This document shows, piece after piece, positions 1-61,084 of a stretch of 61,084 nt of DNA (positions within the stretch are counted from its first letter, which is position 1; each line of letters begins with the position of its first letter). The notes under the pieces are model-generated. The model saw only the letters and a list, made by a program, of their open reading frames with translations, ran no database searches and had not been told where the DNA came from. The DNA lies in the IMG/VR virus record IMGVR_UViG_3300032516_003835, positions 1 through 61,084 of that record, one strand, 5' to 3'. The translations under genes and the position numbers were made by a program. Source of the stretch: a virus (lineage: Duplodnaviria; Caudoviricetes).

Positions 1-141
1 CCCAACCCTCGGCGTCGTCAGCGCGCGGCCGGACGTCGAACGGCATGGCGGACATGACGGCCGGCCAGAGAGCGTCCGTGGCGGTTACCTCCCATCCGGG
101 CGGCCGGGGAGGAGCGCGAGGCCCCTCCCCGACTTAGCGGG
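1..141. repeat. Terminal direct repeat, left copy (circular-assembly overlap)
   Basis: 1-141 is identical to 60944-61084 except C127 vs G61070. Gene order runs on across the junction (capsid decoration gene, then FemAB-like gene). Confidence 0.95.
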
Positions 142-146
142 TTGTG

Positions 147-620
147 TTAAGTCGAGAACGTGGCTTCCGGCAGCTTGAAGGCATGGACCTGGATATCGCC
201 GAATCCGGCCGTCAGTGCGGCGCCGGTGGAGTTGCACAGAGACGAGCAGGAGACCGTCATCATGACGTCGAGGTAGTTCTCGCCGAGGGTCACCAGGCCG
301 GAGGACGTCGCGGCGATACCGAACCTGGCCATGTCGAACGGCCCGAAGAGCCAGTGGGACGCCCCCGAGGAACAGGTCTGGATCAGGAACGTCTCGCTGC
401 CGATACCCGAGCGCCAGAAATCGCCGGGCTGGACGGTCAGCCTCATGTAGCGAGCCTCGGCGACCTCGGAGGAGGCCACCCAACAAACCATGAACGCGAC
501 TCGGTCGTTGAGGTCGTACTCGAATGCGAAGCCGGAAGACGTGGTGAAGACGATGAAGCCCGTGGATTTGACATTGCTATCGCGCAGCATCTGCGCGACA
601 GAGACAGCCTGCACAGCCAT
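147..620 (-). CDS. Putative capsid decoration/cement protein
   Basis: Directly downstream of the major capsid gene; SD GAGGTGA precedes ATG 620; Ser/Thr-rich; GPF motif shared with 57532..57948. Confidence 0.55.
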   Translation of the reverse strand: MAVQAVSVAQMLRDSNVKSTGFIVFTTSSGFAFEYDLNDRVAFMVCWVASSEVAEARYMRLTVQPGDFWRSGIGSETFLIQTCSSGASHWLFGPFDMARFGIAATSSGLVTLGENYLDVMMTVSCSSLCNSTGAALTAGFGDIQVHAFKLPEATFST

Positions 621-660
621 GCGGATCACCTCATAAGGAGCGGAACTCTGGAGCGGGAGC

Positions 661-1518
661 CTAGATGTTAATCTCCGTGGTGTAGACCGCGGTCATGCTG
701 ACCAGCTGACGCGGATCCATGACCTTGGCCCCGTAGACCAGCAGGCCCCTGACAACGTCGGAGAAGTTGTCGTGGGAGCGGTAAGCCTCATTCTCCAAGA
801 CCTGCTGGGCGAACGTGAGGGCGGGTTTGCGGCCGAACAGACAGTAGCTCGTATAGTCCGGCGCGGTGCCCGTGGTCACGACGTTGTTGCTCATGTAGAA
901 ATCCATCCCCAGGGTAGGCATGCTGCCGATGTAGCCGGTCTTGATGATGTCGACGTTGTCGGTCTTCTTCAGGATGTTGGCCAGAGTCAGGCTGAGTGCG
1001 AACCAGGGCGGGACGACGCCCCAGCGACCCTCATTCGGGACGTTGTTCTCGTTCATCAACTGGGCGACGTAGCCGATCAGGCCGATCACGTTGCCTGAGT
1101 TGACGGCGGTCGAGCCGTGGGACGTGATGCTCGCTCCGGCCTGGGTGTAGAGGTTGGCGACGTAACTGTCGATGACATGCCCGAGCCCGAAGGCGGCTCG
1201 GTCGGCCGCTTGTTCGAGGAGGTTCGGCGTTGACTGGACCTTGTCCACGTCCTCAACCCCAAAGGCGTAGTAGTGGCCCTGGTCAACGGTCAAGACGGTC
1301 TGGACGGACTTCAGGTGCTCCACGGTGATCGTGGTCTTGCCCGGAGCATAGGGACTGATCGTGATGTCGCCGATCTGGTTAACGTGGACCGTGTTGCCCT
1401 GGGCCGTGATCTCGCCCTCGTAGTCCGTGTTACAGAGGGCCTTAAAGACCAGGGCATCATCGAGATGTTCCATGAGACGGGCATCCCAGAGTTCCGGTAC
1501 GAAGTTCTTGGTGGACAT
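661..1518 (-). CDS. Major capsid protein (P22 coat gp5-like family, HK97 fold)
   Basis: N-terminal NFVPELW..RL, NTDYEGEI..GNTVHV and C-terminal F.D.VRGLLVYGAKV motifs; follows the scaffold gene. Confidence 0.9.
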   Translation of the reverse strand: MSTKNFVPELWDARLMEHLDDALVFKALCNTDYEGEITAQGNTVHVNQIGDITISPYAPGKTTITVEHLKSVQTVLTVDQGHYYAFGVEDVDKVQSTPNLLEQAADRAAFGLGHVIDSYVANLYTQAGASITSHGSTAVNSGNVIGLIGYVAQLMNENNVPNEGRWGVVPPWFALSLTLANILKKTDNVDIIKTGYIGSMPTLGMDFYMSNNVVTTGTAPDYTSYCLFGRKPALTFAQQVLENEAYRSHDNFSDVVRGLLVYGAKVMDPRQLVSMTAVYTTEINI

Positions 1519-1590
1519 TGGGAATCACACCCCTTGGAATCGAGAAGGCCCCGAATATCGGGGCCGGGCGAAGCGGGGCTGGCGGGTAGG

Positions 1591-2307
1591 CTAAGTCTTG
1601 CCGGCGAGGATGCCGTCGAGGTTGCCGGCTTTGTACTCCTTGTTGATCTGGTCCCTGGGCATCTTCTTGAGGGCCTCGCGGGTGATCGCCGTGCCCGTGT
1701 CCTTCGTGGGCGGCGGCGGTTTGGTTCCATCGGTCTTGAACCGGGCGTCCACGGCCTTGCCCAGGGCGCCCGCGAAGGCCTCCTCGAGGCGGCGCAGGTT
1801 GGCGTCCGTTGTCTCCTCGTCATGGCCGATCAGGTGATCGACGAGAGTCGACAATTCCGCCGGCAACGCCTTCTGCCCGATGTAGCCAAGGGCGCGGGTT
1901 TTGAGGGCCTCGCGGGCCCGGGCCGCTTTCTCGTTCACGAGTTCCTGCTCGATGGCCTCAATCCGCCTCTCGGGCTCGCTCTTGGGCGGGTTCAGCTTGA
2001 CGACTTCGGCCTGGACGAGGCCCGGCAAGGTCTTCTGCCGGTAGGTCTCCACGGCGTCGGTTACGCGCTTATCGGTCAGAGACTGGGCGAGCTTCTTGCC
2101 CTCGTCCGCGCTCTCCAGCCACCCTCTGACTCCGTCGGGCGTCATGAGTGCGGCTACGAGGGTCTGGGTTTCGGGCTTGTCCCTGCCGTCGGCGAGGAAC
2201 TTCTTGACCCCGTCAGCGGTTACCGGAACCAGGCTCGCGAGATGGGCCTGGACCTCCGGGTCGGCCTGGTGCTGTTCAAGCAACGCCTTAACCTCGGCTA
2301 GCGACAT
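1591..2307 (-). CDS. Capsid scaffolding protein (DUF4355-like)
   Basis: Charged helical protein with DKRVTDAVETY and a C-terminal ITREALKKMP motif, directly upstream of the capsid gene. Confidence 0.8.
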   Translation of the reverse strand: MSLAEVKALLEQHQADPEVQAHLASLVPVTADGVKKFLADGRDKPETQTLVAALMTPDGVRGWLESADEGKKLAQSLTDKRVTDAVETYRQKTLPGLVQAEVVKLNPPKSEPERRIEAIEQELVNEKAARAREALKTRALGYIGQKALPAELSTLVDHLIGHDEETTDANLRRLEEAFAGALGKAVDARFKTDGTKPPPPTKDTGTAITREALKKMPRDQINKEYKAGNLDGILAGKT

Positions 2308-2357
2308 GCGAGGCACTCTCCTCTGCCCTCCCCGGTGCGAGCCCGGGAAGTGCGTGG

Positions 2358-3650
2358 TTAGCGGATGCGGAACGAGCCGTCGAGGACCGGGACCCGGAGG
2401 GCCTCCGTTTCCCTACCCTCGAACTCTTTCAAGATAGCGAAAACTTTCCGGTAGACATAGAGGAGGAACTCGACCTCGTCGTCCCCATGAGCGTACTGCA
2501 TCGAGTGCTGCCCGAGGCAGAGGACGCCGCGGGCGAAAACCTCCTGGAGATAGAGCGTCTTCTGGGCCTGGTCACGGAACCGCAGGAACGACCAGGCGGG
2601 ATGCCCGGTGCAAGAAAGGTCGAGTTCGAGGCGCCCCGCGATCTCATTTGCGCCGACCAGGAGTTTGCGGCCGAACTCGGCGAGACGGTCCGGGACTTTC
2701 TCCCTCCGCAGCTTCAGCAGGGTGGCCTCCGCAGCCGCCAGGGAGAGGGTCTCGCCCGAGTAGGTGAACGAGCAGTGAACCCGCTCCATGAGGCTCATCA
2801 CGTCGTGCCGGCCGACAAGGGCGCTCAGCGGGTAGCCGTTGGCCAGGCCCTTGCCGAACGTCGCCAGGTCGGGCTCGACGCCGAAATGCTCCTGAGCCCC
2901 GCCCAACCCGAACCGGAAGCCGGTGATGACCTCGTCGAAGATCAGCAGGGCCCCGTTCTCGTGGCAGAGATCCCGGACACCCTCCAGGAAACCGGCCTCG
3001 GGATAAGCATGGTTCATCGGCTCCATAATGACGCAGGCTACCTGAGCCGGCCGGGCTTCGAAGATGCGCTCCAGGCTGGGCAGGTCGTTGTAGCGGAAGG
3101 CGTGCGTCAGATCCCTGACGGCCTGGGGAACTCCCAGGTTCCGGCCGCTGACTCCGACGGACCAATCCTGCCACCCATGGTACCCACAGGTAGCGACATG
3201 GTCTCTCCCCGTGTAGGCGCGGGCCAGGCGGATGGCCATGGAGGTGGCGTCAGAGCCATTTTTGCCGAAGCGGACGGACGCGGCGCAGGGAATCATCTCG
3301 ATCAGGAGCTCGGCGACCCGGATTTCCACCGGATGGGGCAGGCCGAAGAGGACTCCCGCCTTGCGCTGGGCATCGACCGCGGCCTCTACGTCCGGATCCC
3401 GGTAGCCGAGGAGGACGGCGGTCAGGACCGAGCCGAAGTCCAGGAACTCGTTCCCGTCAACGTCCCAGACCCGACAACCCTCGCCGCGCTCCAGGTACAG
3501 AGGGGAGACGCCGGGCGGGTAGGTAGTCCGCGACTTCGAGAATGTCCCCGTCCCGCCGGGGATGACGTCGAGGGCGCGGGCGAGCAGGGCCTCGGAGCGG
3601 GCGAAGCGGGTGTCTGCGCCAAGAAGCGCCTTCACGCCAGTGGCGAGCAT
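2358..3650 (-). CDS. Class III PLP-dependent aminotransferase (GSA-aminomutase-like, sugar-cluster type)
   Basis: G.RVWDVDGNEFLD, RFGKNGSDA, GYHGWQDW, LIFDEVITGFR, PDLATFGKGLANGYP (PLP lysine). Confidence 0.9.
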   Translation of the reverse strand: MLATGVKALLGADTRFARSEALLARALDVIPGGTGTFSKSRTTYPPGVSPLYLERGEGCRVWDVDGNEFLDFGSVLTAVLLGYRDPDVEAAVDAQRKAGVLFGLPHPVEIRVAELLIEMIPCAASVRFGKNGSDATSMAIRLARAYTGRDHVATCGYHGWQDWSVGVSGRNLGVPQAVRDLTHAFRYNDLPSLERIFEARPAQVACVIMEPMNHAYPEAGFLEGVRDLCHENGALLIFDEVITGFRFGLGGAQEHFGVEPDLATFGKGLANGYPLSALVGRHDVMSLMERVHCSFTYSGETLSLAAAEATLLKLRREKVPDRLAEFGRKLLVGANEIAGRLELDLSCTGHPAWSFLRFRDQAQKTLYLQEVFARGVLCLGQHSMQYAHGDDEVEFLLYVYRKVFAILKEFEGRETEALRVPVLDGSFRIR

Positions 3651-3847
3651 GCGGGAACCTCCTTCGTTTCGTGGAGGACGCAACCGAAGCTAGGATGGAC
3701 CCAACCGAAAGGCCACCATCCGCCCCCGGGCGGGTTCTTGGCGCACCATTTGAAGCCGACCTTGATGAGCAACTCAGTGAAAAAGGAAGGGGCCTCCGGG
3801 GACTCGACGTCACCCCAGAACTTGCAGACCTTGCACCTACCGTCCAC
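3632..3847 (-). CDS. Small Cys-containing hypothetical protein
   Basis: GTG start overlapping the upstream gene; CKVCKFW..C..FGCVLHE pattern. Confidence 0.55.
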   Translation of the reverse strand: MDGRCKVCKFWGDVESPEAPSFFTELLIKVGFKWCAKNPPGGGWWPFGWVHPSFGCVLHETKEVPACSPLA

Positions 3848-4535
3848 GCTGCGCCTCCCACTCCAGGATGTCCTCCATCCCGAACTCAGGCTTCGCCGGG
3901 TAGAGCGCCTCGAAGATGGCCCTGACCCGCTCGTAGTCCTCGGTCGTATCCACCGACCACTTGCGGGCCGAGAGGTCGGGCCCATGGCCGCAGTAGGTGA
4001 TCTCGTAGCGCTCCGGCTGCCGGCGCATGTAGCGAGTAACGTGCTCTCGGTCCTGCGGCCCGAATGTCCAGGTGTTGGCCTCGGCCAAAGCGGAACCCGT
4101 GAATGCCTCGACGTCGAAACCGTCCGGGTAGCCCGCCCCGGCCTGACCCGTATTGACGGTCAGGTCCGCCCCGAAGCGCAGATGATCCCCGATTACCAGG
4201 TCGATGACCTCCGGGTCAGACAGCGGGCAGTCGCCGGTGAGACGAACGATAGTGTCGGCCTTCCCGCTACCGTGGATGCGATGGGCCTCGCTAAACCGCC
4301 GGAGCACGTCGTCTCGCGGCCCCAGGCAGTAGGCCACCCCGAGCCGCTCGCAGAGGTCGGCAATGGCCTGGTCCTCGGGTTCCCCGGTCGTCGCGACGAC
4401 AAGCTTGTCGATAAGTTTGCTGCGGCGGACCCGCTCGATCTGCCGGGCCAGCATCGGTTCACCCAGGAGTGGGAGAAGGGCCTTGCCGGGCAGGCGGGTC
4501 GAGGCCATGCGGGCCTGGATGATGGCGAGGATCAT
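3837..4535 (-). CDS. spsF: Acylneuraminate-type cytidylyltransferase (SpsF/PseF/NeuA family)
   Basis: IIQARMASTRLPGK.L, DVL.RF, IVRLTGDCPL, REHVT.Y and SVDT.ED motifs. Confidence 0.9.
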   Translation of the reverse strand: MILAIIQARMASTRLPGKALLPLLGEPMLARQIERVRRSKLIDKLVVATTGEPEDQAIADLCERLGVAYCLGPRDDVLRRFSEAHRIHGSGKADTIVRLTGDCPLSDPEVIDLVIGDHLRFGADLTVNTGQAGAGYPDGFDVEAFTGSALAEANTWTFGPQDREHVTRYMRRQPERYEITYCGHGPDLSARKWSVDTTEDYERVRAIFEALYPAKPEFGMEDILEWEAQRGR

Positions 4536-4747
4536 CCGCAGACCCTCCCTGCGACCCACTCCCAGAGTTCGGCGAGGGCCGCCCCGCCCAGGAGGCAGCA
4601 CAGTGCGAGGGCGAGAAAGCCCGCCACTCCCGCCAGGCACCACGCCGCAAAGAGTAGGAAATGCCCGCTCTCCAATCCCAGCGCGAGAATGAGGAGGAGC
4701 AGGCCGAGGGCGAACCACCGAGTCAGCGTGGTGTCCGGCGAGGGCAT
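4532..4747 (-). CDS. Small membrane protein
   Basis: Two hydrophobic segments; start and stop overlap both neighbours. Confidence 0.55.
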   Translation of the reverse strand: MPSPDTTLTRWFALGLLLLILALGLESGHFLLFAAWCLAGVAGFLALALCCLLGGAALAELWEWVAGRVCG

Positions 4748-5541
4748 CACGCGAGCCACCTCCTGGGATCGAGCAAGACCTCGTCCACCGTCGGAAGGTC
4801 CGGCTCCCAATCCAGAGGCTCGACCGCGAGGACCTCCGCGAGCTGCGCGGCTGAGTTGACACCGACTACGGCGAGGTCGATGAAGTCGAGGCCCAGGACG
4901 TAGCCCAGTGCCCCCTGAAGTGGGGTCAGCCCCCGCCTGGCGCAGGCCCGGCGGAAGGCGCCCAGGGGCGCGGCCAAGCCCGCCAGGTGCGCGGGTAGTT
5001 CGGCGGGCGCCATGAGCAAGGATCCCTGCAGGAACACGCTCCGGGCCTGGATCTCGATTCCCCTGCCATGGATCTCGCGGAGGAGGTCGACGAGGCGGCG
5101 GTCAAGCATGCTTACCGGGGCCTGGATGACGTCGGGCTGGGGTAGGAGATCCATCGCCCGGCGGACGTCGGCCTCGGTGTAGCAGCTGACGCCGATCTTG
5201 TCTGCCCAACCGGCGGCGCGGAACCGGACCAATTCCGGCCAGGCGTCGAGGTTCTCTGGGTCGTGGAGCAGGATCGCATGGAGACTCCGGGTCCGGAGCT
5301 CCGTAAGGGTGTGGTAGGCGTCTCGGCCATCGGCGGTCTTTGTCGTGAGCCGGAACAGGCCGGGCGACATGTAGCGGCCGAGGAGACGTTGGCAGCCGTA
5401 GGCCGGGGCCGTGTCAATGTGGGCGATCCGGCCCTCGGCGGCGGCGATGATGGCGGCGACCTCGGACTCGGCCGGCCGGCCGTCGTTCGCGACGCCGTAT
5501 TCGGCGACGAAAGAAGCGGTGCCAAGGGACAGTGAAACCAT
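4747..5541 (-). CDS. Aldo/keto reductase
   Basis: LSLGTA.F...YG, IDTAPAYG, TTK, LLH, KIGVS.Y, EIQARSVFLQG, VVGVNS..QL; SD AGGAGG before ATG 5541. Confidence 0.9.
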   Translation of the reverse strand: MVSLSLGTASFVAEYGVANDGRPAESEVAAIIAAAEGRIAHIDTAPAYGCQRLLGRYMSPGLFRLTTKTADGRDAYHTLTELRTRSLHAILLHDPENLDAWPELVRFRAAGWADKIGVSCYTEADVRRAMDLLPQPDVIQAPVSMLDRRLVDLLREIHGRGIEIQARSVFLQGSLLMAPAELPAHLAGLAAPLGAFRRACARRGLTPLQGALGYVLGLDFIDLAVVGVNSAAQLAEVLAVEPLDWEPDLPTVDEVLLDPRRWLA

Positions 5542-5555
5542 GGGGCAACCTCCTA

Positions 5556-5759
5556 TCAGGCAGGACGGGGCGCGGTCATGCAACTCGTGTAGGTTCTGGG
5601 CGGCATCCGAACCTCAATGGCCCGGACGTAGTCCTCAAAGGTCATGCCCAGCAGGTCGAGGGCCTCGGCGAGTCTCGGATTCTCCTCGAAGTAGCCTTCG
5701 GCAATCTCCCGAGCGGTCGGGAACTCACCTGGGACGGTATTACAAAGAGGGACGATGAC
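5556..5759 (-). CDS. Small hypothetical protein (start uncertain)
   Basis: 3' half of ORF 5556..5936 looks protein-like; strong SD GAGGGAGG at 5767-5774 is followed by GTC/ATC, not a canonical start. Confidence 0.4.
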   Translation of the reverse strand, partial: VIVPLCNTVPGEFPTAREIAEGYFEENPRLAEALDLLGMTFEDYVRAIEVRMPPRTYTSCMTAPRPA

Positions 5760-5938
5760 CCTGGAGCCTCCCTCGTGAAAAAAGACCGCTTCCTGGACAG
5801 GACCTGACTGCGGGGGCCCGGAATCTGGGGTGACGGAGAGCGCCGGGTCCCCCCTATCGTCCCGATCCGCCCAACAATGAAGCACCCCCGGAGATAACGG
5901 CTCCGAGGGTGCGGATGGAGGGGAGGGAGAACCCACCC

Positions 5939-6046
5939 ATGCTAGCCTACGTTCTATGGGGCCTGCTTCTGGCCCTAGCTGTGAAAATCCTTCTATCCCT
6001 GAAGGACATCGACATCCATGGCCGCGTCAAGCTTCGACTGAAGTAG
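5939..6046 (+). CDS. 35-aa hydrophobic peptide, type I toxin-like
   Basis: SD GGAGGGGAGGGAG, ATG 5939, MLAYVLWGLLLALAVKILLSLKDIDIHGRVKLRLK*, TAG 6044-6046. One TM helix plus a basic tail, flanked by a 14-bp long-range inverted repeat. Confidence 0.6.
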   Translation: MLAYVLWGLLLALAVKILLSLKDIDIHGRVKLRLK

Positions 6047-6088
6047 CGTGACCGGGCCCGGCGCTCTCCGGGTCGTCCACGCATGGCC

Positions 6089-6481
6089 TCAATCTCTTCC
6101 CGCCCCAACTGCCTGCGGCGCGGGCAAGGGAGGTCGTGTCATCGGGTCTCCCAGTGCCTCATAGGTCTGCTCGAAGATGTCGGGTTCGCAGAAGTCGCGC
6201 TTGCCGTTGGCGTTCCTAATGATGTAAGCGCCGACGTTGACCCGACGCCATCCGTTATCGGCAGTCTCAATGATTAGTGCTTCCACGGGACGGGGAGTCT
6301 CGCGTAAACCGCCGCTCCGAATGGCGGCGACCAATCCTCCCATGGTGTCATCCCAAGGCTCCCGCGGAGCACTCCGCACTAACATGCCGTCAAGCGCGGC
6401 GGCTAGATAGACGGCGTTTTCTTCGGTCAACCGGATGGCCTCGACCTCAGTGGGACGCCTGCGGATCCGTAGCCAATTCAC
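6089..6481 (-). CDS. Conserved phage hypothetical protein
   Basis: RPTEVEAI...G.YII.....G....C.PDIFEQTYE pattern common in phages; GTGA overlap with the neuB stop. Confidence 0.65.
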   Translation of the reverse strand: MNWLRIRRRPTEVEAIRLTEENAVYLAAALDGMLVRSAPREPWDDTMGGLVAAIRSGGLRETPRPVEALIIETADNGWRRVNVGAYIIRNANGKRDFCEPDIFEQTYEALGDPMTRPPLPAPQAVGAGRD

Positions 6482-7383
6482 TTCGGACACGGTCTCAATC
6501 TCCTTCCTCCCCAATCCGCGCGCCGGGCGATGACTCGCCAGTCGCGCTCGTTCTCCTCTACGCGCTTGACCCCGTCGCCGAGGGCGAGTTCCAGTTGGCG
6601 AACCTCATCCACCATGACCTGAAAGTCGGCGGACTCCAGGGCGAAGTGATGGTCAGGACCGGGACGCTCGGGGTTGTCTGTGAAGTGCTTTTCGATGACC
6701 TTCGCGCCCAAGGCTACCGCGCCGAGAACGTCGAGAGAGCCGGGCGCGTGGCTGCTGAAACCGAGGACGGCCTTGGGAAGCGCCTCCGCGTAGGTCTGAA
6801 GCACCTTCAGGTTCAGGTGACGGTAGGCGTCGGGGCTGCCGTCGTAGTTGAGGTTGCACTGCATGAGAACATGCGGGACTCCCTCATCGGCCAGGATGCC
6901 CGCCACGCACTGGACCTCGTGCGCGGTGGCGGCCCCGGTCGAGACGATGAGGGGCTTCCCCTTCCGGGCGAGGTAGCCCAGGAAGCCGAGCTCGACAAGG
7001 TCGCCGGAACCGACCTTGTAGGCGTGGACGTAGGGTTCCAGGGCGTCCGCCGCCGCTTCGTCGTAGGGCGTCGAGAGGAAATCGACTCCGGCCTGTTTGC
7101 AGACTCCGGACAGTGTCGGAATCCAGTCGAGCGGCGTCTCGGCCTTCTCGTAGACCTCGTAAAGCTCAGGCCGGCCGATAGAGGCGAACCCTTCCCGGCT
7201 GGCCAGGGTTTCGGCCTTGAAGTGCTGGAACTTGACGGCGTTCGCGCCGGCGATGGCCGCCAAGCGAATGAGATCCGAGGCGCGGTTAAGGACACCGTTG
7301 TGATTCGCTCCGATGTCGGCGATGAAGTAGACGGGGTAGCCGGGGCCGACACGGTGAAGCCGGGAGAGTTGAACCTCGGTCAC
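6478..7383 (-). CDS. neuB: Nonulosonic acid synthase (NeuB/PseI/SpsE family), no C-terminal SAF domain
   Basis: YFIADIGANHNG, GANAVKFQ, FLSTPYD, YKVGSGD, KPLIVSTG, GAKVIEKHFT, GPDHHFALE; GTG 7383 overlaps the pseB stop. Confidence 0.9.
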   Translation of the reverse strand: MTEVQLSRLHRVGPGYPVYFIADIGANHNGVLNRASDLIRLAAIAGANAVKFQHFKAETLASREGFASIGRPELYEVYEKAETPLDWIPTLSGVCKQAGVDFLSTPYDEAAADALEPYVHAYKVGSGDLVELGFLGYLARKGKPLIVSTGAATAHEVQCVAGILADEGVPHVLMQCNLNYDGSPDAYRHLNLKVLQTYAEALPKAVLGFSSHAPGSLDVLGAVALGAKVIEKHFTDNPERPGPDHHFALESADFQVMVDEVRQLELALGDGVKRVEENERDWRVIARRADWGGRRLRPCPK

Positions 7384-8366
7384 GAAACCATCCTCCTTAC
7401 CTCTTCGGCTGTCATGAGGTTCTCGGGCGAGTCGCTTGTGTAGCGCCAGCCGGGGGGCCGGATCTCCGGACGATCGGCGGTCGCCTTGGGCCCGTATCCC
7501 ACGACATGCCACGGGAACTGCGGCTCGATGACGTAGCGGGAGCCCCGGTCTGTCGTCCGCCGGGCCTCCTCCTCCGAGATCAGGCACTCGTGGAGCTTCT
7601 CGCCGGGCCGAATGCCGGTAACCCTGACCCAGGCCGCCGGCGCCACGACCCGGGCCAGGTCGGCGACAAAGCAGGACCGGAGTTTGGGGACGAATATCTC
7701 ACCGCCCTCGCCACTGAAGAGGGCCCCCAGAACAGCCGCGGCGGCGTCCGCCGGCGTCAACCAGAACCGGGTCATGCCCTCCGCCGTGAGGGTGACCTGC
7801 CCATCCGCGGCGGCCTGCCTCCGCCAGAGTTCCACGACCGATCCACGGCTCCCGAAGACATTGCCATAGCGAATGACACTGAAGCGCGTCCGGCGGTCTC
7901 CCGCGTAGGCGTTCGCCCCGATGAAAAGACGCTCGGCGCAAGCCTTGGTCGTCCCGTAGAGGTTTGCCGGCTCGACGGCCTTGTCTGTGCTCACGGCCAC
8001 CACCCGGCGCACATCCCGCTCCAGGGCGGCCTCGATCACGTTCTCGGCTCCGAAAACATTCGTCCGAACGGCCTCGAAGGAGTCGTACTCACAGGCTTCG
8101 ATCCGCTTCATGGCCGCCGCGTGGATGACGTAGTCCACTCCCCGGAAGGCCATGAGGAGGCGGTCCTTGTCGCGGACGTCGCCCAGGAAGAAGCGTAGGC
8201 GGTCGTCATCCTCGAACTCGGCTCTCATCTGGGCTTGCTTGTACTCATCGCGCGAGAGGATGACGATCCGGGCCGGGCAGTCTTCGCGGGGCAGGAGCTC
8301 CCGGACGAGGGCGTGACCCAGGGTGCCGGTGCCGCCGGTAATGAGCAGGGTCTTGTCGGTGAGCAT
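7380..8366 (-). CDS. pseB: UDP-N-acetylglucosamine 4,6-dehydratase (PseB/FlaA1-like)
   Basis: LITGGTGTLG, SRDEYKQ, RFFLGDVRD, HAAAMK, STDKA..P.NLYG.TK, RYGNVFGSRGSV, MTRFW, GIRPGEKLHE. Confidence 0.92.
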   Translation of the reverse strand: MLTDKTLLITGGTGTLGHALVRELLPREDCPARIVILSRDEYKQAQMRAEFEDDDRLRFFLGDVRDKDRLLMAFRGVDYVIHAAAMKRIEACEYDSFEAVRTNVFGAENVIEAALERDVRRVVAVSTDKAVEPANLYGTTKACAERLFIGANAYAGDRRTRFSVIRYGNVFGSRGSVVELWRRQAAADGQVTLTAEGMTRFWLTPADAAAAVLGALFSGEGGEIFVPKLRSCFVADLARVVAPAAWVRVTGIRPGEKLHECLISEEEARRTTDRGSRYVIEPQFPWHVVGYGPKATADRPEIRPPGWRYTSDSPENLMTAEEVRRMVS

Positions 8367-8389
8367 GGGGGCCTCCCGGTGATGGGCTG

Positions 8390-8428
8390 AAAACGAAACG
8401 ACCCCGGGGCGCTAGGCCACCAGGGTCG
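8390..8428 (-). terminator. Intrinsic terminator
   Basis: Minus strand CGACCC..GGGTCG hairpin followed by TTTCGTTTT. Confidence 0.6.
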
Positions 8429-8447
8429 CTAAGGGTTGTTGCCGCCG

Positions 8448-8642
8448 CTACTCGCGGTCCTTACTCTTCAGGAACTCACCGATGTCGAGCCGCTTATGGT
8501 CGAGGACCAGGGACAGCATTGACCTGATCCGGAGCCGGAGACCGGGCGTGGCCTCCGGGTCCTGGTAGGCGTCCCGGATGACGTAGAGAAGGCGCCGGAC
8601 GAGCGAGATGTCAGAAAGGTCGAGCTTGACGACGTCAGGCGA
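8448..8642 (-). CDS. 64-aa helical hypothetical protein (moron-like; non-canonical or mutated start)
   Basis: Open frame PDVVKLDLSDISLVRRLLYVIRD...KSKDRE*; SD GGGGGTGA precedes TCG 8642; TATAAT upstream and terminator downstream. Confidence 0.45.
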   Translation of the reverse strand, partial: SPDVVKLDLSDISLVRRLLYVIRDAYQDPEATPGLRLRIRSMLSLVLDHKRLDIGEFLKSKDRE

Positions 8643-8663
8643 GGGAGGTCACCCCCGAGGGCA

Positions 8664-9290
8664 TTATACCCCCTCGGATAAGGAGAGTGGAATCTGTCGG
8701 GCTGCACGGCTTCGGGTTGCGTGAAGTCTGCGGTGACACGACTGGCAGAGTCTCATAAGGTTGCCGATGGCGTTGTTGGCCTTATTGTTGTCGATGTGAT
8801 GGACCACGCCAGGCTTCCCGCCGCAAACCTCGCAGATGTCCGGCCGCCCGCTTTCCTCCCAGACCACCTGATGAACACGCTTCGTCGGATGCGCTGGATG
8901 CCTTGAGGAATATCGGATGTAGCCAGCATCGTCGGCCGCCATGTAGCCATTGAACATGGCATTCGCCGGACCCGAGTAGTGCTTGCCCCGGCACTCATTG
9001 GAGCAGTAGACATGAGCCCGGCTACTGCGCTGGAATTCCCGCCCGCAGACCGGGCACCGGATGGTGCGCTGCTTCCGGCGGTAGTCGAACATGCATCGCC
9101 TAGAACAGAACCGGCGGAGGCTTCTGTCTGGCACGAAAGACGTCCCACAATTTCCGCAGGTCTTAGGTGTGAGGCGCGGGCCGGCCAGCGCGGCCCCGTA
9201 ACACTCCCGCGAACAGTAAACCTGCCTTCGTTTGCTTCTGTCGATGGCCTCGAATGGTTTGCCGCACCGCCCGCAATGGAGAATGGCCAT
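8664..9290 (-). CDS. HNH endonuclease with N-terminal zinc-finger repeats (freestanding homing type)
   Basis: Three CxxCG..F...(Y/F)CS..C repeats; C-terminal CEVCG..VHHIDNNKANN...NL..LCQSCH; SD GGAGGT before ATG 9290. Confidence 0.85.
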   Translation of the reverse strand: MAILHCGRCGKPFEAIDRSKRRQVYCSRECYGAALAGPRLTPKTCGNCGTSFVPDRSLRRFCSRRCMFDYRRKQRTIRCPVCGREFQRSSRAHVYCSNECRGKHYSGPANAMFNGYMAADDAGYIRYSSRHPAHPTKRVHQVVWEESGRPDICEVCGGKPGVVHHIDNNKANNAIGNLMRLCQSCHRRLHATRSRAARQIPLSLSEGV

Positions 9291-9323
9291 GGCCGCACCT
9301 CCGATAGTGTTTCCGAAGGGGTA

Positions 9324-9392
9324 GTGAGGAAGGGGGCTCGGATAACCCCCTTGTCGGGCTGCAGACCCTATCCTCACGAGAACATCATACCA
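9324..9392 (-). promoter_or_regulatory. Extended -10 promoter plus structured leader of the HNH gene
   Basis: TGGTATGAT at 9392-9384; three-way junction with stems GTGAGG/CCTCAC, GGGT/GCCC and AGGGGG/CCCCCT. Confidence 0.55.
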
Positions 9393-9395
9393 CTG

Positions 9396-10310
9396 CTAGC
9401 CCGAAACCCGGTTCGCCTTCCACTCCGCGTAGGTCATCCAAGGGATGACGCCTTCTCCCCTGGCCCGGCGGACCGTAGGTTCGTAGCCCGCGATCTTGCC
9501 ACGTAGCGCGCATCGGCAATTGCAGTCCTCTTCTGGCACCCCGAAACCGCCTGGGGCTTTGGCTTTCAACCCCCGGATTTCGAAGAACCCGTCCACCGGC
9601 ACCGTCTGGCCGTCGAGTTCCTGATGACTCAATCTGGTGCGTTCGTCCAAAGTTGCACTCCACGTTTTCATGGTCGGCACCCCGCGCCGCTCCGCCTGCT
9701 CCAGGGCCGCGAGTCTGCCCTCCTGCGTCACCCGATGGGCCTCGGTCTGCGCCACCCTGATCGCCTTGGCCGCGTCGCCGTCGAGAACCCCCTTGATCCG
9801 CCGGGCCATGTCGTCGTAACCCTCGCCCCGGATGAGGCCCTGGGTGATCTCGGATCGGATCCGGGTGACGACCTGGGCCCGGTTGGCCTGCAGACGCTCG
9901 GAGAGTTTCATGCCTGAGATCGGGTTCTGGACCGAGGCCGCGATCGTGGCCGGGTTCAGCAGCGTCCAGCCGAGCCGGGCCTGGGCCTGCCGCTCCAGGG
10001 CGTAGGCCGTCCGCCAGTAAGCCTCGGAGTAAGCGTTGCCGGAGCCGACCGTGACCGCCTTGCCGGCCTGGGCGTAGAGGCGGTTCATCTCGGCCCTAAC
10101 CGAGGCGGTCAGGCTTTCCAGGCGCCGGTACTTGGCGAGCTCGACATAACTCATCTTCCCGCCCACGGCGTAGCGGGCGGCGTAATCAGCGAGCGTGCCG
10201 CGCAGTTCGCGCAGCGTCCGGGCATAGGCGCGGAGGACCTCGCGTTGCGTGCCGGCGCTGAGGCGCTCGATGGCCCGCTCGCCCTGCAGGAGATCTCGCT
10301 CCAGACTCAC
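9396..10310 (-). CDS. Head morphogenesis/minor capsid protein (SPP1 gp7/Mu F-like)
   Basis: A.RVAQTEAHR, KTWSATLDERTRLSHQELDGQ, NCRC motifs. Confidence 0.9.
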   Translation of the reverse strand: MSLERDLLQGERAIERLSAGTQREVLRAYARTLRELRGTLADYAARYAVGGKMSYVELAKYRRLESLTASVRAEMNRLYAQAGKAVTVGSGNAYSEAYWRTAYALERQAQARLGWTLLNPATIAASVQNPISGMKLSERLQANRAQVVTRIRSEITQGLIRGEGYDDMARRIKGVLDGDAAKAIRVAQTEAHRVTQEGRLAALEQAERRGVPTMKTWSATLDERTRLSHQELDGQTVPVDGFFEIRGLKAKAPGGFGVPEEDCNCRCALRGKIAGYEPTVRRARGEGVIPWMTYAEWKANRVSG

Positions 10311-10322
10311 GGCGCAGACCTC

Positions 10323-10715
10323 CTACCGCTGGCGCTTCAGACAGACGAGGACCCGAGCGAGGTCGTCAATAACTTGCTCTTGGAGCGCTTCTTCGAACGA
10401 GTCTTTCGCGGTTTGCCAGGTATGCAGTTTCGCGTGGAGGAGTTCGTGGACGACGTCGGCCTCCATGTCCTGCACGAAAACCTCAGCGCCCGTGCCGCAC
10501 TCGTCCGGGCAGTCGAGCGGACTCCTGACCTCCAGGAGACCCGTTTTCTTCTCCCATGTGTAGACGAGTGAGGCCGAACTGTCCGGGGTCATGTTCCGGG
10601 CCCGGCCGATGCGGACCGCGAACTGCCAATCTCCCAGCCCCAGCCGGTCCTGCCACTCCCGGACACACTTGGCCAGACCATCCTCGTCGAACACGACCGC
10701 CTTCGGCTCACTCAC
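10323..10715 (-). CDS. Hypothetical protein with HEXXH motif
   Basis: WQDRLGL.DW and VVHELLH; lies between the portal and minor capsid genes. Confidence 0.65.
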   Translation of the reverse strand: MSEPKAVVFDEDGLAKCVREWQDRLGLGDWQFAVRIGRARNMTPDSSASLVYTWEKKTGLLEVRSPLDCPDECGTGAEVFVQDMEADVVHELLHAKLHTWQTAKDSFEEALQEQVIDDLARVLVCLKRQR

Positions 10716-12273
10716 CGGCCGCTCCGCTCTGATCCGGGCTACCCTGGGGAGGCTCGTCGCCATCGTCGGTTGGTTCCTCCTTCTCGCCCTCGCCCTCAGC
10801 CGGCACTCGATCCAGGTCCACCCTGCCCTCAGCCGCCATGTCGCGAAGCTCCTTCTCCGAGTCGGTCACGAAGGACAGGAGGTCGAGGCGCGTCTTCTCG
10901 GACACCAATCCCTTGAGCAGGCCCGTGGTCTGGGCCTCATCGTTGAGGTTCAGAGGGAAGTTTCGGGTAAACTGCATCGTGACCGCCTTGTAGTCGATCG
11001 CCTGGCCGCGCTTCCGCCAGACCGTGGCCAGGACCTCGAACATGCGCCGGCTGGCGGCCGAGTGCTTGCGCTCGGTGGTGGCGCAGGAACTCTCCAGGTT
11101 AAAAAGTTTGAACTTCAGGGCTATACCGCTTACGGTGCCCCCGAACGCCTCGTCGTCGAAATTGACCGACTTCGCGAAACGAAGAATATTCCTGTCGAGC
11201 CTGTCAAGGTGGTGCTCAATGATCGCGTCATCGAGGGATTTGGTGAGGAACCTGATCTCGTGGGGCTGACCGCCGGCGGCCGTCGGGATGATGAGAATGC
11301 CGGTCTTCCGGGCCCGCTCGATAACGTCGTCCCCTAGATCGACGCCATAGGCGGCCATGTAGGCGAGCCGAAACTGCTCGATCTCGGAATTCACGTCGGA
11401 GACGGCTCGGTCGTAGGCGTCAATCAAAGCGACGACCCTGGAGGCGTCGCCCTGGCGCTCATCATTGTTCGGGAACGCAATCAGCGGGCACAGGTCGAAC
11501 AGGTGCGGCCGGGGATTCGCGGGCGCCCCGCTGTCGAGTTCGTAGTCTCCGCCCGAGCCCTGGACGTAGTAGTAGGCGTGGCTCGGGGTGTACCACTCGG
11601 CCCGCCAAACGTCTACCCACTCGCCGCCCCGGAAGAGCGGGGCCTCATAGTAGCGGAGGGCGTGCTCGGCCTCCCAGGCGTTGCCCGTGGTGACCGGGAT
11701 AACCTCCCAGGGCGGGATGGCCATGCAGTAGGGTAGACCGTCAGCCTGCGCGTCCCCGCCTCGCACATAGAGCAGGCGGGCGCCGTAGCCGCAGATCGCC
11801 TCCATCTTGCCGGTCTCGGCGTCCAGGTCGGCCAGGTTGGATCGCAAGACGAAGTCCTGCAAGGTCTTGTTGTGGTCGGCGTAAGCCGGGTTCTCGTCGG
11901 CCGTGATCTCACGGGGTCTCTGTCCGAGGAGGCGACCCATAAGACCGGGCTGGGTCTCGGTGACGTAACCGGTCTTATCTAAACCGTAGCTGACGGGCCG
12001 ACCCATGAAGTACCCTAACTTGGTGTCGATGATCGCGCCAAAAAAATCGTTGGCTAATTGGGCGTTCACTTTCGTCGTCGAATACTCGAAGGTGCGGCCA
12101 TAGATCGGCACCCCGTCCCGAGTCGCGCAGTAGCGGCGGTAGAGGGCGGCCATGGCGTCCCGGCTAGCTTGGTGGGCGGCGATGAGCGATCCCACCACGG
12201 CCGCGGTGGGCTGACCGCCATTCCCGGCGAGTTCCGCCTGGGCTTGCAGGATGGCTCGGGACAGACTGTCCAT
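10708..12273 (-). CDS. Portal protein (SPP1 gp6-like)
   Basis: IIDTKLGYFMG.PV.Y, CP.I.F.NN.E..GD, LIDAYD...SD, SGIALKFKL, FTRNFP.N; follows terL. Confidence 0.92.
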   Translation of the reverse strand: MDSLSRAILQAQAELAGNGGQPTAAVVGSLIAAHQASRDAMAALYRRYCATRDGVPIYGRTFEYSTTKVNAQLANDFFGAIIDTKLGYFMGRPVSYGLDKTGYVTETQPGLMGRLLGQRPREITADENPAYADHNKTLQDFVLRSNLADLDAETGKMEAICGYGARLLYVRGGDAQADGLPYCMAIPPWEVIPVTTGNAWEAEHALRYYEAPLFRGGEWVDVWRAEWYTPSHAYYYVQGSGGDYELDSGAPANPRPHLFDLCPLIAFPNNDERQGDASRVVALIDAYDRAVSDVNSEIEQFRLAYMAAYGVDLGDDVIERARKTGILIIPTAAGGQPHEIRFLTKSLDDAIIEHHLDRLDRNILRFAKSVNFDDEAFGGTVSGIALKFKLFNLESSCATTERKHSAASRRMFEVLATVWRKRGQAIDYKAVTMQFTRNFPLNLNDEAQTTGLLKGLVSEKTRLDLLSFVTDSEKELRDMAAEGRVDLDRVPAEGEGEKEEPTDDGDEPPQGSPDQSGAAGE

Positions 12274-12285
12274 GCCGCACCTCGC

Positions 12286-13932
12286 CTAGTAGAGTGATCG
12301 CTTGCCCACTTCGACCTTCGGGAGTTCCGACCGGGTTAGGAGGCGCATCTGGTGGGCTATGCCCCAGGCGATGACCGAGTCGTCGAAGCAGCCGCCCTGG
12401 GAGCCCATGGAGCCATCCGCCTTGTGCTCGAAGGTCAACGCCTCGGAGACGAGGAGGCTGTTCGCTACGCGGAAACCCGGCGTCGAGATCAACTGGGCGA
12501 GGTAATCGACCAGGATGGGCTTCGTTTTGGCGCTCGTCAGCCAGCCCCAGCGGCGCTCAGACTGGCCGGTCAGGTGGTCGTAGTCCTGCCGGGCGTAGAG
12601 TTTCGGGTAACGCAGGACGTTGACCAGGGTATTAATTACCGAGTGGCCGTGGTTATTGTCCTCGACCCCGAGAGTGGCCGTGTTGTAGCGCCGACCCAGA
12701 GCGTCGAGTTTCGAGGCGAACACGTGATCGGGCCAGTGACCCCGAAGGCAAGCCACGTCGCTGCCGGTGGCGCGGTCGATGACCAAGCCGACGGACCAGT
12801 CGCCGTGAACCAGCCCCTCGGCCGTGTCCGCGCCGATCACGTAGTGGCCCTTGGGATCGGGCGGCTGCCAGATCAGTAGCTGACGCGAGTCCTCCGCCCC
12901 GGTCGGCTCGGCGCACCCGGCAAGCAGCCGCATGAGTGCCGCCTGATCGAACACCGGGCGGCCGCTGAGCAGGAAGCAACTGACGTCGTCCTCGGGATGC
13001 TCCTGCCAGAAGTCGCCCTTGAGGTCGAGGATTTTGGCTCTACGCCACTTCAGTTGTTCCGGGGCAAGACCGTGCTTTGACGCGAGTTCCCTCTCCTGGC
13101 GGCCCGTCTCGGACGACTCATCGAACTCCACGGTCTCCCCCGGATCGAGCGGCAGCCGGTGCTCCTCATGGGTCCACCACGGAAAAAAGTGCGGCTTCAA
13201 CCGCGAGGCCCCGCCCTTGGCCAGGCCATACTCACCGTGGAAGTAACCGCCGATACCCTTGGCGGTCGATTCCAGCCGGATACGCCCGCCAAGGGGCACG
13301 GCCTCGATAAGGCCCGTTGCCGTGGCCTCCGCGTCCCCCGGCCAGAAAGCGACTTCGGAGAGGTGGAGGTTGTTGATGGTCAAGGACCGGCCCGCGCCGG
13401 CCTCGCCCGCAGTGGCCACTCCGAACCAGGAGTCAATCCGGTCGAACTGGAGTTCGCGGCGGTTGTGGTACTGCGGCCGGGCCGGGTTCGCGCACAGGCG
13501 GCGCTTCTCGGCCTCAGGCAGGTTGTCGTAGAAGCGCCGCACGATCTTGAAGAGCGTTCTGGCGCTTTCGAGTTTATGAGCCACGACCATCGAGGTCGTG
13601 CCGGGGTGCCGGACGGTGTCCTCGAAAAACTCGGCCAGGATCAGGGTCGAGACCCCGCCTTGGCGATATTTGAGAATGAGGTCCCGGAGCGTCTTCGCGT
13701 CCCAGAACAATTCCTGGATCGCGTTGAAGCGCAGCGGGACGAGCCGTTTGAACTTATCCCGGATCCACAGGTTCTCCTCGATCCAAGAACGGGGCGACGG
13801 CGCTATAGCCTCCTCATCGAGATCGGCTAGCGCCCGGGCAATGCCGCGGTCAATCGCGGCGGGATCAATTCGGAGCCGAGTCGGGGGTGGCGCTGGCCTC
13901 GGCGAGTCGGGAACGGACAGTGGCAGCGACAT
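12286..13932 (-). CDS. terL: Terminase large subunit
   Basis: Walker A variant LILKYRQGGVST, Walker B LHLSEVAFW, coupling motif ESTA, nuclease YVIGADTAEG and DDSVIAW. Confidence 0.92.
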   Translation of the reverse strand: MSLPLSVPDSPRPAPPPTRLRIDPAAIDRGIARALADLDEEAIAPSPRSWIEENLWIRDKFKRLVPLRFNAIQELFWDAKTLRDLILKYRQGGVSTLILAEFFEDTVRHPGTTSMVVAHKLESARTLFKIVRRFYDNLPEAEKRRLCANPARPQYHNRRELQFDRIDSWFGVATAGEAGAGRSLTINNLHLSEVAFWPGDAEATATGLIEAVPLGGRIRLESTAKGIGGYFHGEYGLAKGGASRLKPHFFPWWTHEEHRLPLDPGETVEFDESSETGRQERELASKHGLAPEQLKWRRAKILDLKGDFWQEHPEDDVSCFLLSGRPVFDQAALMRLLAGCAEPTGAEDSRQLLIWQPPDPKGHYVIGADTAEGLVHGDWSVGLVIDRATGSDVACLRGHWPDHVFASKLDALGRRYNTATLGVEDNNHGHSVINTLVNVLRYPKLYARQDYDHLTGQSERRWGWLTSAKTKPILVDYLAQLISTPGFRVANSLLVSEALTFEHKADGSMGSQGGCFDDSVIAWGIAHQMRLLTRSELPKVEVGKRSLY

Positions 13933-14506
13933 CGGGGTTGACCTCGCTCACCACCCGGATCAGGCGTTTAGTGATGGTCATGGAGAGTTCTTCGATCATG
14001 TAGGCGGGTAGGGCGTCGCCTTCGCGAGGCGCCTTGCCGGTAAGGAGATGGGCTTTCTCCAGGCTTTGGGCGAGGACCCCGACCAAGAAGCGCCCCCAAG
14101 ACGCGCCGGCCTGATTGTGTTTCTCGGCACGCTTGCCCGCCGGGAGTTCGTCGGGGTCAGCCATGGCGATCGCGACCTTGTGGGCCGCCTTCTCGGCGAG
14201 TCCGTAGAGTTGGTCAGCCAGGGCGGTCACCCGACCGGTCAGGGTCTCAGCTACCCGCTCCGTAGCCAGAGCCACCGCCCGGTCCTGGACCTGCTGCCCC
14301 ATCTGCCGCAGCTTTTTGCCGGTACGGGGTACCGTTCCGGGCTTCGGGGGCGTTCCAACCGGAACAGCCGTTCCAACTCTGGCCCCGTACCATCGGTGGA
14401 GGGTCGTGAGCGGAACACCCGTCTGCCGGGCGGCCTCTCGCTGGGATGTGGCCTCGGCTAGAGCCAGGGCCTCGGTGATCCGCTGCTCGGTCCAGCGCTT
14501 GGCCAC
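13865..14506 (-). CDS. terS: Terminase small subunit (N-terminal HTH)
   Basis: HTH SQREAARQTGVPLTTLHRW; directly upstream of terL. Confidence 0.7.
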   Translation of the reverse strand: MAKRWTEQRITEALALAEATSQREAARQTGVPLTTLHRWYGARVGTAVPVGTPPKPGTVPRTGKKLRQMGQQVQDRAVALATERVAETLTGRVTALADQLYGLAEKAAHKVAIAMADPDELPAGKRAEKHNQAGASWGRFLVGVLAQSLEKAHLLTGKAPREGDALPAYMIEELSMTITKRLIRVVSEVNPDVAATVRSRLAEASATPDSAPN

Positions 14507-14713
14507 CGTTCCCGTCCCCCATCCCCTGCCCGTATTCGTCGCCAAATGAAAAGGGCACCCCTAGACCCCGGATGCCCTGGGTTGTACGGTGAATCTGCCT
14601 TGCCCCGAGTTTAGCCCGAACCTACCCGCCGCGCAAGGCCGAAACGGCCCAAAATCCTACCCATTTCCTACCGCGCCAAAGGGCACTACCCTGGGCGGAT
14701 GGCGATTCCGTTT

Positions 14714-15208
14714 TTAGCGCGAAGCGGGTTTTTCGCGAAGGCCCTTTTCCGGCGCCTCACGCCCGGTGGGACAGAGGCGCTTGGCCAGTTGGCACAGGCT
14801 GGTCCTGTCCTCCCGCCGCATGCGCCGGAGGCAGCCGATGACCCGGCCGCGGATGATGGCCAGGCGCTTATCCACCGTGCTGACATGGCAGCTCATGGCG
14901 CCCGAGATCTCATCCCGCGTGAGATCCTCCCGGTAATAGAGACGGTAGACCCTCCGGACATGGGGAGGCAGGCGCCTCAGGACGCCACGGATTATGGCGA
15001 GGGACCGGAGCCAGCGGAAGCGCTGGAGAACGAACGCCTCGACCGGGTTTCCGGGAGGGCCATCCACCGGGCGGGGCCGGTTGTCGAGCAGGTCCCTGAC
15101 CGGCAGCCCGACCACGCGAGGTTCCATGAGACGCACCTCAGCCCACCAGAAATGCAGGTTGCAGAGGATAATCTCGGCCCTCTCCTCCATGGGGTCCCGG
15201 CAACTCAT
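14714..15208 (-). CDS. Late transcription activator (sigma region-4 / RinA-ArpU-like)
   Basis: LRRLPP..RRVYRLYY....TRDEISGAM...STVDKRL; last early gene before terS. Confidence 0.7.
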   Translation of the reverse strand: MSCRDPMEERAEIILCNLHFWWAEVRLMEPRVVGLPVRDLLDNRPRPVDGPPGNPVEAFVLQRFRWLRSLAIIRGVLRRLPPHVRRVYRLYYREDLTRDEISGAMSCHVSTVDKRLAIIRGRVIGCLRRMRREDRTSLCQLAKRLCPTGREAPEKGLREKPASR

Positions 15209-15411
15209 CTCGGCAGCCTCCCCCCTCTGGGCCCGGCGGGGGACATGAGGGCCCGGACGTCGCCGATCTCGACGGGGACCTCGGCTGGGGGCGCGGGCTC
15301 CTGGCCCCGGAGCCAGACCCAGAACGCCTCGAGGTCGAGCAGCCCCCGGCGGGCGAGGAGGTAGACTGTGTAGCCGTCCAGGTGCTCGTAGATCAGCATG
15401 GATGCCTCCAA
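15205..15411 (-). CDS. Hypothetical protein
   Basis: Stop overlaps the next start; collinear with the early operon. Confidence 0.45.
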   Translation of the reverse strand: MEASMLIYEHLDGYTVYLLARRGLLDLEAFWVWLRGQEPAPPAEVPVEIGDVRALMSPAGPRGGRLPR

Positions 15412-15539
15412 GGAAAAGGCCGACCCAGTTCCCCAGGTCGGCCTCCGGTTGTCCGGTCAGCCTGTCATGCTTTACAGAACCGATCCGATTCGCGCCTTCG
15501 CTTACATCGCTTGCCTCCGTAAGTAATGAGTGGGCCTGC

Positions 15540-15701
15540 CTAGCCCTTCTTCGCCAGGTCTTCGATGCTCCAGACCGTGCCGCACCTGGCGCAGACAGCC
15601 TCGACCGTGTCACCGTTGATCTGGAGCCGGAATTTGGTGCCGTAGCAGTGGTACGCGCTGGAACTCCGGACCTCAATCGCCCTGCACTGAAGCTCCCTCA
15701 T
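15540..15701 (-). CDS. Small zinc-ribbon protein
   Basis: C..C..CARCG pattern; SD GGAGG. Confidence 0.5.
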   Translation of the reverse strand: MRELQCRAIEVRSSSAYHCYGTKFRLQINGDTVEAVCARCGTVWSIEDLAKKG

Positions 15702-15857
15702 CGCCGTTCCTCCTTCCTCGGTTCCCACTTCTCGCGCTCCAGGAACCGCCGCTTCTCCTCCGGCCCCATCCGGTGGAACTCCCGGACCCGCCGCTCGAAC
15801 TCCTCGACGGTCAGGGTGTAGGACCTGCCGTCCGCTTCCACCGTGATCGCCGTGCCG

Positions 15858-16109
15858 CTAGGCTTGGGCATCGGGGGCGGCCTCCGTCCCGGCGGCCGCC
15901 GGTTCCTCGCGCATGAGCCACTCGATGTCCTCCCGCATGAGCCATTCGATGATGCACTCCTCGCACTCGTCCACGTCGCAGCCGCCCGCGGGCTTGCTCC
16001 AGCCTCGTCTGTTGAGAGCCTCCACGTATTTTTCCGGGCAGAACCCCTGAACGACGAACTCCTCTGCCGCGCGACCGACGGCGAGTCTCAGGAACTCGAT
16101 CTCATCCAC
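15858..16109 (-). CDS. Hypothetical protein
   Basis: CP...C....CEEC...WL; overlapping-gene chain. Confidence 0.55.
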   Translation of the reverse strand: MDEIEFLRLAVGRAAEEFVVQGFCPEKYVEALNRRGWSKPAGGCDVDECEECIIEWLMREDIEWLMREEPAAAGTEAAPDAQA

Positions 16110-16398
16110 GTTTGCTCATCTCCATTCCGCCAGGCATCAGATCGAAGACCGCGTCCCTCTCATCATCGGAGTCCGCCAGTAATCGAACGATGCCTCGCGA
16201 CTGCATGGCCCAGATTTTTTCGCGTAGCCGTAGCCCCTCAACCGCTAGCCAGCCACGCCAGTTCCCGGCGTCCAGGTGTCGGCGTTGCTCCATCCGGTGG
16301 AGCTGGTCCGTGTGCAGCCAGCATGGGCCTTCGTGGGTGATGCAGGCGCAGTCCTTGATGAGGGACACGACCCGCCCATCCGTCAGTTCGGCTCTCAC
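16102..16398 (-). CDS. Hypothetical protein
   Basis: Overlapping-gene chain in the early operon. Confidence 0.5.
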   Translation of the reverse strand: MRAELTDGRVVSLIKDCACITHEGPCWLHTDQLHRMEQRRHLDAGNWRGWLAVEGLRLREKIWAMQSRGIVRLLADSDDERDAVFDLMPGGMEMSKRG

Positions 16399-16566
16399 TG
16401 GCCGGTACCGCCCTTGTCGAACCTGACTTTCCCCTTGACCTCATCGGCCCCCACCGGCAGCCCGTCGGCCACGATAAGCCGTTCCAGGCAGCCGTGGCCC
16501 AGGCGGCGGAGGTAGATGATGAGGGCCACCTCGTTCGGGTGGAGCTGCATGGCCACGGTCGGGCGC

Positions 16567-16776
16567 TCAGGCACGGGTGGCCTCCTTACGGAAGGTCAGT
16601 TGGGGCACCGGCACGAAAGTCACTCGGCCCAACGGCGCATCTTCCGCGGTCGCCCACTTGACCACGATGGCGGCCCCCCAGCCGTACATCTGTTCGAGTA
16701 TCTCCCTGTCAGCCTCGTTCTCGGGCTCCAGGGCCACCTGGGGTTTCGGCCCCTCGCGCAGAATGAGCGCCTTCAT
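16567..16776 (-). CDS. Hypothetical protein
   Basis: ATGA overlap; SD GGAGGAG. Confidence 0.55.
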   Translation of the reverse strand: MKALILREGPKPQVALEPENEADREILEQMYGWGAAIVVKWATAEDAPLGRVTFVPVPQLTFRKEATRA

Positions 16777-17639
16777 GGCGACTCCTCCTCCGGCGTGATC
16801 TCGATCCTTGCCCGCCAATGCCCGGCGGCGTGAACCGTTTCGCCCAGGGCATGGAGCAGGACCGCTAGGGTATCCCCGGGCCAGTTGTCCAAGCGCAGAG
16901 CAATGCCAACCGGGGCCGGAGCGGGACTCTTGGCCCTCGGCCCCATCTCGCCGGGCGCCAGCCCATAGAGAATCTCCCAGGCGCGGGCTTCGGCGGCGGG
17001 CGTGAGAGGCTCGGCCGCCTCCGTGGTCCCCTCGCCCGCCAGGGCCTGCCTCAACCCCGCGGCGGAGCGGTCGAGCCCGGCCAGGGTCTGCCTCAGCCCG
17101 GCCACGGCGCGGTCGAACCGCTCCTTATCGCCGCCGGCGGCGAACCTGCGCACCTCGCTCCGGAGGTAGCCCAGACTGGCTGTTCGCTTCTTGGCCGCCT
17201 GCCTGTCCTCCGCGCTGGCGTAGCGGGCCCCGTGGGGCATCCGGGTGCTCAGCAGGGCCAGCGTCTCGGCGTCCAGGACGATGGGCCCCTGCTGGGGCGC
17301 GGTCGGCGCCCAGGGCGAGGGCGCAAGCGCCAGGACCCCGGAAACCGCTCGCGGGATGACGATCTCGCCGGCGAGGTAGGGCCGCGTCGCCGAACAGCGG
17401 CGCTCCACCCGTTCGCAATCCAGACACCTCTGGCGCTCGACGATCTGGCCATTGGGGCAAGCCAGCCGCGCCGGCAGCAATGCCTCGATCTCGGCTCTGT
17501 GTCTGGTCCTCTCTCCCACGACCCTCACCACTCCTTCCGGCTGTTCCGGGCCGGCAAACGACGCCTCGCCGGACAGACCGCGGATGCGGTCCCCGAACTC
17601 GGCCAGCCGGTCCCTACGCTCCCGCTGGGGTCTGTTCAC
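16773..17639 (-). CDS. Hypothetical protein
   Basis: Long ORF overlapping both neighbours. Confidence 0.55.
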   Translation of the reverse strand: MNRPQRERRDRLAEFGDRIRGLSGEASFAGPEQPEGVVRVVGERTRHRAEIEALLPARLACPNGQIVERQRCLDCERVERRCSATRPYLAGEIVIPRAVSGVLALAPSPWAPTAPQQGPIVLDAETLALLSTRMPHGARYASAEDRQAAKKRTASLGYLRSEVRRFAAGGDKERFDRAVAGLRQTLAGLDRSAAGLRQALAGEGTTEAAEPLTPAAEARAWEILYGLAPGEMGPRAKSPAPAPVGIALRLDNWPGDTLAVLLHALGETVHAAGHWRARIEITPEEESP

Positions 17640-17938
17640 CCTAACCCCTCCGAGCCGCCCGTGAGCCCAGCGGCTTCCCGCGCCTGCTCGGCGTCGAGGT
17701 CGGCGGCCTCAAGGCGGGCCCTAAGACGCGAGAGCCTGGCGACCGCCCTCTCGACCCGACCCTTGAACGTCGCGCCGAAAAGGCGGGCCAGCGGACCCGG
17801 CGCGTAGACGCGCCAGTCGGGGACCTCGCGTTCGCACACGAAGTCGTAGCCGAAATGGTACTTCCGCAGGACCTCGTAGCCGTCGAGCCAGATAACCAAG
17901 CAGCCCTGAGCTGCCTTTGAGCGCACCTCGTAGGCCAT
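17636..17938 (-). CDS. Hypothetical protein
   Basis: SD GGAGGAGG; operon chain. Confidence 0.6.
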   Translation of the reverse strand: MAYEVRSKAAQGCLVIWLDGYEVLRKYHFGYDFVCEREVPDWRVYAPGPLARLFGATFKGRVERAVARLSRLRARLEAADLDAEQAREAAGLTGGSEGLG

Positions 17939-17953
17939 GATCCCGCCTCCTCC

Positions 17954-18250
17954 TCAGAACGGTAGTCCGGTCTCCTTCTTGGCCGGAGGCGCCGGGCTTT
18001 CCACCACTCCGGCAGCCGTCGGTCGGCGCAAGCCCGCCTCCTCCTCGCGTCGCCGGGCCTTGGCCTGGACCACTGCCCGGCTGACCTGGTCCTCCAGTTC
18101 TATCCGCAGACCCGCGATGGCCCCCGGAATCGACTCCGCCTCGCTAAGCGGGATGCTGGCGATGGCCTCGAACTCAACCGAACAGTACTGGGCCGTAGCC
18201 TCAAGCCGCCGGTACCTCACCGTGATCCGCCTGTCCGTATCTTCTGTCAT
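17954..18250 (-). CDS. Hypothetical protein
   Basis: Operon chain; C-terminal LPF motif. Confidence 0.6.
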   Translation of the reverse strand: MTEDTDRRITVRYRRLEATAQYCSVEFEAIASIPLSEAESIPGAIAGLRIELEDQVSRAVVQAKARRREEEAGLRRPTAAGVVESPAPPAKKETGLPF

Positions 18251-18272
18251 CGCTCACCCATCCTCTCCCTGG

Positions 18273-19049
18273 CTACCCGGCCGCCTGACCGGGGTCGTCG
18301 TCGTCCGCTTCGTCGTCCCCGGTCGGAGTCTCGGCGGGCGGCAGACTGGCGAACCATGCGCCGGCTTGCCCCACCGGGTCGGTCAGGAGCTTACCGGCCT
18401 CCTCACGAGTCATGAGGCGAACCGCGACTGAGGCGTGCGCCCATTCGCGGTCGTTGTCGGGCTTGAGATCGAGGAGGATGGCCCGGATTTCCGGGCGGTC
18501 GATCTCCATCTCCGGCTCGGCCGCCAACCACGCTGACCGAAGAGCGTCCAGCGCCGCCTCAACGTCGCTTGTGTAAACGTCATCCTCGCCACTGAGGCAG
18601 CGGTAGACCCGGACCTTGCCGTCCTCGACCGGGGCAGTCCGCCCTCCAAGCAGTTCCCGGACCTCGGCCAGGACGGACGCGGCGAGGGCCCGATGGGCGA
18701 GGCAAGCCGAGCAGGAAGCGGCCGCGCCGTCTCCGGTCGGAGCGGGCCCCGGATCGCCCCCGATGCCCTTCAGAACGCCCTCGTAGATGGTGAGGGCCCC
18801 CGCCAGTTTCGCGACCCGGTCACCGACCGAGTCACCGGAGGCAGTCTCGTAGTTGAAGCTCATCTGGGCCGGGGGGCAGATCCCGACCAGGACCTCGACC
18901 GTGGTGCCGTCCTCGCCGGTGTTCTGGAGCGCCCGGAGCTGGGGCAGACTCTCATCACCGATGAAGACCTCGTTGAAGGCGACCTGGGCCTCGCTCGCCC
19001 CTTTGAGAACGACTTTCTCGACCCGACCGCTGAACCTAACCTCTGGCAC
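18273..19049 (-). CDS. Hypothetical protein
   Basis: Long ORF with acidic tail; operon chain. Confidence 0.6.
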   Translation of the reverse strand: MPEVRFSGRVEKVVLKGASEAQVAFNEVFIGDESLPQLRALQNTGEDGTTVEVLVGICPPAQMSFNYETASGDSVGDRVAKLAGALTIYEGVLKGIGGDPGPAPTGDGAAASCSACLAHRALAASVLAEVRELLGGRTAPVEDGKVRVYRCLSGEDDVYTSDVEAALDALRSAWLAAEPEMEIDRPEIRAILLDLKPDNDREWAHASVAVRLMTREEAGKLLTDPVGQAGAWFASLPPAETPTGDDEADDDDPGQAAG

Positions 19050-19374
19050 CGTCTATGACCCCCTTCGTGAGTCTGGGTTTCCGCCGTTCCCGTCGCTCTG
19101 CCTGAAGCCGACTGGCGAGCCACTTCTCGGCCTCAAGTTTGACTCTCCATATCCCGCCGTCGCGGCACACCCCATGGCCGACATTGCGCAATCTCCCCGG
19201 AGTGAGCTCCCGGGTGTCGTACACGGACCAAAGACCATCCTGAAGGCCGTGGATGTCCTCGCGGACGAACGCCTCATAGGAGTCGGCCCGGCCGAGGCTT
19301 GTAAATGTTACGTGGCTTCGAACTACGGGCCCATCGGTCCAGGTGAAGAGCGAACCGACGAGAGGGGTAATCAT
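19036..19374 (-). CDS. Hypothetical protein
   Basis: ATGA overlap. Confidence 0.5.
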   Translation of the reverse strand: MITPLVGSLFTWTDGPVVRSHVTFTSLGRADSYEAFVREDIHGLQDGLWSVYDTRELTPGRLRNVGHGVCRDGGIWRVKLEAEKWLASRLQAERRERRKPRLTKGVIDGARG

Positions 19375-19883
19375 CGTCCGGCATCCGCGTCGGGCACAAC
19401 CCTAAGGCTTATCGCTTCATTACTAGCTACGGCCAGATAAACCCAGGCTTGCCGCTCCTCGTCGCGGAAGATGGTGATCCACACCCGAGCCGCCCCGGTC
19501 TCCACAACCTGCGAGGCCACCTCGACCAGGCCGGCCGGTTGGTCGGTCTGGGCCCGTGCGCTTACCCCGCACCCCGCCAGAGTCGTGACCAGGACCACCG
19601 CGACGACCGAAAGCGCGAAGGCGGCCATGCTGATGCCGCGCCTCCAGACGCGCGCCCGACCGCCACAGAGAGTGGCGTCGGCGCAACCCAGGACCCGGAG
19701 CATTCGCCCCGCGCCGCAGCAGGCGTACGCCGTGCCGGCTAGGCCGAGGCAGGACAGCCGATCCCTGGGCCTCAGCGTTTTCCTGATCACGCTCCACACC
19801 ATGCCTCCGATGAATCGCCCCGCGAACGCGCAGACGAGGGTCGCTACCGGGATCTGCCAGAGCAGGTGCCAGTACATTCTCAC
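19371..19883 (-). CDS. Membrane/exported hypothetical protein
   Basis: Hydrophobic segments; LAGC lipobox-like motif. Confidence 0.5.
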   Translation of the reverse strand: MRMYWHLLWQIPVATLVCAFAGRFIGGMVWSVIRKTLRPRDRLSCLGLAGTAYACCGAGRMLRVLGCADATLCGGRARVWRRGISMAAFALSVVAVVLVTTLAGCGVSARAQTDQPAGLVEVASQVVETGAARVWITIFRDEERQAWVYLAVASNEAISLRVVPDADAGR

Positions 19884-19891
19884 GCGCCTCC

Positions 19892-20341
19892 TTAGTTGGC
19901 CCGCTTCAGTAGGGCCATATCGACATCGAAGAGCTTCTGGCGGCCGGGGCAGGGCACAAACGGGAGCGGCCGGGCGTCCTCAAGACACCAGCCGAAGCGG
20001 CTACCGACGGCGAACCAGGGGCTCATCCAGTAGTCCAGCCAGCGGGCATCATACCGCTCTGGTCCGGCCGCCCTGTCCAGGACCATCACCAGGTTCGCCT
20101 GGCCGACGATCCCGCCGCGCGGCAGGGCCGACAGTTCGGGTATCCGGATCCCGAACTCGCGCCACACCTCGCGCCGGATCTGCTCGAACCCAGGATAGGG
20201 CTGGAGACCGGCGTGGATGAGTAACTCGCCCCGGTAGGGCGTGGACCAGTCGCGGTTCTCCACGGGCTTGCCCTGGCCGCGTAGGTCCCGGCCCTCGCAG
20301 ATGAGCCAGGCCCACGGCTGGCGGATAGAGATGGTCAGCAT
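19892..20341 (-). CDS. ASCH domain protein
   Basis: ISIRQPWAWLI..G.K.VENRDW.T.YRG.LLIHAG, GGIVG, G.QKLF. Confidence 0.88.
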   Translation of the reverse strand: MLTISIRQPWAWLICEGRDLRGQGKPVENRDWSTPYRGELLIHAGLQPYPGFEQIRREVWREFGIRIPELSALPRGGIVGQANLVMVLDRAAGPERYDARWLDYWMSPWFAVGSRFGWCLEDARPLPFVPCPGRQKLFDVDMALLKRAN

Positions 20342-20342
20342 C

Positions 20343-20846
20343 CTAGCTCGCCTCCTCGATCTCAACCTGTGCCCCGATCCCCTGGAGTTCGCCGATCAGC
20401 GCGGCCACGCGGGCCCGCAGCCCCTCCGGCACGTCCGGCGGTAGCGCGATCCGGACGGAGAGGCCGGAGGGCGGACCCTCCTCCAGGGGCCGGAGCAGGG
20501 GCCGGACCTCAACCTCCGCCCGCTCGTTCGGGCTGTACCACATGTCCGCCCGCAAACTCTTTACCAACACGTCGTCGCGGTAGGCGATCGTGTTCAAGCC
20601 GTCCTCGATCGCCTTGGTGATGTTCAGGAGGTCAGGCACCTGGCCGCGCCGCTCCAGGAACGCCCTCAGAACCAACTGCACCGGGGTGAGGAGCGGCTCC
20701 CGGCAGTGCGGCCGGGCGCACCAGCCGACCGTCTCCTCGTAGTCCCGCGTCTTCCGGGGCGTGTAGACCCTCGCCGATCGGCCCTCGACAGCCACGCGCG
20801 GGCGGGCCTTGGGGACCGGCCGGCCGGGAACCGTGAAGGAGGTCAC
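20343..20846 (-). CDS. rusA: RusA-family Holliday junction resolvase
   Basis: VPGRPVPKARPR, YTP.KT.DYE, PD..NI.KAIEDGLN..AY.DD. Confidence 0.88.
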   Translation of the reverse strand: MTSFTVPGRPVPKARPRVAVEGRSARVYTPRKTRDYEETVGWCARPHCREPLLTPVQLVLRAFLERRGQVPDLLNITKAIEDGLNTIAYRDDVLVKSLRADMWYSPNERAEVEVRPLLRPLEEGPPSGLSVRIALPPDVPEGLRARVAALIGELQGIGAQVEIEEAS

Positions 20847-21640
20847 GACCCCACCTCCTCAAAGAGCCCGGCCTGGACGGGTTCGCCGAGCCGTCTCTTG
20901 CGCGACTTCTCGACAGGGTCGCCCCGCAGCGCGGCGCCCGCCCCGGCCGTCGCGAGCAGGCTCCGCTTCAGAGCCTCGACCGTTCCGAAGCCCCCGTCCT
21001 GGAGGACCCGGCACAACTCGTCCACTACCGGCAGGCCCTCCGGCGTGACCATGGAGAGGATGCCGGGAACGTTCTCCATGACCATCGTCTTGGGCCTCAT
21101 CTCCAGGACCAGGCGGGCGAACTCGAAGACCAGGCTGTTCCGGGGGTCCATGACGTCCTGCTTGCCCGAGATAGAGAACCCCTGGCAGGGCGGGCCGCCG
21201 CAGACGCAGTCGAGCTCGCCCACCTCCAGGCCCAGGGCGTCCAGAATCTCGGCGCCCGTTACCTTGCGGACGTCGCCGAGCCAGAAGTGACCGACGCCGG
21301 GAACATCCGGGTTGTGGCTGATCCAGCCCTGACCCGCCCGGGTGCCGTCGGCGTGCTTCTGGGCGACCTTGTTCGCGCGCTCCCCGTCCTCCGGTGTCAC
21401 GTAGTGGATCTCGCACGGGTAACTGCCGAGGTTCAGCAGATAGGTCAGCATCGAGTAGGGGTCGTTATCCACCCCGGCCAGGACCTCGAAGCCGCCCTGG
21501 ATCATGCCGAGGGTGAATCCGCCCGCCCCGCAGAAGAGGTCTACGCACGTCGGCCGGTGGGCCACCCGCTCGGGGAGCCAGAGGCCCTTGGCGCTCCGCG
21601 CGAACCCGCCGGCGGGGTCGATCATCGGCTCGCCGCTCAT
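20843..21640 (-). CDS. DNA (cytosine-5) methyltransferase, N-terminal half only
   Basis: Motif I DLFCGAGG, IV GGPPCQGFS and VI MENVPG present; VIII, IX and X not found. Confidence 0.85.
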   Translation of the reverse strand: MSGEPMIDPAGGFARSAKGLWLPERVAHRPTCVDLFCGAGGFTLGMIQGGFEVLAGVDNDPYSMLTYLLNLGSYPCEIHYVTPEDGERANKVAQKHADGTRAGQGWISHNPDVPGVGHFWLGDVRKVTGAEILDALGLEVGELDCVCGGPPCQGFSISGKQDVMDPRNSLVFEFARLVLEMRPKTMVMENVPGILSMVTPEGLPVVDELCRVLQDGGFGTVEALKRSLLATAGAGAALRGDPVEKSRKRRLGEPVQAGLFEEVGS

Positions 21641-22662
21641 GGTCCCACCTCCGCCACGAACCGCAGGGGGTTTTCGGGGATTCCCGAAACGCGGCACTCC
21701 CAGTGGACATGAGGGCCGTTCGTTCGACCGGTCATCCCGACCCAGCCGATGATGTCGCCCTGGCGCACGGCCCGGCCCATTCCGGGGATGACCACCCCGA
21801 CCCCCTCGTTGACGGAGCCGAGGTGGCCGTAGATCGTTTCGAGGATGGCTGGCTCGCCGAGCGTCTCGGCCGGAATGTGGACTAGACGGAGATTGAGCCC
21901 GAGAATCGCGTCGTGGGCCGAGGACACGATCACCCCGTCAACCGGGGCGACGATCGGCGTGCCCTCCGGGGCCGCTATGTCGATCCCCCGATGGGGGCCT
22001 AACGGCCCGCCATACCGTTGGCTCATCCGGCCGATGATGGGCAGGGACCAGTCGGCGACGATGGTCCTCTCCCCCGCCGCGGTCGCGAGCGTGGCCGGCT
22101 CCAGATAGCCGTCGAGGCCAAGCACCGGGACGAGGACCTCCACCCCCGCCGGCATGACTCCCGGGCCCAGGGCGTTGGCGGACATGAGTTCGGCGAGGGT
22201 GACGTCATGTCCGGGCCCCGGCAGGCCAAGGTAGGCGCCGGCGCGCTCGGCGGTCCAGTAGTCCGCGAGTTCGCGCAGGGTCTCCCCGCCACGAGGTTGA
22301 TAGATGGCCAGCTCGGCGCCCGGCTCGGGCGCCCGCACGATTGCCCCGTCAGCGAGCGCCAGGCCGGGGTTCAGCACCCGCAGGCAGCGGGTCGTGGCCC
22401 GCGCGGTCTCCGCCACCGAGGCCCAGGTGTCGCGCGGGCCCACCTCGTAGGTTAGCACCCGCACCGCGGCCTCCGCCGGCGTCTCGGGTTCCCGATCGGG
22501 GACCGTCCTTGTCAGAACGCCCTCCTGCCGGGTAGCGAAGGCGGGGAATTCGCCGTAGGGCAGGGCGATCAGGAGCGCGCCGAGAAGCAGGGCTCCGATG
22601 AGGGCCCGGGCCGGCGCGAAGCGGAACCTGATCTCGACCTGGCGTGATAGTAGTCTCGACAA
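21637..22662 (-). CDS. Membrane-anchored LysM-like + M23 peptidase
   Basis: TM segment; LysM-like YEV...DTW.SVA and GGETLRELA; M23 HRGIDIAAPEGTPIVAP..YGHL..GPHVHWE; TTG 22662 with SD GGAGG. Confidence 0.8.
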   Translation of the reverse strand: MSRLLSRQVEIRFRFAPARALIGALLLGALLIALPYGEFPAFATRQEGVLTRTVPDREPETPAEAAVRVLTYEVGPRDTWASVAETARATTRCLRVLNPGLALADGAIVRAPEPGAELAIYQPRGGETLRELADYWTAERAGAYLGLPGPGHDVTLAELMSANALGPGVMPAGVEVLVPVLGLDGYLEPATLATAAGERTIVADWSLPIIGRMSQRYGGPLGPHRGIDIAAPEGTPIVAPVDGVIVSSAHDAILGLNLRLVHIPAETLGEPAILETIYGHLGSVNEGVGVVIPGMGRAVRQGDIIGWVGMTGRTNGPHVHWECRVSGIPENPLRFVAEVGP

Positions 22663-22691
22663 TCTCCCCGCCTCCCTCGTCGGTCTCGGCG

Positions 22692-23036
22692 TTAGGACGC
22701 CAGCGCCACAAGCCGGCTCAGGGCCTGGTCGCAGGAGAGTTGAGCCTGGAGCGTGGCCAGTACCGCCCGAACCGCCTCGTACCCGTCCCGGGCATCCGCC
22801 ACCGCGATTCTCTCCGTGGCCGTCGCCGCCCGGAGTTCGGCCGCCCGGACCTCCGCGTTTTTCCCCACGATGCGGTCCGGGGTCAGCAGTAGTGCTGCTT
22901 CGGTATCCCTCAGCCGGTTCTCGGCGGCCTCCACCTGCGTCGCCCGGTGGAGGACCGCCCTCTCTGCCGCGTCGATGTGATCCGGCAGACCCACCAACCG
23001 TCCGATGAGGTCCGCTCTTTCCTGGGTCACGTCCAT
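22692..23036 (-). CDS. Coiled-coil hypothetical protein (paralog of 33301..33636)
   Basis: Shared IGRL..LP..I..AER.VL and DRI.GKNAE.RAA.LR. Confidence 0.7.
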   Translation of the reverse strand: MDVTQERADLIGRLVGLPDHIDAAERAVLHRATQVEAAENRLRDTEAALLLTPDRIVGKNAEVRAAELRAATATERIAVADARDGYEAVRAVLATLQAQLSCDQALSRLVALAS

Positions 23037-23039
23037 CGT

Positions 23040-25892
23040 CTACTCGACTCCCTTCTGGGCCGCCGTCTGGCAGCCGGTCTTCTTGTCGCAGACCGGGCAC
23101 CGGAACGGGGCCTGGCCCGAGATCACATGGGGGCAACACTCCTGGCCCGAGGTCTGCCGCTCCTCGTTGCAGGTCCGGCACTCCGCCTCGGTCACCGGTT
23201 TCCCGTCCCTCGCCGGGCAGGGGCCGCACGTCGCCCCCACCTCGGTCACGAAAGGGACGGCTTCCTCCTTGGGGGCGGGGACAGTGGCTTCGGGGCAGGC
23301 CGCCGGGCCAGGGCAGCGGTACGGGCCATGGCCGGCGAGGACCCGGACGCAGCAACCCGATTCGGGCCGATTGCCGGTGCAGCAGGTCTTGCACTCCGCT
23401 TCGGTCGTCGCGTCCTTGCTCGCGGGGCAGACGGTGATCGGGGCTGGTTCGGCATCCGACTCCCCGCCGACCGCCGTCGGGCAGATGTCGAGGCCGCCTG
23501 GGCAGTGGAACGGGGCGGTGTCAGACGTGACCCGGTAACAGCACGCTGCCCGCCGTCCCTTGGCGACCCGGTTGCCTCGGCAGCAGGCCAGGCATTGTTC
23601 CGGGGTCGTCAGAGTCTCGCCCTTGGAGCGGAGTGGGCACTTGGTTACCGCCGGATTCGGGCCGTAGCTCGCCTTCTCGACGGACAGCGGGGCGAGCTCG
23701 GGCTGGTCGGCAACGGTAGGCCCGCCCTCCTCGAACTCGGGATGGCTCCGCACCGCGTGGCTGGGATGGATGTCGCAGTGTTTCTGGTCGCAGCGCTTGC
23801 GGTCTCCCTTGCAGTTCCTGGCGGCCTTGGACGATTTGGACTCGGCAGCCTGGGACGGATTGGCCCGGAGGTCGATGGCCTCGGCCTCGAACGCGGCGAG
23901 TAGCGTCCCAGTTAGGGGCTCCGCTCCCGTGTCAAGGGATTCGGGCGTTTCGTCAATGGCCTCGGTCGGAGCGCGGTCTAGCTTGCACGCGTCGCAGTCG
24001 CAGTCAAGATCGTGGGGCTGCCGTTGATGCGCGCGCAGGCACGGCACTAGCTTGCAGTCGGCGCAGTTCCGCTCGTCGCAGCCGCCGTCCTCCGAGGGGC
24101 CAGGGGTAAGGGACGCCCCCTCTTGGTCCGCGGCGTCCGCGTCCGGATCATGGTTCGGGTCCGCCGGCGATTCCGGGTCCGTCTGGGGGTCTGTTTCCTC
24201 CTCCCCCGCCGGGTTCACCAGGCGAGAGGCGTCGAGTGTCACCCCGTCCTCCGGCTCCGGGGCCAGGCCGATGTTGATCGCGATGGTGTTCGCCAGGACG
24301 CATCCCGGATCGGACAGGTAGCCGTCGGCCCCGAGGAGGAGGTATCCCACCGCCAGGGTGGTCAGGGTCCGGGTCGAGAGGCCCAGGAGGGCCTCGGAGT
24401 AGTTCTCGGCCGTGGAGGCGTGGTGCTGGCATTCCAGGAACACGCCACCGAGGACCGCCGCGACATAGTCAAGGCCCGACTCACCCTCCAGGAGGGCAAG
24501 ACTCACCAGGCGCATCTCCGGATGGGAGAAGCCCTTCTGGTTACTCGCGATCCGGTGCCGGAGGTAACTTTCCACCCGGCCGAGGTGCCGCGCCCGGATC
24601 TCGGCTCGCATGGCCTCCTCGACCCTGGAACGCTCCTCGGATTCGGCCAGTTCCCTCACGGCGGCGGCCTGGGTCTCTCGGACCTGGGTCTTGCGGCAGT
24701 CGGACTTCGGTTTCCCGCACAGGCCATCCTTGATGTCGGGACAGGCGGCCGGGCATGTCCGGAGGGGCCGGGGCAGGTAGCCCACGGCAGGCGGGGCGTC
24801 GGCAACCGGCGAGGGTTCCGCGGCCTTCGGGTCCGGCTGGGCCGGGGCGGTTCGCTTGGGTCGCTCCGCAGCGGCCTTGCCTCCGGCCTCCTTCTTCGCG
24901 AGCCAACAGGGCCGGTCCATGCACAGGTTCCGCTCGTAGACCCGCTCCTTCTGGTCGCATTTCCTGCACTCGGGGAACGTCTCGACCCCATCCAGGACGC
25001 GGCCGTTAGCCCAGAGGACCGTCTGGACACGATCCCGGACGATCGCGACGGATACCGATACCGGCTCCTCGGCCGGAGCCGAACCGGGCTGGGGCTCCAA
25101 TTCCCTGGCCACCCGGGCCGCCAGGTCGGGGTAACGTATCAGTCTGTGAGTTTCCAGGGCCGCGCTGGCCGAGAGTATTCCGCAACGAATGAGGTCCTGG
25201 ATCGGATCGGGTAGGGTCAGGAGGCGGCCGCGGTTACTGACCCACTCCTGGCTCTTGCCCCGGATTCGGGCGATCTCGCTCTGTTTCAGCCCGTGGGTCT
25301 CGGCGAGGTCCTTCATGGCCCGCGCTTCCTCCAGAGGGCTCAGGTCCTCGCGGTGGATGTTCTCGACGAACCGGAATTCGGCGATCTGCCGGGGCGTGAG
25401 GTCCCTAACCTGGCAGGGAACTCTCTCCAGCCCGGCCTCCTGCGCGCCAAGTAGCCTTCTGTGACCGGCCACCAGGTACAGGGGTTTCTCGGCCGCCGGG
25501 CCGGTAAGCGTGACGATCAGGGGCTCGATGACGCCGTGGTCTTTGATGGAGGCCACGAACTCCGGCTTGACGGTAGTCGCCTCGCGGATGTTTTGGTCAA
25601 CCTCGATGTCGGTTATCAAGGCATCCTCCGTCCCGACAGTGCGGGGCGCTGGCATGTCAGTCACTCCCTTCTCTGGCTCGCCGACCGCTTTCCAGCCCTT
25701 GAACTTGGCCCGGTCGTCTAGGTCCATCTGGGCCTTGCCCTGGGTCGGCTGCATCGGGAGGGCGGGCGAGCAGACCCTCTGCAGTGATCCGGAGGGCTTG
25801 CGCCGGAACGTCCCCCAGGACCGCCCGCCGGAGATACCGTCATGGACGAACATCTCCCGGCCGTCCGTGTCGAGGTAGGTCCGGGCGCTCAT
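23040..25892 (-). CDS. parB: ParB/Spo0J-like protein with long Cys-rich C-terminus
   Basis: SIK..GVIEPLIV, LVAGHRRL, EN..REDLSPLEEA, HTH QSEIA..RGKSQEWVS; second possible start at 25655. Confidence 0.85.
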   Translation of the reverse strand: MSARTYLDTDGREMFVHDGISGGRSWGTFRRKPSGSLQRVCSPALPMQPTQGKAQMDLDDRAKFKGWKAVGEPEKGVTDMPAPRTVGTEDALITDIEVDQNIREATTVKPEFVASIKDHGVIEPLIVTLTGPAAEKPLYLVAGHRRLLGAQEAGLERVPCQVRDLTPRQIAEFRFVENIHREDLSPLEEARAMKDLAETHGLKQSEIARIRGKSQEWVSNRGRLLTLPDPIQDLIRCGILSASAALETHRLIRYPDLAARVARELEPQPGSAPAEEPVSVSVAIVRDRVQTVLWANGRVLDGVETFPECRKCDQKERVYERNLCMDRPCWLAKKEAGGKAAAERPKRTAPAQPDPKAAEPSPVADAPPAVGYLPRPLRTCPAACPDIKDGLCGKPKSDCRKTQVRETQAAAVRELAESEERSRVEEAMRAEIRARHLGRVESYLRHRIASNQKGFSHPEMRLVSLALLEGESGLDYVAAVLGGVFLECQHHASTAENYSEALLGLSTRTLTTLAVGYLLLGADGYLSDPGCVLANTIAINIGLAPEPEDGVTLDASRLVNPAGEEETDPQTDPESPADPNHDPDADAADQEGASLTPGPSEDGGCDERNCADCKLVPCLRAHQRQPHDLDCDCDACKLDRAPTEAIDETPESLDTGAEPLTGTLLAAFEAEAIDLRANPSQAAESKSSKAARNCKGDRKRCDQKHCDIHPSHAVRSHPEFEEGGPTVADQPELAPLSVEKASYGPNPAVTKCPLRSKGETLTTPEQCLACCRGNRVAKGRRAACCYRVTSDTAPFHCPGGLDICPTAVGGESDAEPAPITVCPASKDATTEAECKTCCTGNRPESGCCVRVLAGHGPYRCPGPAACPEATVPAPKEEAVPFVTEVGATCGPCPARDGKPVTEAECRTCNEERQTSGQECCPHVISGQAPFRCPVCDKKTGCQTAAQKGVE

Positions 25893-26275
25893 CGGCGGGC
25901 CTCCGTCCGGGCCTGAATGTCCAGGACGACCTTCTGGAGTTCGCGGGCGGCCTTGGCCAGGCGGATGATGTCGCCGAGGTTCCGGCCGCCCCGCATGTAG
26001 AGGGTCGGGTCGAGGAACGGGGCGACGGCCTCCGCGTGATCGGCCTTCCGGATGAACGCCTCCAGGGGCATCTCGGCCACCAGGGTGCCGAGAAGCAGCA
26101 GCTGCTGTTGGGTCACTTCGTACTCGGCGGCGGAGAGGGGAACGATCAGGTCCTCGGGGCTCGGTGGCTCCGGACACGGAGTAACCGCCACGGGCAGGTC
26201 GGACGGTTTCGCCGTTGGGTGGCGCCTGCGGATCTCGGCGTCGAGTTTGGGGTCGAATGTGCGCTCATCAGCCAT
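25889..26275 (-). CDS. Hypothetical protein
   Basis: Operon chain; P.LDPTLY motif. Confidence 0.6.
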   Translation of the reverse strand: MADERTFDPKLDAEIRRRHPTAKPSDLPVAVTPCPEPPSPEDLIVPLSAAEYEVTQQQLLLLGTLVAEMPLEAFIRKADHAEAVAPFLDPTLYMRGGRNLGDIIRLAKAARELQKVVLDIQARTEARR

Positions 26276-26462
26276 TGCGGCCCACCGCCTTGTCGTAGGC
26301 GGCGGTCTTCCTGCCGCACCTGGCGGCCTCCGCCATGAGTTCCTGGTCGCCGACGACGCCGGCCACGTGCCACCGTGCGGCGCTGCGTAGGTCTCGGGCC
26401 GCGTCGATGGCTTTCTTGGCCAGTCTCAACCTGGCGACTAGTCCGCTTGGGGTGTCAGGCAT
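26268..26462 (-). CDS. Hypothetical protein
   Basis: MPDTPSG.. start overlaps the upstream stop. Confidence 0.5.
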   Translation of the reverse strand: MPDTPSGLVARLRLAKKAIDAARDLRSAARWHVAGVVGDQELMAEAARCGRKTAAYDKAVGRNG

Positions 26463-26886
26463 CCCGGCCCACCGCCTTGTCCCAGGCCGCCAGGGCCTTG
26501 CGCGCTGCGATGACGACTGGCTGCTGCTCGGGATCGAAGTAGCCCATGTCGCCCGAGTCGGCCAGGTCGTAGTGGTCCTTGATGAAGCCCTTGAGGGCAT
26601 CCGCCAACCCCTCCATCGCCTTCAACCTCTCGACGACTCCCTGGCCGGGGTCGGGGGAAGCGAGGAGATCGCCCATGAACCTCCGGACCCAGGACAAGAG
26701 GTCGTCGCTCAACGTGGGGTTTGTGTCCCGGCAGGCTCCGGCGTAGGCCAGAAGCGCCTCGCGAGCCGCCGGATCCTTGTCCACGCGGAGGACGAAATAC
26801 TCCGCCGCAGGGTCAACCGGACGACCGCTGACTTTCTCGATGACGTACTTGCGATAGAGTCCGCGCTGCGCAGCCATCAATTCCAC
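26455..26886 (-). CDS. Conserved phage hypothetical protein
   Basis: GLY.KY.I.K..G..VD....YFVLR.D.DP.A..AL.AYA pattern. Confidence 0.7.
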   Translation of the reverse strand: MELMAAQRGLYRKYVIEKVSGRPVDPAAEYFVLRVDKDPAAREALLAYAGACRDTNPTLSDDLLSWVRRFMGDLLASPDPGQGVVERLKAMEGLADALKGFIKDHYDLADSGDMGYFDPEQQPVVIAARKALAAWDKAVGRDA

Positions 26887-27140
26887 CGTCCCTTCGGGTT
26901 ACTGACCGGGGCCGATTGGCGGGACGCCTCCGGCGGAGCCAGACTGACCAGCCGGCCGGCCTCGTCCCACCGGGCCAGAACCACCCGCTCCGTCCGGGGG
27001 CAGTGGATCTCGCCCCAGGTCGGGAGGATCCGCCTAGCGGGCCCGGCCGCGAGCCTCTGTCCCATCGCCTCAGCCAGGGACCGCAGCGACGGGCAACCCG
27101 CCCCGTCCCAGGTGCAGGTGTCGATTACGGAGCAAGCCAT
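26877..27140 (-). CDS. Hypothetical protein
   Basis: Operon chain. Confidence 0.4.
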   Translation of the reverse strand: MACSVIDTCTWDGAGCPSLRSLAEAMGQRLAAGPARRILPTWGEIHCPRTERVVLARWDEAGRLVSLAPPEASRQSAPVSNPKGRWN

Positions 27141-27273
27141 CGGACCAACCTCCCAACCTCGACCACTACGGGCGGGCCGGAGCCCAAGAGCAACAGATGA
27201 CCGGTGAAGTAGAGCCAGGCCGCGACAAGGAGAGACCGGATCGCCGCTCGCTCGGACCCTCTTCCCGCCATGG

Positions 27274-27471
27274 TCACGACGACCACGGGACGAGAAACAG
27301 AATGGCGATGATGGCCAGGACGACGCCCGCCGCGACTAGGCCGCGCTTTACCTGCCGGTCGATCGGGATCACCGTCCCCGGATAGCAATCGACGAGCAAC
27401 GCGCACCGCAGACACTCGGCGACGTTTCCTACCTCGAACACCGCCCGAGGACACTGTCGGCAAACGGTCAT
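27274..27471 (-). CDS. Small membrane protein
   Basis: CxxC..C and a C-terminal TM segment; ATGA overlap with dnaB. Confidence 0.5.
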   Translation of the reverse strand: MTVCRQCPRAVFEVGNVAECLRCALLVDCYPGTVIPIDRQVKRGLVAAGVVLAIIAILFLVPWSS

Positions 27472-28781
27472 TCCGTCCTCCTCCTTTCCAGATCGGCAAA
27501 TCTCGTGTGTTTCGCGTCCCAGAAAAGTTCGATCGAGAAACCTGCCGGGCCGTTACGTTGCTTGGCGATTTTGACCCGGACGATGTTCTCGTTCTCGGGA
27601 TCGCGCCAGAGCATGAGGTCCGCGTCCGTGTCCTGCTCGATGTGGCCGGAGTCGCGGAGATCCGACAGGTGTGGCTCCCCGCCGCGCTTCTCGATCTCCC
27701 GGTTCAACTGGGCCAAGAGGAGCAGAGGAACCCGCAGTTCGCGAGCCGTGCCCTTCAGGTGCCGGGCCATCCGCCCGACATGGTTCGCGTAGGTCTCGCC
27801 CTCCGTGGGCCGATCCTGGAGAAGGCCGAGATAGTCAACGACAATGAGCCCGAGCTCCTTGACCGGGCGTGACTCGGCCAGAACGTCGGCCGTCGTGATG
27901 CCCCCGCGGTCCTCGATCCAGAGGGGCAGCGGGCCGATCCCATGGATGGCCTCGTGCATGGCCTTGTCCCACTCGTAGTCCGACAGAGAGCGCGTCCGGA
28001 CAGCCAGGTTATCGACGCCGGCGGCCATGCATACAAGGCGCTCGGCGATCTGCGTGGCGGAGGTCTCCAGCGAGAAAAAGGCGACGGGCGTTCCCTGCCG
28101 GGCCACGTTCGCGGCGATGGCCAGGGCGAGTGAGGATTTGCCCATAGATGGCCGGCCGGCCAGGACGATGAGATCCCCCGCCGGGAAACCGCCGAGAACG
28201 CCGTCGAGGGCCTGGAACCCCGTTTGTAGGCCAAGGACGTTCGGCTCGTGCCGCGTCTCCTCGAGGTAGCGCCAGTGGTCGATCGCGACCTGACCCAGGT
28301 TCGTGAGGCGTCCCCCGTGGGCGGAGCGCATCGTCGCGTCATTCACCAGCCGCTGAGCCTCGGCAATCAGACCGTCCGCGTCGAGGGTCGCCTCGTACGC
28401 CTGGGCGACGATCCGTGTTCCGGCCTGGATGAGTTCGCGGCGGGCCGCCCTCTCGCGGACGATCCGGGCGTAGTACATGGCGTTGGCGGCCGTGGGGACG
28501 GAGCGGGCCAGATGCGAAAGGTAGGTGGCGCCGCCGATTCTGTCCGCCTGACCGTCGGCCCGAAGCTGGTCCATCAGGGTGACTGCATCCACCGGCCGGC
28601 CGCCCTCGCGCATGGCCAAGAGCGCCGTCCAGATAATCTGGTGGGTGTCCTGGTAGAAATCCTCCGGCTGGAGAATCGCGGCCATCTCATCGAGGGCATC
28701 CCGGCTGAGGAGCGCGGAGCCGAGGACCGACTGCTCGGCCTCCGTGTCCTGTGGGGGCAACCGGTCGCAGGGGACGCTCAG
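27468..28781 (-). CDS. dnaB: Replicative DnaB-like helicase
   Basis: PPQ..EAEQSVLG, GRPSMGKS, IVVDYL, AQLNR, LSDLRDSG.IEQD.D, AKQRNGP; start is CTG 28781 or TTG 28760. Confidence 0.95.
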   Translation of the reverse strand: MSVPCDRLPPQDTEAEQSVLGSALLSRDALDEMAAILQPEDFYQDTHQIIWTALLAMREGGRPVDAVTLMDQLRADGQADRIGGATYLSHLARSVPTAANAMYYARIVRERAARRELIQAGTRIVAQAYEATLDADGLIAEAQRLVNDATMRSAHGGRLTNLGQVAIDHWRYLEETRHEPNVLGLQTGFQALDGVLGGFPAGDLIVLAGRPSMGKSSLALAIAANVARQGTPVAFFSLETSATQIAERLVCMAAGVDNLAVRTRSLSDYEWDKAMHEAIHGIGPLPLWIEDRGGITTADVLAESRPVKELGLIVVDYLGLLQDRPTEGETYANHVGRMARHLKGTARELRVPLLLLAQLNREIEKRGGEPHLSDLRDSGHIEQDTDADLMLWRDPENENIVRVKIAKQRNGPAGFSIELFWDAKHTRFADLERRRTE

Positions 28782-29701
28782 GTGGGTTCACCGCCCTTGG
28801 CGATCAGGGCCTCGGCGGACTCGGGCCCGTCCGGCTTGTGGGCGGGAGGCGCCTCGCCGTAGATGTGCCGGACCCGATCCATGGCCGCCAGGGTCTCTGG
28901 GGAGGGGATGGGTGGGCCGGACGGGTGAGACGGCGGCGATGATGGTTTGCGCGTCTCACGCTCGTTTCGGATCTCCTCCGATTTCTCGAACCAGTTCCTG
29001 ACCCGGAGGCGCCAGTTGCCCTTCCCTTTCTTGTCGGCCCACCAGGTCACGCACTTGTCGATCTCCGTTAGCAGATCGGCTTGGGGGAATCTCACCAGCC
29101 AGCCGCGCACGAACTTGAGGTCGGTCAGAACGTCGTAGGGGTAGTTGTCGATGTTGATGAGGGCGTGGAGGATCTCCCGCTCCTGAGTCGTCATGTCGGG
29201 AGGGGGCGGGGCTAGGTCTTTCTCCTCTCCTCTTATCTCTTCTAATCTAATCTCTTCTAATCTACTCTTATCTGTCGCGTTACCTGAGCGCTTCACTTCC
29301 CCGGCCCCCGCGTTACCGGGGCGTTCCATCAGTGTTTCACCAACGTTACCATGGCGTTCCCGGTGGCGTTTCACACGCTCGCGAACCTTGCCGGGTTGAT
29401 CGCTGGGCTTGTCCTTTTGCCGCTCGGAGAAATGGATCACCCGAATCGAGTCCTCCGTTAGAGCGACCATCCCGAAACGCTCGCTCTCAAAAAGCTCCAG
29501 ACTGAGGCGGAACTCATCGACCGGGCGCCTCACCCTCCAGGCCGCCTCCTCCGCGGACATGGCGATGAGGCCCGGCTCCTCGGCCTCCCGGGCCATGGCC
29601 AGGACGTAGACCCAGTCCCGGAATTGGTCGCCGCTGAGCCTCGCCATTTTCGGGTCGTCGAGGATCTCCGTGTAGGCTCGGAACCAGGGCAACTTAGGCA
29701 T
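28778..29701 (-). CDS. Phage replication initiator (replisome organizer-like)
   Basis: WFRAYTEILDDPKM N-terminus; ERVKRHRER; repetitive linker; upstream of the helicase. Confidence 0.8.
   Translation of the reverse strand: MPKLPWFRAYTEILDDPKMARLSGDQFRDWVYVLAMAREAEEPGLIAMSAEEAAWRVRRPVDEFRLSLELFESERFGMVALTEDSIRVIHFSERQKDKPSDQPGKVRERVKRHRERHGNVGETLMERPGNAGAGEVKRSGNATDKSRLEEIRLEEIRGEEKDLAPPPPDMTTQEREILHALINIDNYPYDVLTDLKFVRGWLVRFPQADLLTEIDKCVTWWADKKGKGNWRLRVRNWFEKSEEIRNERETRKPSSPPSHPSGPPIPSPETLAAMDRVRHIYGEAPPAHKPDGPESAEALIAKGGEPT
29221..29380. promoter_or_regulatory. Putative replication origin inside the initiator gene
   Basis: AT-rich tract with ATCTCTTCTAATCTA twice (29235-29264), next to three CGTTACC iteron-like repeats. 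Confidence 0.5.
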
Positions 29702-29725
29702 GGCTGACCTCCCCTAGCGACGGCT

Positions 29726-30487
29726 TCATCGGCCGATCACCAGCCCTTCGGGGCGCTCCCTCGGCCTCGGTTCGGGCCAGACGAGGTTATCTTTGAAGAA
29801 AACCTTGGCGCCTTCGTCCCCCATTTGGTCCCTGGCGTCGAGCAGATCCCGGATCCACTCGGGCCTGGGAGCCACCGCTCCGGATCCGCTCTGGGCGCCC
29901 ACGACTATCCATCGGATATAGCCGCCGGCCCACATGCGCGGGTATGGTCCCAGGGATGGCTCGTAGCTCACCCAGAGGTTCGGGTGGGTCGTCAGCGGTA
30001 GGTCCCAGATGCGCCGCTCATCGGCCGGGCCGGTGTAGGTCGTTCCCGCCCAGCAGTTCTCGGGCAGGCTGAACTCGCCGTAGCGCCGGGAATTCTTGGT
30101 GAGGAGGAGAAAGGAGTGCCACGGGCAGTCGCGGATGACCTGGAGCACCTGGTCAATCCACTCGGACGGCACCCACTCGCCGAAGAGGTCGCCCATGTCG
30201 GAGACGAAGATGACCTCGCTTTTCCGCCGCCGGCCGGGTTCTCCGAGTCTATGGCTGTGGAACGTGGGCTCGAAACCGTAGCGGTAGCTGTCGGCCGCCG
30301 CGCCGCGCCTATAGCGAATCTCATGGAGACCGCCGCCCGGCTGGGTGCAGTCGTCGCCGAGGGTCGCCCGCCTCTGGAGGTTCTGGGCAATTCGCCTGGC
30401 GTAGCAGTAGGGGCACCCGTGGCGGCAACCCGTGATGACGTTCCACGACTCGTCCGCGTAGCCGATGGTGTCTCGGATGGGGTTCAT
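29726..30487 (-). CDS. Gp37/Gp68 (DUF5131) radical-SAM-like phage protein
   Basis: WNVITGC..GC.YCYA, IFVSDMGDLF, FLLLTKN, WVSYEP, WIVVGAQSG. Confidence 0.88.
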   Translation of the reverse strand: MNPIRDTIGYADESWNVITGCRHGCPYCYARRIAQNLQRRATLGDDCTQPGGGLHEIRYRRGAAADSYRYGFEPTFHSHRLGEPGRRRKSEVIFVSDMGDLFGEWVPSEWIDQVLQVIRDCPWHSFLLLTKNSRRYGEFSLPENCWAGTTYTGPADERRIWDLPLTTHPNLWVSYEPSLGPYPRMWAGGYIRWIVVGAQSGSGAVAPRPEWIRDLLDARDQMGDEGAKVFFKDNLVWPEPRPRERPEGLVIGR

Positions 30488-30729
30488 CGGGCGCCTCCCC
30501 TCAGCGTCGCGATCTCCCGCAGGGCGTCCCGCACGGCCAGGACCCGGAACCAGCGGGAGCCTCTCCGTAGGAAGGAGTAGACCGATATGCTGCCGTCGGC
30601 GCTCCAGGCGTGCCAACCCCACCAATGACCGAAGGTCATGCGGTAGACCTCGACGTGGAACCCGTCCACGTCGGTAACCCGGCAGTCCGGGTCCGAAACG
30701 TCTCGCCTCCAGACGGGTCGTCCGCTCAT
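30484..30729 (-). CDS. Hypothetical protein
   Basis: ATGA overlaps at both ends. Confidence 0.55.
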   Translation of the reverse strand: MSGRPVWRRDVSDPDCRVTDVDGFHVEVYRMTFGHWWGWHAWSADGSISVYSFLRRGSRWFRVLAVRDALREIATLRGGAR

Positions 30730-30983
30730 GTCCGCCCCTTCTGGACCGGGTGGGCCCCCCTAACGACAACGAGTTCATGGCGGCTGAACATCCGCTCCTC
30801 GCCGTCGTCAAACCGAATGGTGATGCCATCGCGGCTCCGTTCGAACGCGCTCGGGGTGACTCTGACCGCGAGTCCCCGGCGACCGACGTAGTCCCGATCG
30901 CAGTAGAGGCTCCCGTCGGTTTTGATGATCCTGACCCGGCGGCCGATGACGTTATCGCCGATGACGGAGATCGCGCCGCTCAT
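30726..30983 (-). CDS. Hypothetical protein (SH3/KOW-like)
   Basis: IGRRVRI..G..V..IRFDDG; ATGA overlaps. Confidence 0.6.
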   Translation of the reverse strand: MSGAISVIGDNVIGRRVRIIKTDGSLYCDRDYVGRRGLAVRVTPSAFERSRDGITIRFDDGEERMFSRHELVVVRGAHPVQKGRT

Positions 30984-31234
30984 GTCCGCCCTCCTGCCTG
31001 GGCCGCCCTGCGCTCACGGTCCGCGATGTACGCCCTCGCAATCGCCGGAGTGATAATCAGGTCTGGTCCCTCATCGCGCTTCCCGATGCACTCCACGCAC
31101 AACCTCCGGGGCGGATCCCCCACTGTGTGGATCTCCTGGCCGCACCCGCCCTCGCAGGGCCCGTGATACTCCCGCTGGCCCCTGGTAAGGTTCGGCGGCC
31201 GCTTCCGCTGAATCGCTCCGCGAGCGTAGCTCAC
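30980..31234 (-). CDS. Small Zn-binding hypothetical protein
   Basis: CEGGCG..LCVEC; GTGA overlap. Confidence 0.5.
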   Translation of the reverse strand: MSYARGAIQRKRPPNLTRGQREYHGPCEGGCGQEIHTVGDPPRRLCVECIGKRDEGPDLIITPAIARAYIADRERRAAQAGGRT

Positions 31235-31539
31235 TGGTCCGCCGCCTCCTTCGCCCGGACGGCCTTGAGGGCAGCCCGGCAACCCGTCTCAAGAAATGCC
31301 GACCCCGGATCCCCGCGAAGCGCCATGCGAAGGCCCAACGCACCCATCCGGTCCACCACGCACCCGAAGTCGGACCAGGAGGAAAGGGGTTGCCAGTCAT
31401 AGCGGGGCAACTCATCGGGGAGCCAGTAGTGTCCGCCATCCGACAGTCGCCACCCCATGACCTCAACGGCCACGGCGTCCGCGAGGGCCTGGCCTTGCAG
31501 GGTGTCAACGTCCGTCACGGTTTCCCCTCCGTCGCTCAT
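31231..31539 (-). CDS. Phage ABA-sandwich-like protein
   Basis: L...VA..VMGW...P.S.W....VV..M......CRAAL pattern. Confidence 0.6.
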   Translation of the reverse strand: MSDGGETVTDVDTLQGQALADAVAVEVMGWRLSDGGHYWLPDELPRYDWQPLSSWSDFGCVVDRMGALGLRMALRGDPGSAFLETGCRAALKAVRAKEAADQ

Positions 31540-31712
31540 GTCCGCCCTCCGACCTGGGCCGCCTTGCGTTCCTCGCGTCGGACCCTGCGCCAGTAGAGGT
31601 GACTCCCGATGCCCTGGGCGACAACGTAGCCCAGCCTCACCAGGGCCACCAGGGTGCCTACGCCGAGCCAGAAGACGCAGAGCCATATCAGGATTGACTC
31701 GCCGATACTCAT
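31536..31712 (-). CDS. Small membrane protein
   Basis: MSIGESILIW.. TM helix; SD GAGGAGG; ATGA overlap. Confidence 0.55.
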   Translation of the reverse strand: MSIGESILIWLCVFWLGVGTLVALVRLGYVVAQGIGSHLYWRRVRREERKAAQVGGRT

Positions 31713-31969
31713 CCCCGGTTCCCCCTCCTCGGCTTGCCCCACAGTTCCCACGGGTACGACAGTTCCCACGGGTACGACTGTTCCCAGGCGCTGCCCTCGC
31801 GGTCCGGGACTGTCGGGACAAAAGCGGTCAGAATGTGACCCCGGTACTCCTGGCCGAGTGAGCACGCCCAGGGCGGTCGGTTGCCCACGCCAAGGTAGAC
31901 ATTGCCGCCAAGGGTGAGCAGGAGGCGACGGAACTCAAAGGCGACCCGGTGAAAATAGAAGGACCTCAT
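31709..31969 (-). CDS. Hypothetical protein with SYPWEL repeat
   Basis: 18-bp tandem repeat at 31741-31786 encodes WEQSYPWELSYPWEL. Confidence 0.5.
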   Translation of the reverse strand: MRSFYFHRVAFEFRRLLLTLGGNVYLGVGNRPPWACSLGQEYRGHILTAFVPTVPDREGSAWEQSYPWELSYPWELWGKPRRGNRG

Positions 31970-32138
31970 CCCCGATTCCCCCTCCTCGCCATGGCCGCCG
32001 CGTTCCGCTTGGCCCGCCGCCTAGCGAGCCGGTTCGCCCGACCCCGCTTGTCGTCCAGGGTCAAGGGGTCCGGCCGCCTCCCCCGCCTGTCCTTCCGGGA
32101 AGGCTTGTCCACCTTTGCGGCAGCGGTAGACTCGGTGG

Positions 32139-32261
32139 TCACAACGCCACCCCAGCGGGCAGGCCGAGCCAGTACCCCCAGGTATCCCATTCCCAGCCCA
32201 TGACCTCCACGGCCACGGCGTCCGCGAGGGCCTGGCCTTCCAGGGTGTCAACGTCCGTCAC
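32139..32261 (-). pseudogene. Truncated duplicate of the 31231..31539 N-terminus
   Basis: 64/66 nt identical to 31454-31519, then diverges and stops after about 40 codons. Confidence 0.5.
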
Positions 32262-32371
32262 GATCTCTCCGCCCTTCCCGTTCGGGGCCTCTGTCGGCCC
32301 TCCAACCGCGCCGGCCCTCCCCCAAGGACCGGCTATAAGAACCGTCCGCTTTTGCGTCCGCTGTCTCGCGT

Positions 32372-32611
32372 TTAGGCCGGTTCGATCCAGTGCCAGGTAC
32401 CCGCCAGCGCCTCCTCGGCCTGGAGGACACTTGTCTGCCACTCAGTCAACCGCGGCTCGCCCCCGGTCTCCAGGTCGTTTGTCCCGTCCAGGAAGACCAC
32501 CAGATTGGCGCAGCCGTCCTCGCTGTCCCCGGCTCTGACGATGATGGCCGGACGGTGCTCGCCGCTCGGCATGACGTAGTGCACAATCCGTCCCTCGGTG
32601 AACCCCTTCAA
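32372..32611 (-). CDS. Conserved phage hypothetical protein
   Basis: GRIVHY....RPAIIV...NLVVF.DG...GTWHW; SD GGAGGTGA before TTG. Confidence 0.7.
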   Translation of the reverse strand: MKGFTEGRIVHYVMPSGEHRPAIIVRAGDSEDGCANLVVFLDGTNDLETGGEPRLTEWQTSVLQAEEALAGTWHWIEPA

Positions 32612-32640
32612 GACCTCACCTCCCCTCTCCGTCCCACCCA

Positions 32641-32980
32641 GGCGGCCCGGTCCCAGCGACCCCTGACGATTGGGCCGCCCGGTGTGGTCATGCTGGCTGG
32701 CGGGGGCCGCTGCCCTTTGCAGCACGGCGCGTCCGTCGCACAGACGGTGGGCTGCTGTCTACTCGCACGCCCCGCCAGCCAGACTCGTCGATGGCGCGTC
32801 TCCGGCTACCCTCCCGTTACGGTTTTGGGCACACTGGGCCTTATCCAGCCCGCTTTAGCGTAGTGATGTTGGCCGGATGCGCTACGCCTGGTCGCTGCCA
32901 TCGACGAAACTGTGAAGTTGTCAGGTTCTCAAAGGTTCTCAAAGGTCCGGCGGGTGAACTGGGCTGCCCTCCCGCCGGCA
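32641..32980 (-). ncRNA. Candidate structured RNA / antitermination region
   Basis: Several perfect 8-13 bp helices and a boxA-like tandem in an intergenic gap. Confidence 0.4.
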
Positions 32981-33008
32981 GGGTGTTGCCGTCGTGCCCG
33001 ATCAGGTG

Positions 33009-33239
33009 CTAGTCACCCGACGTCGTGTTGGGCGCTCCGTCGTCCTCATCCGTCTCGTCCTCGTCGGCGTCCTCTTTCCCCTCAGCCAGGCGCACCTCGG
33101 AAGCCAAGTCCTCCAGCGCGTCCGCGACGTTGTCGCCGCCGCCCGCCAGGACGGTCCTCGGCTCGTCGCAGACCACCATCTCCGCGCCCCAGTCGCCGTT
33201 GTCGTAGAGCAGCGTCACCGTCTTCGGCTTTGTATCCAC
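33009..33239 (-). CDS. Small acidic protein
   Basis: SD GGGGGTGA; short beta-beta-alpha-like core with acidic tail. Confidence 0.55.
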   Translation of the reverse strand: MDTKPKTVTLLYDNGDWGAEMVVCDEPRTVLAGGGDNVADALEDLASEVRLAEGKEDADEDETDEDDGAPNTTSGD

Positions 33240-33300
33240 TCGCTCACCCCCTCTCGTTTGCGTTCCCGGACCCGCTCAGGGGAGGGCGGGTCTGGGGTCT

Positions 33301-33636
33301 CTAGCTAGCCAGCAGCCCCGCGACTGACCGCAGGGCGTCGAGCTCCGTCCGGAGGATCGTCAGGCGGGACATAGCCGCGGCGCGAGATAGCCGCGCCTCC
33401 CAGTCGGCCTGTTGTTCGTTCTGCGTCATCTGCCGTAACTGCGCCGCCCGGAGTTCTGCGTTCTTGCCGTCGATCCGATCGGTGAGGTATGCCTGGTCCG
33501 AAGCCGCGGTCAGTTCACACTCCATCTCGGCCAGGCGCTCGTTCTGAGCCAGAACGTCGCGCTCCGCGCCCGCTATCTCGGCGGGCAGAGCCAGAAGTCG
33601 GCCGATGACAGCCTCCTTTGTGCTGGGAATGTCCAT
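33301..33636 (-). CDS. Coiled-coil hypothetical protein (paralog of 22692..23036)
   Basis: IDGKNAELRAAQLR motif; SD GGAGGTGA. Confidence 0.7.
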   Translation of the reverse strand: MDIPSTKEAVIGRLLALPAEIAGAERDVLAQNERLAEMECELTAASDQAYLTDRIDGKNAELRAAQLRQMTQNEQQADWEARLSRAAAMSRLTILRTELDALRSVAGLLAS

Positions 33637-33662
33637 CGTTTTCACCTCCCCTGTCGTCTGGG

Positions 33663-35819
33663 TCATGCGAGCACCCTCACTTCCGAACCACCAGGCCCCT
33701 TGGTTACCTCGATCCGCTGGGGCAGGGCCTCGGCGAGCTCGGCTATGTGCGAGATGATGAGCACCTGGGCGAAATCGGCTCCCAGGGCCCGCGCGGCCTC
33801 CAGGAACCGCTGCCGTCCGCCGGGGTCCAAGCTCCCCAGTCCCTCGTCGATCACCAGGAGTTCGATCCGTCTCCCGGCGCGGCGGGCGAGGAGCTTGCTG
33901 ATCGCGACCCTCAACGACAAATCCACCTCGAACTTCTCGGCGCCGCTCCAGCACTCATAGGGTCGGCTGCCAAGTTCATCGGTGATGATGATGTCGAGGG
34001 TTTCAGCCATGGTGTGTTTCCCGGTCTCCCGCTGGGTGCTGAGTTGGAGGGACATCCTCCCGGCGGTCATGCGGCCCAGGAGTTCGTTCGCCCGGGCCTC
34101 GATCTCGGGGATGGCGGAGTCGATCAGAAGGGCCTGGACGCCGTTCCTGCTCCAGCAGGTGGCGAGTTTACCCCACGCGCCGGCCTCGGTCTCGGTCTGG
34201 GCCAGCGTGGCCCGGAGACCGGCCTGGCGTTCGGTAAGCGCGGCCAGGGCCTGGAGGCGGCCCTCGATGTGGCCGAGATCCCGTTGGAGAACACCCAGGG
34301 CCTGGCGGCAGCGCTCAGCCTCACCGGCGGCCGCCTCCCGGACGACAAGCGCCTGCGTCATGGCGGCCCGCTTCTCCTCGACTTCCTGGAGGCCGGCCGC
34401 GGCGGCGGCCTTCTCGCCCTCAAGCCGGGAGAGGTTCTCGGTAAACCTCCTCGATTGCTCGGCGAGTTCGGCGAGCGCCTGCTCGGCAAGGTCGGATTCG
34501 GCCCGGAAGCGGGCCTTGTTGGCGACGTCGGTGAGCTCGTTCCGGAGGGCCTGGTGGTGGCTGGGGTCGTAACCCAGAGCGGCGATCGCGGCTTCGATGG
34601 CCGAGATGCGCTCGGCCGCCGGCGGGATAGTCTGGCCCTCCAGCCGGCTTACCTCCGCCTGGAGATCTCCGATCCGGTCGGCAGCCCCCCTCGCGCTGGC
34701 CAGGAGTTTGCAGGTGGTCCGGTCCTCGCCGGCGCACGGCACCTCTCCTAGAAGCGCCGCGCGGTCCCTGGCGTCCCGCAGTTGGCTTGAGGCAACCGCG
34801 ATGGCCCGGCCCTTTTCTCCCTGCCACTGGCCCAGGATCTCCCGGGCCGCAGCGAGGTCAGCCGAGAAATCTCGTTCCCGGCCAACCGTGGCGTCGAGTG
34901 CAGCGATCTCCGCTTTCAGGGCCGCCTCCCGCTCGCAAGCGGCGAGGATGGTTGGCCGGTTGGCGAGGAGCTTCTGGGCTCGCTCGCGCTTCGGATCCAC
35001 GCTCGACAGGTCCAGCCGGGCCAGCGTGATCTGATTGCCCAGGGTAGACACCCGGTCGGACATCTCCTGGTAGCGGCCGGCCGCGGTCTGTAGTTCTCCG
35101 GCCCGCTGGGCGGCAGCCTCGAGGGCCGCGCCCGTAGCCTTAACCGCCTCCTCCGCCGGGGTGATTTGGCGTCGAATGTCCCCGGCCCGCTCTTCCAGCG
35201 CCGGCCGGTCCGCCAGTTGGGTCTCGATACTGGCGAGGTCTCGGCTGGCCGCGTCGGCTTCGGCCTGCTGGTCCCTACCCCGGCCCTTAGCGTCCTCCTG
35301 GAGCCGGTCGTAGAGGCCGAGTCCCAGGATGGAACCAAGGACCTGTTTCCGCTCGCCGGGGGTTTTGCGGGTGAACTCGTCCGCCCGGCCCTGGAGGATC
35401 ATGGAGGCCGAGACGAACGTGTCGTAGTCCAGGCCCAGGATTTCGACGATCCTGGCCTCCGTCGCCCGGATGGAGTCTCCGGTGAGCGGGGTCCAGATCT
35501 CACCGTCGAGCCGGGCGAGTTCTAGACCGCTCTTGCCCCCGCCCTGGAGACCTCGGGTGCGGATAACCCGGTAGGTGGCGCCTCCGAGGTCGAAGGCGAC
35601 CTCGACCGAACACTCCCGCGCACCCTGGCGGATCACGCCATCGACCTGGGGGGCGCGGCACTGGCCGAAGAGCGGCCAGAGGAGGGCATCGGTGCAGAGC
35701 GCGCTCTTGCCGCTGCCGTTCTCCCCGGTGACCGCGGCAAGTGCGATCTGGGAGAAATCCACCTCCGCCGCCTCGCCGTAAGCCAGGAAGTTATTGAGCG
35801 TGACCTTGCCGAGCCTCAT
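33663..35819 (-). CDS. sbcC: SbcC/Rad50-like SMC ATPase
   Basis: Walker A GENGSGKS, Q-loop, coiled coil, signature WSGAE, Walker B LVIDEG, IISH. Confidence 0.9.
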   Translation of the reverse strand: MRLGKVTLNNFLAYGEAAEVDFSQIALAAVTGENGSGKSALCTDALLWPLFGQCRAPQVDGVIRQGARECSVEVAFDLGGATYRVIRTRGLQGGGKSGLELARLDGEIWTPLTGDSIRATEARIVEILGLDYDTFVSASMILQGRADEFTRKTPGERKQVLGSILGLGLYDRLQEDAKGRGRDQQAEADAASRDLASIETQLADRPALEERAGDIRRQITPAEEAVKATGAALEAAAQRAGELQTAAGRYQEMSDRVSTLGNQITLARLDLSSVDPKRERAQKLLANRPTILAACEREAALKAEIAALDATVGRERDFSADLAAAREILGQWQGEKGRAIAVASSQLRDARDRAALLGEVPCAGEDRTTCKLLASARGAADRIGDLQAEVSRLEGQTIPPAAERISAIEAAIAALGYDPSHHQALRNELTDVANKARFRAESDLAEQALAELAEQSRRFTENLSRLEGEKAAAAAGLQEVEEKRAAMTQALVVREAAAGEAERCRQALGVLQRDLGHIEGRLQALAALTERQAGLRATLAQTETEAGAWGKLATCWSRNGVQALLIDSAIPEIEARANELLGRMTAGRMSLQLSTQRETGKHTMAETLDIIITDELGSRPYECWSGAEKFEVDLSLRVAISKLLARRAGRRIELLVIDEGLGSLDPGGRQRFLEAARALGADFAQVLIISHIAELAEALPQRIEVTKGPGGSEVRVLA

Positions 35820-36352
35820 CGGGGGTCACCGCCCTCGTTCTCGTGCAGTAGGAGTTCCTGGGCCTTTCCGCACAACTCACAGGGGCAAGCCTGCTCGCCG
35901 GGGTTGGCAGCGGCTACTCCGGCGTCGTGCTCCTCGACGTAGCTGCCCAGCAGATCACACGCAGCCCTGAACTTGGCCCGAAGCCCCTTGACCCCGACCT
36001 CGCTGCTCGGCTCCGGCCGCAGCGCATCGACGCAGCCCTGGAGGTAGTCCAGGGTTGCGTCGCGCTTGGCCTCGAAAGCGTCCAATTCGGCGTTGGCCTC
36101 GACCCAGATCTTGCTGCTGCCATCGCCCCGGTACTTGCGCGTCACGATGGAGCCCGGGGCGGCCAGGCGGTCCAGCATGTAGGGGTAGAGCACCTGGCCT
36201 CGCCCTAGCGCCGCTTCCAGGTGGGTAAGCGCGTGGGGAGACTTGGGCGCTACCTGCTGCTCCCCGATGTCGATGTCGCCGACCAACGCCTCCAAGAGCG
36301 CCTCGGCCTGCTTCTCTGTCGGCCTGTCCCTCACGGTCTTGTCAGCCACCAC
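35816..36352 (-). CDS. Hypothetical protein
   Basis: Operon chain between sbcD and sbcC. Confidence 0.55.
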   Translation of the reverse strand: MVADKTVRDRPTEKQAEALLEALVGDIDIGEQQVAPKSPHALTHLEAALGRGQVLYPYMLDRLAAPGSIVTRKYRGDGSSKIWVEANAELDAFEAKRDATLDYLQGCVDALRPEPSSEVGVKGLRAKFRAACDLLGSYVEEHDAGVAAANPGEQACPCELCGKAQELLLHENEGGDPR

Positions 36353-36512
36353 TGGCCACCCCCTTCTCCTTGCGCAGGCAGGTCAAACAGACGAACCCTT
36401 CCCGCGTGTCCCTCCCGACCTCGCGCCGGTACCCGAACCACTCAATGGTTAGGCGGCAGCGCACGCAGGTAGCCACATGAGGCCGGTCGATACCAGCCCA
36501 GGCCCTAACCAT
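36342..36512 (-). CDS. Small zinc-finger protein
   Basis: 56-aa ORF read by eye (MVRAWAG..CVRC..CLTC) filling the gap with overlaps. Confidence 0.45.
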   Translation of the reverse strand: MVRAWAGIDRPHVATCVRCRLTIEWFGYRREVGRDTREGFVCLTCLRKEKGVASGG

Positions 36513-37710
36513 CTCCGGCCACCCCTTCCTGGGTGCGGGCCCGGACGAGGAGGCCGTCTCGGTCTTGGGCCAGGGCTGGGGTGGCCTCGATATAGGCCCC
36601 CAGCGCTTGCAGGGGTCCCATGGCGGTCGAGATCCCGTCTCCTCGGGTCCGGGTGATCCGCTCGACCTCGACGATGGGCGGGCACCAGTGGAGGATGGCC
36701 CCGAGCTCGCGGGCGTGGTCCTCGATGAGGGGCCAGTCCATGAGCCTGGCCTGTTGCTCTGTCAGGCGGGCACGGACCCGGACAATGCCGCCGGCAGTGT
36801 GCCGGAAGGAGAGATCGACCGCGTCGCAGATGCTGACTGCGGGTGCCGCCTCGGCGCGGGCGTCAACCTCCACCGTGACCAGGTTCGTGGCCGGCAGGGT
36901 GTGAAACTCGGTCTCAGCCACCTGTCCGGCCTGGAGGTCCAGGACCCAGAACCCGCGGTCGTCCTTCTCCTCGCCCCAGTTGGCGCGGAGGAAACTTCCC
37001 GGGTAGCCGATCCAGGGGCCGCAAGGACCGTACTGGATGACCTGCGGCTTGTGAATGTGACCGAGGCAGACGGCCTGGAACACGTCCGGGAACGAATCCC
37101 GGGCCAGGACCGGCTCGGAGGTCATGCGGATCGACTCATCAGAGGAGGCGACACAGCCGTCTACGGACAGATGCCCGACTAGGATGGCCGGGAGGTTATG
37201 CTGGGCCGCCTCCGCCGCCAGGCCCCGGATGACGTCCGCGAGCCTCGCCGACATGGCCTGATGGAGGGCCACCGGACTCGCGCCCCGACCCTCCTCGGTG
37301 TTGGCGAGCCAGGATTTCGAGGCGCCGGGAATGCCGGCGATGGTGAGGCCGGGGAGAGTGACGACCAGGGGGCTGCAGATGACGCCGACCCTGGGGATGT
37401 CGATGGCGGAGAGGATCCCGGTAGGCCCCAGGCGGTCAGGTCCGTCGCCATCATGGCTCGGGGTGCCGGGGATACAGACGACCTGAGCCACGCAGCCCAG
37501 GAGCGTCAGTAGTTCGACAACGTCCTTGATCTCGGCCGGGCTGGGGCGACTGCGGTCCCAGAGGTCGCCGGCCACGACGATCACGTCGGGGTGGATCTCC
37601 CTGGCCCGCTCGGCGAGGGACTGGGCGACGTCGCGCCACTCCCTGGCCCGATCGAGGCCGGAGAGCGGCGGAGGGCAGCAGTGCCAATCCGCCGTCAGGA
37701 GAATCCGCAT
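36505..37710 (-). CDS. sbcD: SbcD/Mre11-like metallophosphoesterase nuclease
   Basis: ILLTADWH, VAGDLWD, G..SHD, LGHIHKPQ, YPGS. Confidence 0.9.
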   Translation of the reverse strand: MRILLTADWHCCPPPLSGLDRAREWRDVAQSLAERAREIHPDVIVVAGDLWDRSRPSPAEIKDVVELLTLLGCVAQVVCIPGTPSHDGDGPDRLGPTGILSAIDIPRVGVICSPLVVTLPGLTIAGIPGASKSWLANTEEGRGASPVALHQAMSARLADVIRGLAAEAAQHNLPAILVGHLSVDGCVASSDESIRMTSEPVLARDSFPDVFQAVCLGHIHKPQVIQYGPCGPWIGYPGSFLRANWGEEKDDRGFWVLDLQAGQVAETEFHTLPATNLVTVEVDARAEAAPAVSICDAVDLSFRHTAGGIVRVRARLTEQQARLMDWPLIEDHARELGAILHWCPPIVEVERITRTRGDGISTAMGPLQALGAYIEATPALAQDRDGLLVRARTQEGVAGDG

Positions 37711-38684
37711 TAGAGCATCCTCCCCTGCCCGGCGGACTGGCACTTGGCGCAGAGGACCTTGCCCCACTTACCGAGGCAGTAGGTCTCGACCTCGGTCACC
37801 GTGCGGCCCTTGCCGGGGCGGAGTTTGCCGGCGCAGCCAGGAGTCTGGCACTGGATCCACTCGCCCTGCCCGTCCGTCCCGCGAGTAGCGGGAAGAGGCA
37901 TCGCCGACTCGGCGGGAGACTCATCGTCAAAGGGAAGGTCGCTGCCAAACTCCTCCGGCAGACCGCTATCCGCCCCCGCCGCCACGTCGAGACTGATTGC
38001 CGCTCCTACCGTGCTCGGGACGGGTCCGGGCCCGATGGCCGGACGCAATGCGGTCGCCGGACCGAAGATGTTGGCCTGAGCCTCGAGCGCGCGGGCGGTA
38101 ACCATCCTGCGGACCTCGGGGTCGCTGAAGTCTAGGGCCAGGATCACTCGCGTCACGACGAACGGCTTCTTGAGTTCCTCGGCCGTGTAGGACGGCTTGA
38201 GGCCCAGGGCGGCCGTGGCCAAGCGCGACCAGGCGCCCGTCTCGGCGCGCTCATAGCGATATTGCCAAATGCTCTGAAGCCTTTCCGGGCTCATCTTGGG
38301 CTGCTTCTGGAGGTCCTCTAGGGCCAGGGTCTTTGTGGCCGTGACCGACCTCCATTGGCCCGCGGCGTCCTGTACGGCTCCGACGGCGAGGTATCTCACC
38401 TTCGCCGGAGTGTCCTCGATAATGCCGGACTCGCGCCAGTTCTCCGCGATGCCCGCGACGGCGGCCAGTTTGCGGCGGGACGAAGCGGCCAGGTAAAGTT
38501 TGCCGCCCTGCATCGGAAAGACTTCGCTGGCGCCGGGGTCGGGGTTGATCTTGACGACCTGCGCCCGCACCTGGTGGAGCGGCGAGGTCTCATCGACTAC
38601 CAGGACCGGCGTCAGAATGTTGTACTCGTTCGGGTTATAGGCATCCAGCGGATTCGCCACTCTCGTCGCTGGCAGAGACATCAT
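37710..38684 (-). CDS. Putative recombination (ssDNA-annealing-type) protein with C-terminal Zn finger
   Basis: Position upstream of sbcD; C-terminal C..C..LC.KCQ; family assignment uncertain. Confidence 0.5.
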   Translation of the reverse strand: MMSLPATRVANPLDAYNPNEYNILTPVLVVDETSPLHQVRAQVVKINPDPGASEVFPMQGGKLYLAASSRRKLAAVAGIAENWRESGIIEDTPAKVRYLAVGAVQDAAGQWRSVTATKTLALEDLQKQPKMSPERLQSIWQYRYERAETGAWSRLATAALGLKPSYTAEELKKPFVVTRVILALDFSDPEVRRMVTARALEAQANIFGPATALRPAIGPGPVPSTVGAAISLDVAAGADSGLPEEFGSDLPFDDESPAESAMPLPATRGTDGQGEWIQCQTPGCAGKLRPGKGRTVTEVETYCLGKWGKVLCAKCQSAGQGRML

Positions 38685-38760
38685 CGTTAGCCTCCTTGGC
38701 CTTCCTCATCTTCCAGGGGGCCCGGCTAGCCCGGGTGGACCGCCGAGCCCCCGTGTCTCA

Positions 38761-39234
38761 CTACCCGGCCCGGGCGAGATCCCGATCCACGAGCCACTCC
38801 GCGAGAGCCGTCCGGGTTTCGTCCGTCGCTTCGGAGAGGGCCCGGGAACCGTTCATCCGGAGCCAATCGACGACGATCTCAACCGGCAGGAGGAACCGCT
38901 CTCGGGGGAAGTGGGCGACAAACATCCGAGCAAAGGTCGAGAGTAATTCCCCTACGAGCACGGCCAACCGCCCGACGGGTATCCCCTGGAGCAGACCGCA
39001 GAGCAGCGCGCAGCCGGTGTCGTCAATGGCGTCCATTGGCGAGCCCCAGGGAGGGACGGTCGTATCCGCGTAGTCGGCCGGCGTCTCGCGCCGGACATGG
39101 CCGCTTCCGTCCACCGTGACGATCAGATAGCCCTCGGGCGCTCGCCAGCCCACCCAGGCCGGGCCGGTCTCCTCGATCTCGCCCTGAAGGACAGGCACGT
39201 CGATGGTCTTGCCGTTCTGGTCAATGAGGATCAC
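38761..39234 (-). CDS. Hypothetical protein
   Basis: GTGA overlap. Confidence 0.55.
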   Translation of the reverse strand: MILIDQNGKTIDVPVLQGEIEETGPAWVGWRAPEGYLIVTVDGSGHVRRETPADYADTTVPPWGSPMDAIDDTGCALLCGLLQGIPVGRLAVLVGELLSTFARMFVAHFPRERFLLPVEIVVDWLRMNGSRALSEATDETRTALAEWLVDRDLARAG

Positions 39235-39527
39235 GCCGCCTCGCCCGCTTCCCGAAGCATCACGGCATTCAGGCGCCTCTGAAGCTTGAAGGCCGCGCTG
39301 AGCACCAGGCCCTGCATGGCCGCCCGGCGGATCTCCGGTAGGGCATTGTCACGGAGACCCTTCACCGTGCCGTGGTAGCCGATTCTGACCGGGCCCCGCT
39401 TGAACAGCTCCCGGGCCCTGGCGAGATTCCTGGCGAGCCGGGCCTCGCAGCCCTTGCACAGCCTGCCGACGGTTATCGTCCGCCGACACACCTCACAGCG
39501 ACCGATCTTCTTACGCGCTTTTCGCAT
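39231..39527 (-). CDS. Zn-finger hypothetical protein
   Basis: CEVC..LCKGC. Confidence 0.55.
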   Translation of the reverse strand: MRKARKKIGRCEVCRRTITVGRLCKGCEARLARNLARARELFKRGPVRIGYHGTVKGLRDNALPEIRRAAMQGLVLSAAFKLQRRLNAVMLREAGEAA

Positions 39528-40065
39528 TCTCCCGACCCGCCTTCCCCACCAGATAACCGCCGGCGACGAGCTCCTCCCGGCGGTGGATCCACACGTCCGC
39601 GAGACTCCTGCCGCCCCAGAGACAGAGATCTCCGAGGGCGTTCCAGCCCTGGTCCACCACGTCGGCCAACTGGTCGAGGGCGACGTCGAACTGCCTGTCT
39701 CCCTCCGCGCCAAGCTGGTCCGGCTCCACGGACTCGATCAGGGCCCCGAACCGCTCTAGCGCGGCGCGGGCATGGCCGATCTCCCGGAGAGCCCGGTCTC
39801 GGGCCGTCAGGCGGTGGTGGTCGGCGCGGGGCCCGTCGTGCCACATGGGGCCGACCCCGCCGTTGGCGCATAGCGCGGCCGCCGCATACGTAGCCGGGTG
39901 ATCCAGCGCGAGACAGAGCGGGGCGAGTAGGGCTAGTGGGGGATTCGTGTCGCCCCGCTCCATGGCCGAGATCATGCCGTCAGTGACGAAGATTTTTCGA
40001 GCCAGGCGCTCCTGCGACAGCCCCCGATCGCGGCGGGCGGCCATGAGCGCTTGTGGAAAGTCCAT
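39511..40065 (-). CDS. XRE-family HTH regulator (cII position)
   Basis: ARRDRGLSQERLA..IS.MERG..NP. Confidence 0.8.
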   Translation of the reverse strand: MDFPQALMAARRDRGLSQERLARKIFVTDGMISAMERGDTNPPLALLAPLCLALDHPATYAAAALCANGGVGPMWHDGPRADHHRLTARDRALREIGHARAALERFGALIESVEPDQLGAEGDRQFDVALDQLADVVDQGWNALGDLCLWGGRSLADVWIHRREELVAGGYLVGKAGRENAKSA

Positions 40066-40107
40066 CCTTTTTCCCTCCCTTCCACTGGGCCGTGGGTGGC
40101 TGGCTAT

Positions 40108-40389
40108 CTACCGCCCGGCAGCCATAGACTGGGTACCTGATCGCCGGGGCGCGGCTGGAGGTAGGCGGCGATGGAGAGGGACGGAGAGAGGGTCGGTGGT
40201 GTGGGTATGCTGAGGTGGAGCGCCCCGGCGAAGCTCGTCGCGGTCGATGCGAATCGCTCGGCCGTAGTGATCGTGGGGGATCACGTGCTCCCGAACGAGG
40301 TCGTAAACCGTGTTCCGGGACAGTCGCCGGATCCGGCAGACGTCCTCGACAGTCAGGGTGAGGGGCTCGGCGTCCCAGTTGATGGTCAT
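40108..40389 (-). CDS. Excisionase-like HTH protein
   Basis: LTVEDVC..RLSRNTVYDLV...IPH..YGRAIRI. Confidence 0.8.
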   Translation of the reverse strand: MTINWDAEPLTLTVEDVCRIRRLSRNTVYDLVREHVIPHDHYGRAIRIDRDELRRGAPPQHTHTTDPLSVPLHRRLPPAAPRRSGTQSMAAGR

Positions 40390-40610
40390 GGGGCGGCCGT
40401 CTCAGAGGTAGACTGGTCGGGGAGGAAGATCGCGTCGGGCGTCGTGCCGAATTGCGAGGCGACGGCGACGGCCATCTCGTAGCTGAGCCTGACGTTTCCG
40501 CGCTCAAGTTCGGAGAGCCACTGTTTCGTCCGCCCGAGCCTCTGCGCGAGTTGAGTTTGAGTGAGGTCTTTCTGCTCCCTGATCTGGCGGATGCGCTGTC
40601 CGGGACTCAT
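40386..40610 (-). CDS. Cro-like XRE repressor
   Basis: IRQIREQKDLTQTQLA..LG...QWLSELERG; divergent from the CI-like gene. Confidence 0.85.
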   Translation of the reverse strand: MSPGQRIRQIREQKDLTQTQLAQRLGRTKQWLSELERGNVRLSYEMAVAVASQFGTTPDAIFLPDQSTSETAAP

Positions 40611-40619
40611 TGTCTCACC

Positions 40620-40727
40620 GTCCAGGTTTCTTTGACCCCAGTATAGTCAAAGGTTCCCGGACGTGTCAAGCGATGCGACGCGGATTCCTTGACAATCCTT
40701 TTGCGTCAAGGATTTCTGGACTAGAAT
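40620..40727. promoter_or_regulatory. Lysis/lysogeny switch: 17-bp operators and leftward SigA-type promoter
   Basis: GTC-N11-GAC sites at 40620-36, 40646-62 and 40705-21 (degenerate at 40677-93); minus strand TTGACA(40669-64)-N18-TATACT(40645-40). Confidence 0.75.
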
Positions 40728-40753
40728 TCAGGGGAGGACGGGAGTGGACTGCG

Positions 40754-41137
40754 ATATCGGACACACTCGGGGCACGCCTACGGGCGCTGAGGATTGAACG
40801 GGGACTGAGCCAACCGGATCTCGGCCGTCGCTTCAACGTCGCTAAGCAGACGATCTCCAACTACGAGACGGGCGCGACATCACCCACGCCTGACCAGGTC
40901 CGCGCCTTTGCTGACTTCTTCGGGGTGTCAACTGACTACCTCCTCGGCCGGGCAAGCGACCGGGGGCCCATCACCGATCCCCCGCCAGGCAGACTTGCCG
41001 AGGAGACGATCTTCTACCGTGCCACCCAGGACCTAACCCCCGTTCAACGAGAGAAACTCTTGGGCTTCATCGACGCCATGAAGGATGAGCACAAGCGGAA
41101 GGGCCTGCGGCCGGCAAGGAACAGAGGGGAGCAGTGA
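40754..41137 (+). CDS. CI/ImmR-like repressor (probable ATA start)
   Basis: LGARLRALRIERGLSQ.DL......KQTISNYE.G...P..FADFFGVSTDYLLGR. Confidence 0.85.
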   Translation: MSDTLGARLRALRIERGLSQPDLGRRFNVAKQTISNYETGATSPTPDQVRAFADFFGVSTDYLLGRASDRGPITDPPPGRLAEETIFYRATQDLTPVQREKLLGFIDAMKDEHKRKGLRPARNRGEQ

Positions 41138-41141
41138 GGAC

Positions 41142-41768
41142 ATGACCGGAAACCAGGGGTTTTTCGGCAGCGTCGCGGAGGCGGCCAAGCTGATGAAGGC
41201 CGGAGCCCTGCAACTCACTTACCTCGGTGGCCATCCCGATCTTGCCCACCAGTCTCAGGCACTAGTCTCTGCGGACGGGGACTGCCTGCGCGTTTTCTCG
41301 CTTGCTGGGGCCGGGCGCTCGATCTCGATCCGCCGGGAAGACATCCTCGGCCTTTCCCTCGTGCCAGCCTCAACCGCAACGCTCGGACGGACGGCCGCCG
41401 GGGCCTTGGCGGGAGCGGCGCTCGCTGGTGGGTTCGGCCTTCTGGCCGGAGCCGCTCTCGGAGGCCGGGCCCGGGATGCGAGCCTGATTCGCTTGATCCT
41501 CAAACGCGGGCCGCTGACAGTGGAGGTCTTCTTCGGCGGGAAGGACGCGGCAAAACAATATGCCGCATTCGCCGGTCTCCTGGCTACCCCATCGGCCGAA
41601 CCCGAAAGCCCGGCGGCAGCCATTCCGGAACGGAGCGCCTTCCTTGCGGAGATGGACCGCCTGGCCGAACGCAGGAGGGCGGGCGAGATTTCGGCCGACG
41701 AGTTCGCAGACGCGAAGAGGGCGCTCATTGAGTCGGCCAAGGCGGAGCAGGCGGGAGAGGGGAAGTGA
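41142..41768 (+). CDS. Membrane-associated lysogen accessory protein with C-terminal SHOCT-like motif
   Basis: Gly-zipper hydrophobic segment; L...RRAGEIS.DEF...KR.L. Confidence 0.65.
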   Translation: MTGNQGFFGSVAEAAKLMKAGALQLTYLGGHPDLAHQSQALVSADGDCLRVFSLAGAGRSISIRREDILGLSLVPASTATLGRTAAGALAGAALAGGFGLLAGAALGGRARDASLIRLILKRGPLTVEVFFGGKDAAKQYAAFAGLLATPSAEPESPAAAIPERSAFLAEMDRLAERRRAGEISADEFADAKRALIESAKAEQAGEGK

Positions 41769-41772
41769 GGTC

Positions 41773-42306
41773 GTGGGCGACCTCCCCTTCATCAAGCCCG
41801 ATGTTTCGCTGATTCCCGAAGCCATTCTCACCGACGAAATCCGCGGCCTACTCGCGGGTCCTCTCGCATCTCCCTACCAGCAGTTCGGCGGTGAGCGGTT
41901 CTACCTGACCGACGATTACTTGGTCCTGTGCCGGGCACACAAGAACTACTTCGCGCTCGACTATGCCCTCGCCAGGCTCGGGGCGGCACACTTTCGGGTC
42001 GGCGATCTCGACACGGCAGAACGCGTCCACAAGACAACCGTCATGATGGGTTCCTGGCACCCCCAGGTCTTCGATGAGTTGTTCAGCGTCTATGTCGAAC
42101 AGAACAACCTCAACGGCGCGTTCTGGCTTCTCAGCGTAGCCCAGGAGCGCATAAACTCCACCGGTCCCGATTACCACTATGCCAAAGCCAAGTTCTTCAA
42201 GCTTCTTGTGAGAGCCACGACTTACGAGTGGGACGCGAAGGGCGTGGCCCACAAGATAAGGCGGAAGCGGGCCAAGTCATCCGAAGTGGCGGCCGCCAAG
42301 GAGTAG
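41773..42306 (+). CDS. Helical hypothetical protein in the immunity operon
   Basis: GTG after SD-like GGGGAAGTGAGG; TPR-like helix pattern. Confidence 0.55.
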   Translation: MGDLPFIKPDVSLIPEAILTDEIRGLLAGPLASPYQQFGGERFYLTDDYLVLCRAHKNYFALDYALARLGAAHFRVGDLDTAERVHKTTVMMGSWHPQVFDELFSVYVEQNNLNGAFWLLSVAQERINSTGPDYHYAKAKFFKLLVRATTYEWDAKGVAHKIRRKRAKSSEVAAAKE

Positions 42307-42502
42307 GGCCGCCTTCAACCATCCCTGCCCACAACCGCCCACCGCATACCGGCCCGCCCCCCTCATCCCCGCTAACGCCCAGCATACCCACCAATTTCAC
42401 CCAGTGGCAGGAACTCCCGCCTGCTCGCCGAACGCTACCACTCCCCGGTATTCGTCGCCGAAAGTCTCTACCGCACCCCTGGGGGCAGGAGGGGTGATAT
42501 GG

Positions 42503-42997
42503 GTGAAGACGGATCCCGTTTCCCTGGCCCGGCGCATTCTCGCCGAGGCCGGCCATTTCGAGGTTTGCCGCCTGCGGCCCCAGGTCAATCTCGGCTGGCT
42601 CCTCCGCCACCTGGGTCTCGACTGGAGGCGCTGGAGCCTCGGCGGTCTCGCCGGGGCCCTGGTCCAGATCGAGGGCCGCTGGTACGTGGTCACCGACTCG
42701 CGGCAGGCGGCCGGCCGTCAGCGGTTCACTGCCGCGCACGAGCTCAAGCACTTCCTCGCCGACCGGCCGCAAATCCATGTCTTCCCCCCGCGGGCCAGTG
42801 CGGATACCCAGATCGAGCGGGAGGCCGACGTTTTCGCCCGCGAGCTCCTCATGCCCGATGAGTCGGTCTCCTGGCTCTGGCGGCAGGGGCTCCGCTCCCC
42901 GGTCGAGATCGCGCGGGCCTTGGGGGTGAGTTCGGAGGCGGCCGGGATCAGGTTGGCGGAACTGGGCCTAGGAGAACGGAGGCTTTGGTCGAACTAG
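42503..42997 (+). CDS. ImmA/IrrE-family metallopeptidase
   Basis: RQRFTAAHELKH, E.EAD.FA.ELLMP, IARALGVS. Confidence 0.88.
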   Translation: MKTDPVSLARRILAEAGHFEVCRLRPQVNLGWLLRHLGLDWRRWSLGGLAGALVQIEGRWYVVTDSRQAAGRQRFTAAHELKHFLADRPQIHVFPPRASADTQIEREADVFARELLMPDESVSWLWRQGLRSPVEIARALGVSSEAAGIRLAELGLGERRLWSN

Positions 42998-43039
42998 GGG
43001 CGACGCGCCCCTTGAGGGTGGAGGGCGGAGGTGGGGCCG

Positions 43040-44221
43040 ATGGTCACCGGGCACGTCGAGAAGCGCGGTAAGCGGGGCTGGTCGAGTTTGCTGATCGACT
43101 ACGGCTATGGGCCGGACGGCAAGCGCCGAAGGCGCAGGGTAGCGGTGAAGCGCCCGGACGGTAAGCCCGTGACCAAGGGCCAGGCCGAGACGGAACTCCG
43201 CAAGACCTTGGCCGAGATCGATGCAGGGACTTACGTCGAGCCGTCGGCCCTCCGCTATGGCCAGTGGCTCGAGGACTGGCTCACGCTGACCCGCCGTGAG
43301 CCGGGCACGCGCCGGGCCTACGGGAGTCTAATCCGGTGTCACGTCCTCCCGGCCCTCGGCGATATTGCCCTCCAGGAACTCAAACCCCTCGACATCCAGC
43401 GACTATCGGCGGCGCTGGAGGCCAAGGGCCTGGCGCCGGCGACACAGCACACAATCCGCGCTATCATCGTGGGCAGCCTGGGCCAGGCGGAGCGGCTGGA
43501 GATGATCTCTCGGAATCCCACTCGAAAGGTGACCTGGCCGTCGGCGCCACGCTTGGAGGTCGTGGCCCTCGACCGCGCGCAGACGCGGACCCTGCTCGAT
43601 CGCGCTCGGGCCTGGGAGCACTACTCGGCCTTGGCTTTGGCCCTGTGGTCGGGCCTCCGAATCGGAGAGCTCCTCGGACTGCGCTGGGCGGACGTCGATC
43701 TTGAGGGCCGCCTCCTCCACGTGCGCCACCAGCTCAAGAGGGCGCGGCCGGAGCCGGCATGGAAACCGCCCAAGACCGTGGCCGGCCTCCGCGACGTCCC
43801 GTTTGGCGCGACGGCTACCGCCCTCCTGCGCGGCCAGCGCAAGCGACAGGTCCAGAGTCGCCTGGCGCTCGGCCCCGCTTATCACCCCCACGATCTGGTG
43901 ATATCGTGCGCGGACGGGAGAGCTCTCCCGGATTACGCGCTCCGGGAGGCATTCGCCGGCCTGATGGCCACCGAGGGGCGGGCCGGCTTCCCGTGGCACG
44001 GCTTGCGCCATACCTACGCCACTTTGCTCCTGGCCGAAGGCGTCGAACTCCACGTCGTTTCCCGGCTCCTCGGCCACTCGAATCCGTCGATCACCCTCCG
44101 CTACTACGCGGCTTATCTGCCGTCGAGCCGGGCGGCCGCGGCCGAGAGGCTGGAGCGGGCCATCGGCGGGCACCAAGCGGGCACCGGCGGCGGCTCAGAC
44201 GGAGGCGGCTCCGACTCATAA
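43040..44221 (+). CDS. int: Tyrosine integrase
   Basis: SGLRIGELLGLRW.DVD, PKT, HGLRHTYATLL, VSRLLGHS..SIT..YY. Confidence 0.95.
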   Translation: MVTGHVEKRGKRGWSSLLIDYGYGPDGKRRRRRVAVKRPDGKPVTKGQAETELRKTLAEIDAGTYVEPSALRYGQWLEDWLTLTRREPGTRRAYGSLIRCHVLPALGDIALQELKPLDIQRLSAALEAKGLAPATQHTIRAIIVGSLGQAERLEMISRNPTRKVTWPSAPRLEVVALDRAQTRTLLDRARAWEHYSALALALWSGLRIGELLGLRWADVDLEGRLLHVRHQLKRARPEPAWKPPKTVAGLRDVPFGATATALLRGQRKRQVQSRLALGPAYHPHDLVISCADGRALPDYALREAFAGLMATEGRAGFPWHGLRHTYATLLLAEGVELHVVSRLLGHSNPSITLRYYAAYLPSSRAAAAERLERAIGGHQAGTGGGSDGGGSDS

Positions 44222-44395
44222 GGCCAGCTACAGGGCCATTAGCGACACCTGACGCCTCTTAACACTCTGTTAAACGCGCCCGCGTCACGGACCTGCGATG
44301 TTGCCTCCCGAGGCGCGGTCTACCTGCGGCTACGTGAGTCTTCGTCTCTTCTCGTCCTGCCCCGTCCTCCTGATTTGGGCACCGGTTCGGGCACC
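44167..44395. other. Putative attP
   Basis: Two pairs of GGGCACC direct repeats flank the palindromic TTAACACTCTGTTAA (44259-44273) right after int. Confidence 0.5.
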
Positions 44396-44562
44396 CCCTC
44401 CCGGCCTTCGCTTCGCCTCCCGAACCGATTTCGCGCTAGGAAGCCCCAGGACGAACTGAACTCCCCGAATCGGCCCATGGTCTGTCTGGGGGCCTGATCG
44501 CGCCAGGACGCCCCCGGTTAGGCGGCACGGCGGGGCGGTGTAGGGGTGGGGTCCGGGATACG

Positions 44563-44591
44563 AAGAAGGGCCGGCCCCGGAGGACCGGCCC
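44563..44591 (-). terminator. Probable terminator
   Basis: GGGCCGG..CCGGCCC hairpin plus TTCTT downstream of the stop at 44607. Confidence 0.45.
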
Positions 44592-44606
44592 GAGAGATTT
44601 GAACGC

Positions 44607-45797
44607 CTACTCGTGCATTCCCAGAACTGCCCGAACGCGCTGCTCAAGGTCAGCGTTGAGGTAGTCCCTGACGGCGGCTCGGGCGATGGTCCGCTGGGCA
44701 TCTCCTGACGTGCAGGCCCACTCGGCGGCACTCGCTGCGGAGCCGGCGGCGACTATGGCGCACCCCACAGGGCCACCAGACGCCGCTGCCGCTGCCGCAC
44801 ACATGGCCGCCGTTTCGGCGCTGCGCGAGAGGGGCAGGCAGGGGATGTCTCGGCTGATGGTCTGCTTGGCGATCTCGCACTCACTGTCCGTCGCTTCGCC
44901 GCGCAGCCATGCCCGCCTGATTCGCACAGCCTCCAAGCTCGCGGGATCGGGTTGTACCCGTATGGCCAGGGCGACTCCCCACAGGGCTAGTTCCGCCCAG
45001 TCGCAGGCGGCCTCATGGAGTGTGGTGGCAATGTCCTGTGGGTCACAGAGGGCGGTGATGTCTGTCTTGCAGAACCGGGCGTCCTGCGAGACATCCCTTC
45101 GGGTGAACTCTACCCAGACGACGACGGGACTAGGCGCGCCCTTGAGCGCGTCCAGAATGCGGGGCGCACCGCGAAAGCACTCGCCGTGCAGAGTCAGGGT
45201 TTCGCCCTGCCTGATCACATGGCTGTCGTGCTCCGTTAGGCATCCCTCGGCGGTCGCAAAGTGCCACGCCTCCATCCGTCCTCTCGCTTGGCGCGCCGCG
45301 GCCTCGCCGGCCAGCTTCTCCTTGAACGCCTGGACCTGGTCATGGGTCCAGACCGGCCCGCAGGCCAGTTCAAACTCCGGGGTCGGAACCTTGCCCCGGC
45401 CGCGTTCCACGGAGAGGCGGCGCGGGTCCATGCCGACGGCCTGCGCGAACTCCTGGAGGCCGTAGCGCTTCTCGACATACCAGTTGCCGTCCTCGAAAAC
45501 CCTGGACAGTATGGCGTCGAGGCCGTCTTTCTCGGCCTCGGCCTGCTGGAAGGACTCGGGGTCTTCGCCGGCGGGGACGACCTCGGTGCGCCCGCCGGAA
45601 CCCTGGACATTGGGGCTGTCGTAGGTCACCTGGATGTCGGCCCCGGGATAGTTCTCCACCAGGGCCTCCCGACAGAGTTCGGCATAGCGACGGACGCTAC
45701 CCTCGCGGTCGATGCCCTCCTCGCCCTCGCCGCCGAACAGGTTGCCGCCGAGGAAGTGATGCCGGATTACCCAACCCTCGTAAGCCCTCTCGGACAT
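44607..45797 (-). CDS. Multi-domain protein with central AlpA/MerR-like HTH
   Basis: GLQEFAQAVG....LS....RGK.P.P..ELACGPVW; Ala-rich C-terminal domain. Confidence 0.65.
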   Translation of the reverse strand: MSERAYEGWVIRHHFLGGNLFGGEGEEGIDREGSVRRYAELCREALVENYPGADIQVTYDSPNVQGSGGRTEVVPAGEDPESFQQAEAEKDGLDAILSRVFEDGNWYVEKRYGLQEFAQAVGMDPRRLSVERGRGKVPTPEFELACGPVWTHDQVQAFKEKLAGEAAARQARGRMEAWHFATAEGCLTEHDSHVIRQGETLTLHGECFRGAPRILDALKGAPSPVVVWVEFTRRDVSQDARFCKTDITALCDPQDIATTLHEAACDWAELALWGVALAIRVQPDPASLEAVRIRRAWLRGEATDSECEIAKQTISRDIPCLPLSRSAETAAMCAAAAAASGGPVGCAIVAAGSAASAAEWACTSGDAQRTIARAAVRDYLNADLEQRVRAVLGMHE

Positions 45798-45876
45798 TCT
45801 CAGCCTCTCCTCTCCTCCCCGGCCCTGTTTGGGTCGGGGCCTTGCCACCCCCACTCGCGTGGGGAGATGCGCCGGG

Positions 45877-46248
45877 CTAGAACGTCAGCGACTTCTTCTG
45901 GTCTACCATGTCATGCATGGTAAGGCCCGCGAAGGCGGCCACGAACTCGGCGGCGTTGTCCTGCGTGACCAGGCCCCGCAGAAGGAGCCGAGCGTTCATG
46001 GCGGCGTCCTCCGTATCGTGGAGGTCCTCCAGCCATACCGCCCCGAGGGAGACGAGACCCCGCATGGCGTCCGCGACGGCGGCGAAGGCGTCAATCGGGA
46101 ACCGCTTACACCAGGCGCGAGCCATCGGGTCGAACTTGTAGCCGTCCGCCTTCAGGGTATCCTTGATGCTGTACGAGTCATCGACAACGACCTGCAGGTG
46201 TCGCGGACGGGCGTATACGATCACCTGGCCGATGCGGACATTCAGCAT
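45877..46248 (-). CDS. Hypothetical protein
   Basis: SY.IKD.LKA.GYKFDP....W motif; SD GAGGAGG. Confidence 0.7.
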   Translation of the reverse strand: MLNVRIGQVIVYARPRHLQVVVDDSYSIKDTLKADGYKFDPMARAWCKRFPIDAFAAVADAMRGLVSLGAVWLEDLHDTEDAAMNARLLLRGLVTQDNAAEFVAAFAGLTMHDMVDQKKSLTF

Positions 46249-46265
46249 TTCAGTTTCCTCCTCGG

Positions 46266-46393
46266 TGTTGATATCGTCAACTGCCTAACCTCATTCTATC
46301 ATATGTGTTGACGCTGTCAACAACATTCGGCGAGGAGTCCAGCGGGATCGACCTCCTGAGCGACCCCAGGACAGGCTGTTGATAGTGTCAACA
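46266..46393 (-). promoter_or_regulatory. Promoter with three palindromic operators
   Basis: TGTTGA-N5-TCAAC(A/T) at 46266, 46306 and 46377; TTGACA(46320-15)-N16-TAGAAT(46298-93) with TG extension. Confidence 0.7.
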
Positions 46394-46573
46394 GGTATTC
46401 ATAAAGGGCCCTGTTTTCCAGCGCGTCCTGGAGCCTCCTGGCGCGACGTTTACCAGGGCTTTTGTCAATCGCGTCAGTAATGAGTAGTTATGCGTCGAGG
46501 GGGAAGAAGGGCGAAAGACAAACGCCCTGGTAGATGAGGTTTGGTGGAAGCGGGAGGGGCGTGCCGGGAATCG

Positions 46574-46604
46574 AAAAAGGCCCCCACCGGTTAGGGTGGG
46601 GGCC
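46574..46604 (-). terminator. Late/lysis operon intrinsic terminator
   Basis: GGCCCCCACC..GGTGGGGGCC stem followed by TTTTT on the minus strand. Confidence 0.8.
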
Positions 46605-46650
46605 AGGGTGACTCTCGGGGATCGGACTCTCGGTGATGCGCTCAGTGTAG

Positions 46651-47085
46651 TTAGCCCCGAGGAGAGAGTTTGCCGAGATGCGTAGCGGAGGCGTCGCTCA
46701 GGGAGCGGGTCGGAGCGGCCAGGGAGACGATGCCCGAAGCGGGCCCGCCCCCATTGGCCGGCATGGGGTTCAGCATAGCGAGAATCCGCTCCTTGAATTT
46801 CTCCCAACCCATGATGGCGGCGAAGGCGACGGCGGCCGCGTTGACGAAGGCCAGGACGGCGGCCCAAGCGTCGAAGCCGCCGGCGTGGATGGCCACCAGA
46901 AACGCGAAGACCAGAGCCCAGAGGTAGGCGAGGGTCTGCGTCTTTAGGGTCGGGACTGGCTTCCGTTTCCGGAAGACCCAGGCGACGAGGTTGTCGAACA
47001 GGTCCTTAGTGACCTCGGTTAGGAGGATTACGGTCAGGACCGCCCCGAAGGGCGAGCCGATGAAGCTCCATCCCCAGAATTCCAC
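46651..47085 (-). CDS. Holin-like membrane protein
   Basis: Three hydrophobic segments; downstream of the endolysin; SD GGAGGTG. Confidence 0.65.
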   Translation of the reverse strand: MEFWGWSFIGSPFGAVLTVILLTEVTKDLFDNLVAWVFRKRKPVPTLKTQTLAYLWALVFAFLVAIHAGGFDAWAAVLAFVNAAAVAFAAIMGWEKFKERILAMLNPMPANGGGPASGIVSLAAPTRSLSDASATHLGKLSPRG

Positions 47086-47122
47086 GGTGTTCACCTCCCT
47101 TGCTAAAGTCATGGTGAGCGGC

Positions 47123-47767
47123 CTACTTCCGGAGCAGGCCCCAGAACCGCCAGAGCACGGTCAGGAGCCAGATTCGCGTCACCGGCGCCTCGCGGGGCAG
47201 CTCGCCGCCCTGGCCGGCGACCAGAGCCGGCCCCTTGTTGCCCAGGGGGTCCTTCGCCCAGCAGGCGGCGTCATACCCGTAGTGCTCCGGCCCGATGTCA
47301 GCGAACGGCGTAGCCGCGAAGGGCCGGGGGTCGATCCGGTTGTCCGCGGCCGGGCCCGGGCCCCGGACCGTGAGATGGAGATGGGGGCCGGTGGTGTTTG
47401 TCCCGCTATCCCCGGAAAGGCAGACGACGTCTCCAGCGGTGACGGTCTGGCCGGCCTTCGCGGAGGCCGCGGAGGCATAGACCTCGGACAGGTGGTGGTA
47501 GCCGGAGTGGTAGCCCCCGCCGTGGCCGAGCCAGAGGTACAGGCCCCCGCGTATGGTGGAGGATACCTCCCGGACTACCCCGTCAGCGATGGCCCGGACC
47601 GGGGTTCCGACAGGCACTTCGAAGTCTAAGCCCTTGTGTTGCCCCTTGCCCTTGTGCGGACCCGACGTCGCCTTGGGTTCCCAGTGATCGCCCCAGGCAT
47701 CGAACGCGGCCGAGAGTTTGGTCTCAGGGGCTACCGGGCTGATGAAGGGCGGTCTTAGCGCAGCCAT
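47123..47767 (-). CDS. Endolysin: M23 peptidase with C-terminal SLH-like domain
   Basis: HKGLDF.VPVGTPVRAIADG, YHHL, TTGPHLH, IDP; then FADIGPEHYGYDA..WA....APVTR. Confidence 0.85.
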   Translation of the reverse strand: MAALRPPFISPVAPETKLSAAFDAWGDHWEPKATSGPHKGKGQHKGLDFEVPVGTPVRAIADGVVREVSSTIRGGLYLWLGHGGGYHSGYHHLSEVYASAASAKAGQTVTAGDVVCLSGDSGTNTTGPHLHLTVRGPGPAADNRIDPRPFAATPFADIGPEHYGYDAACWAKDPLGNKGPALVAGQGGELPREAPVTRIWLLTVLWRFWGLLRK

Positions 47768-47991
47768 AGCCGCACCCCCAGGTCTACGACTACGCCGCAG
47801 AGGAGCAGGATCACGGCCACCAGGGTCGAGCCTACCTGCCTCCGCACGGCTCCGACCTCGTTCCGGAGTTCCCTGAGCGTGCCGTTTTGATCGGCCTGCC
47901 ACCGCTGCAGGTCCGTGATGGCCTGTCCATGCGCCCCGCACATAGCGAGGTCGAGCTTAGGCCGAACTTCGGCCGCCGTCACTCGCGCCAC
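47755..47991 (-). CDS. Small holin/XhlA-like protein
   Basis: Coiled coil with QNG and a C-terminal TM segment; first gene of the lysis block. Confidence 0.6.
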   Translation of the reverse strand: MARVTAAEVRPKLDLAMCGAHGQAITDLQRWQADQNGTLRELRNEVGAVRRQVGSTLVAVILLLCGVVVDLGVRLWLR

Positions 47992-48053
47992 CTCCGAGAA
48001 TCAGTGAGGGCCCCAAGCGGGGCCCATTTGTTGGCGAATACTCCTGGCTCACG

Positions 48054-49604
48054 CTACTTCAGCTTGTTCAGTGCGTCAGCGATGATCTGCTCGTCCGACG
48101 GCACCGGATCTCCGGCGTCGATCCTGGTCGTCCCGGCGTCCACGTCATGCTCAATCGCGGTCACGGGGAGGTTAGCGGTCTCCCGGAGGGGGTAGGTCCG
48201 AACCCCGGCCGACCACGTCTGCTCGTACCAGTAGAGCGGCAGAGCCTCGCCGAACCCGATTAGCGCGTTCAGCAAGACCGGCCCGGCGACCCGGAGCGGG
48301 TTCTGGGCGTAGGCGGCCAGGCGGGCGTCGGCCACGGCCTGGGCCTGAACCGCCGTGGTATCGACCGCGACTGAGATTGGCGGACCGTCGATGGCCGCGT
48401 TCGCCGCTGGCGCGCCCGCCGTCTTCACCGTGGTAGTCCCCTCGATCAGGACCCGGACGCGGTTGGGCCGGGGTCCGACCTGGGCCTCCCAAGCGGGCGT
48501 CGCGACGAAGCGGAAATGGGGGCTGACGCCGTAGACGACTTGGAGGTCTCGGCCGTAGCCCCTCCCGCTGAGGTCGAAGCGGACGTCGAGGTCCCGGCCG
48601 ATGACGGCTCCGGCGGCGTAGCGGATCTCAAGGTCCCGGCCGATGACGGCTCCGGCGGCGTAGCGGATCTCAAGGTCCCGGCCGACCACGCCGCCAGCAC
48701 CATAGCGGACGTCCAGGTCCCGTCCGACGTCGAGAACGTAGCTGACATCCAACTTGGGCCGGTAGGGCGCCGTCGAGTTGTCGGCGGAGCCAATATTGAA
48801 CATCATGTCGCCGCTGGGAGTGTGCGGGGCCGCGTCGTAGTGGCCCTTGACTCCGAAGCGGCTCACGACGGTCTTCGAGATGTCGGTGAAGGCGGTCAGG
48901 GTGATCGTCTTGGCCCCGGTCGTAGTGCAACCGGTTTCTCCGCGAACCGTGGTACCGATCTGGTCGAAATCGTCCTCCACCATGGGATTGCTGCCGGTAT
49001 AGGGTCCGACTATGGAAATGCTGTCGCCGTTCGCGTAAACCGTGGTCACGTAAACGTGAACGTGCGCCAGGGTGATCCGGCAGGTGTCCGGCAGGCCCGT
49101 GGCATCGAAGGGAATCATGCCACGGTAGACATAATAGGTCGAACTGGAGTAATCGACTCCAATGATCAGAGCCGCGTAGTCGATGTTGTGCGTGAAAGTG
49201 CCCGTCGTGGCGGCCCTCGCCGTGGCGTAGACGGCATGGCTAGCCCAGACGTGCCTGTCGTTCGTCCCGGCGGTGATCTGGGCGAGGTCCGTCGCCGCCA
49301 TGAGCGGGGCGGGCAGGAGGCCCAGGCCGAATCTGAGCGGAGGAGGCGCGGAGCACCGCTGCCGGAAGCGGCCCGGCGAGACTTTCTCCACCTTGACCCA
49401 GTTGCCAGTCAGGGTATGAATGTAGGCCCCGTCGATGTAGCCAGCGGCGTTCTTCTCGCTGTGCGCGTAGACGCGGGGAAGACGGAGAAGACCGAAGGAA
49501 CCCAGGCGGACAAGGCGAGCCAGAAGCCGCACGGCCCGGTAAGGCGCGGTCTCAGGCCAGTGGCCCCGCCTCCATGTCTCGGCTAGCGCGGCTAGGGGTC
49601 TCAC
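48054..49604 (-). CDS. Minor tail / receptor-binding protein (DNRLRE-like domain, 14-aa repeats)
   Basis: YRG.I.FD...LP....I..A...Y...RPKL.V.Y; GRDL..RY repeats; GTGA overlap start. Confidence 0.7.
   Translation of the reverse strand: MRPLAALAETWRRGHWPETAPYRAVRLLARLVRLGSFGLLRLPRVYAHSEKNAAGYIDGAYIHTLTGNWVKVEKVSPGRFRQRCSAPPPLRFGLGLLPAPLMAATDLAQITAGTNDRHVWASHAVYATARAATTGTFTHNIDYAALIIGVDYSSSTYYVYRGMIPFDATGLPDTCRITLAHVHVYVTTVYANGDSISIVGPYTGSNPMVEDDFDQIGTTVRGETGCTTTGAKTITLTAFTDISKTVVSRFGVKGHYDAAPHTPSGDMMFNIGSADNSTAPYRPKLDVSYVLDVGRDLDVRYGAGGVVGRDLEIRYAAGAVIGRDLEIRYAAGAVIGRDLDVRFDLSGRGYGRDLQVVYGVSPHFRFVATPAWEAQVGPRPNRVRVLIEGTTTVKTAGAPAANAAIDGPPISVAVDTTAVQAQAVADARLAAYAQNPLRVAGPVLLNALIGFGEALPLYWYEQTWSAGVRTYPLRETANLPVTAIEHDVDAGTTRIDAGDPVPSDEQIIADALNKLK
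48589..48685. repeat. 42-bp tandem repeat (2.3 exact copies)
   Basis: AGGTCCCGGCCGATGACGGCTCCGGCGGCGTAGCGGATCTCA at 48589 and 48631, partial at 48673. Confidence 0.9.
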
Positions 49605-50107
49605 GCGTCGGATCCGCCTTCGAACGCGATGACGAAGGAATCCGTCGAGAACCCCGTGCAACCGGCCGTGACGGTAAGCTCGGTCCAGACGCAGTACCAC
49701 TGGGTTGTCGGGACATCCAGCATGGTGAGCGGGGCGGCCGAACTCGGCAGGCTGAAGGTGACTCCCGACGGGGCGCAGGTCTCATCTAGGATGGTGGTTC
49801 CCGTGGAGTAGAGCCCGACGGGGTCGAGACCCATCTTGGCGTTGGTCCCAGCCGAAGGCGTGTTCGTTCTGATCCAGGTATTGGGAGTCTGCCACGGGTA
49901 GCCGGTCGAGGCGTTCTGGACGTAGAAGGCCCTGTACTTGACGCACCCGGCCAGGGCCTCGGCCCCGGTGATGTCGTCGTAGAGTTCCGTCGCCGAGGCG
50001 GAGATTATGGCATGGGATGAGATCGTGCCGCCCAGCGATAGGTCGGGGTTAGCGTTCGCCGCGCCACCGGACAGGTGAAAATGGATCTCGGTATCTATGA
50101 TGGGCAT
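49601..50107 (-). CDS. Minor tail/virion structural protein
   Basis: SGGAAN..P..SLGG.IS, L.DD.TG.E...G...YR..YV.N pattern typical of tail-region proteins. Confidence 0.7.
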   Translation of the reverse strand: MPIIDTEIHFHLSGGAANANPDLSLGGTISSHAIISASATELYDDITGAEALAGCVKYRAFYVQNASTGYPWQTPNTWIRTNTPSAGTNAKMGLDPVGLYSTGTTILDETCAPSGVTFSLPSSAAPLTMLDVPTTQWYCVWTELTVTAGCTGFSTDSFVIAFEGGSDA

Positions 50108-50124
50108 CGTAGGACCTCCCTCGA

Positions 50125-51762
50125 TCAGGGGGCCACCTGGCCCCGGATGGCGCAGTAACTGGAGACGGGCATGTCTGTGGTTTTCATCATCCAGGTTTTC
50201 GGTGGGTCGGTGTCGGCGGCCACCCAGAACATGGCGTGGACCAGTGGCCTCACGAACTTGAAGGCATCCATCAGGGTCTTCCCGAGGACGTCCATGGGTC
50301 CGGCCAGACCGAGGGAGACATTGATCCCGGACGGGTCGAGGTCGGTGGCGTAGAGGCTGACCAGGTCGTAAAGATGCTGCCCGTAATCCTGGGAGCAGGT
50401 GGCCGTCGTCACGATCATGCGGTGAACCAATTTCGCGTCCGGCAGGTAGCAGTCGTAGGCGAACACGTTGGCGTCGATCCTCGCCGGGTCACCCTCGACC
50501 CAGCCGGTGAACTGCTTCTGGTTTCCGTCGCCGTCCCGGATCGCGAGAGTCATTTCCTCGCCGCGCATGGGCATTTCGCTGGAGGCGACGTCGGCCAGGC
50601 TGAACCGCATCCAGCCAAGTTCCCCGTTGGTGGTCTGCCTGGTCTTCACCCCGAAGGCATTCGCCGTCCAATCGGTGGCCGCGGAATCCACGAGGGCGAA
50701 CCGCTGGGCCACGGAGAGGATGACGCGGAGTTGCCGGGTGGCTGACCAGTCGCCGTAGTCGGCTATGTCGGCGTCCCAGGAGCAGGCCCGCCAGTAAAAC
50801 CACCTGGTGGCCCAGGCGCCGGGAACCGGCGAGACGTAGCGGCAGCGGGCGGTGACGGGAGCCCCACCTACGGGCAGGGCTACCCAGGCCGCGCCGTTCC
50901 AATAGGTCCAGCCGGCCTGATCGAGCTTCGAGTTCAGATCGAACTCCGGCGAGGTCCAGACGTTGGTCCGGTTGGCCTGGATCCGTGGGAACCAGACCGT
51001 ATCCGTGCAGCCCGCGTCCTGGACCGGGTCGAGCTCGAAGGCCAGGGCCGACCGGGCCTTGGTGTCGAGGTTGATCGGCGTGACCTGCTCGGCCCCGAGG
51101 GCGGCGGTGACGATGATTTCGACATAGACGTCTACCGCGTCAGGGGCCCCAACGAGGGACCCATCCACGTTGATCGTAAGGGTAACCGTCGAGTCCGGCG
51201 AGACGGAGGCGGCGATGTCGTACCAGCCGGTTTCGACCCCGTTGTTGAGGTCGCCGGTATAGCCGTACTGGGAGGCGCCGATGTGGACGTGGGGGTCATG
51301 GGTTTGGGAGGTAAGGAGCTTGCGCCACTGCGTGGATATAGAGAAGGCATACGTGTAGGCGGTGACATGCAGGGCCGAATGCTGCGATGAGGTCGCCGAG
51401 ACGAACGCGTTTGCGGTGACCGTCGCGCCGGTGCCCGATCCCGACTGAGAGGCGACTGCCCCGCCAATGCTTGCGGACACAGAGTAAGTATCAGAGCCGC
51501 CCGAGGAGACAGTTGACGTAGCCAATCCCGAAAGGAACGTGTACCCAGTAGGATAGCTGACCATCAGGCCCATGGAGGTCGTTATCCCCGGGCTACCACT
51601 TCCCGACTCTGAGTCACTCGTGGTTTGGTAGTCATAGAACGACACGGCCTTGCCCCGGAATTTGACTCGCGCCGACACAAGGGTTCCCTTGGGCAGCACG
51701 TAGGAGAGGGTGGAGTTATTGGTCTTGGTGACGTAGCCGCCCGAGCCGTAGGTCGTAGACAT
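50125..51762 (-). CDS. Minor tail protein (Ser/Thr-rich N-terminus, hub-like C-terminus)
   Basis: Position after the Dit-like gene; beta-rich; SD GGAGG before ATG 51762. Confidence 0.7.
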   Translation of the reverse strand: MSTTYGSGGYVTKTNNSTLSYVLPKGTLVSARVKFRGKAVSFYDYQTTSDSESGSGSPGITTSMGLMVSYPTGYTFLSGLATSTVSSGGSDTYSVSASIGGAVASQSGSGTGATVTANAFVSATSSQHSALHVTAYTYAFSISTQWRKLLTSQTHDPHVHIGASQYGYTGDLNNGVETGWYDIAASVSPDSTVTLTINVDGSLVGAPDAVDVYVEIIVTAALGAEQVTPINLDTKARSALAFELDPVQDAGCTDTVWFPRIQANRTNVWTSPEFDLNSKLDQAGWTYWNGAAWVALPVGGAPVTARCRYVSPVPGAWATRWFYWRACSWDADIADYGDWSATRQLRVILSVAQRFALVDSAATDWTANAFGVKTRQTTNGELGWMRFSLADVASSEMPMRGEEMTLAIRDGDGNQKQFTGWVEGDPARIDANVFAYDCYLPDAKLVHRMIVTTATCSQDYGQHLYDLVSLYATDLDPSGINVSLGLAGPMDVLGKTLMDAFKFVRPLVHAMFWVAADTDPPKTWMMKTTDMPVSSYCAIRGQVAP

Positions 51763-51771
51763 GGGACCTCC

Positions 51772-51803
51772 AAAGAGAAGACCCCGCCTCAATGGGCGGG
51801 GTC
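51772..51803 (-). terminator. Moron terminator
   Basis: GACCCCGCC/GGCGGGGTC stem plus TTCTCTTT. Confidence 0.7.
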
Positions 51804-51829
51804 AGGGGAACAACGCGGGAGCGGAACGC

Positions 51830-52243
51830 TTAAGGCATGGCCCAGGAGCCAAGGGTGATCGTGACCGGAAGGTTCGTCTCGTAGTTGAGCCAACAACAGG
51901 TCAATGATACCTCGCCCGCATAGTGGCCATCGGCAAAGCGGAGAATGCGGTCCTCACCGGGCAGAAGGGTGCGGAATGCGCCCCACCACTGAGGCGGGGG
52001 ACCGTAGCCGTGCCAGTTCAGTGTAGGAGAGGGGCCAGTGACGTCGATGGGACGGTCTAAGCCATTATGAACCACGTAGTAGAGGGCATCTCCGCCGGGG
52101 GTCTTGACTACGGACAGCAGCGTAGCGGAAACGCCGCAGGAGTCGGCGCTTCCCCCAAATCGAGAGAGCGTCGAAGCCGACACCGGAGCCGCCAGCAGCG
52201 CGACGGCCAGGACGACGGCTAGGATGAGAGCGAATCTTCTCAC
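51830..52243 (-). CDS. Secreted moron protein
   Basis: Signal peptide RRFALILAVVLAVALLAAPVSA; own extended -10 TGGTATGAT (52286-78) and terminator. Confidence 0.65.
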   Translation of the reverse strand: MRRFALILAVVLAVALLAAPVSASTLSRFGGSADSCGVSATLLSVVKTPGGDALYYVVHNGLDRPIDVTGPSPTLNWHGYGPPPQWWGAFRTLLPGEDRILRFADGHYAGEVSLTCCWLNYETNLPVTITLGSWAMP

Positions 52244-52321
52244 GCGCTTTCCCTCCTCTGGGAATCTCTGCGACCCCATCATACCAGTTTCCCAGAGGAA
52301 TGCCACAGCCTCCAGCCCCGA

Positions 52322-52714
52322 CTAGAACACCGTCAGCCAGTCGCTATCCCAGGTGGGCCTCGGATCAGGGCAGACTATCTCCAGCCTGCATTTCCGATGG
52401 CCCGGCCCCGCCGGACCCCAGACCGGCCGCTGGATGCGAGCGCAGGTGTAGACCTCGTAGTCGTCGTAGCAGGGCACGACGAGGTCTCCCGTAACCCCGG
52501 AGTTGAAGAGCTGTTGGTAGGCGACGTACTGCGCTTTCGTGCTTGGCTCCACGGTCACGGAGAAGGTCATGGGGCGGCGGGAGTCGTCCACTGATAGCTC
52601 CCCGTCCACCCCAGGAGGGCGGAACGCGTTGACGTCGTAGCCGCCCTCGAAACTCCAGTCGGGGCAGACCAGGAGGGTAACGCCGTTGAAGGACCACTCC
52701 ATCATGGCGGCCAT
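52322..52714 (-). CDS. Distal tail (Dit)-like protein
   Basis: Follows the tape measure gene; FNG...PGVDG...R.MTF...L.I.CPDP. Confidence 0.65.
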   Translation of the reverse strand: MAAMMEWSFNGVTLLVCPDWSFEGGYDVNAFRPPGVDGELSVDDSRRPMTFSVTVEPSTKAQYVAYQQLFNSGVTGDLVVPCYDDYEVYTCARIQRPVWGPAGPGHRKCRLEIVCPDPRPTWDSDWLTVF

Positions 52715-54840
52715 TAGGACACCCCCGGAACCATGTTCGCCTTGAGAGTGCGGGCCAGGCCCCGACCCCACCGCGCGCCGACTTCCTCAGCCTCAGAGGC
52801 CCTGACGTTGGGAAAGCTCGGGTTGATCGTAACGTGCTGAACAACCCCGCCCAGGCCCATGCCGGGCTTCACGGGAATGACCATCTCATCATAGAGACCC
52901 TCGCCCAGGTTGTAGAGTCTGCCGCCGGGCGTCCGGGGGACGTAGGCCCCATCCGCCGCGCCGGGAATGCCGGTCTCCGTGCGGAGTGCGGACAGGTCGG
53001 GAATCATGGTCTGCATGAACGTCTCGGCCTGCTCCCGCGTGACCGGGGTTCCGAGGGCGGCCATGCGCTCCATGTAGTGCCCGACGGCCTCCTCGTACCT
53101 GGCGGCCCAGTCGCTACCCTCGGCCGTGGTCCTGAGCATGAGTCCGCCCTGGCCTGCGGCAACCTCGGCGGGGTCGGGGGCCAGGGCGTCGAGGGCCTTC
53201 TTCGTCTCCTCCGCCTGAACCTGGAGGCTGAGCAGTTCCTCCCTGACGGCCCGCGTGACCTCGGCGTCCTTGCCCTTGGTCTTGACGAGGTTCTCCCAGA
53301 CCGCCTGAACCTCGGTGATCTGCTTTGTGAGCGAGTCATACTCTTCGGTAAGGTGGGCCGTCTCGGCGGCCTGGAACTCGGCCGAGCCCTCGGTGCCCCG
53401 GAAGCGGTTCTGCCAGAGAGTCCAGGTCTGATCGAGGAATCTCAGGTCCTGGGCCAGGACGGCAAAGCGTTTGGTGAGGGTTTCAAGGAGGTTGTCGGGT
53501 TCGCCTCCGCCGGGTGGAGGTGTCTCGACCTTCGGCTTCGTCCAGGAGCCCATGGCGCGAAGTGGCGGCTTTAGCCCGGCGACCTTGCTCCATTCGATAT
53601 TCATCTTGGTCAGGTAGGTCATGTGCGTGAACGTCAGGCGGGAAACGGCCGCATTGGCGGCAGCCGCTTCCTCGGCCGTCTCCTTCAACGCGGCGGCTAC
53701 GCGAAGCTGGGCCGCCTCTCCTCCCCGAGCGCTGGCCGTGGCGTCGTCCAGCACCTCGGTGTATTGCGCGACCTCGGAGGATGCGCCCCCCCATGCGTCG
53801 CCGGCGAGAGCCAGGGCTCCGAGTAGGGCGATGGCGATTCCCAGGGGCCCCATGGCGACCCTTACGGCCGTCCCGAGGACGGTAGCCCCCGCCGCGGCGG
53901 CCGTCATTCCGGTGGCTGCCGTGAGTCCCGATGCCCCCAGGCCAGTGACGAGGAGAGTCGCCTGGGCGAGGACCTGGGCGAGAGCGCCGGAGGCGTTGGT
54001 CACGAACATCAGGATCGCCCCGGTGGCCCTGATCGCGAAAGTGGTGACGATGATGGTTCCCAGGACCTTGAAAGCCGTCCCGATCTCCGGCAGGTGGCCG
54101 AGGGTCCATTCGAGGAACCGCTGCGCGGGCGGGAGAAGGCCGCCAAGGATGGCCTGGCCTGTGGCCATGGCCACAGACCTCACCGTCTCCAGCGTGTCCC
54201 TGAATTTATCATTGGCCTGGATCGTCTCGTCCGAGAGCACCAGACCGAGTTCATGGGCCCGGGCGGACAACTCGGCGATGCCATCTGCGCCCTGATTGAG
54301 GAGCGGCAGGAGCTCCGAGGCGCCCCGGCCAAACACTTTCATGGCCAGACCGTCGCGGAGCGCCCCGGGCTCCATGGCGGCAAGCTGAGCCAGCGTCTCG
54401 TCGAAAATGTCCTGGGTGGCCCGGAGTTCGCCGCCGACATCATAGATCGAGACACCCAGGCGGTCGAACGCCTCCTTCTGAGCCTCGCCCCCGAGCTCCG
54501 CCCCCAGCATCATGCGGGTCATGGCCGACACGGCGGAACCGAGGGACTCCACAGCCACGTCGGATTGCTCCGCCGCGAACTTGAGTTCCTGGAGGCGAGT
54601 CCGGGAGATGCCCGTCCGCTGAGACATGACGTCGATGGCCTCCGAGGCGGCGGTGAACCGGCCGACAAGGGCCACGATCCCGTAGGCGCCCAGGAGCCCG
54701 CCGGCCCAGCGGGCGGCGGTCTTAATCATCGCCCCGAGCCGCTGATCTACGCCGGCGGCCCTGCGGTCGAGCCGGTCCAGGCTGGTGCCGGCGGCGGAGT
54801 CATCGACCAGGACCTTGCCCCACAGTCTGAAAATCTCCAA
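52714..54840 (-). CDS. Tail tape measure protein
   Basis: MEIFRLWG.V.VD start; SQRTGIS...LQEL.FAA, F.RLGVS, FGR....LLPLL; Ala/Gly-rich. Confidence 0.88.
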   Translation of the reverse strand: MEIFRLWGKVLVDDSAAGTSLDRLDRRAAGVDQRLGAMIKTAARWAGGLLGAYGIVALVGRFTAASEAIDVMSQRTGISRTRLQELKFAAEQSDVAVESLGSAVSAMTRMMLGAELGGEAQKEAFDRLGVSIYDVGGELRATQDIFDETLAQLAAMEPGALRDGLAMKVFGRGASELLPLLNQGADGIAELSARAHELGLVLSDETIQANDKFRDTLETVRSVAMATGQAILGGLLPPAQRFLEWTLGHLPEIGTAFKVLGTIIVTTFAIRATGAILMFVTNASGALAQVLAQATLLVTGLGASGLTAATGMTAAAAGATVLGTAVRVAMGPLGIAIALLGALALAGDAWGGASSEVAQYTEVLDDATASARGGEAAQLRVAAALKETAEEAAAANAAVSRLTFTHMTYLTKMNIEWSKVAGLKPPLRAMGSWTKPKVETPPPGGGEPDNLLETLTKRFAVLAQDLRFLDQTWTLWQNRFRGTEGSAEFQAAETAHLTEEYDSLTKQITEVQAVWENLVKTKGKDAEVTRAVREELLSLQVQAEETKKALDALAPDPAEVAAGQGGLMLRTTAEGSDWAARYEEAVGHYMERMAALGTPVTREQAETFMQTMIPDLSALRTETGIPGAADGAYVPRTPGGRLYNLGEGLYDEMVIPVKPGMGLGGVVQHVTINPSFPNVRASEAEEVGARWGRGLARTLKANMVPGVS

Positions 54841-54843
54841 GGT

Positions 54844-55206
54844 CTACGCCTCCCCCCGCGCGGCTTCGGCCGCGGCCCGCTTGCGCTCGATCTTCTCCCG
54901 GATCAGCCGGGCCTTCGCTAGGAGCTCGGCCTCCGGTGTCCGGGAGATCGAAGGCAGCCGGCCCGTAATCCGCCGGCGAAACTCCTCGTAGCCGATATGG
55001 TCCTTCTTGTCGGTAACGCGCTGGAGCCGGATGAGGTAGAGGTCCCAGGTCCGCTCCTCGGTCTGCCCCTCCTCCCCGGCCGTCATGGCGCGGGAGATGA
55101 GAGGCAGGCCCTCGCTGAGAGGTAGGTCTAGGACGTAGGCGGGGTTCGGGTAGCGCCGGCAGATGGCGTCGAGGAGGCCCGTATCGTCGGCCGCGGCAGC
55201 AGTTCT
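54844..55206 (-). CDS. Tail assembly chaperone, -1 frameshift extension (gpGT-like)
   Basis: The -1 frame is open from the slippery site (RTAAAADDTGLLDAICRRYPNP..) into ORF 54844..55086. Confidence 0.75.
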   Translation of the reverse strand, partial: RTAAAADDTGLLDAICRRYPNPAYVLDLPLSEGLPLISRAMTAGEEGQTEERTWDLYLIRLQRVTDKKDHIGYEEFRRRITGRLPSISRTPEAELLAKARLIREKIERKRAAAEAARGEA

Positions 55207-55517
55207 AAAAAACCCTGGAGGCCCTTGCTCCGCGCCACCGCCCGGACGATGGGCAGGGCCTTCTCAAGCTCCAGGTCGGCGAACTCGGCCCCGGTCATCC
55301 CGGCGAGACCCCCGATGAGACCGGTGATCTCGGCCTCGGCGTCGCCCAGGCGCGTGATGACCTGGGTCATGAGGTCGGCCCCGACTTCCTCGACCGTCAC
55401 CTTGCCGCGAAGGTCCACTTTCAGCCCCATGGCTTTCAGGGCTCGCGACGCGGCGAACAGATCGGAGGTCTTGAGGGGCCGGATGAGTTCCAGTTTCGGC
55501 TTCGGCTTTTTGCTCAC
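55128..55517 (-). CDS. Tail assembly chaperone (gpG-like)
   Basis: Between the tail tube and tape measure genes; slippery G GGT TTT TTA at 55215-55206. Confidence 0.8.
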   Translation of the reverse strand: MSKKPKPKLELIRPLKTSDLFAASRALKAMGLKVDLRGKVTVEEVGADLMTQVITRLGDAEAEITGLIGGLAGMTGAEFADLELEKALPIVRAVARSKGLQGFLELLPRPTIRASSTPSAGATRTPPTS

Positions 55518-55528
55518 GCTTGGACCTC

Positions 55529-56041
55529 CTAGGACGTAGTGAAGGCCACCGACCAGGGCGGCGTCGTGCGATCGGACGACGTATAGCAGCCGAGGAAGTC
55601 GATTTTCGGGACGACCTCGCTTTTGTCCGCGAAGGGGAGACTGATCGGCTCGAGGTTCACCGCGTTGAAGATGGTAATCACGCAGCCAGTGCCGTCCATC
55701 TGCTCACCGGTGAAATAAACCGCGGCTAGATAATGGCTCGTCGTGAGATCGGCGAGCGGCGTCCAGGCCGTCGAGTTCGCGGTGGTCATCGCGGTGCCGG
55801 AGAACAGGTGGGCCAGGTCCGCCGTGGGGAGTTCAAGGCTGTTCAAGACGAGATGCGGCTCCTCGCCCACTTTCCGGATCCGGCCGACGACCGCGCCTCG
55901 GTCACCGTCGGCGACAACCCGCCGGAACTCGCGATCGACCCGGAACTCCCCGCCTCCACGGCAGAGGAGGTCAACCGGCGTCGCGCCGGAACTGGACAGG
56001 ATCGTGAAAACGCCTTCGCCGAGCAGAATATTGTCGGGCAT
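55529..56041 (-). CDS. Major tail (tube) protein
   Basis: ILLGEG.F..RGGG.F.V..E.R....DG; F.DK.E.V..I.F...Y.......PW. Confidence 0.8.
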   Translation of the reverse strand: MPDNILLGEGVFTILSSSGATPVDLLCRGGGEFRVDREFRRVVADGDRGAVVGRIRKVGEEPHLVLNSLELPTADLAHLFSGTAMTTANSTAWTPLADLTTSHYLAAVYFTGEQMDGTGCVITIFNAVNLEPISLPFADKSEVVPKIDFLGCYTSSDRTTPPWSVAFTTS

Positions 56042-56045
56042 TGGA

Positions 56046-56477
56046 TCACCCCCGAGTGAGATAGAGCAGGACGCGGTACCTGAGTTGCCGGCGCCTCAGG
56101 ACCGGATCGGGATCCGGGATCGAGAGCCGGGCCATGCGATAGAACCGGGCGGCTATGGCGTCTTGCTGGTAGATACTCCAGCGGTGGAGGCCGGTCGGGG
56201 CGAAGAGGTCCCCGTCCCCGTCTATGGCGTCGGTGAGGCGCTCCAGGGCCGCCGTCGTGGGCTTGCAGTCCCAGATGTCCACCTCGAGCAAGCCGTCGTC
56301 GCGAGCTTCGGACTCGGTGAGACTGGGAATCCGGAACTCTACGTAGGGGAACGCGGGCGGTTTCCTGGTGACCGGGTCGATGTCCGGCACCCGGCCATGG
56401 TAGACCCTCGCCGTCCCCGAGAGTTCCCTGATCCGGGCGGCGGTGGCCTCGATGACCATGGCGACGGTTCCGCTCAA
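56046..56477 (-). CDS. Tail terminator protein
   Basis: AFPYV.F, L.VDIWD, D....RRR.LRY; synteny. Confidence 0.7.
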   Translation of the reverse strand: MSGTVAMVIEATAARIRELSGTARVYHGRVPDIDPVTRKPPAFPYVEFRIPSLTESEARDDGLLEVDIWDCKPTTAALERLTDAIDGDGDLFAPTGLHRWSIYQQDAIAARFYRMARLSIPDPDPVLRRRQLRYRVLLYLTRG

Positions 56478-56917
56478 GTCGAGCCACCCCCGACGCCGAT
56501 CTCGTAGCCCGGCCCCTCGCCGGAGAGAGTCCCGAGGTGCTCCTCCAGAATGCCGCGGATCGCGTCCCGATTTTCGTAGGCGGGCGTGAGGTAGGGCTGA
56601 GCCACCATGCCGGGCTTACCCCCGTACTGGTAGCCCTCTGGCGGTGTCACTCCGGATCCGGCTCCGCGCTGGCCGGTGCCGAATTCCACGAAGGGGCCGT
56701 ACTCGACGTTCGTGCCGTTGGTCACGGACTTCTCCGCCGGGTCCACGCGGTGGGTGAGGCTGCCCTTCAGGTTCCCACCGACCCGGCCATCGTCGTACTG
56801 GCCCACCTTGCAGCGCTCTTTCGCGTCCCCGTCGATGTGGACCCCCACGGCCTCCAGCCCAGCCAGTTCCGCTCGCGTAATGGCGGCCTTGACCTCGCGG
56901 ACGTTGGATTTATACAT
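56474..56917 (-). CDS. HK97 gp10-family neck protein
   Basis: GNLKGS, GTNVEY..FVEFGT, GM.AQPYL.PA. Confidence 0.88.
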   Translation of the reverse strand: MYKSNVREVKAAITRAELAGLEAVGVHIDGDAKERCKVGQYDDGRVGGNLKGSLTHRVDPAEKSVTNGTNVEYGPFVEFGTGQRGAGSGVTPPEGYQYGGKPGMVAQPYLTPAYENRDAIRGILEEHLGTLSGEGPGYEIGVGGGST

Positions 56918-57248
56918 GGCTCGGCTCCTTCACGTCAACCTGCAGGAACTCGCCGCGCAGCATGGGGTCCACGGGATTTGTCACCAAATAAACCACGCCG
57001 GCGATGGTGAGGCGGTCACCCCTGGCGACGTCCGTCCCGACCGGGCAGTAGAACCGGTGAGTCGCGATCTTGGTCAGCCGGTCAGCGGAGAGGCCCTCGT
57101 TGGCCCCGAGCTCCCGGAAGGCGCCCCGGACCGTGGCCACCTGGACGGGGGTCTCCTCCGTCTCGGCCATGTCGGTTTCCCGGCCGATCATCCGCTCGAT
57201 GGTGGCCTCGACGTTGAATTGCCGGGCGATGCTCGTGGCGAGGCTCAT
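56910..57248 (-). CDS. Head closure protein (SPP1 gp16-like)
   Basis: THR.YC....DV..GDRL......Y.V; synteny. Confidence 0.75.
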   Translation of the reverse strand: MSLATSIARQFNVEATIERMIGRETDMAETEETPVQVATVRGAFRELGANEGLSADRLTKIATHRFYCPVGTDVARGDRLTIAGVVYLVTNPVDPMLRGEFLQVDVKEPSHV

Positions 57249-57535
57249 GCCAGCCTCACCCGGTAGGAGCCCCTGAGGAGGTCGGAGATCTCGGGCGGTT
57301 CCCCGGCGACTCGGGAAACTGAGTAGTCGCCGAGGGACTCTCCGGTGACGCCCGCTTCGGCATCGCACAGCCACCGCGCTTTCTTGGCGACATAGAGCCT
57401 CATGCCGGCGGTCATGCCCGGATTGCCCGTCCGGTCCATAACCTCTTCCTCCAGGAGCGGCAGGAGGGCCTCGAACTGGGCGTCGTACTGGGTCGAGTTG
57501 ATCCCCAGAAACCCCTTGGCCTCGGCCGGCGTCAT
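57245..57535 (-). CDS. Head-tail connector (SPP1 gp15-like)
   Basis: EAK.FLGI....D, GVT.ESLGDYSVS, L..YR. Confidence 0.8.
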   Translation of the reverse strand: MTPAEAKGFLGINSTQYDAQFEALLPLLEEEVMDRTGNPGMTAGMRLYVAKKARWLCDAEAGVTGESLGDYSVSRVAGEPPEISDLLRGSYRVRLA

Positions 57536-57948
57536 GGCGCCGTCACCACCCAGAAGGTGAGTTCGGACGACTGAGCGGCCGTCAGGGGCGTGTAGTCCGC
57601 CTCCGAACTCGCCGTCGTCGCCATGTCGAGGTAGAGTTTGCCGACGTCCGTCCCTGACAACTGGTTATAGATGCTCGGCCTGAAGGGGCCTAGAATGGCC
57701 TCCCAGTCCTCGGACGAGCAGGCCAGCCCCAGGATGATGGACCGGTCGGCTACCTCCAGGCTGTCGCCATCGACGAGCTGGGCCGCCCCGATGACGAGGC
57801 GCCGCCCTCCGGAGGAGGCGGCATTCGTAATCCCGAGGAAGGACCGGCCGTTGTTCGTGAACATGAGCCCGCCCGTGGAAGAGGATGATGGGTCGAGCAG
57901 GCTCCCGCCCATGGTGCTGGTTACGACTGTCAGTTCCCGACGAGCCAC
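57532..57948 (-). CDS. Putative head decoration protein
   Basis: F.NNGR.FL.I.N and ILGPF...YN motifs; Ser-Ser rich; in the head module. Confidence 0.55.
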   Translation of the reverse strand: MARRELTVVTSTMGGSLLDPSSSSTGGLMFTNNGRSFLGITNAASSGGRRLVIGAAQLVDGDSLEVADRSIILGLACSSEDWEAILGPFRPSIYNQLSGTDVGKLYLDMATTASSEADYTPLTAAQSSELTFWVVTAP

Positions 57949-57971
57949 GGCCGGTCACTCCCTTTGGTCGC

Positions 57972-58463
57972 CTAGATGAACTCGATCAGCCTGACCGTGA
58001 CGTCGAAGTGGGACGTGGCCGTCCCGATGTAGTCGGTGGAGCCGACGTCGTTTCGCATGACGATCTTGAGATCGCCGCCGCCGAACAGAGCCCTGGCGAT
58101 GTCGTAGCGGACCACGTCGTAGCTCGTGGGAGTGCAGACAGCCATGGTCGTCCCAAACGAAAGCAGATACGCGTTACGGTCGGCCGCCGCGAGAGACGAC
58201 GTGACCGTGAACAAGTCGAACGTCAGCGAGGTCACGGTAGACGGGTTGTGCACAAAAAATTGGTACCCGTCGCGCGACTTGATCGGCTTCGTGACGGTCT
58301 GCGTCACGGGCGTTCCCGAGGAGGTTGTATCGACGTGGAACGTGAGGTCGGCTCCGACCTTCGCGCCAGAGATGTAGCGGAGAGAGTCGAGGCCGGTCGT
58401 GAGGTCGGTCAGTTGTGTGGACAGAAAATCAAGCGAGCTTCTTACGTGCTGAGTCTCTACCAT
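57972..58463 (-). CDS. Putative virion structural protein (Thr/Ser-rich)
   Basis: Beta-rich and Thr/Ser-rich; in the head module. Confidence 0.5.
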   Translation of the reverse strand: MVETQHVRSSLDFLSTQLTDLTTGLDSLRYISGAKVGADLTFHVDTTSSGTPVTQTVTKPIKSRDGYQFFVHNPSTVTSLTFDLFTVTSSLAAADRNAYLLSFGTTMAVCTPTSYDVVRYDIARALFGGGDLKIVMRNDVGSTDYIGTATSHFDVTVRLIEFI

Positions 58464-58469
58464 ATCTGG

Positions 58470-58970
58470 TCACCCCCGAGCAAACGAGAAATGCAGGGCG
58501 TCCCAGAGCCGTCCCGCCCACCGTTTCCGGCGAGGCAGCCTAGCGATGATCGCTCCGCGTCGTGCGCATTCCCTCTGCCAGAAAGCAATTGCCGGGTTAC
58601 ACTCGTAGCACTCGCCCCAGACTGTCAGCAGGCCCATCCGGTCGAATGCCTCCTCCAGGACGAGGTCCAGCGCCGCCTTTCCGTGTCCCCGCCGCCGGAG
58701 GGCGGGGTCGATCATCAGTGAGATCTCGGCCAGGCCGTTCTCCCACTGGATGTCTACAAGGCCGATCATGCCTACGAGAGTTCCGCCGCCATCCACTGCC
58801 CAGAACCGGGCCCGAGCCGAGCGATCGCAGACAACCTCGCGGTACCAGGCGGCCTGCATCTCGGCGGTCAGGGGAAACGGGGTTCGAAGGGCCTCGGGGT
58901 GCCGGTTCCGCCAGGCGACTACCTGGAGAGCGTCCTCCAGGCTCAGGGCCCGAAGCGCGATCACGTGCAC
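58470..58970 (-). CDS. GNAT N-acetyltransferase (PseH/RimJ-like)
   Basis: WRN......LRT......Q..WY, VGMIGL..I.W....AEISL.IDP..RRRGHG, AF..MGL. Confidence 0.85.
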   Translation of the reverse strand: MHVIALRALSLEDALQVVAWRNRHPEALRTPFPLTAEMQAAWYREVVCDRSARARFWAVDGGGTLVGMIGLVDIQWENGLAEISLMIDPALRRRGHGKAALDLVLEEAFDRMGLLTVWGECYECNPAIAFWQRECARRGAIIARLPRRKRWAGRLWDALHFSFARG

Positions 58971-60019
58971 TCCCTCCAGGTCTTCCGCATCTCGGTGACC
59001 GCCTGGCGGGCGCCGGCGTTCATATGTTTCATCGTCCGCGCCTTCTCGCGTTCGGCGGCCGCCTCCCCGAAGCGCTTGGTGACGCCCTCCAGGACGGATG
59101 TCACTTTCGCGCCGACCTCGTTACGGAGGGCGTTGAGCAGAGACGCGGCCGCGGGCCTCGCCTCGGCCGGGCAGGCGTGCCGGTCGAGGGCCCCGGCCGG
59201 ATCGAGGATTTGAACGATCGTGGAGCCAGCTTCGCGGAGCGCGTGTTCGGCGCCCTGATATTTCAGGCAGACCTCCGTCAGTTGGCGCTCGGCCTGCTCC
59301 GCCGTGTCGTGGCGACCCCCGACGATCTTCAGCGTGGCGTCGCATTTGGCGTCGAAGCCGGCGGCCGCAGCGGCCTGGAGGCCATAACGGAACCGGGTTT
59401 TCAGTAGATCCGACCCCGGCGGGATGACGACCTTGATCCCCCGGCCGACGGCGAGGCCGAGGAAATACTCGCAGGACGGCCGCTGCGATTCGTACTCGCT
59501 TCCCACCGCCATGTCCACGCCGTAGACGTGGATCTCGCGGTAGCCCTCGGCGATGGCCAGGGCGATCATGTAGGAGATCGTGTTCGTGAAATAGTCGCTG
59601 ATCGACCCACCCAGGCGAGCGATGACCCGCGCCAGCGGGTAGGCGACCGAGTTCGGCAGTTCCGGCCAGGTCTCCCCCATGATGATGGGGCAGGTGAGTT
59701 CCCGGAGCCGCTCCGGATGGGGCTTCCCCTCGGTCCGGGTCGTGTGGGTTTCGACCTCGCCGCGCTGGTGAACCTGGAACAGGCGGTCGCAGCGCGGGAT
59801 GACCTCGAAAATGTCATTGAGGCCCCATATCTCCATGTCGGGGTCGGCGTAGGGCGCGTCGCCGCGCGTACCGGAAAACCCCACGATGCAGACCCGCTTG
59901 GACTTCGGGAACCCCGCCAGCGGGGCGGGAGGCGTCGGGCCCCAGAGCCGGCGGAAGGCTTTGGGCGGGAGCATCGGGGTCGGCACTTGGGCCTCTGTGG
60001 AAAGCGCGATATCGGTCAT
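58961..60019 (-). CDS. Putative nonulosonate (sialyl/Maf-like) glycosyltransferase with C-terminal coiled coil
   Basis: VCIVG, WGLN and NTISYMIALAIAEGYREIHVYGVD resemble the Maf/GT42/GT29 core motifs. Confidence 0.6.
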   Translation of the reverse strand: MTDIALSTEAQVPTPMLPPKAFRRLWGPTPPAPLAGFPKSKRVCIVGFSGTRGDAPYADPDMEIWGLNDIFEVIPRCDRLFQVHQRGEVETHTTRTEGKPHPERLRELTCPIIMGETWPELPNSVAYPLARVIARLGGSISDYFTNTISYMIALAIAEGYREIHVYGVDMAVGSEYESQRPSCEYFLGLAVGRGIKVVIPPGSDLLKTRFRYGLQAAAAAGFDAKCDATLKIVGGRHDTAEQAERQLTEVCLKYQGAEHALREAGSTIVQILDPAGALDRHACPAEARPAAASLLNALRNEVGAKVTSVLEGVTKRFGEAAAEREKARTMKHMNAGARQAVTEMRKTWRECT

Positions 60020-60029
60020 GGCGAACCTC

Positions 60030-61022
60030 CTAGACGGGAGTCTCGGTGCGAAACCTCGGAAACATATGGGTGGCAAAGCCTTCCTTGAACAGGCTGATCG
60101 TCGCCTCTTTGCCTGGCCCGTAAACCCGCTCGCCCAGCCTCAATGACCGGAGCCCCAGGCCCTTGGCGTGCTCGATGGCCCGCCACAAGGAGACGTGCCC
60201 GAGGGGCAACCCCTGGGCCTCCAGCCCGCGGTCGTAGGCCGCGCTGGCATAGAGGGCCTCATGCCGGGAGTGGTGGAACAGGGCGTAGCCAATGAGCATA
60301 TCCTCGGCCTCCCGCAGAGTCACCACGAATCCCTCTCCGGCCGAGATGGCGCGGAACTGCAGGTCCCAGGTCTCGCGGGGCCTGGTAGTCCGCCCGGCGA
60401 CCATGCGATGGAGTTCCCGGCACTCATCCCAGGTCTCGGGAGCGAGTTCCGGGCCCAGAACCTCGACCCGCCAGAGGTCGGCCTTGCCGAGGAGGGGGCG
60501 GTAGGACTTCCGGACATTGAGCCGGAGGGCGTCGAGCCGCCAAGAGAGATCCGCGAAGAGTTCGTAGCCGACAGTGACTGCGGCCGCCCGCTCGGCAAGG
60601 CGCCGATGCCAGAGCGAGAGCCCGCCCGGGCCGACGATCTCCTCGCCGGTCCATGACGGCCGGCCCAGGGTGGCGCACAGGAGGGCCAGAGTGTCGAGGC
60701 AGGCGTCGATGACCCTCTTCCGGCTTCGCTCCTGGGCCGCGGTCACGAACAGTGGCGGCCCCGCCGGTGCTCCGCTTGAGACTGGGACCCCCTCCCCGAC
60801 CCCCAGAACCCAGGCCCCGACCAGTGAGCCCCCGTCGCGGATCGTCATCGACAGATCGGTGAGGCCATGGTAGGCGGCCTGGTAGTCGATCATGGTGGAA
60901 GCGTAGGCCGCCGGCGCGTGGCCGGAGGACGCCAGGACGGAGGCCCAACCCTCGGCGTCGTCAGCGCGCGGCCGGACGTCGAACGGCATGGCGGACATGA
61001 CGGCCGGCCAGAGAGCGTCCGT
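60030..61022 (-). CDS. FemAB-like double-GNAT acyltransferase
   Basis: DLS......NVRKSYR.L, H..VAGR.TR..ETW, Y...AYDR, LGH...W.AI, I..FK.GF; start is ACG 61022 or ATG 60998. Confidence 0.8.
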   Translation of the reverse strand, partial: TDALWPAVMSAMPFDVRPRADDAEGWASVLASSGHAPAAYASTMIDYQAAYHGLTDLSMTIRDGGSLVGAWVLGVGEGVPVSSGAPAGPPLFVTAAQERSRKRVIDACLDTLALLCATLGRPSWTGEEIVGPGGLSLWHRRLAERAAAVTVGYELFADLSWRLDALRLNVRKSYRPLLGKADLWRVEVLGPELAPETWDECRELHRMVAGRTTRPRETWDLQFRAISAGEGFVVTLREAEDMLIGYALFHHSRHEALYASAAYDRGLEAQGLPLGHVSLWRAIEHAKGLGLRSLRLGERVYGPGKEATISLFKEGFATHMFPRFRTETPV

Positions 61023-61084
61023 GGCGGTTACCTCCCATCCGGGCGGCCGGGGAGGAGCGCGAGGCCCCTGCCCGACTTAGCGGG
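60944..61084. repeat. Terminal direct repeat, right copy
   Basis: 140/141 identical to 1-141. Confidence 0.95.

Follow-up and report, generated by a model that had tools for sequence, protein, structure and literature searches.

Maf-dependent O-glycosylation of flagellin with pseudaminic or legionaminic acid occurs in Campylobacter, Helicobacter, Aeromonas, and Magnetospirillum. The Cst enzymes, by contrast, act on the glycans of lipooligosaccharide, not on proteins. Among phages, mycobacteriophages reportedly encode glycosyltransferases that glycosylate their own capsid and tail proteins; these are said to be ordinary GT-A or GT-B enzymes drawing on host nucleotide sugars, and to our knowledge the phages concerned carry neither a nonulosonate pathway nor a GT42/Maf-like enzyme. 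A nonulosonate cluster containing a class III aminotransferase and an aldo/keto reductase is described, in the available part of the source, for the O-antigen locus of Legionella pneumophila serogroup 6/12 (PMC3694923). Here we describe a phage genome in which genes of this kind lie in the head module, and we consider it fairly probable that they encode a system for O-glycosylating head proteins with a phage-made CMP-nonulosonate, an acidic nine-carbon sugar. Our search found no published description of virion coating by a phage-made nonulosonate.

Gene content of the head block

The window, i.e. the whole stretch of 61,084 nucleotides analyzed, contains a phage genome of ~60.9 kb with a terminal direct repeat of 141 nt. 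As the sequence-only reading had proposed in placing a circular junction here, positions 1-141 recur at 60944-61084 with 99% identity, so the genome closes and the two gene blocks become contiguous. All late genes of the window are carried on the minus strand. Five sugar genes lie between the MuF/HNH genes and the scaffold/capsid genes, and the capsid gene is followed, across the junction, by genes for a FemAB-like protein, a 352-aa protein named MafL here, and a GNAT:

9396-10310, minus strand: MuF minor capsid gene, upstream flank of the sugar genes
8664-9290, minus strand: HNH gene, upstream flank of the sugar genes
7380..8366, minus strand: PseB-like UDP-GlcNAc 4,6-dehydratase, 328 aa (PF02719, 295 bits)
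6478..7383, minus strand: NeuB-family nonulosonate synthase, 301 aa (PF03102, 211.8 bits)
6089..6490, minus strand: small phage ORF with no assigned function (phrog_419/1810/4502)
4747..5541, minus strand: aldo/keto reductase, 264 aa (PF00248, 48.9 bits)
3837..4535, minus strand: CMP-sugar synthetase, an SpsF/KdsB-like cytidylyltransferase, 232 aa (PF02348, CTP_transf_3, 97.8 bits)
2358..3650, minus strand: class III (HemL-like) PLP aminotransferase, 430 aa (PF00202, 175 bits)
1591..2316, minus strand: capsid scaffolding protein, downstream flank (PF14265 DUF4355, 60 bits)
661..1518, minus strand: major capsid protein (PF25209, 30.9 bits; phrog_267 major head protein, 178 bits)
60944..61084, repeating 1-141, strand not applicable: terminal direct repeat (repeat search)
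60030..60998, minus strand: FemAB-family (double-GNAT) protein, 322 aa (TIGR04421, 192.4 bits against a cut-off of 250; PF13480, 32.6 bits)
58961..60019, minus strand: MafL, candidate nonulosonate transferase, 352 aa (GT42/Maf fold of the AF2 model)
58470..58970, minus strand: GNAT N-acetyltransferase, 166 aa (PF13302, 60 bits; PF00583, 53 bits)

ORF, Pfam, and NCBIfam analysis, with refined gene starts, recovered all eight genes that the sequence-only reading had described as co-oriented with the late genes; they are on the minus strand, and their positions agree or nearly agree with those it had assigned. The coupling by overlaps that it had noted is seen in three pairs: PseB/NeuB (4 nt, with a GTG start of NeuB at 7383 overlapping the PseB stop), NeuB/next ORF (13 nt), and MafL/GNAT (10 nt, the GNAT start overlapping the MafL stop). 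The five sugar genes stood as a block, which in addition includes the unrelated phrog_419 gene at 6089..6490 and gaps of 547 nt (with a hairpin and an antisense mini-ORF), 211 nt, and 186 nt. The phrog_419 gene, with a GC3 of 0.66 vs. 0.81–0.87 in the adjacent genes and no homologue in related loci, probably does not belong to the sugar pathway. Inside the sugar block, the coding strand has a terminator-like 12-bp hairpin (5912-5882), which together with the gaps may interrupt transcription through the block. RNA-library contigs mapped to the capsid, scaffold, and aminotransferase genes, a weak hint since DNA carry-over is possible.

The enzyme identities were confirmed at the family level by Pfam, NCBIfam, and solved relatives. 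The PseB-like protein (gene with RBS GGGAGG) scored 379.9 bits against TIGR03589 PseB, slightly below the cut-off of 407.75, and its closest solved structure was the UDP-GlcNAc C6 dehydratase of H. pylori (2gn4, 279 bits). NeuB, which lacks a SAF domain, scored below cut-off against both TIGR03569 (223 bits) and TIGR03586 (189 bits), and its solved relatives were SpsE (1vli, 159 bits), PseI (8h2c, 132 bits), and NeuB (1xuu, 128 bits). The aldo/keto reductase (RBS TAGGAGG) gave 109 bits with the KidO-like NF011432, below cut-off. The cytidylyltransferase had 6oew, annotated "Cytidylyltransferase", as its top solved relative (112 bits), with KdsB enzymes next, and scored only 38.7 bits against PseF TIGR03584. 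For the class III aminotransferase, which reached 361 bits against NF004856 (cut-off 486), the solved relatives included GSA aminomutases (~200 bits) and sugar C-6' aminotransferases (7lld, 150 bits); homologues are found in the head/packaging modules of four related loci (L008, L068, L079, and L080). A FemAB-like homologue occupies the same position in another locus (L004), while a bacterial one belongs to a flagellin glycosylation island (L189), where it adjoins genes for a bona fide Maf, NeuB, and flagellin. The gene previously called PseH-like does encode a GNAT, and is also found downstream of MafL in L008, L010, L027, and L031, yet its similarity to PseH is weak, at only 30.2 bits against TIGR03585 (cut-off 93.1).

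The earlier scheme of PseB, PseH, PseI, and PseF was retained at the level of nonulosonate enzyme families and not as a defined pathway. A six-frame search of the window found neither a DegT-type PseC nor PseG, so the canonical PseB/C/H/G/I/F route to pseudaminic acid lacks steps in this phage. Each sugar enzyme scored below its NCBIfam equivalog cut-off; therefore, the sugar may be called "a nonulosonic acid" but not, on this evidence, pseudaminic acid.

Fold and genomic linkage of MafL

MafL matched no Pfam or PHROG family, with no match to PF01973 (Maf) even at E<=10 and none to Maf_flag10_N. Its AF2 model (pLDDT 83.6) comprises a catalytic-like domain at about residues 34–208 and a long helical hairpin at 212–352. 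Foldseek returned Cst-II/Cst-I as the best match (E 1.3e-3, prob 1.00), with Cst-II/Cst-I chains at ranks 1–10, 12, and 14, and unrelated dehydrogenases at ranks 13 and 17–20. VIA alignment of the model gave a Z of 11.0 with Cst-I (2p56_A; 158 residues, rmsd 3.3), 10.0 with Maf (5mu5_A), and 9.7 with the kinase MptE (8sd5_A). At the sequence level, similarity to GT42/Maf was non-significant (E 0.4–0.8; PF06002 E 0.43; hhalign probability 2.3%), and the earlier description of a Maf-like transferase thus held for the fold and not for the sequence. The best-conserved MafL motif aligns to the CMP-binding region of Cst-II and to the corresponding motif of a bona fide Maf, with which it has a GVD motif in common. 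In one family member (P0010), an intein bearing a LAGLIDADG domain is inserted exactly at this motif, and a split at the profile position of that intein recurs in at least 13 of the best 150 family representatives; intein insertion at such a motif is typical of catalytic sites. We regard MafL as a candidate virus-specific enzyme of the sialyltransferase/Maf fold, for which the model suggests a role as nonulosonate transferase.

The MafL family (5,347 representatives; 405 IMG/VR contigs) is almost purely viral: the nearest ESM Atlas clusters are 85–100% viral, and among 185,579 species genomes it was found on 24 contigs, all of them MAG contigs. The sequence-only reading had called for other phages to be searched for this gene set in their head modules, and the outcome was strongly positive, revealing a gene order kept across phage lineages. 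MafL and a capsid gene are on the same strand and within 3 kb of each other in 67 of 80 viral loci, spanning three capsid lineages; the capsid gene lies within 3 kb upstream of MafL in 38 of the 44 loci whose upstream sequence spans 3.9 kb or more (27 HK97-type, 9 P22-like, and 2 E-type). In the sole GenBank phage with a MafL homologue, the gene precedes the small terminase gene rather than following the capsid gene. Since a MafL-type enzyme adjoins the capsid gene in other phages, such phages probably sugar-coat their own particles.

This linkage and the near-absence of MafL from cellular genomes make it unlikely that MafL instead sugars a host surface structure (flagellin, pilin, S-layer, or polysaccharide), either in the lysogen or in the course of an infection, for instance as a barrier to superinfecting phages. 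The window phage is temperate, encoding an integrase (43031-44221), a repressor-like HTH protein, and an IrrE-like protease, so a role for the sugar genes in the lysogen is conceivable in this genome; however, these genes lie in the head block, and on the circle of 60.9 kb a distance of ~17 to 25 kb separates them from the integrase. Two of the four near-complete MafL relatives have neither kind of integrase, which argues against lysogenic conversion as a general role. Moron-like independent expression would be permitted by the gaps and the hairpin, but no sigma-70-like promoter was found within 1-10500. In favor of host modification, bacterial Maf enzymes, like the bacterial FemAB-like homologue, belong to flagellin glycosylation islands.

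We consider it still less likely that the sugar genes are an incomplete or hitch-hiking metabolic set serving to boost or divert host nonulosonate or UDP-GlcNAc metabolism, with MafL as a head-associated protein other than a glycosyltransferase (an assembly factor, for instance, or a kinase like MptE). The missing PseC and PseG, the equivalog scores below cut-off, and the fold shared with MptE would fit such a case, as would the absence of a sugar gene in 6 of the 23 viral MafL loci whose upstream sequence extends to 9 kb or more. Against it stands the co-occurrence of MafL, NeuB, and the cytidylyltransferase in all four near-complete genomes. Of the 45 longest MafL records, 20 carry NeuB, among them 4/4 of those at least 90% complete, and CTP_transf_3 was present in 5/5; in comparison, 3 of 50,697 GenBank phage records contain NeuB relatives. 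The motif common to MafL and the CMP-binding region of Cst-II, the translational coupling of block genes by overlaps, and a sugar-gene GC3 (0.78–0.87) that equals that of the structural genes and is fully phage-adapted also speak against mere passengers.

Candidate acceptors and a proposed mechanism

Three small Ser/Thr-rich proteins are encoded near MafL and the capsid gene:

147..620, minus strand: 157-aa protein, S+T 20.4%, candidate decoration protein/glycan acceptor
57972..58463, minus strand: 163-aa protein, S+T 25.2%, another candidate acceptor or an accessory protein of the head
57532..57948, minus strand: 138-aa protein, S+T 23.2%

None of the three matched a Pfam or PHROG family. The gene at 147..620, an addition to the sequence-only reading, lies between the capsid and FemAB-like genes, and its homologues are equally placed in related loci; AF2 modeled its product as an all-beta sandwich (pLDDT 66), which matched no specific fold. 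The gene at 57972..58463 comes after the GNAT gene and is weakly homologous to a gene that follows the capsid gene in L046, and that at 57532..57948 lies upstream of the head-tail connector genes, with a homologue in L008. An ORF is present between the capsid gene and MafL in 73 of 73 loci with a capsid gene 0.3–3 kb upstream, and the median S+T content of 92 such intervening ORFs was 23.7%, vs. 13.2% in 840 other ORFs. Ser/Thr-rich decoration proteins are also common in phages without glycosylation.

For head-protein glycosylation, we propose the following scheme. The sugar genes, co-oriented in the late head block, would be transcribed together with the late genes, provided that the gaps and hairpin permit it. 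The PseB-like dehydratase would convert UDP-GlcNAc to a 4-keto-6-deoxy sugar, which the class III aminotransferase and the GNAT may aminate and acylate; the aldo/keto reductase and the FemAB-like enzyme may tailor the sugar further, and the host may provide steps absent from the phage pathway. NeuB would then form a nonulosonic acid from the hexose and PEP, the cytidylyltransferase would convert this to the CMP-sugar, and MafL would transfer the sugar in the cytoplasm to Ser/Thr residues of head proteins, before or during assembly. Each chemical step, like the sugar identity, is putative. As for the acceptors, gene order points to the Ser/Thr-rich small proteins encoded beside MafL as the most likely, and possibly to the capsid protein, and likewise suggests the timing of expression.

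Placement of the activated acid sugar on modified bases of the phage DNA is very improbable: although the phage encodes a C-5 cytosine methylase (20843-21697), and the accessible part of one source describes a Kdo-type sugar acid on phage cytosine via a phage cytidylyltransferase (bioRxiv 10.1101/2023.12.21.572611), the methylase is ~12 kb distant in the early region, the DNA glycosyltransferases known from that text are GT-A/GT-B enzymes beside base-modifying genes rather than GT42-like ones beside capsid genes, and no Tet/JBP-type dioxygenase was matched, a weak point since the control of that search gave no match either.

Comparison with known systems

Phage DNA glycosylation, in the part of the source available, resembles the present locus in phage-encoded activation of an ulosonic acid (Kdo) and its transfer to a phage macromolecule, and differs in that the target is DNA and the GT-A/GT-B genes accompany base-modifying genes, not a head module (bioRxiv 10.1101/2023.12.21.572611). 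The Legionella locus, as far as the consulted text describes it, likewise encodes a GNAT, a class III aminotransferase ("glutamate-1-semialdehyde aminomutase"), an acylneuraminate cytidylyltransferase, an aldo/keto reductase, a CapD/PseB-like dehydratase, and NeuB; in contrast to the phage, it has PseG and a DegT aminotransferase, serves a polysaccharide, and lacks a Maf-like transferase (PMC3694923). With the virion glycosylation of mycobacteriophages, the phage shares enzymes of its own for glycosylating its particle, as proposed here from genes alone.

Cst-I and Cst-II, the GT42 enzymes of Campylobacter jejuni, are the top fold matches of MafL, and its motif aligns to the nucleotide-binding region of Cst-II, whereas the sequence similarity is non-significant (PF06002 E 0.43). 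Maf shares with MafL the fold of the catalytic domain (5mu5, Z 10.0) and the GVD motif, while MafL is about half the size of Maf and has no PF01973 or Maf_flag10_N match. In both settings, a CMP-nonulosonate pathway lies beside a cytoplasmic transferase and the gene of a self-assembling structural protein, and a FemAB-like neighbor also occurs in a Maf island, the bacterial flagellin island L189. The MafL family is viral, however, and its structural neighbor is a capsid gene instead of a flagellin gene.

Sugar-enzyme genes among the phage head genes

The IMG/VR record (61,084 bases; CheckV completeness, 89%; GC, 63-71%) was found by repeat search to carry its bases 1-141 again at its end with 99% identity; the genome is therefore circular, with a unit of ~60,943 bp, and two gene blocks at the junction are contiguous. 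Genes were called with Pfam and NCBIfam, together with inspection of start codons and ribosome-binding sites (RBS). Every late gene lies on the minus strand, and beyond the capsid gene the order continues through the second block, across the junction, into the head-completion and connector genes.

Late genes and sugar blocks of the window, in late-gene order
12286-13932 (-), large terminase, first in the order
10708-12273 (-), SPP1-type portal
9396-10310 (-), MuF-like minor capsid protein
8664-9290 (-), HNH endonuclease
7380-8366 (-), PseB-like dehydratase, first block
6478-7383 (-), NeuB, first block; GTG start overlaps the PseB stop
6089-6490 (-), small phage ORF (phrog_419), unrelated to the sugar genes
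4747-5541 (-), aldo/keto reductase, first block
3837-4535 (-), SpsF/KdsB-like cytidylyltransferase, first block
2358-3650 (-), HemL-like class III aminotransferase, first block
1591-2316 (-), scaffold
661-1518 (-), major capsid protein
147-620 (-), Ser/Thr-rich 157-aa protein, second block
60030-60998 (-), FemAB-family protein, second block
58961-60019 (-), MafL, 352 aa, no family, second block
58470-58970 (-), GNAT, second block
57972-58463 (-) and 57532-57948 (-), two further Ser/Thr-rich small proteins, second block

The sequence-only reading had set sugar-enzyme genes among the head genes on both sides of the junction, and the agreement of Pfam and NCBIfam matches, start codons and RBS confirmed this. 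Its block arrangement held for gene content, but the block is looser than that reading suggested: three gene pairs overlap, and gaps of 547, 211, and 186 nt lie inside, at 5541-6089, 4535-4747, and 3650-3837. GC3 ranged from 0.78 to 0.87 in the sugar genes and from 0.79 to 0.86 in the structural genes, the outliers being the HNH gene (0.71) and the small ORF 6089-6490 (0.66). The HNH gene is separated from PseB by 297 nt, and one other locus (L013) has an HNH gene in the same position. When 2358-8366 was searched as nucleotides against GenBank phages, the one match, of 191 nt, was at chance level. The 547-nt gap (5541-6089) contains a 12-bp GC-rich hairpin on the minus (coding) strand (5912-5882) and, on the plus strand, a hydrophobic mini-ORF of 35 aa (5939-6046) that has a strong GGAGG ribosome-binding site. 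Lying antisense to the late operon, it might be a moron or type-I-toxin-like element, or else a small membrane peptide. ORF 5556-5936 was not accepted as a gene because it has no family, a low-complexity start, GC3 below the filter, and the hairpin inside it.

No sigma-70-like promoter was found in 1-10500. Small contigs from a sediment metatranscriptome library fall on the capsid gene (364 nt with 5 differences, 147 nt with none), the scaffold gene, and the aminotransferase gene (216 nt with 4 differences); since DNA is possible in such libraries, these contigs cannot prove a transcript and give a weak hint. They do not cover PseB, NeuB, the aldo/keto reductase, or most other parts, which says nothing on expression. 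Near-identical DNA was present in three more sediment metagenome runs from the same year, which may belong to one campaign.

The remaining genome is that of a temperate phage, encoding a tyrosine integrase (43031-44221), repressor-type HTH proteins, an IrrE-like protease, DnaB, RusA, SbcCD-like proteins, and a C-5 cytosine methylase. The best relatives of the portal are from Bacillus and Staphylococcus phages (41% identity), a kinship at odds with the window's 66% GC. Elsewhere, a giant protein of 1,045 aa (23040-26177) has ParB N-terminal and HTH domains confined to residues ~200-340 and no family over the rest of its length. Four tandem 42-nt repeats (48575-48742; 69-100% identity to the reference copy), corresponding to 14-aa repeats, lie within a 548-aa ORF without a Pfam family in the tail region (48054-49700, -). 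Two pairs of direct repeats among small ORFs of the early region (31450-31530 and 32193-32273, 81 nt, 91% identity; 30974-31015 and 31530-31571, 42 nt, 88% identity) may be duplicated small genes or regulatory sites. Rfam gave no match anywhere in the window.

The MafL family and its predicted fold

MafL has neither a PHROG family nor, up to E 10, a Pfam match. Neither PF01973 nor PF20157 (Maf_flag10_N) was listed at E≤10, and hhalign against bona fide Maf gave a probability of 2.3%. PF06002 (CST-I, GT42) scored 10.4 bits (E 0.43), below its cut-off of 25, and the MafL profile matched PDB Cst-II chains at E 0.5-0.85; the sequence likeness to GT42 and Maf families, judged by these profile scores, is not significant. 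An AlphaFold model built from 36 sequences (pLDDT 83.6) was used for a Foldseek search, in which the first 12 rows listed were Campylobacter Cst-II/Cst-I structures (ranks 1-10, 12, and 14; E from 1.3e-3, probability 1.00), with unrelated dehydrogenases at ranks 13 and 17-20, and a Pasteurella sialyltransferase, human ST6GALNAC2, and MptE kinase further down. A second structural aligner independent of Foldseek (VIA), applied to residues 34-208, aligned Cst-I 2p56_A (Z 11.0; 158 residues, rmsd 3.3), the flagellin glycosyltransferase Maf 5mu5_A (Z 10.0), and MptE-like 8sd5_A (Z 9.7). The predicted catalytic-domain fold thus matches both the Maf fold and the GT42 fold. In the model, a long helical hairpin makes up the C-terminal 140 residues and draws coiled-coil matches.

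The most conserved motif of MafL aligns with the nucleotide-binding region of Cst-II, an enzyme with a catalytic histidine, and with the equivalent motif of one bona fide Maf. Exactly within this motif, the family member P0010 carries an intein-like insertion of ~260 residues with a LAGLIDADG domain, and a split at this profile position recurs in at least 13 of the best 150 family representatives; inteins are usually located in catalytic motifs. Many homologues are cut at this motif by an insertion of ~250-300 aa, among them P0010, the other long members P0102, P0133, P0137, P0139, P0140, P0153, P0176, P0177, P0184, P0207, P0232, P0254, and P0258, and those of loci L133, L139, and L128. The P0010 insertion ends in His-Asn and is followed by Ser. 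These features point to an intein family specific to the MafL enzyme.

A word-indexed search returned 539 MafL relatives, none of them named, and an exhaustive profile search over 1.84 billion cluster representatives returned 5,347 at E≤0.001, 4,373 at E≤1e-10, and 1,867 at E≤1e-30. A near relative (P0002, 71% identity) lies on a 19-kb contig. In the ESM Atlas, the clusters closest to MafL are 85-100% viral and consist of 'hypothetical proteins'; the nearest Pfam-bearing cluster has PF01973 (Maf/MptE domain) in 13% of members (score 0.83), a link that is only a lead. By pattern scan, a MafL relative was encoded in 405 IMG/VR contigs, of which 80 were fetched, versus 24 contigs when one genome was scanned for each of 185,579 prokaryote species, all from metagenome-assembled genomes (MAGs), mostly short, and of very different phyla; the family is therefore essentially viral. 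Some viral contigs have two MafL paralogues, in tandem (L057) or with a divergent second copy ~6 kb upstream (L064, L073). Only one of 50,697 GenBank phage records encodes a homologue, Microcystis phage Mvi-Yong1342-1 (PP496355.1, L190). There the gene (11905-12708) stands shortly before the small terminase gene and is annotated 'type 11 methyltransferase', a label that is probably wrong for the matched part.

Linkage to capsid genes and candidate acceptors

To compare gene neighborhoods, eight loci were annotated with Pfam, and their capsid and sugar proteins and the proteins of the window served as tblastn queries on all loci, seven loci matching their own queries by construction. The check proposed with the sequence-only reading, a look for the gene set at a head position in other phages, was clearly positive: a capsid gene lay within 3 kb of MafL on the same strand in 67 of 80 viral loci (63 upstream, 4 downstream only). 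In 38 of the 44 loci whose upstream sequence reached 3.9 kb or more, the capsid gene was within 3 kb upstream; these comprise 27 HK97-type capsids with Phage_portal and S78 protease, nine P22-like/Phage_capsid_4 capsids accompanied, like that of the window, by SPP1 portal, MuF, and DUF4355 scaffold, and two E-type capsids with Mu portal. The arrangement was also present in 10 of 24 MAG loci; six viral and four MAG loci with sufficient upstream sequence had no recognisable capsid gene within 3 kb.

Gene orders at other MafL loci (X, ORF between the capsid gene and MafL)
L017, L030, L054: TerL - NeuB - SDR - cytidylyltransferase - FkbM methyltransferase (- transketolase) - portal - protease - capsid - X - MafL - connector
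L068: TerL - PseB - cytidylyltransferase - class III aminotransferase - portal - MuF - scaffold - capsid - X - MafL
L079: class III aminotransferase - SDR - UDP-GlcNAc 2-epimerase - hexapeptide acetyltransferase ... capsid - X - MafL

Two things are constant across loci: MafL sits next to the capsid gene, and an ulosonic-acid pathway of some kind is present, its chemistry differing by lineage. NeuB (PF03102) was present in 20 of the 45 longest of the 80 MafL records and in all four of those at least 90% complete, and CTP_transf_3 in all five records tested; of the 50,697 GenBank phage records, by comparison, 3 have a relative of the window's NeuB. One of the four near-complete genomes encodes a tyrosine integrase, one a large serine recombinase, and two neither. 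Two viral contigs found via NeuB (L002 and L003) had no MafL match in records that are 38% and 47% complete. L003 has its nonulosonate genes in a tail module (1623-2711, 9189-11418), with a PseB-like gene directly past the tape-measure gene, and RmlD-like, NeuB, and GNAT genes past the tail-tip genes.

All 73 loci with the capsid gene 0.3-3 kb upstream had at least one ORF of ≥80 aa between the capsid gene and MafL. The 92 intervening ORFs had a median Ser+Thr content of 23.7% (IQR 21.2-26.3), while capsid proteins had 13.5%, MafL 8.9%, and 840 other ORFs on the same strand 13.2% (Mann-Whitney p 1e-30, which is not an independent-sample probability because the loci are related). In the window, Ser+Thr content was 20.4% for the 147-620 protein, and 25.2% (57972-58463) and 23.2% (57532-57948) for the two small proteins after the GNAT. 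The 147-620 family was modeled with modest confidence as a beta sandwich (pLDDT 66), and the rows of a fold search with this model were all generic, of beta-sandwich/CBM and jelly-roll type (E≥3e-3), and named no decoration-protein family. Alignment of this family with the capsid-MafL ORFs of HK97-type lineages gave an hhalign probability of 0.4%; by sequence comparison, what the candidate acceptors share across lineages is composition and position, not homology. A complex prediction of MafL with the 147-620 protein scored 0.02, which is no answer and weighs neither way.

The phage is uncultured, and virion glycosylation is proposed here from gene neighborhood. Based on the modeled fold, MafL is a candidate for transfer of CMP-nonulosonate to protein Ser/Thr, a Maf-type function. 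The most economical reading, which we favor with some confidence, is that the phage encodes a system for glycosylating head proteins: it would make its own CMP-nonulosonate and attach it via a virus-specific GT42/Maf-fold transferase. At the capsid, this would probably correspond to the glycosylation of flagellin. That a host surface structure is modified instead, as would suit a temperate phage, appears unlikely beside the position of MafL next to capsid genes.

The sugar pathway and its relation to known systems

All sugar enzymes scored against models of the CMP-pseudaminic acid pathway fall below the cut-offs. The PseB-like enzyme, assessed as the inverting UDP-GlcNAc 4,6-dehydratase, scored 379.9 bits with TIGR03589, just below the cut-off of 407.75, and 279 bits to H. 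pylori 2gn4, its best solved relative. NeuB matched PF03102 (211.8 bits), scoring 188.9 with the PseI equivalog (cut-off 340.25); the NnaB-type model (NeuB_NnaB) outscored the PseI model, the nearest solved relative is SpsE, and the SAF domain is absent. The cytidylyltransferase matched PF02348 (97.8 bits), scoring 38.7 with the PseF equivalog (cut-off 205.7), and the GNAT 58470-58970, tested as PseH, scored 30.2 bits with TIGR03585 (cut-off 93.1). A six-frame search of the whole record gave no PF01041 match for PseC, the DegT/DnrJ/EryC1-type C4 aminotransferase (control positive in 14 of 14 genomes), and TIGR03590 for PseG, the UDP-sugar hydrolase, had no match in the record (control positive in 7 genomes). 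The record's aminotransferase is class III only, scoring 150 bits to C-6' aminotransferases, sugar-acting class III enzymes with solved structures. The FemAB-like protein scored 192.4 bits with TIGR04421 (FemAB_IMCC1989; cut-off 250) and 32.6 with PF13480 (Acetyltransf_6; cut-off 22).

For the sugar product, three readings fit these enzyme sequences. The class III enzyme might stand in for PseC, with the hydrolase supplied by another protein or the host; the pathway might draw on host intermediates; or the product might be a different 5,7-diamino or related nonulosonate. Their family chemistry suggests that the FemAB-like protein and GNAT could add an N-acyl or aminoacyl decoration to the sugar. 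The same gaps at PseC and PseG would suit an auxiliary or incomplete metabolism in which MafL is not a transferase; given the motif that MafL shares with Cst-II and the recurrent ulosonic-acid genes at MafL loci, we regard this as quite unlikely. DNA glycosylation is very improbable; Tet_JBP had no match in the window, with a control that was also silent everywhere.

Returning to head glycosylation, a broader form of this reading may or may not hold, the chances being even: that an unnamed virus-specific GT42/Maf-fold family (at least 4,373 representatives at E≤1e-10), in many tailed-phage lineages and habitats, uses phage-made CMP-ulosonic acids of varying chemistry to coat Ser/Thr-rich head decoration proteins with acidic sialic-acid-like sugars, as a general and so far unrecognised virion 'sialylation' and viral counterpart of flagellin glycosylation. 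If true, phages would build their own sialic-acid-like sugars, and an enzyme family dedicated to the task, of thousands of members outside Pfam and PHROGs coverage, would fix these to their heads. This would assign a function to a large 'hypothetical' viral family, open up a further supply of nonulosonate transferases that act on proteins, and lead many virome 'auxiliary metabolic' sugar genes to be re-read as structural-maturation genes. It would also alter the view of phage surfaces, including their charge, stability, stickiness to mucus and sediment, and recognition by immune systems and bacterial defences.

Bacterial loci offer partial parallels. In Legionella pneumophila serogroups 6 and 12, the O-antigen locus (PMC3694923) has an unusual class III aminotransferase/aldo-keto reductase pairing that accompanies PseB/CapD, NeuB, and a cytidylyltransferase, as in the window, whereas PseG and DegT are also present there. 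TIGR04421 relatives of the FemAB-like protein were found in 9 of 401 sampled Pseudomonadota genomes, and two loci were inspected. One (L188) is without sugar-gene context. In the other (L189), the gene directly adjoins a bona fide Maf (PF20157 and PF01973) in an island with NeuB, a DegT aminotransferase, a hexapeptide acetyltransferase, a PIG-L deacetylase, methyltransferases, FliS, FliD, FlaG, and three flagellin genes; a FemAB-family gene thus stands beside Maf in this bacterial flagellin island and beside MafL in the window. Maf/nonulosonate protein glycosylation is an already known kind of system. To our knowledge, phage-encoded virion glycosylation is known from a few actinobacteriophages only, with ordinary sugars, and a full-text literature search, with most subscription journals outside its coverage, returned no nonulosonate pathway or Maf/GT42-like enzyme in a phage head module. 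Both kinds of glycosylation being known already, what stands out here is the size of the MafL family, its viral specificity, and its consistent linkage to head genes.

What the first reader, a model, noticed from the sequence alone, without database searches (positions are those of the whole stretch)
58961..60019. Candidate phage nonulosonate transferase with a coiled-coil tail
Seen: residues about 40-210 carry VCIVG, WGLN and T.SYMIALAI.EGYREIHVYGVD in order, followed by a long helical/coiled-coil tail. Established: the same motif order (IVG, N, then a helix followed by I.L.G.D) marks CMP-sugar-using GT29/GT42 sialyltransferases and Maf proteins. Inference: this is the transfer step, and the tail may dock it on procapsids. 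It would probably be annotated as hypothetical.
Basis: partly seen in the sequence, partly recalled or inferred. Interest (0 to 1): 0.72.

Follow-up and report, generated by a model that had tools for sequence, protein, structure and literature searches.

The report
Phage capsid-module sialyltransferase-like enzyme
A phage gene beside the capsid genes encodes an enzyme shaped like bacterial sialyltransferases, and it almost always travels with phage genes that make an activated sialic-acid-like sugar, so the phage probably sugar-coats one of its own head proteins.

Summary
Window 58961-60019 (minus strand) is a real 352-aa gene with a strong ribosome-binding site. It carries the stated motifs at residues 43-47, 65-68 and 147-169, followed by a 135-residue helical hairpin.

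**Fold and sequence.** The predicted catalytic domain matches Campylobacter GT42 sialyltransferases best. Maf and MptE are tied with them on fold score. Profile-profile comparison favours GT42 (80%, E 1.4e-5) over Maf (4%). It aligns N68, D169 and Y176 with GT42's invariant N31, D154 and Y162. The protein fails Pfam's GT42 threshold, and no equivalent of the catalytic His188 was found.

**Family.** It belongs to an unannotated family of at least 5,416 clusters that is almost entirely restricted to phages.

**Context.**
- In 43 of 49 informative loci the gene lies just downstream of the major capsid gene.
- 11 of 12 family-bearing contigs of 30 kb or more encode NeuB.
- 10 of 11 near-complete NeuB-bearing phage records encode this family; the eleventh has an MptE/Maf-like gene instead.
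- The window itself encodes PseB, NeuB, a cytidylyltransferase, an aminotransferase and acyltransferases, and no other recognisable glycosyltransferase.

**Reading.** The gene most likely encodes the CMP-nonulosonate transferase of a phage self-glycosylation system. The acceptor and the role of the tail are inferred, not shown.

The parts
58961..60019 (-). Candidate gene, 352 aa: sialyltransferase-like catalytic domain plus helical hairpin
   Evidence: ORF and RBS; homologues; structure
59384..59902 (-). Catalytic domain, residues about 40-212 (alpha/beta, GT42-like)
   Evidence: Foldseek and VIA matches to CstII/Cst-I; hhalign to GT42 profile at prob 80%, E 1.4e-5; invariant G47 N68 H84 N146 D169 E175 S182 E184
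58970..59374 (-). C-terminal antiparallel helical hairpin, residues 216-350, ending in the conserved K-x-W motif
   Evidence: AlphaFold2 helices 216-271 and 285-350; only coiled-coil matches; W348 at least 90% conserved
60030..60998 (-). FemAB-family acyl/aminoacyl-transferase-like gene immediately upstream
   Evidence: PF13480 E 1.1e-7; TIGR04421 at 192 bits, below the 250 cut-off; same order in L002
58470..58970 (-). GNAT N-acetyltransferase immediately downstream, overlapping the candidate's stop; weak PseH likeness
   Evidence: PF13302 E 4e-16; TIGR03585 PseH at 30 bits, below cut-off; homologue follows the candidate in L006, L008, L025
57972..58463 (-). 163-aa Ser/Thr-rich (25%) protein of unknown family; possible acceptor
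   Evidence: No Pfam or PHROG hit; composition
57532..57948 (-). 138-aa Ser/Thr-rich (23%) protein just before the head-tail connector genes; possible acceptor
   Evidence: phrog_38030, unknown function, E 0.0017; composition
147..629 (-). 160-aa Ser/Thr-rich (20%) protein directly after the major capsid gene; possible acceptor or decoration protein
   Evidence: No family hit; relatives hold the same position in L002, L006, L008, L029, L033, L037
661..1518 (-). Major capsid protein
   Evidence: PF25209 Phage_capsid_4
1591..2316 (-). Scaffolding protein
   Evidence: PF14265 DUF4355
2358..3683 (-). Class III aminotransferase (glutamate-1-semialdehyde aminomutase-like) of the sugar cassette
   Evidence: PF00202 E 2e-51; NF004856 at 361 bits
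3837..4862 (-). Cytidylyltransferase (CMP-sugar synthetase type)
   Evidence: PF02348 CTP_transf_3 E 1e-27
4747..5583 (-). Aldo/keto reductase in the sugar cassette
   Evidence: PF00248
6478..7587 (-). NeuB/PseI-type nonulosonate synthase (the true start is probably later than 7587)
   Evidence: PF03102 E 1.4e-62; TIGR03569 and TIGR03586
7380..8366 (-). PseB-like UDP-GlcNAc 4,6-dehydratase
   Evidence: TIGR03589 at 379.9 bits against a cut-off of 407.75; PF02719 E 6e-88
1..141 (.). Terminal overlap: the first 141 nt equal the last 141 nt (60944-61084) with 1 mismatch, so capsid genes and candidate are contiguous in the real genome
   Evidence: the same gene order lies on one piece in L002

Best explanation
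The gene encodes a soluble, cytoplasmic glycosyltransferase of a large phage-specific family that is remotely related to the GT42 sialyltransferases (CstII/Cst-I). It is transcribed late in infection with the head genes. The phage's own cassette (PseB-like dehydratase, aminotransferase, GNAT, NeuB-type synthase, cytidylyltransferase) makes a CMP-activated nine-carbon acidic sugar of the pseudaminic type. This enzyme binds the CMP-sugar through the conserved elements: strand 1 with G47, N68, the N146 helix cap, and D169 to Y176. It then transfers the sugar to a phage protein. Shown: the fold, the remote sequence homology to GT42, the conserved motif residues, the gene position, and the two-way co-occurrence with NeuB and cytidylyltransferase genes. 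Inferred: the donor. Also inferred: the acceptor, most likely Ser/Thr of the major capsid protein or of one of the small Ser/Thr-rich proteins encoded on either side. The role of the hairpin is likewise inferred: self-association, or a spacer or dock whose conserved C-terminal K-x-W returns to the catalytic domain. My odds are about 0.7 that it is a CMP-nonulosonate transferase, and about 0.5 that the acceptor is a head protein.
For: 1. Fold. For the isolated domain (pLDDT 86.7, pTM 0.86), Foldseek ranks 1-16 are all GT42 enzymes (E 1.4e-5 to 2e-3, TMq 0.55-0.61). In the exhaustive scan Cst-I scores Z 10.9 (rmsd 3.2, 157 residues aligned), and only 4 of 48,161 chains reach Z 8.
2. Sequence. 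hhalign of the family profile against 19 GT42 proteins gives prob 80.1%, E 1.4e-5 over 122 columns. It pairs N68 with N31, D169 with D154 and Y176 with Y162; all are invariant in GT42, N68 and D169 are invariant and Y176 at least 90% conserved in this family. Controls: against Maf 4.4%, GT42 against Maf 5.8%, against NeuB 0.5%.
3. Active-site-like conservation. Inteins sit at one site, GVDMAV(G/D)|C...HN|(S/T)EY, in 3 listed proteins and 3 loci. 12 of the best 150 representatives split at that profile position.
4. Family to NeuB. Of 22 family loci with at least 9 kb upstream, 16 show nonulosonate genes within the flank. Of 12 contigs of 30 kb or more, 11 have NeuB in the record.
5. NeuB to family. 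30 of 71 NeuB-bearing viral records searched whole hold the family. So do 10 of the 11 records that are at least 90% complete, and 7 of the 8 with terminal repeats. The one near-complete exception carries a PF01973 MptE/Maf-like ORF near its NeuB.
6. Base rates. The pattern scans confirmed 405 family contigs and 482 NeuB contigs among 2.9 million viral contigs. NeuB occurs in 3 of 50,697 GenBank phage records.
7. Step in the pathway. The family accompanies chemically different cassettes: PseB type, Epimerase_2/hexapeptide type, and transketolase/SDR/FkbM type. NeuB plus a cytidylyltransferase recurs in most of them. This is what is expected for the step after CMP activation.
8. No competitor. 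None of about 80 window ORFs scanned hits another glycosyltransferase family.
9. Position. In 43 of 49 loci with at least 3 kb upstream, the major capsid gene ends within 2 kb upstream on the same strand. This holds across HK97-type, Phage_capsid_4/SPP1-type, SU10-type and Mu gpT-like head modules.
Against: - There is no biochemical evidence for this protein or any family member.
- It fails Pfam PF06002 (10.4 bits against a cut-off of 25). PF01973, PHROGs and NCBIfam give nothing.
- The GNGPS loop of GT42 is replaced by VGFSGT.
- The profile alignment ends before GT42's catalytic His188. No invariant His follows Y176; the only invariant His is H84.
- On fold score alone, the MptE pyrophosphokinase (Z 10.1) and Maf (Z 10.0) are tied with Cst-I.
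- Microcystis phage Mvi-Yong1342-1 (complete, 41 kb) has a relative (34.6% identity) beside terS, but no NeuB or CTP_transf_3.
- One terminal-repeat NeuB record (G048) has neither this family nor a PF01973 or PF06002 match.
- The 8 viral NeuB genes closest to the window's have no family member within 10 kb, although one of their records has it farther away (G014).
- Counts are not corrected for relatedness among contigs. Several contigs appear in both sets. The NeuB profile was partly built from family-bearing loci.
- Ser/Thr richness of the neighbours (0.20-0.27) is only about the 90th percentile of ORFs in these loci.
Confidence: 0.62

Rival explanations
1. It is a nonulosonate transferase, but the acceptor is not a head protein. 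It might instead be a host surface structure (LPS, capsule, flagellin, S-layer), modified for superinfection exclusion or masking, or a tail or fibre protein.
For: The phage is temperate: an integrase, an IrrE/M78 peptidase and an HTH repressor-like gene lie at 39.5-44.2 kb. All known bacterial relatives act on surface glycoconjugates or flagellin (titles). In some loci the gene sits inside the sugar cassette next to NeuB rather than by the capsid gene (L143, L145, L134). In the Microcystis phage it lies beside terS.
Against: The gene and the whole sugar cassette are embedded co-directionally in the late head operon, not near the integrase or at a lysogeny module. The position between capsid and connector genes recurs in four unrelated head-gene lineages.
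Confidence: 0.17
2. It is not a glycosyltransferase. It would instead be a nucleotide-dependent enzyme of the MptE / thiamine-pyrophosphokinase branch of the same fold, such as a kinase or pyrophosphokinase acting on a sugar intermediate.
For: MptE HPPK 8sd5 scores Z 10.1 and SteA 8.5, and thiamine pyrophosphokinases score 5.2-6.4. One ESM Atlas neighbour cluster carries PF01973 on 13% of its members. The GT42 catalytic His was not found.
Against: Foldseek ranks all GT42 chains far ahead (E 1e-5 against 0.011-0.026). The profile homology is to GT42. The family follows NeuB plus cytidylyltransferase across cassettes whose precursor chemistry differs, which fits a post-activation step. Without it the window would have a CMP-sugar pathway and no transferase.
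Confidence: 0.09
3. It is a structural or assembly protein of the head, such as a decoration, scaffold-like or chaperone protein, that has kept a transferase-like fold without catalysis. Alternatively it modifies packaged DNA rather than protein.
For: Its conserved place among head genes. The long coiled-coil hairpin resembles many structural proteins. Inteins are commonest in DNA-metabolism proteins (general knowledge).
Against: 19 invariant residues concentrate at the nucleotide-sugar motif positions. Inteins sit in that motif. The tail is dispensable in many relatives. The tight link to NeuB has no explanation under a purely structural role.
Confidence: 0.05

Closest known systems
Campylobacter jejuni CstII / Cst-I and Pasteurella sialyltransferase (CAZy GT42, Pfam PF06002)
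   Same: Same fold: Foldseek E 1.4e-5 and TMq up to 0.61; Z 10.9. Detectable profile homology: prob 80%, E 1.4e-5. Shared invariant Asn (N31/N68) and Asp (D154/D169), with GT42's invariant Tyr162 paired to the at least 90% conserved Y176. Shared helix-strand-Asp motif. Genomic partnership with NeuB and a CMP-sugar synthetase.
   Different: About 15% identity. Fails the Pfam threshold. Has VGFSGT in place of GNGPS. The lid region and catalytic His188 are not alignable. Has a helical hairpin tail, which the GT42 proteins aligned here lack. Encoded by phages in the head module rather than in LOS loci. The acceptor is probably a protein, not a lipo-oligosaccharide.
Maf flagellin nonulosonate transferases (PF01973 MptE-like; PDB 5mu5)
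   Same: The central domain has the same fold (Z 10.0, rmsd 3.4, 153 residues aligned). The acceptor is a cytoplasmic protein glycosylated before assembly into an extracellular polymer, which is the closest functional analogy to glycosylating a capsid protein. Helical accessory domains flank the catalytic core.
   Different: Profile comparison finds only the 22-column helix-strand-Asp motif (prob 4.4%). Maf proteins are about 600-700 aa against 180-375 aa here. There is no PF01973 hit.
MptE 6-hydroxymethylpterin pyrophosphokinase and thiamine pyrophosphokinases
   Same: Fold (Z 10.1 and 5.2-6.4).
   Different: No sequence match. No folate or thiamine context. Foldseek E 0.011-0.026 against 1e-5 for GT42.
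Mycobacteriophage virion glycosylation (Che8/Corndog-type glycosyltransferases next to capsid genes)
   Same: Phage-encoded transferases beside structural genes that decorate the capsid and tail. I saw only search listings: the phrase 'virion glycosylation' occurs in 19 papers, and the Maravista announcement abstract (PMC11256854) infers capsid glycosylation from two glycosyltransferases. The primary paper is recalled, not read.
   Different: As I recall, those systems use ordinary hexose glycosyltransferases and host nucleotide sugars. Here the phage carries a complete nonulosonate pathway and a sialyltransferase-fold enzyme.
Caulobacter FlmG flagellin pseudaminyl transferase (PMC7591256; abstract seen in the listing)
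   Same: Cytoplasmic O-glycosylation of a secreted structural protein with a nonulosonate, by a modular enzyme with a separate acceptor-binding part.
   Different: As I recall, FlmG combines a TPR domain with a GT-B-type domain, an unrelated fold. This was not tested here.

Membership tests
GT42 sialyltransferases (Pfam PF06002 CST-I) | Scores above Pfam's gathering threshold | tested here: not met
   10.4 bits against a cut-off of 25. Only residues 149-174 match profile positions 134-159.
GT42 sialyltransferases (Pfam PF06002 CST-I) | CstII-type modified GT-A / Rossmann-like fold | tested here: met
   Foldseek ranks 1-16 are all GT42, E from 1.4e-5, TMq 0.55-0.61. Cst-I scores Z 10.9, rmsd 3.2, 157 residues aligned.
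GT42 sialyltransferases (Pfam PF06002 CST-I) | Profile-level sequence homology | tested here: met
   hhalign prob 80.1%, E 1.4e-5, 122 columns. Negative control 0.5%. The support is moderate, not overwhelming.
GT42 sialyltransferases (Pfam PF06002 CST-I) | Invariant Asn31, Asp154 and Tyr162 (CMP and phosphate contacts; the roles are recalled, the invariance was measured) | tested here: met
   All three are invariant in 19 GT42 proteins. They align with N68, D169 and Y176; N68 and D169 are invariant here and Y176 is at least 90% conserved.
GT42 sialyltransferases (Pfam PF06002 CST-I) | N-terminal G-N-G-P-S nucleotide loop | tested here: not met
   G8, N9 and S12 are invariant in GT42. The candidate has VGFSGT, and only G47 is invariant.
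GT42 sialyltransferases (Pfam PF06002 CST-I) | Catalytic base His188 | tested here: inconclusive
   H188 is invariant in GT42. The profile alignment ends at Y162/Y176. There is no invariant His after residue 176, and H84 is the only invariant His. No residue-level structural superposition was available.
GT42 sialyltransferases (Pfam PF06002 CST-I) | Uses a CMP-nonulosonate donor | not testable with these tools
   Supported only by co-occurrence with NeuB and CTP_transf_3.
Maf / MptE-like (Pfam PF01973) | Pfam match | tested here: not met
   No PF01973 hit at E up to 1.
Maf / MptE-like (Pfam PF01973) | Fold of the central domain | tested here: met
   5mu5_A Z 10.0; 8sd5_A Z 10.1.
Maf / MptE-like (Pfam PF01973) | Profile-level homology to Maf central domains | tested here: not met
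   hhalign prob 4.4% over 22 columns. This is about the same as GT42 against Maf, at 5.8%.
Maf / MptE-like (Pfam PF01973) | Protein of about 600 aa with three domains | tested here: not met
   Maf open frames are 566-711 aa in most hits. The candidate is 352 aa and the family is mostly 180-375 aa.
GT29 sialyltransferases | Fold; sialylmotifs L, S, III and VS | tested here: inconclusive
   Fold similarity is weaker (Z 5.7-7.3). The sialylmotifs were not examined.
Phage virion self-glycosylation system | Transferase encoded with structural genes | tested here: met
   The capsid gene ends within 2 kb upstream in 43 of 49 loci. In the window the order is capsid, 160-aa protein, FemAB-like, candidate.
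Phage virion self-glycosylation system | Glycan demonstrated on a virion protein | not testable with these tools
   This is an uncultured phage and no proteomic data exist.

The most novel reading that the evidence does not exclude
Thousands of uncultured tailed phages, across at least four unrelated head-gene lineages, synthesise their own CMP-activated nonulosonic acids. They attach these acidic sugars to their capsids with a dedicated phage-only enzyme family that branched from the GT42 sialyltransferases. This would be a widespread 'self-sialylation' of bacteriophage particles. The variable helical hairpin would act as a stalk that positions the enzyme on the assembling procapsid lattice.
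Probability: 0.42. Interest if true: 0.86.

Novelty: new variant of a known kind. Interest (0 to 1): 0.74.

Why it matters
Nonulosonic acids are known as surface and flagellar decorations of bacteria and animals. They shape immune recognition, charge, mucus binding and phage adsorption. A large, unannotated, phage-restricted transferase family (at least 5,416 clusters at 50% identity) tied to phage-encoded NeuB pathways would change that picture. It would mean many environmental phages invest 6-8 kb of a 40-60 kb genome in coating their own particles with such sugars. This would give phage-encoded neuB/pseI genes a function beyond 'auxiliary metabolic gene'. It would also add a new branch to the sialyltransferase superfamily, with a protein acceptor. 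And it would offer compact soluble enzymes for attaching rare nonulosonates to proteins. Six full-text searches found no paper describing any of this.

Tried and rejected
- Sequence libraries gave nothing for the candidate. Pfam returned only sub-threshold noise, including the CST-I motif. PHROGs, NCBIfam and a PDB sequence-profile search (best E 0.07, unrelated) found nothing.
- The whole-protein structural scan was swamped by coiled-coil matches to the tail, so the domain was refolded alone.
- A search for fused forms above 616 aa found none. Pfam scans of 20 longer representatives showed only inteins, with no informative fused domain. An ESM Atlas neighbour cluster is fused to a Methyltransf_11 domain; this is a lead only.
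- Complex prediction, intended as a homodimer test of the tail, was not available. Self-association of the hairpin is therefore untested.
- I asked whether the two families of Ser/Thr-rich proteins lying between capsid gene and candidate are homologous. hhalign gave prob 0.3%, so no common acceptor family was found.
- A homologue search for the 160-aa post-capsid protein returned only itself.
- The idea that the closest viral NeuB relatives would carry the candidate nearby failed. None of 8 did within 10 kb, even at HMM E up to 10.
- Earlier-findings look-ups by place and by sequence returned nothing.
- The host could not be named. The portal's best cultured relatives are Bacillus and Staphylococcus phages at 41% identity, which does not fit a genome of 66% G+C.
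Full report
**The gene**

The window is a phage genome of 66% G+C with nearly all genes on the minus strand. Its first 141 nt repeat its last 141 nt with one mismatch. The record is therefore a closed, circularly permuted genome, and its two ends are contiguous.

Read along the minus strand, the late operon runs as follows:
- terminase (12286-13932), SPP1-type portal (10708-12273), MuF (9396-10310), HNH;
- PseB-like dehydratase (7380-8366), NeuB/PseI-type synthase (6478-7587), two small unknown genes;
- aldo/keto reductase, CTP_transf_3 cytidylyltransferase (3837-4862), class III aminotransferase (2358-3683);
- scaffold (1591-2316), major capsid protein (661-1518), a 160-aa unknown (147-629);
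- [record junction];
- FemAB-family protein (60030-60998), the candidate (58961-60019), a GNAT (58470-58970);
- two small Ser/Thr-rich unknowns (57972-58463 and 57532-57948), then head-tail connector genes.

The closest relative's contig, L002, carries scaffold, capsid, the 160-aa homologue, FemAB and the candidate on one uninterrupted piece. This confirms the junction.

The candidate starts at the ATG at 60019. AGGAGG lies 7 nt upstream. The FemAB stop is 10 nt before the ATG, and the GNAT start overlaps the candidate's end.

**The family**

A word-indexed search found 539 relatives among 8,000 scored candidates. Every source name was 'hypothetical protein', and the only Pfam domain on any of them was an intein endonuclease domain. 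An exhaustive profile search of 1.84 billion cluster representatives found 5,416 at E up to 1e-3 and 1,944 at E up to 1e-30.

Pattern scans of the sequence collections gave these confirmed counts:

| Collection | Size | Confirmed relatives |
|---|---|---|
| IMG/VR viral contigs | 2.9 million contigs | 405 contigs |
| Species genomes | 185,579 genomes | 25 loci, all MAG contigs |
| GenBank phage records | 50,697 records | 1 record (annotated 'type 11 methyltransferase') |

Of the 25 MAG loci, 19 showed phage head or tail genes; the other six are 1.9-7.8 kb and showed none.

Most members are 230-260 aa and cover the first 64% or so of the query. Only the closest eight or so share the long tail. 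Nineteen residues are invariant in 83 sequences: G47 P56 W65 N68 H84 P128 Y143 N146 G167 V168 D169 E175 S182 E184 G188 A190 G192 G194 Y212.

Inteins interrupt the family repeatedly, and always at one point: between GVDMAV(G/D) and (S/T)EY. This is seen in three of the listed proteins and three loci. In addition, 12 of the best 150 representatives split at that profile position. That is typical of a functionally critical loop.

**Fold**

AlphaFold2 on the 83-sequence alignment gave pLDDT 86.3 and pTM 0.73. The model has an alpha/beta domain (about residues 40-212) and a hairpin of two long helices (216-271 and 285-350).

With the whole model, Foldseek's first 14 PDB hits were CstII and Cst-I (E from 3.9e-5). 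The exhaustive aligner was dominated by coiled coils, with Cst-I at Z 10.4. I therefore refolded residues 30-215 alone (pLDDT 86.7, pTM 0.86).

For the isolated domain:
- Foldseek ranks 1-16 are all GT42 sialyltransferases (E 1.4e-5 to 2e-3, TMq 0.55-0.61). They are followed by a thiamine pyrophosphokinase (E 0.011), MptE HPPK (0.026) and ST3Gal-I (0.035).
- VIA-align against 48,161 chains found only four at Z 8 or more: Cst-I 10.9, MptE HPPK 10.1, Maf 10.0 and SteA 8.5.
- GT29 enzymes score 5.7-7.3 and thiamine pyrophosphokinases 5.2-6.4. Unrelated folds reach at most 5.4.

The fold is therefore that of the sialyltransferase/Maf/MptE superfamily. Z-scores alone do not separate its branches.

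**Which branch**

I collected 19 CST-I-family proteins and 17 Maf central domains from genomes of one bacterial order. I then ran profile-profile comparisons.

| Comparison | Probability | E-value | Columns aligned |
|---|---|---|---|
| Phage family vs GT42 | 80.1% | 1.4e-5 | 122 |
| Phage family vs Maf | 4.4% | 0.0094 | 22 |
| GT42 vs Maf (control) | 5.8% | 0.0065 | 31 |
| Phage family vs NeuB (negative control) | 0.5% | 0.13 | 30 |

The GT42 alignment matches strand 1 and its glycine loop. It pairs N68 with N31. It pairs the N146 helix cap with the T-S-G helix cap, D169 with D154, and Y176 with Y162. N31, D154 and Y162 are invariant in the 19 GT42 proteins; N68 and D169 are invariant in the phage family and Y176 is at least 90% conserved.

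The alignment stops before GT42's invariant H188. The phage family has no invariant His after residue 176. The GNGPS loop is replaced by VGFSGT.

I therefore call this a distinct family that is remotely homologous to GT42, not a member of GT42. It also fails the Pfam threshold, at 10.4 bits against 25.

**Genomic association**

I clustered the ORFs of 80 family-bearing viral loci and annotated cluster representatives.

*Position.* The gene sits directly after the major capsid gene, usually with one Ser/Thr-rich unknown gene between them, and before the head-tail connector genes.
- In 43 of 49 loci with at least 3 kb upstream, a capsid gene ends within 2 kb upstream on the same strand.
- In 35 of 52 loci, a connector or adaptor gene starts within 3 kb downstream.
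- This holds for HK97-type capsid with PF04860 portal, for Phage_capsid_4 with SPP1 portal, MuF and DUF4355, for SU10-type podophage heads, and for Mu gpT-like capsids.

*Upstream cassette.* Between terminase and portal there is typically a cassette of NeuB, an SDR, CTP_transf_3, a transketolase and an FkbM methyltransferase. Other phages carry PseB or Epimerase_2 with aminotransferase and hexapeptide acetyltransferase variants instead.

*From the family to NeuB.*
- Of 22 loci with at least 9 kb upstream, 16 show such genes within the flank.
- Two of the remaining six have NeuB and CTP_transf_3 elsewhere in the record. The other four come from three records that are 35-60% complete.
- Of the 12 contigs of 30 kb or more, 11 have NeuB in the record.

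*From NeuB to the family.*
- A NeuB profile found 482 viral contigs.
- Of the best 80, 23 have the family within 10 kb.
- Of the 71 records that could be searched whole, 30 have it.
- Among records at least 90% complete, 10 of 11 have it. Among records with terminal repeats, 7 of 8 have it.
- The single near-complete exception is a 291-kb phage. It has a PF01973 MptE/Maf-like ORF beside its NeuB, so it carries another member of the same fold.

*Base rates.* NeuB occurs in 3 of 50,697 GenBank phage records.

*No competitor.* About 80 ORFs of the window were scanned, and none hits another glycosyltransferase family.

**Results against the reading**

- Microcystis phage Mvi-Yong1342-1 is complete at 41 kb. 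It has a relative (34.6% identity) beside terS but no NeuB or CTP_transf_3. It would need a host-supplied donor or have another function.
- G048 is a 37-kb record with terminal repeats. It has NeuB but no member of this family, and no PF01973 or PF06002 match.
- The eight viral NeuB genes most like the window's have no family member within 10 kb.
- The counts treat related contigs as independent. Some contigs are in both sets. Seven of the 12 sequences in the NeuB profile came from family-bearing loci. The enrichment is therefore real in size but not formally tested.
- The acceptor is unknown. The neighbours' Ser/Thr content (0.20-0.27) is about the 90th percentile of ORFs in these loci (median 0.136). 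The two main families of such neighbours are not detectably homologous.

**Mechanism proposed**

The phage expresses the sugar cassette late in infection, together with its head genes. The cassette yields a CMP-nonulosonate of the pseudaminic type, possibly further N-acylated by the GNAT and the FemAB-like enzyme that flank the candidate.

The candidate binds the CMP-sugar in the GT42-like pocket and transfers the sugar to a head protein in the cytoplasm, before or during assembly. This parallels the way Maf and FlmG glycosylate flagellins before export.

The helical hairpin is a variable-length insertion between the catalytic core and a conserved C-terminal K-x-W segment. It may mediate oligomerisation or contact with the acceptor.

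Shown: fold, homology, conserved motifs, gene position and co-occurrence. Inferred: donor, acceptor, timing and the tail's role.

**Comparison and novelty**

The enzyme works like a GT42 or Maf-type nonulosonate transferase, but it is a separate family that Pfam, PHROGs and NCBIfam do not cover.

Six full-text searches found no description of phage capsid nonulosonate glycosylation or of this family. One review lists phage pseI only in a table abbreviation (PMC6359870; passages seen). Virion glycosylation by ordinary glycosyltransferases is known for mycobacteriophages; I saw only search listings for this.

Earlier AI notes of this scan describe similar capsid-linked sialyltransferase-shaped enzymes in other phage genomes. 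They are leads, not evidence. My tests on this family agree with them.

**Verdict**

The transfer function is well supported by independent structural, sequence and genomic evidence, but it is unproven biochemically. The acceptor and the tail's role remain open.

Noticed in passing
window 1-141 and 60944-61084: The first 141 nt equal the last 141 nt with one mismatch, so the 'linear, 89% complete' record is probably a closed circular or terminally redundant genome of about 60.9 kb.
   Followed up: yes
P0010, P0063, P0102; L132:18005-19765, L140:14037-15626, L182:1426-3012: Inteins, some with a LAGLIDADG endonuclease domain and one a mini-intein, are inserted at one identical site of the family, between GVDMAV(G/D) and (S/T)EY. 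12 of the best 150 family representatives split at that site.
   Followed up: partly
window 60030-60998 (-): A FemAB-family protein (TIGR04421-like, 192 bits, below cut-off) lies immediately upstream of the transferase, and also in L002. It might add an aminoacyl or acyl group to the sugar or the acceptor, which would be an unusual tailoring step.
   Followed up: no
window 2358-8366 (-): The pseudaminic-type cassette is atypical. A glutamate-1-semialdehyde-aminomutase-like class III aminotransferase stands where a DegT-type PseC would be expected. No PseG-like hydrolase was recognised. There is an aldo/keto reductase, and a 141-aa protein (6089-6514) matching PHROGs of unknown function, with a weak nucleotide-pyrophosphohydrolase hit.
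   Followed up: partly
G032, G041, G068 (records behind L111, L122, L149): Some NeuB-bearing phage records carry two paralogues of the transferase family, one by the capsid gene and one in or near the sugar cassette.
   Followed up: no
L015, L018, L020, L022, L042, L048, L052, L080 and others, upstream of portal: A recurrent cassette (NeuB, SDR, CTP_transf_3, split transketolase, FkbM methyltransferase) between terminase and portal suggests a non-standard, possibly methylated, ulosonic acid rather than Neu, Leg or Pse.
   Followed up: partly
L001 (Microcystis phage Mvi-Yong1342-1, record 34781-35584); ESM Atlas neighbour cluster: The only GenBank phage relative is annotated 'type 11 methyltransferase'. 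An Atlas cluster of 442-aa viral proteins with this domain carries Methyltransf_11 on all members, so fusions with a SAM methyltransferase exist.
   Followed up: no
window 57532-58463 and 147-629 (-); clusters between capsid gene and transferase in L002-L081: Small proteins of unknown family with 20-27% Ser+Thr lie between the capsid gene and the transferase, or just after it, in nearly all lineages. The two largest such families are not detectably homologous.
   Followed up: partly
window 20343-44221: The rest of the genome looks temperate and carries its own replication and recombination genes: integrase (43031-44221), IrrE/M78 peptidase (42404-42997), an HTH protein (39514-40065), DnaB helicase, an SbcCD-like pair (33663-37767), RusA, a C5 cytosine methylase, a 1045-aa ParB-domain protein (23040-26177), DUF5131 (29729-30829) and an M23 peptidase (47126-47941).
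   Followed up: no
L184:7752-9329: In one SU10-type head module a GDSL-family esterase lies between the capsid gene and the short-form transferase. It could be a sugar O-acetyl esterase or transferase.
   Followed up: no
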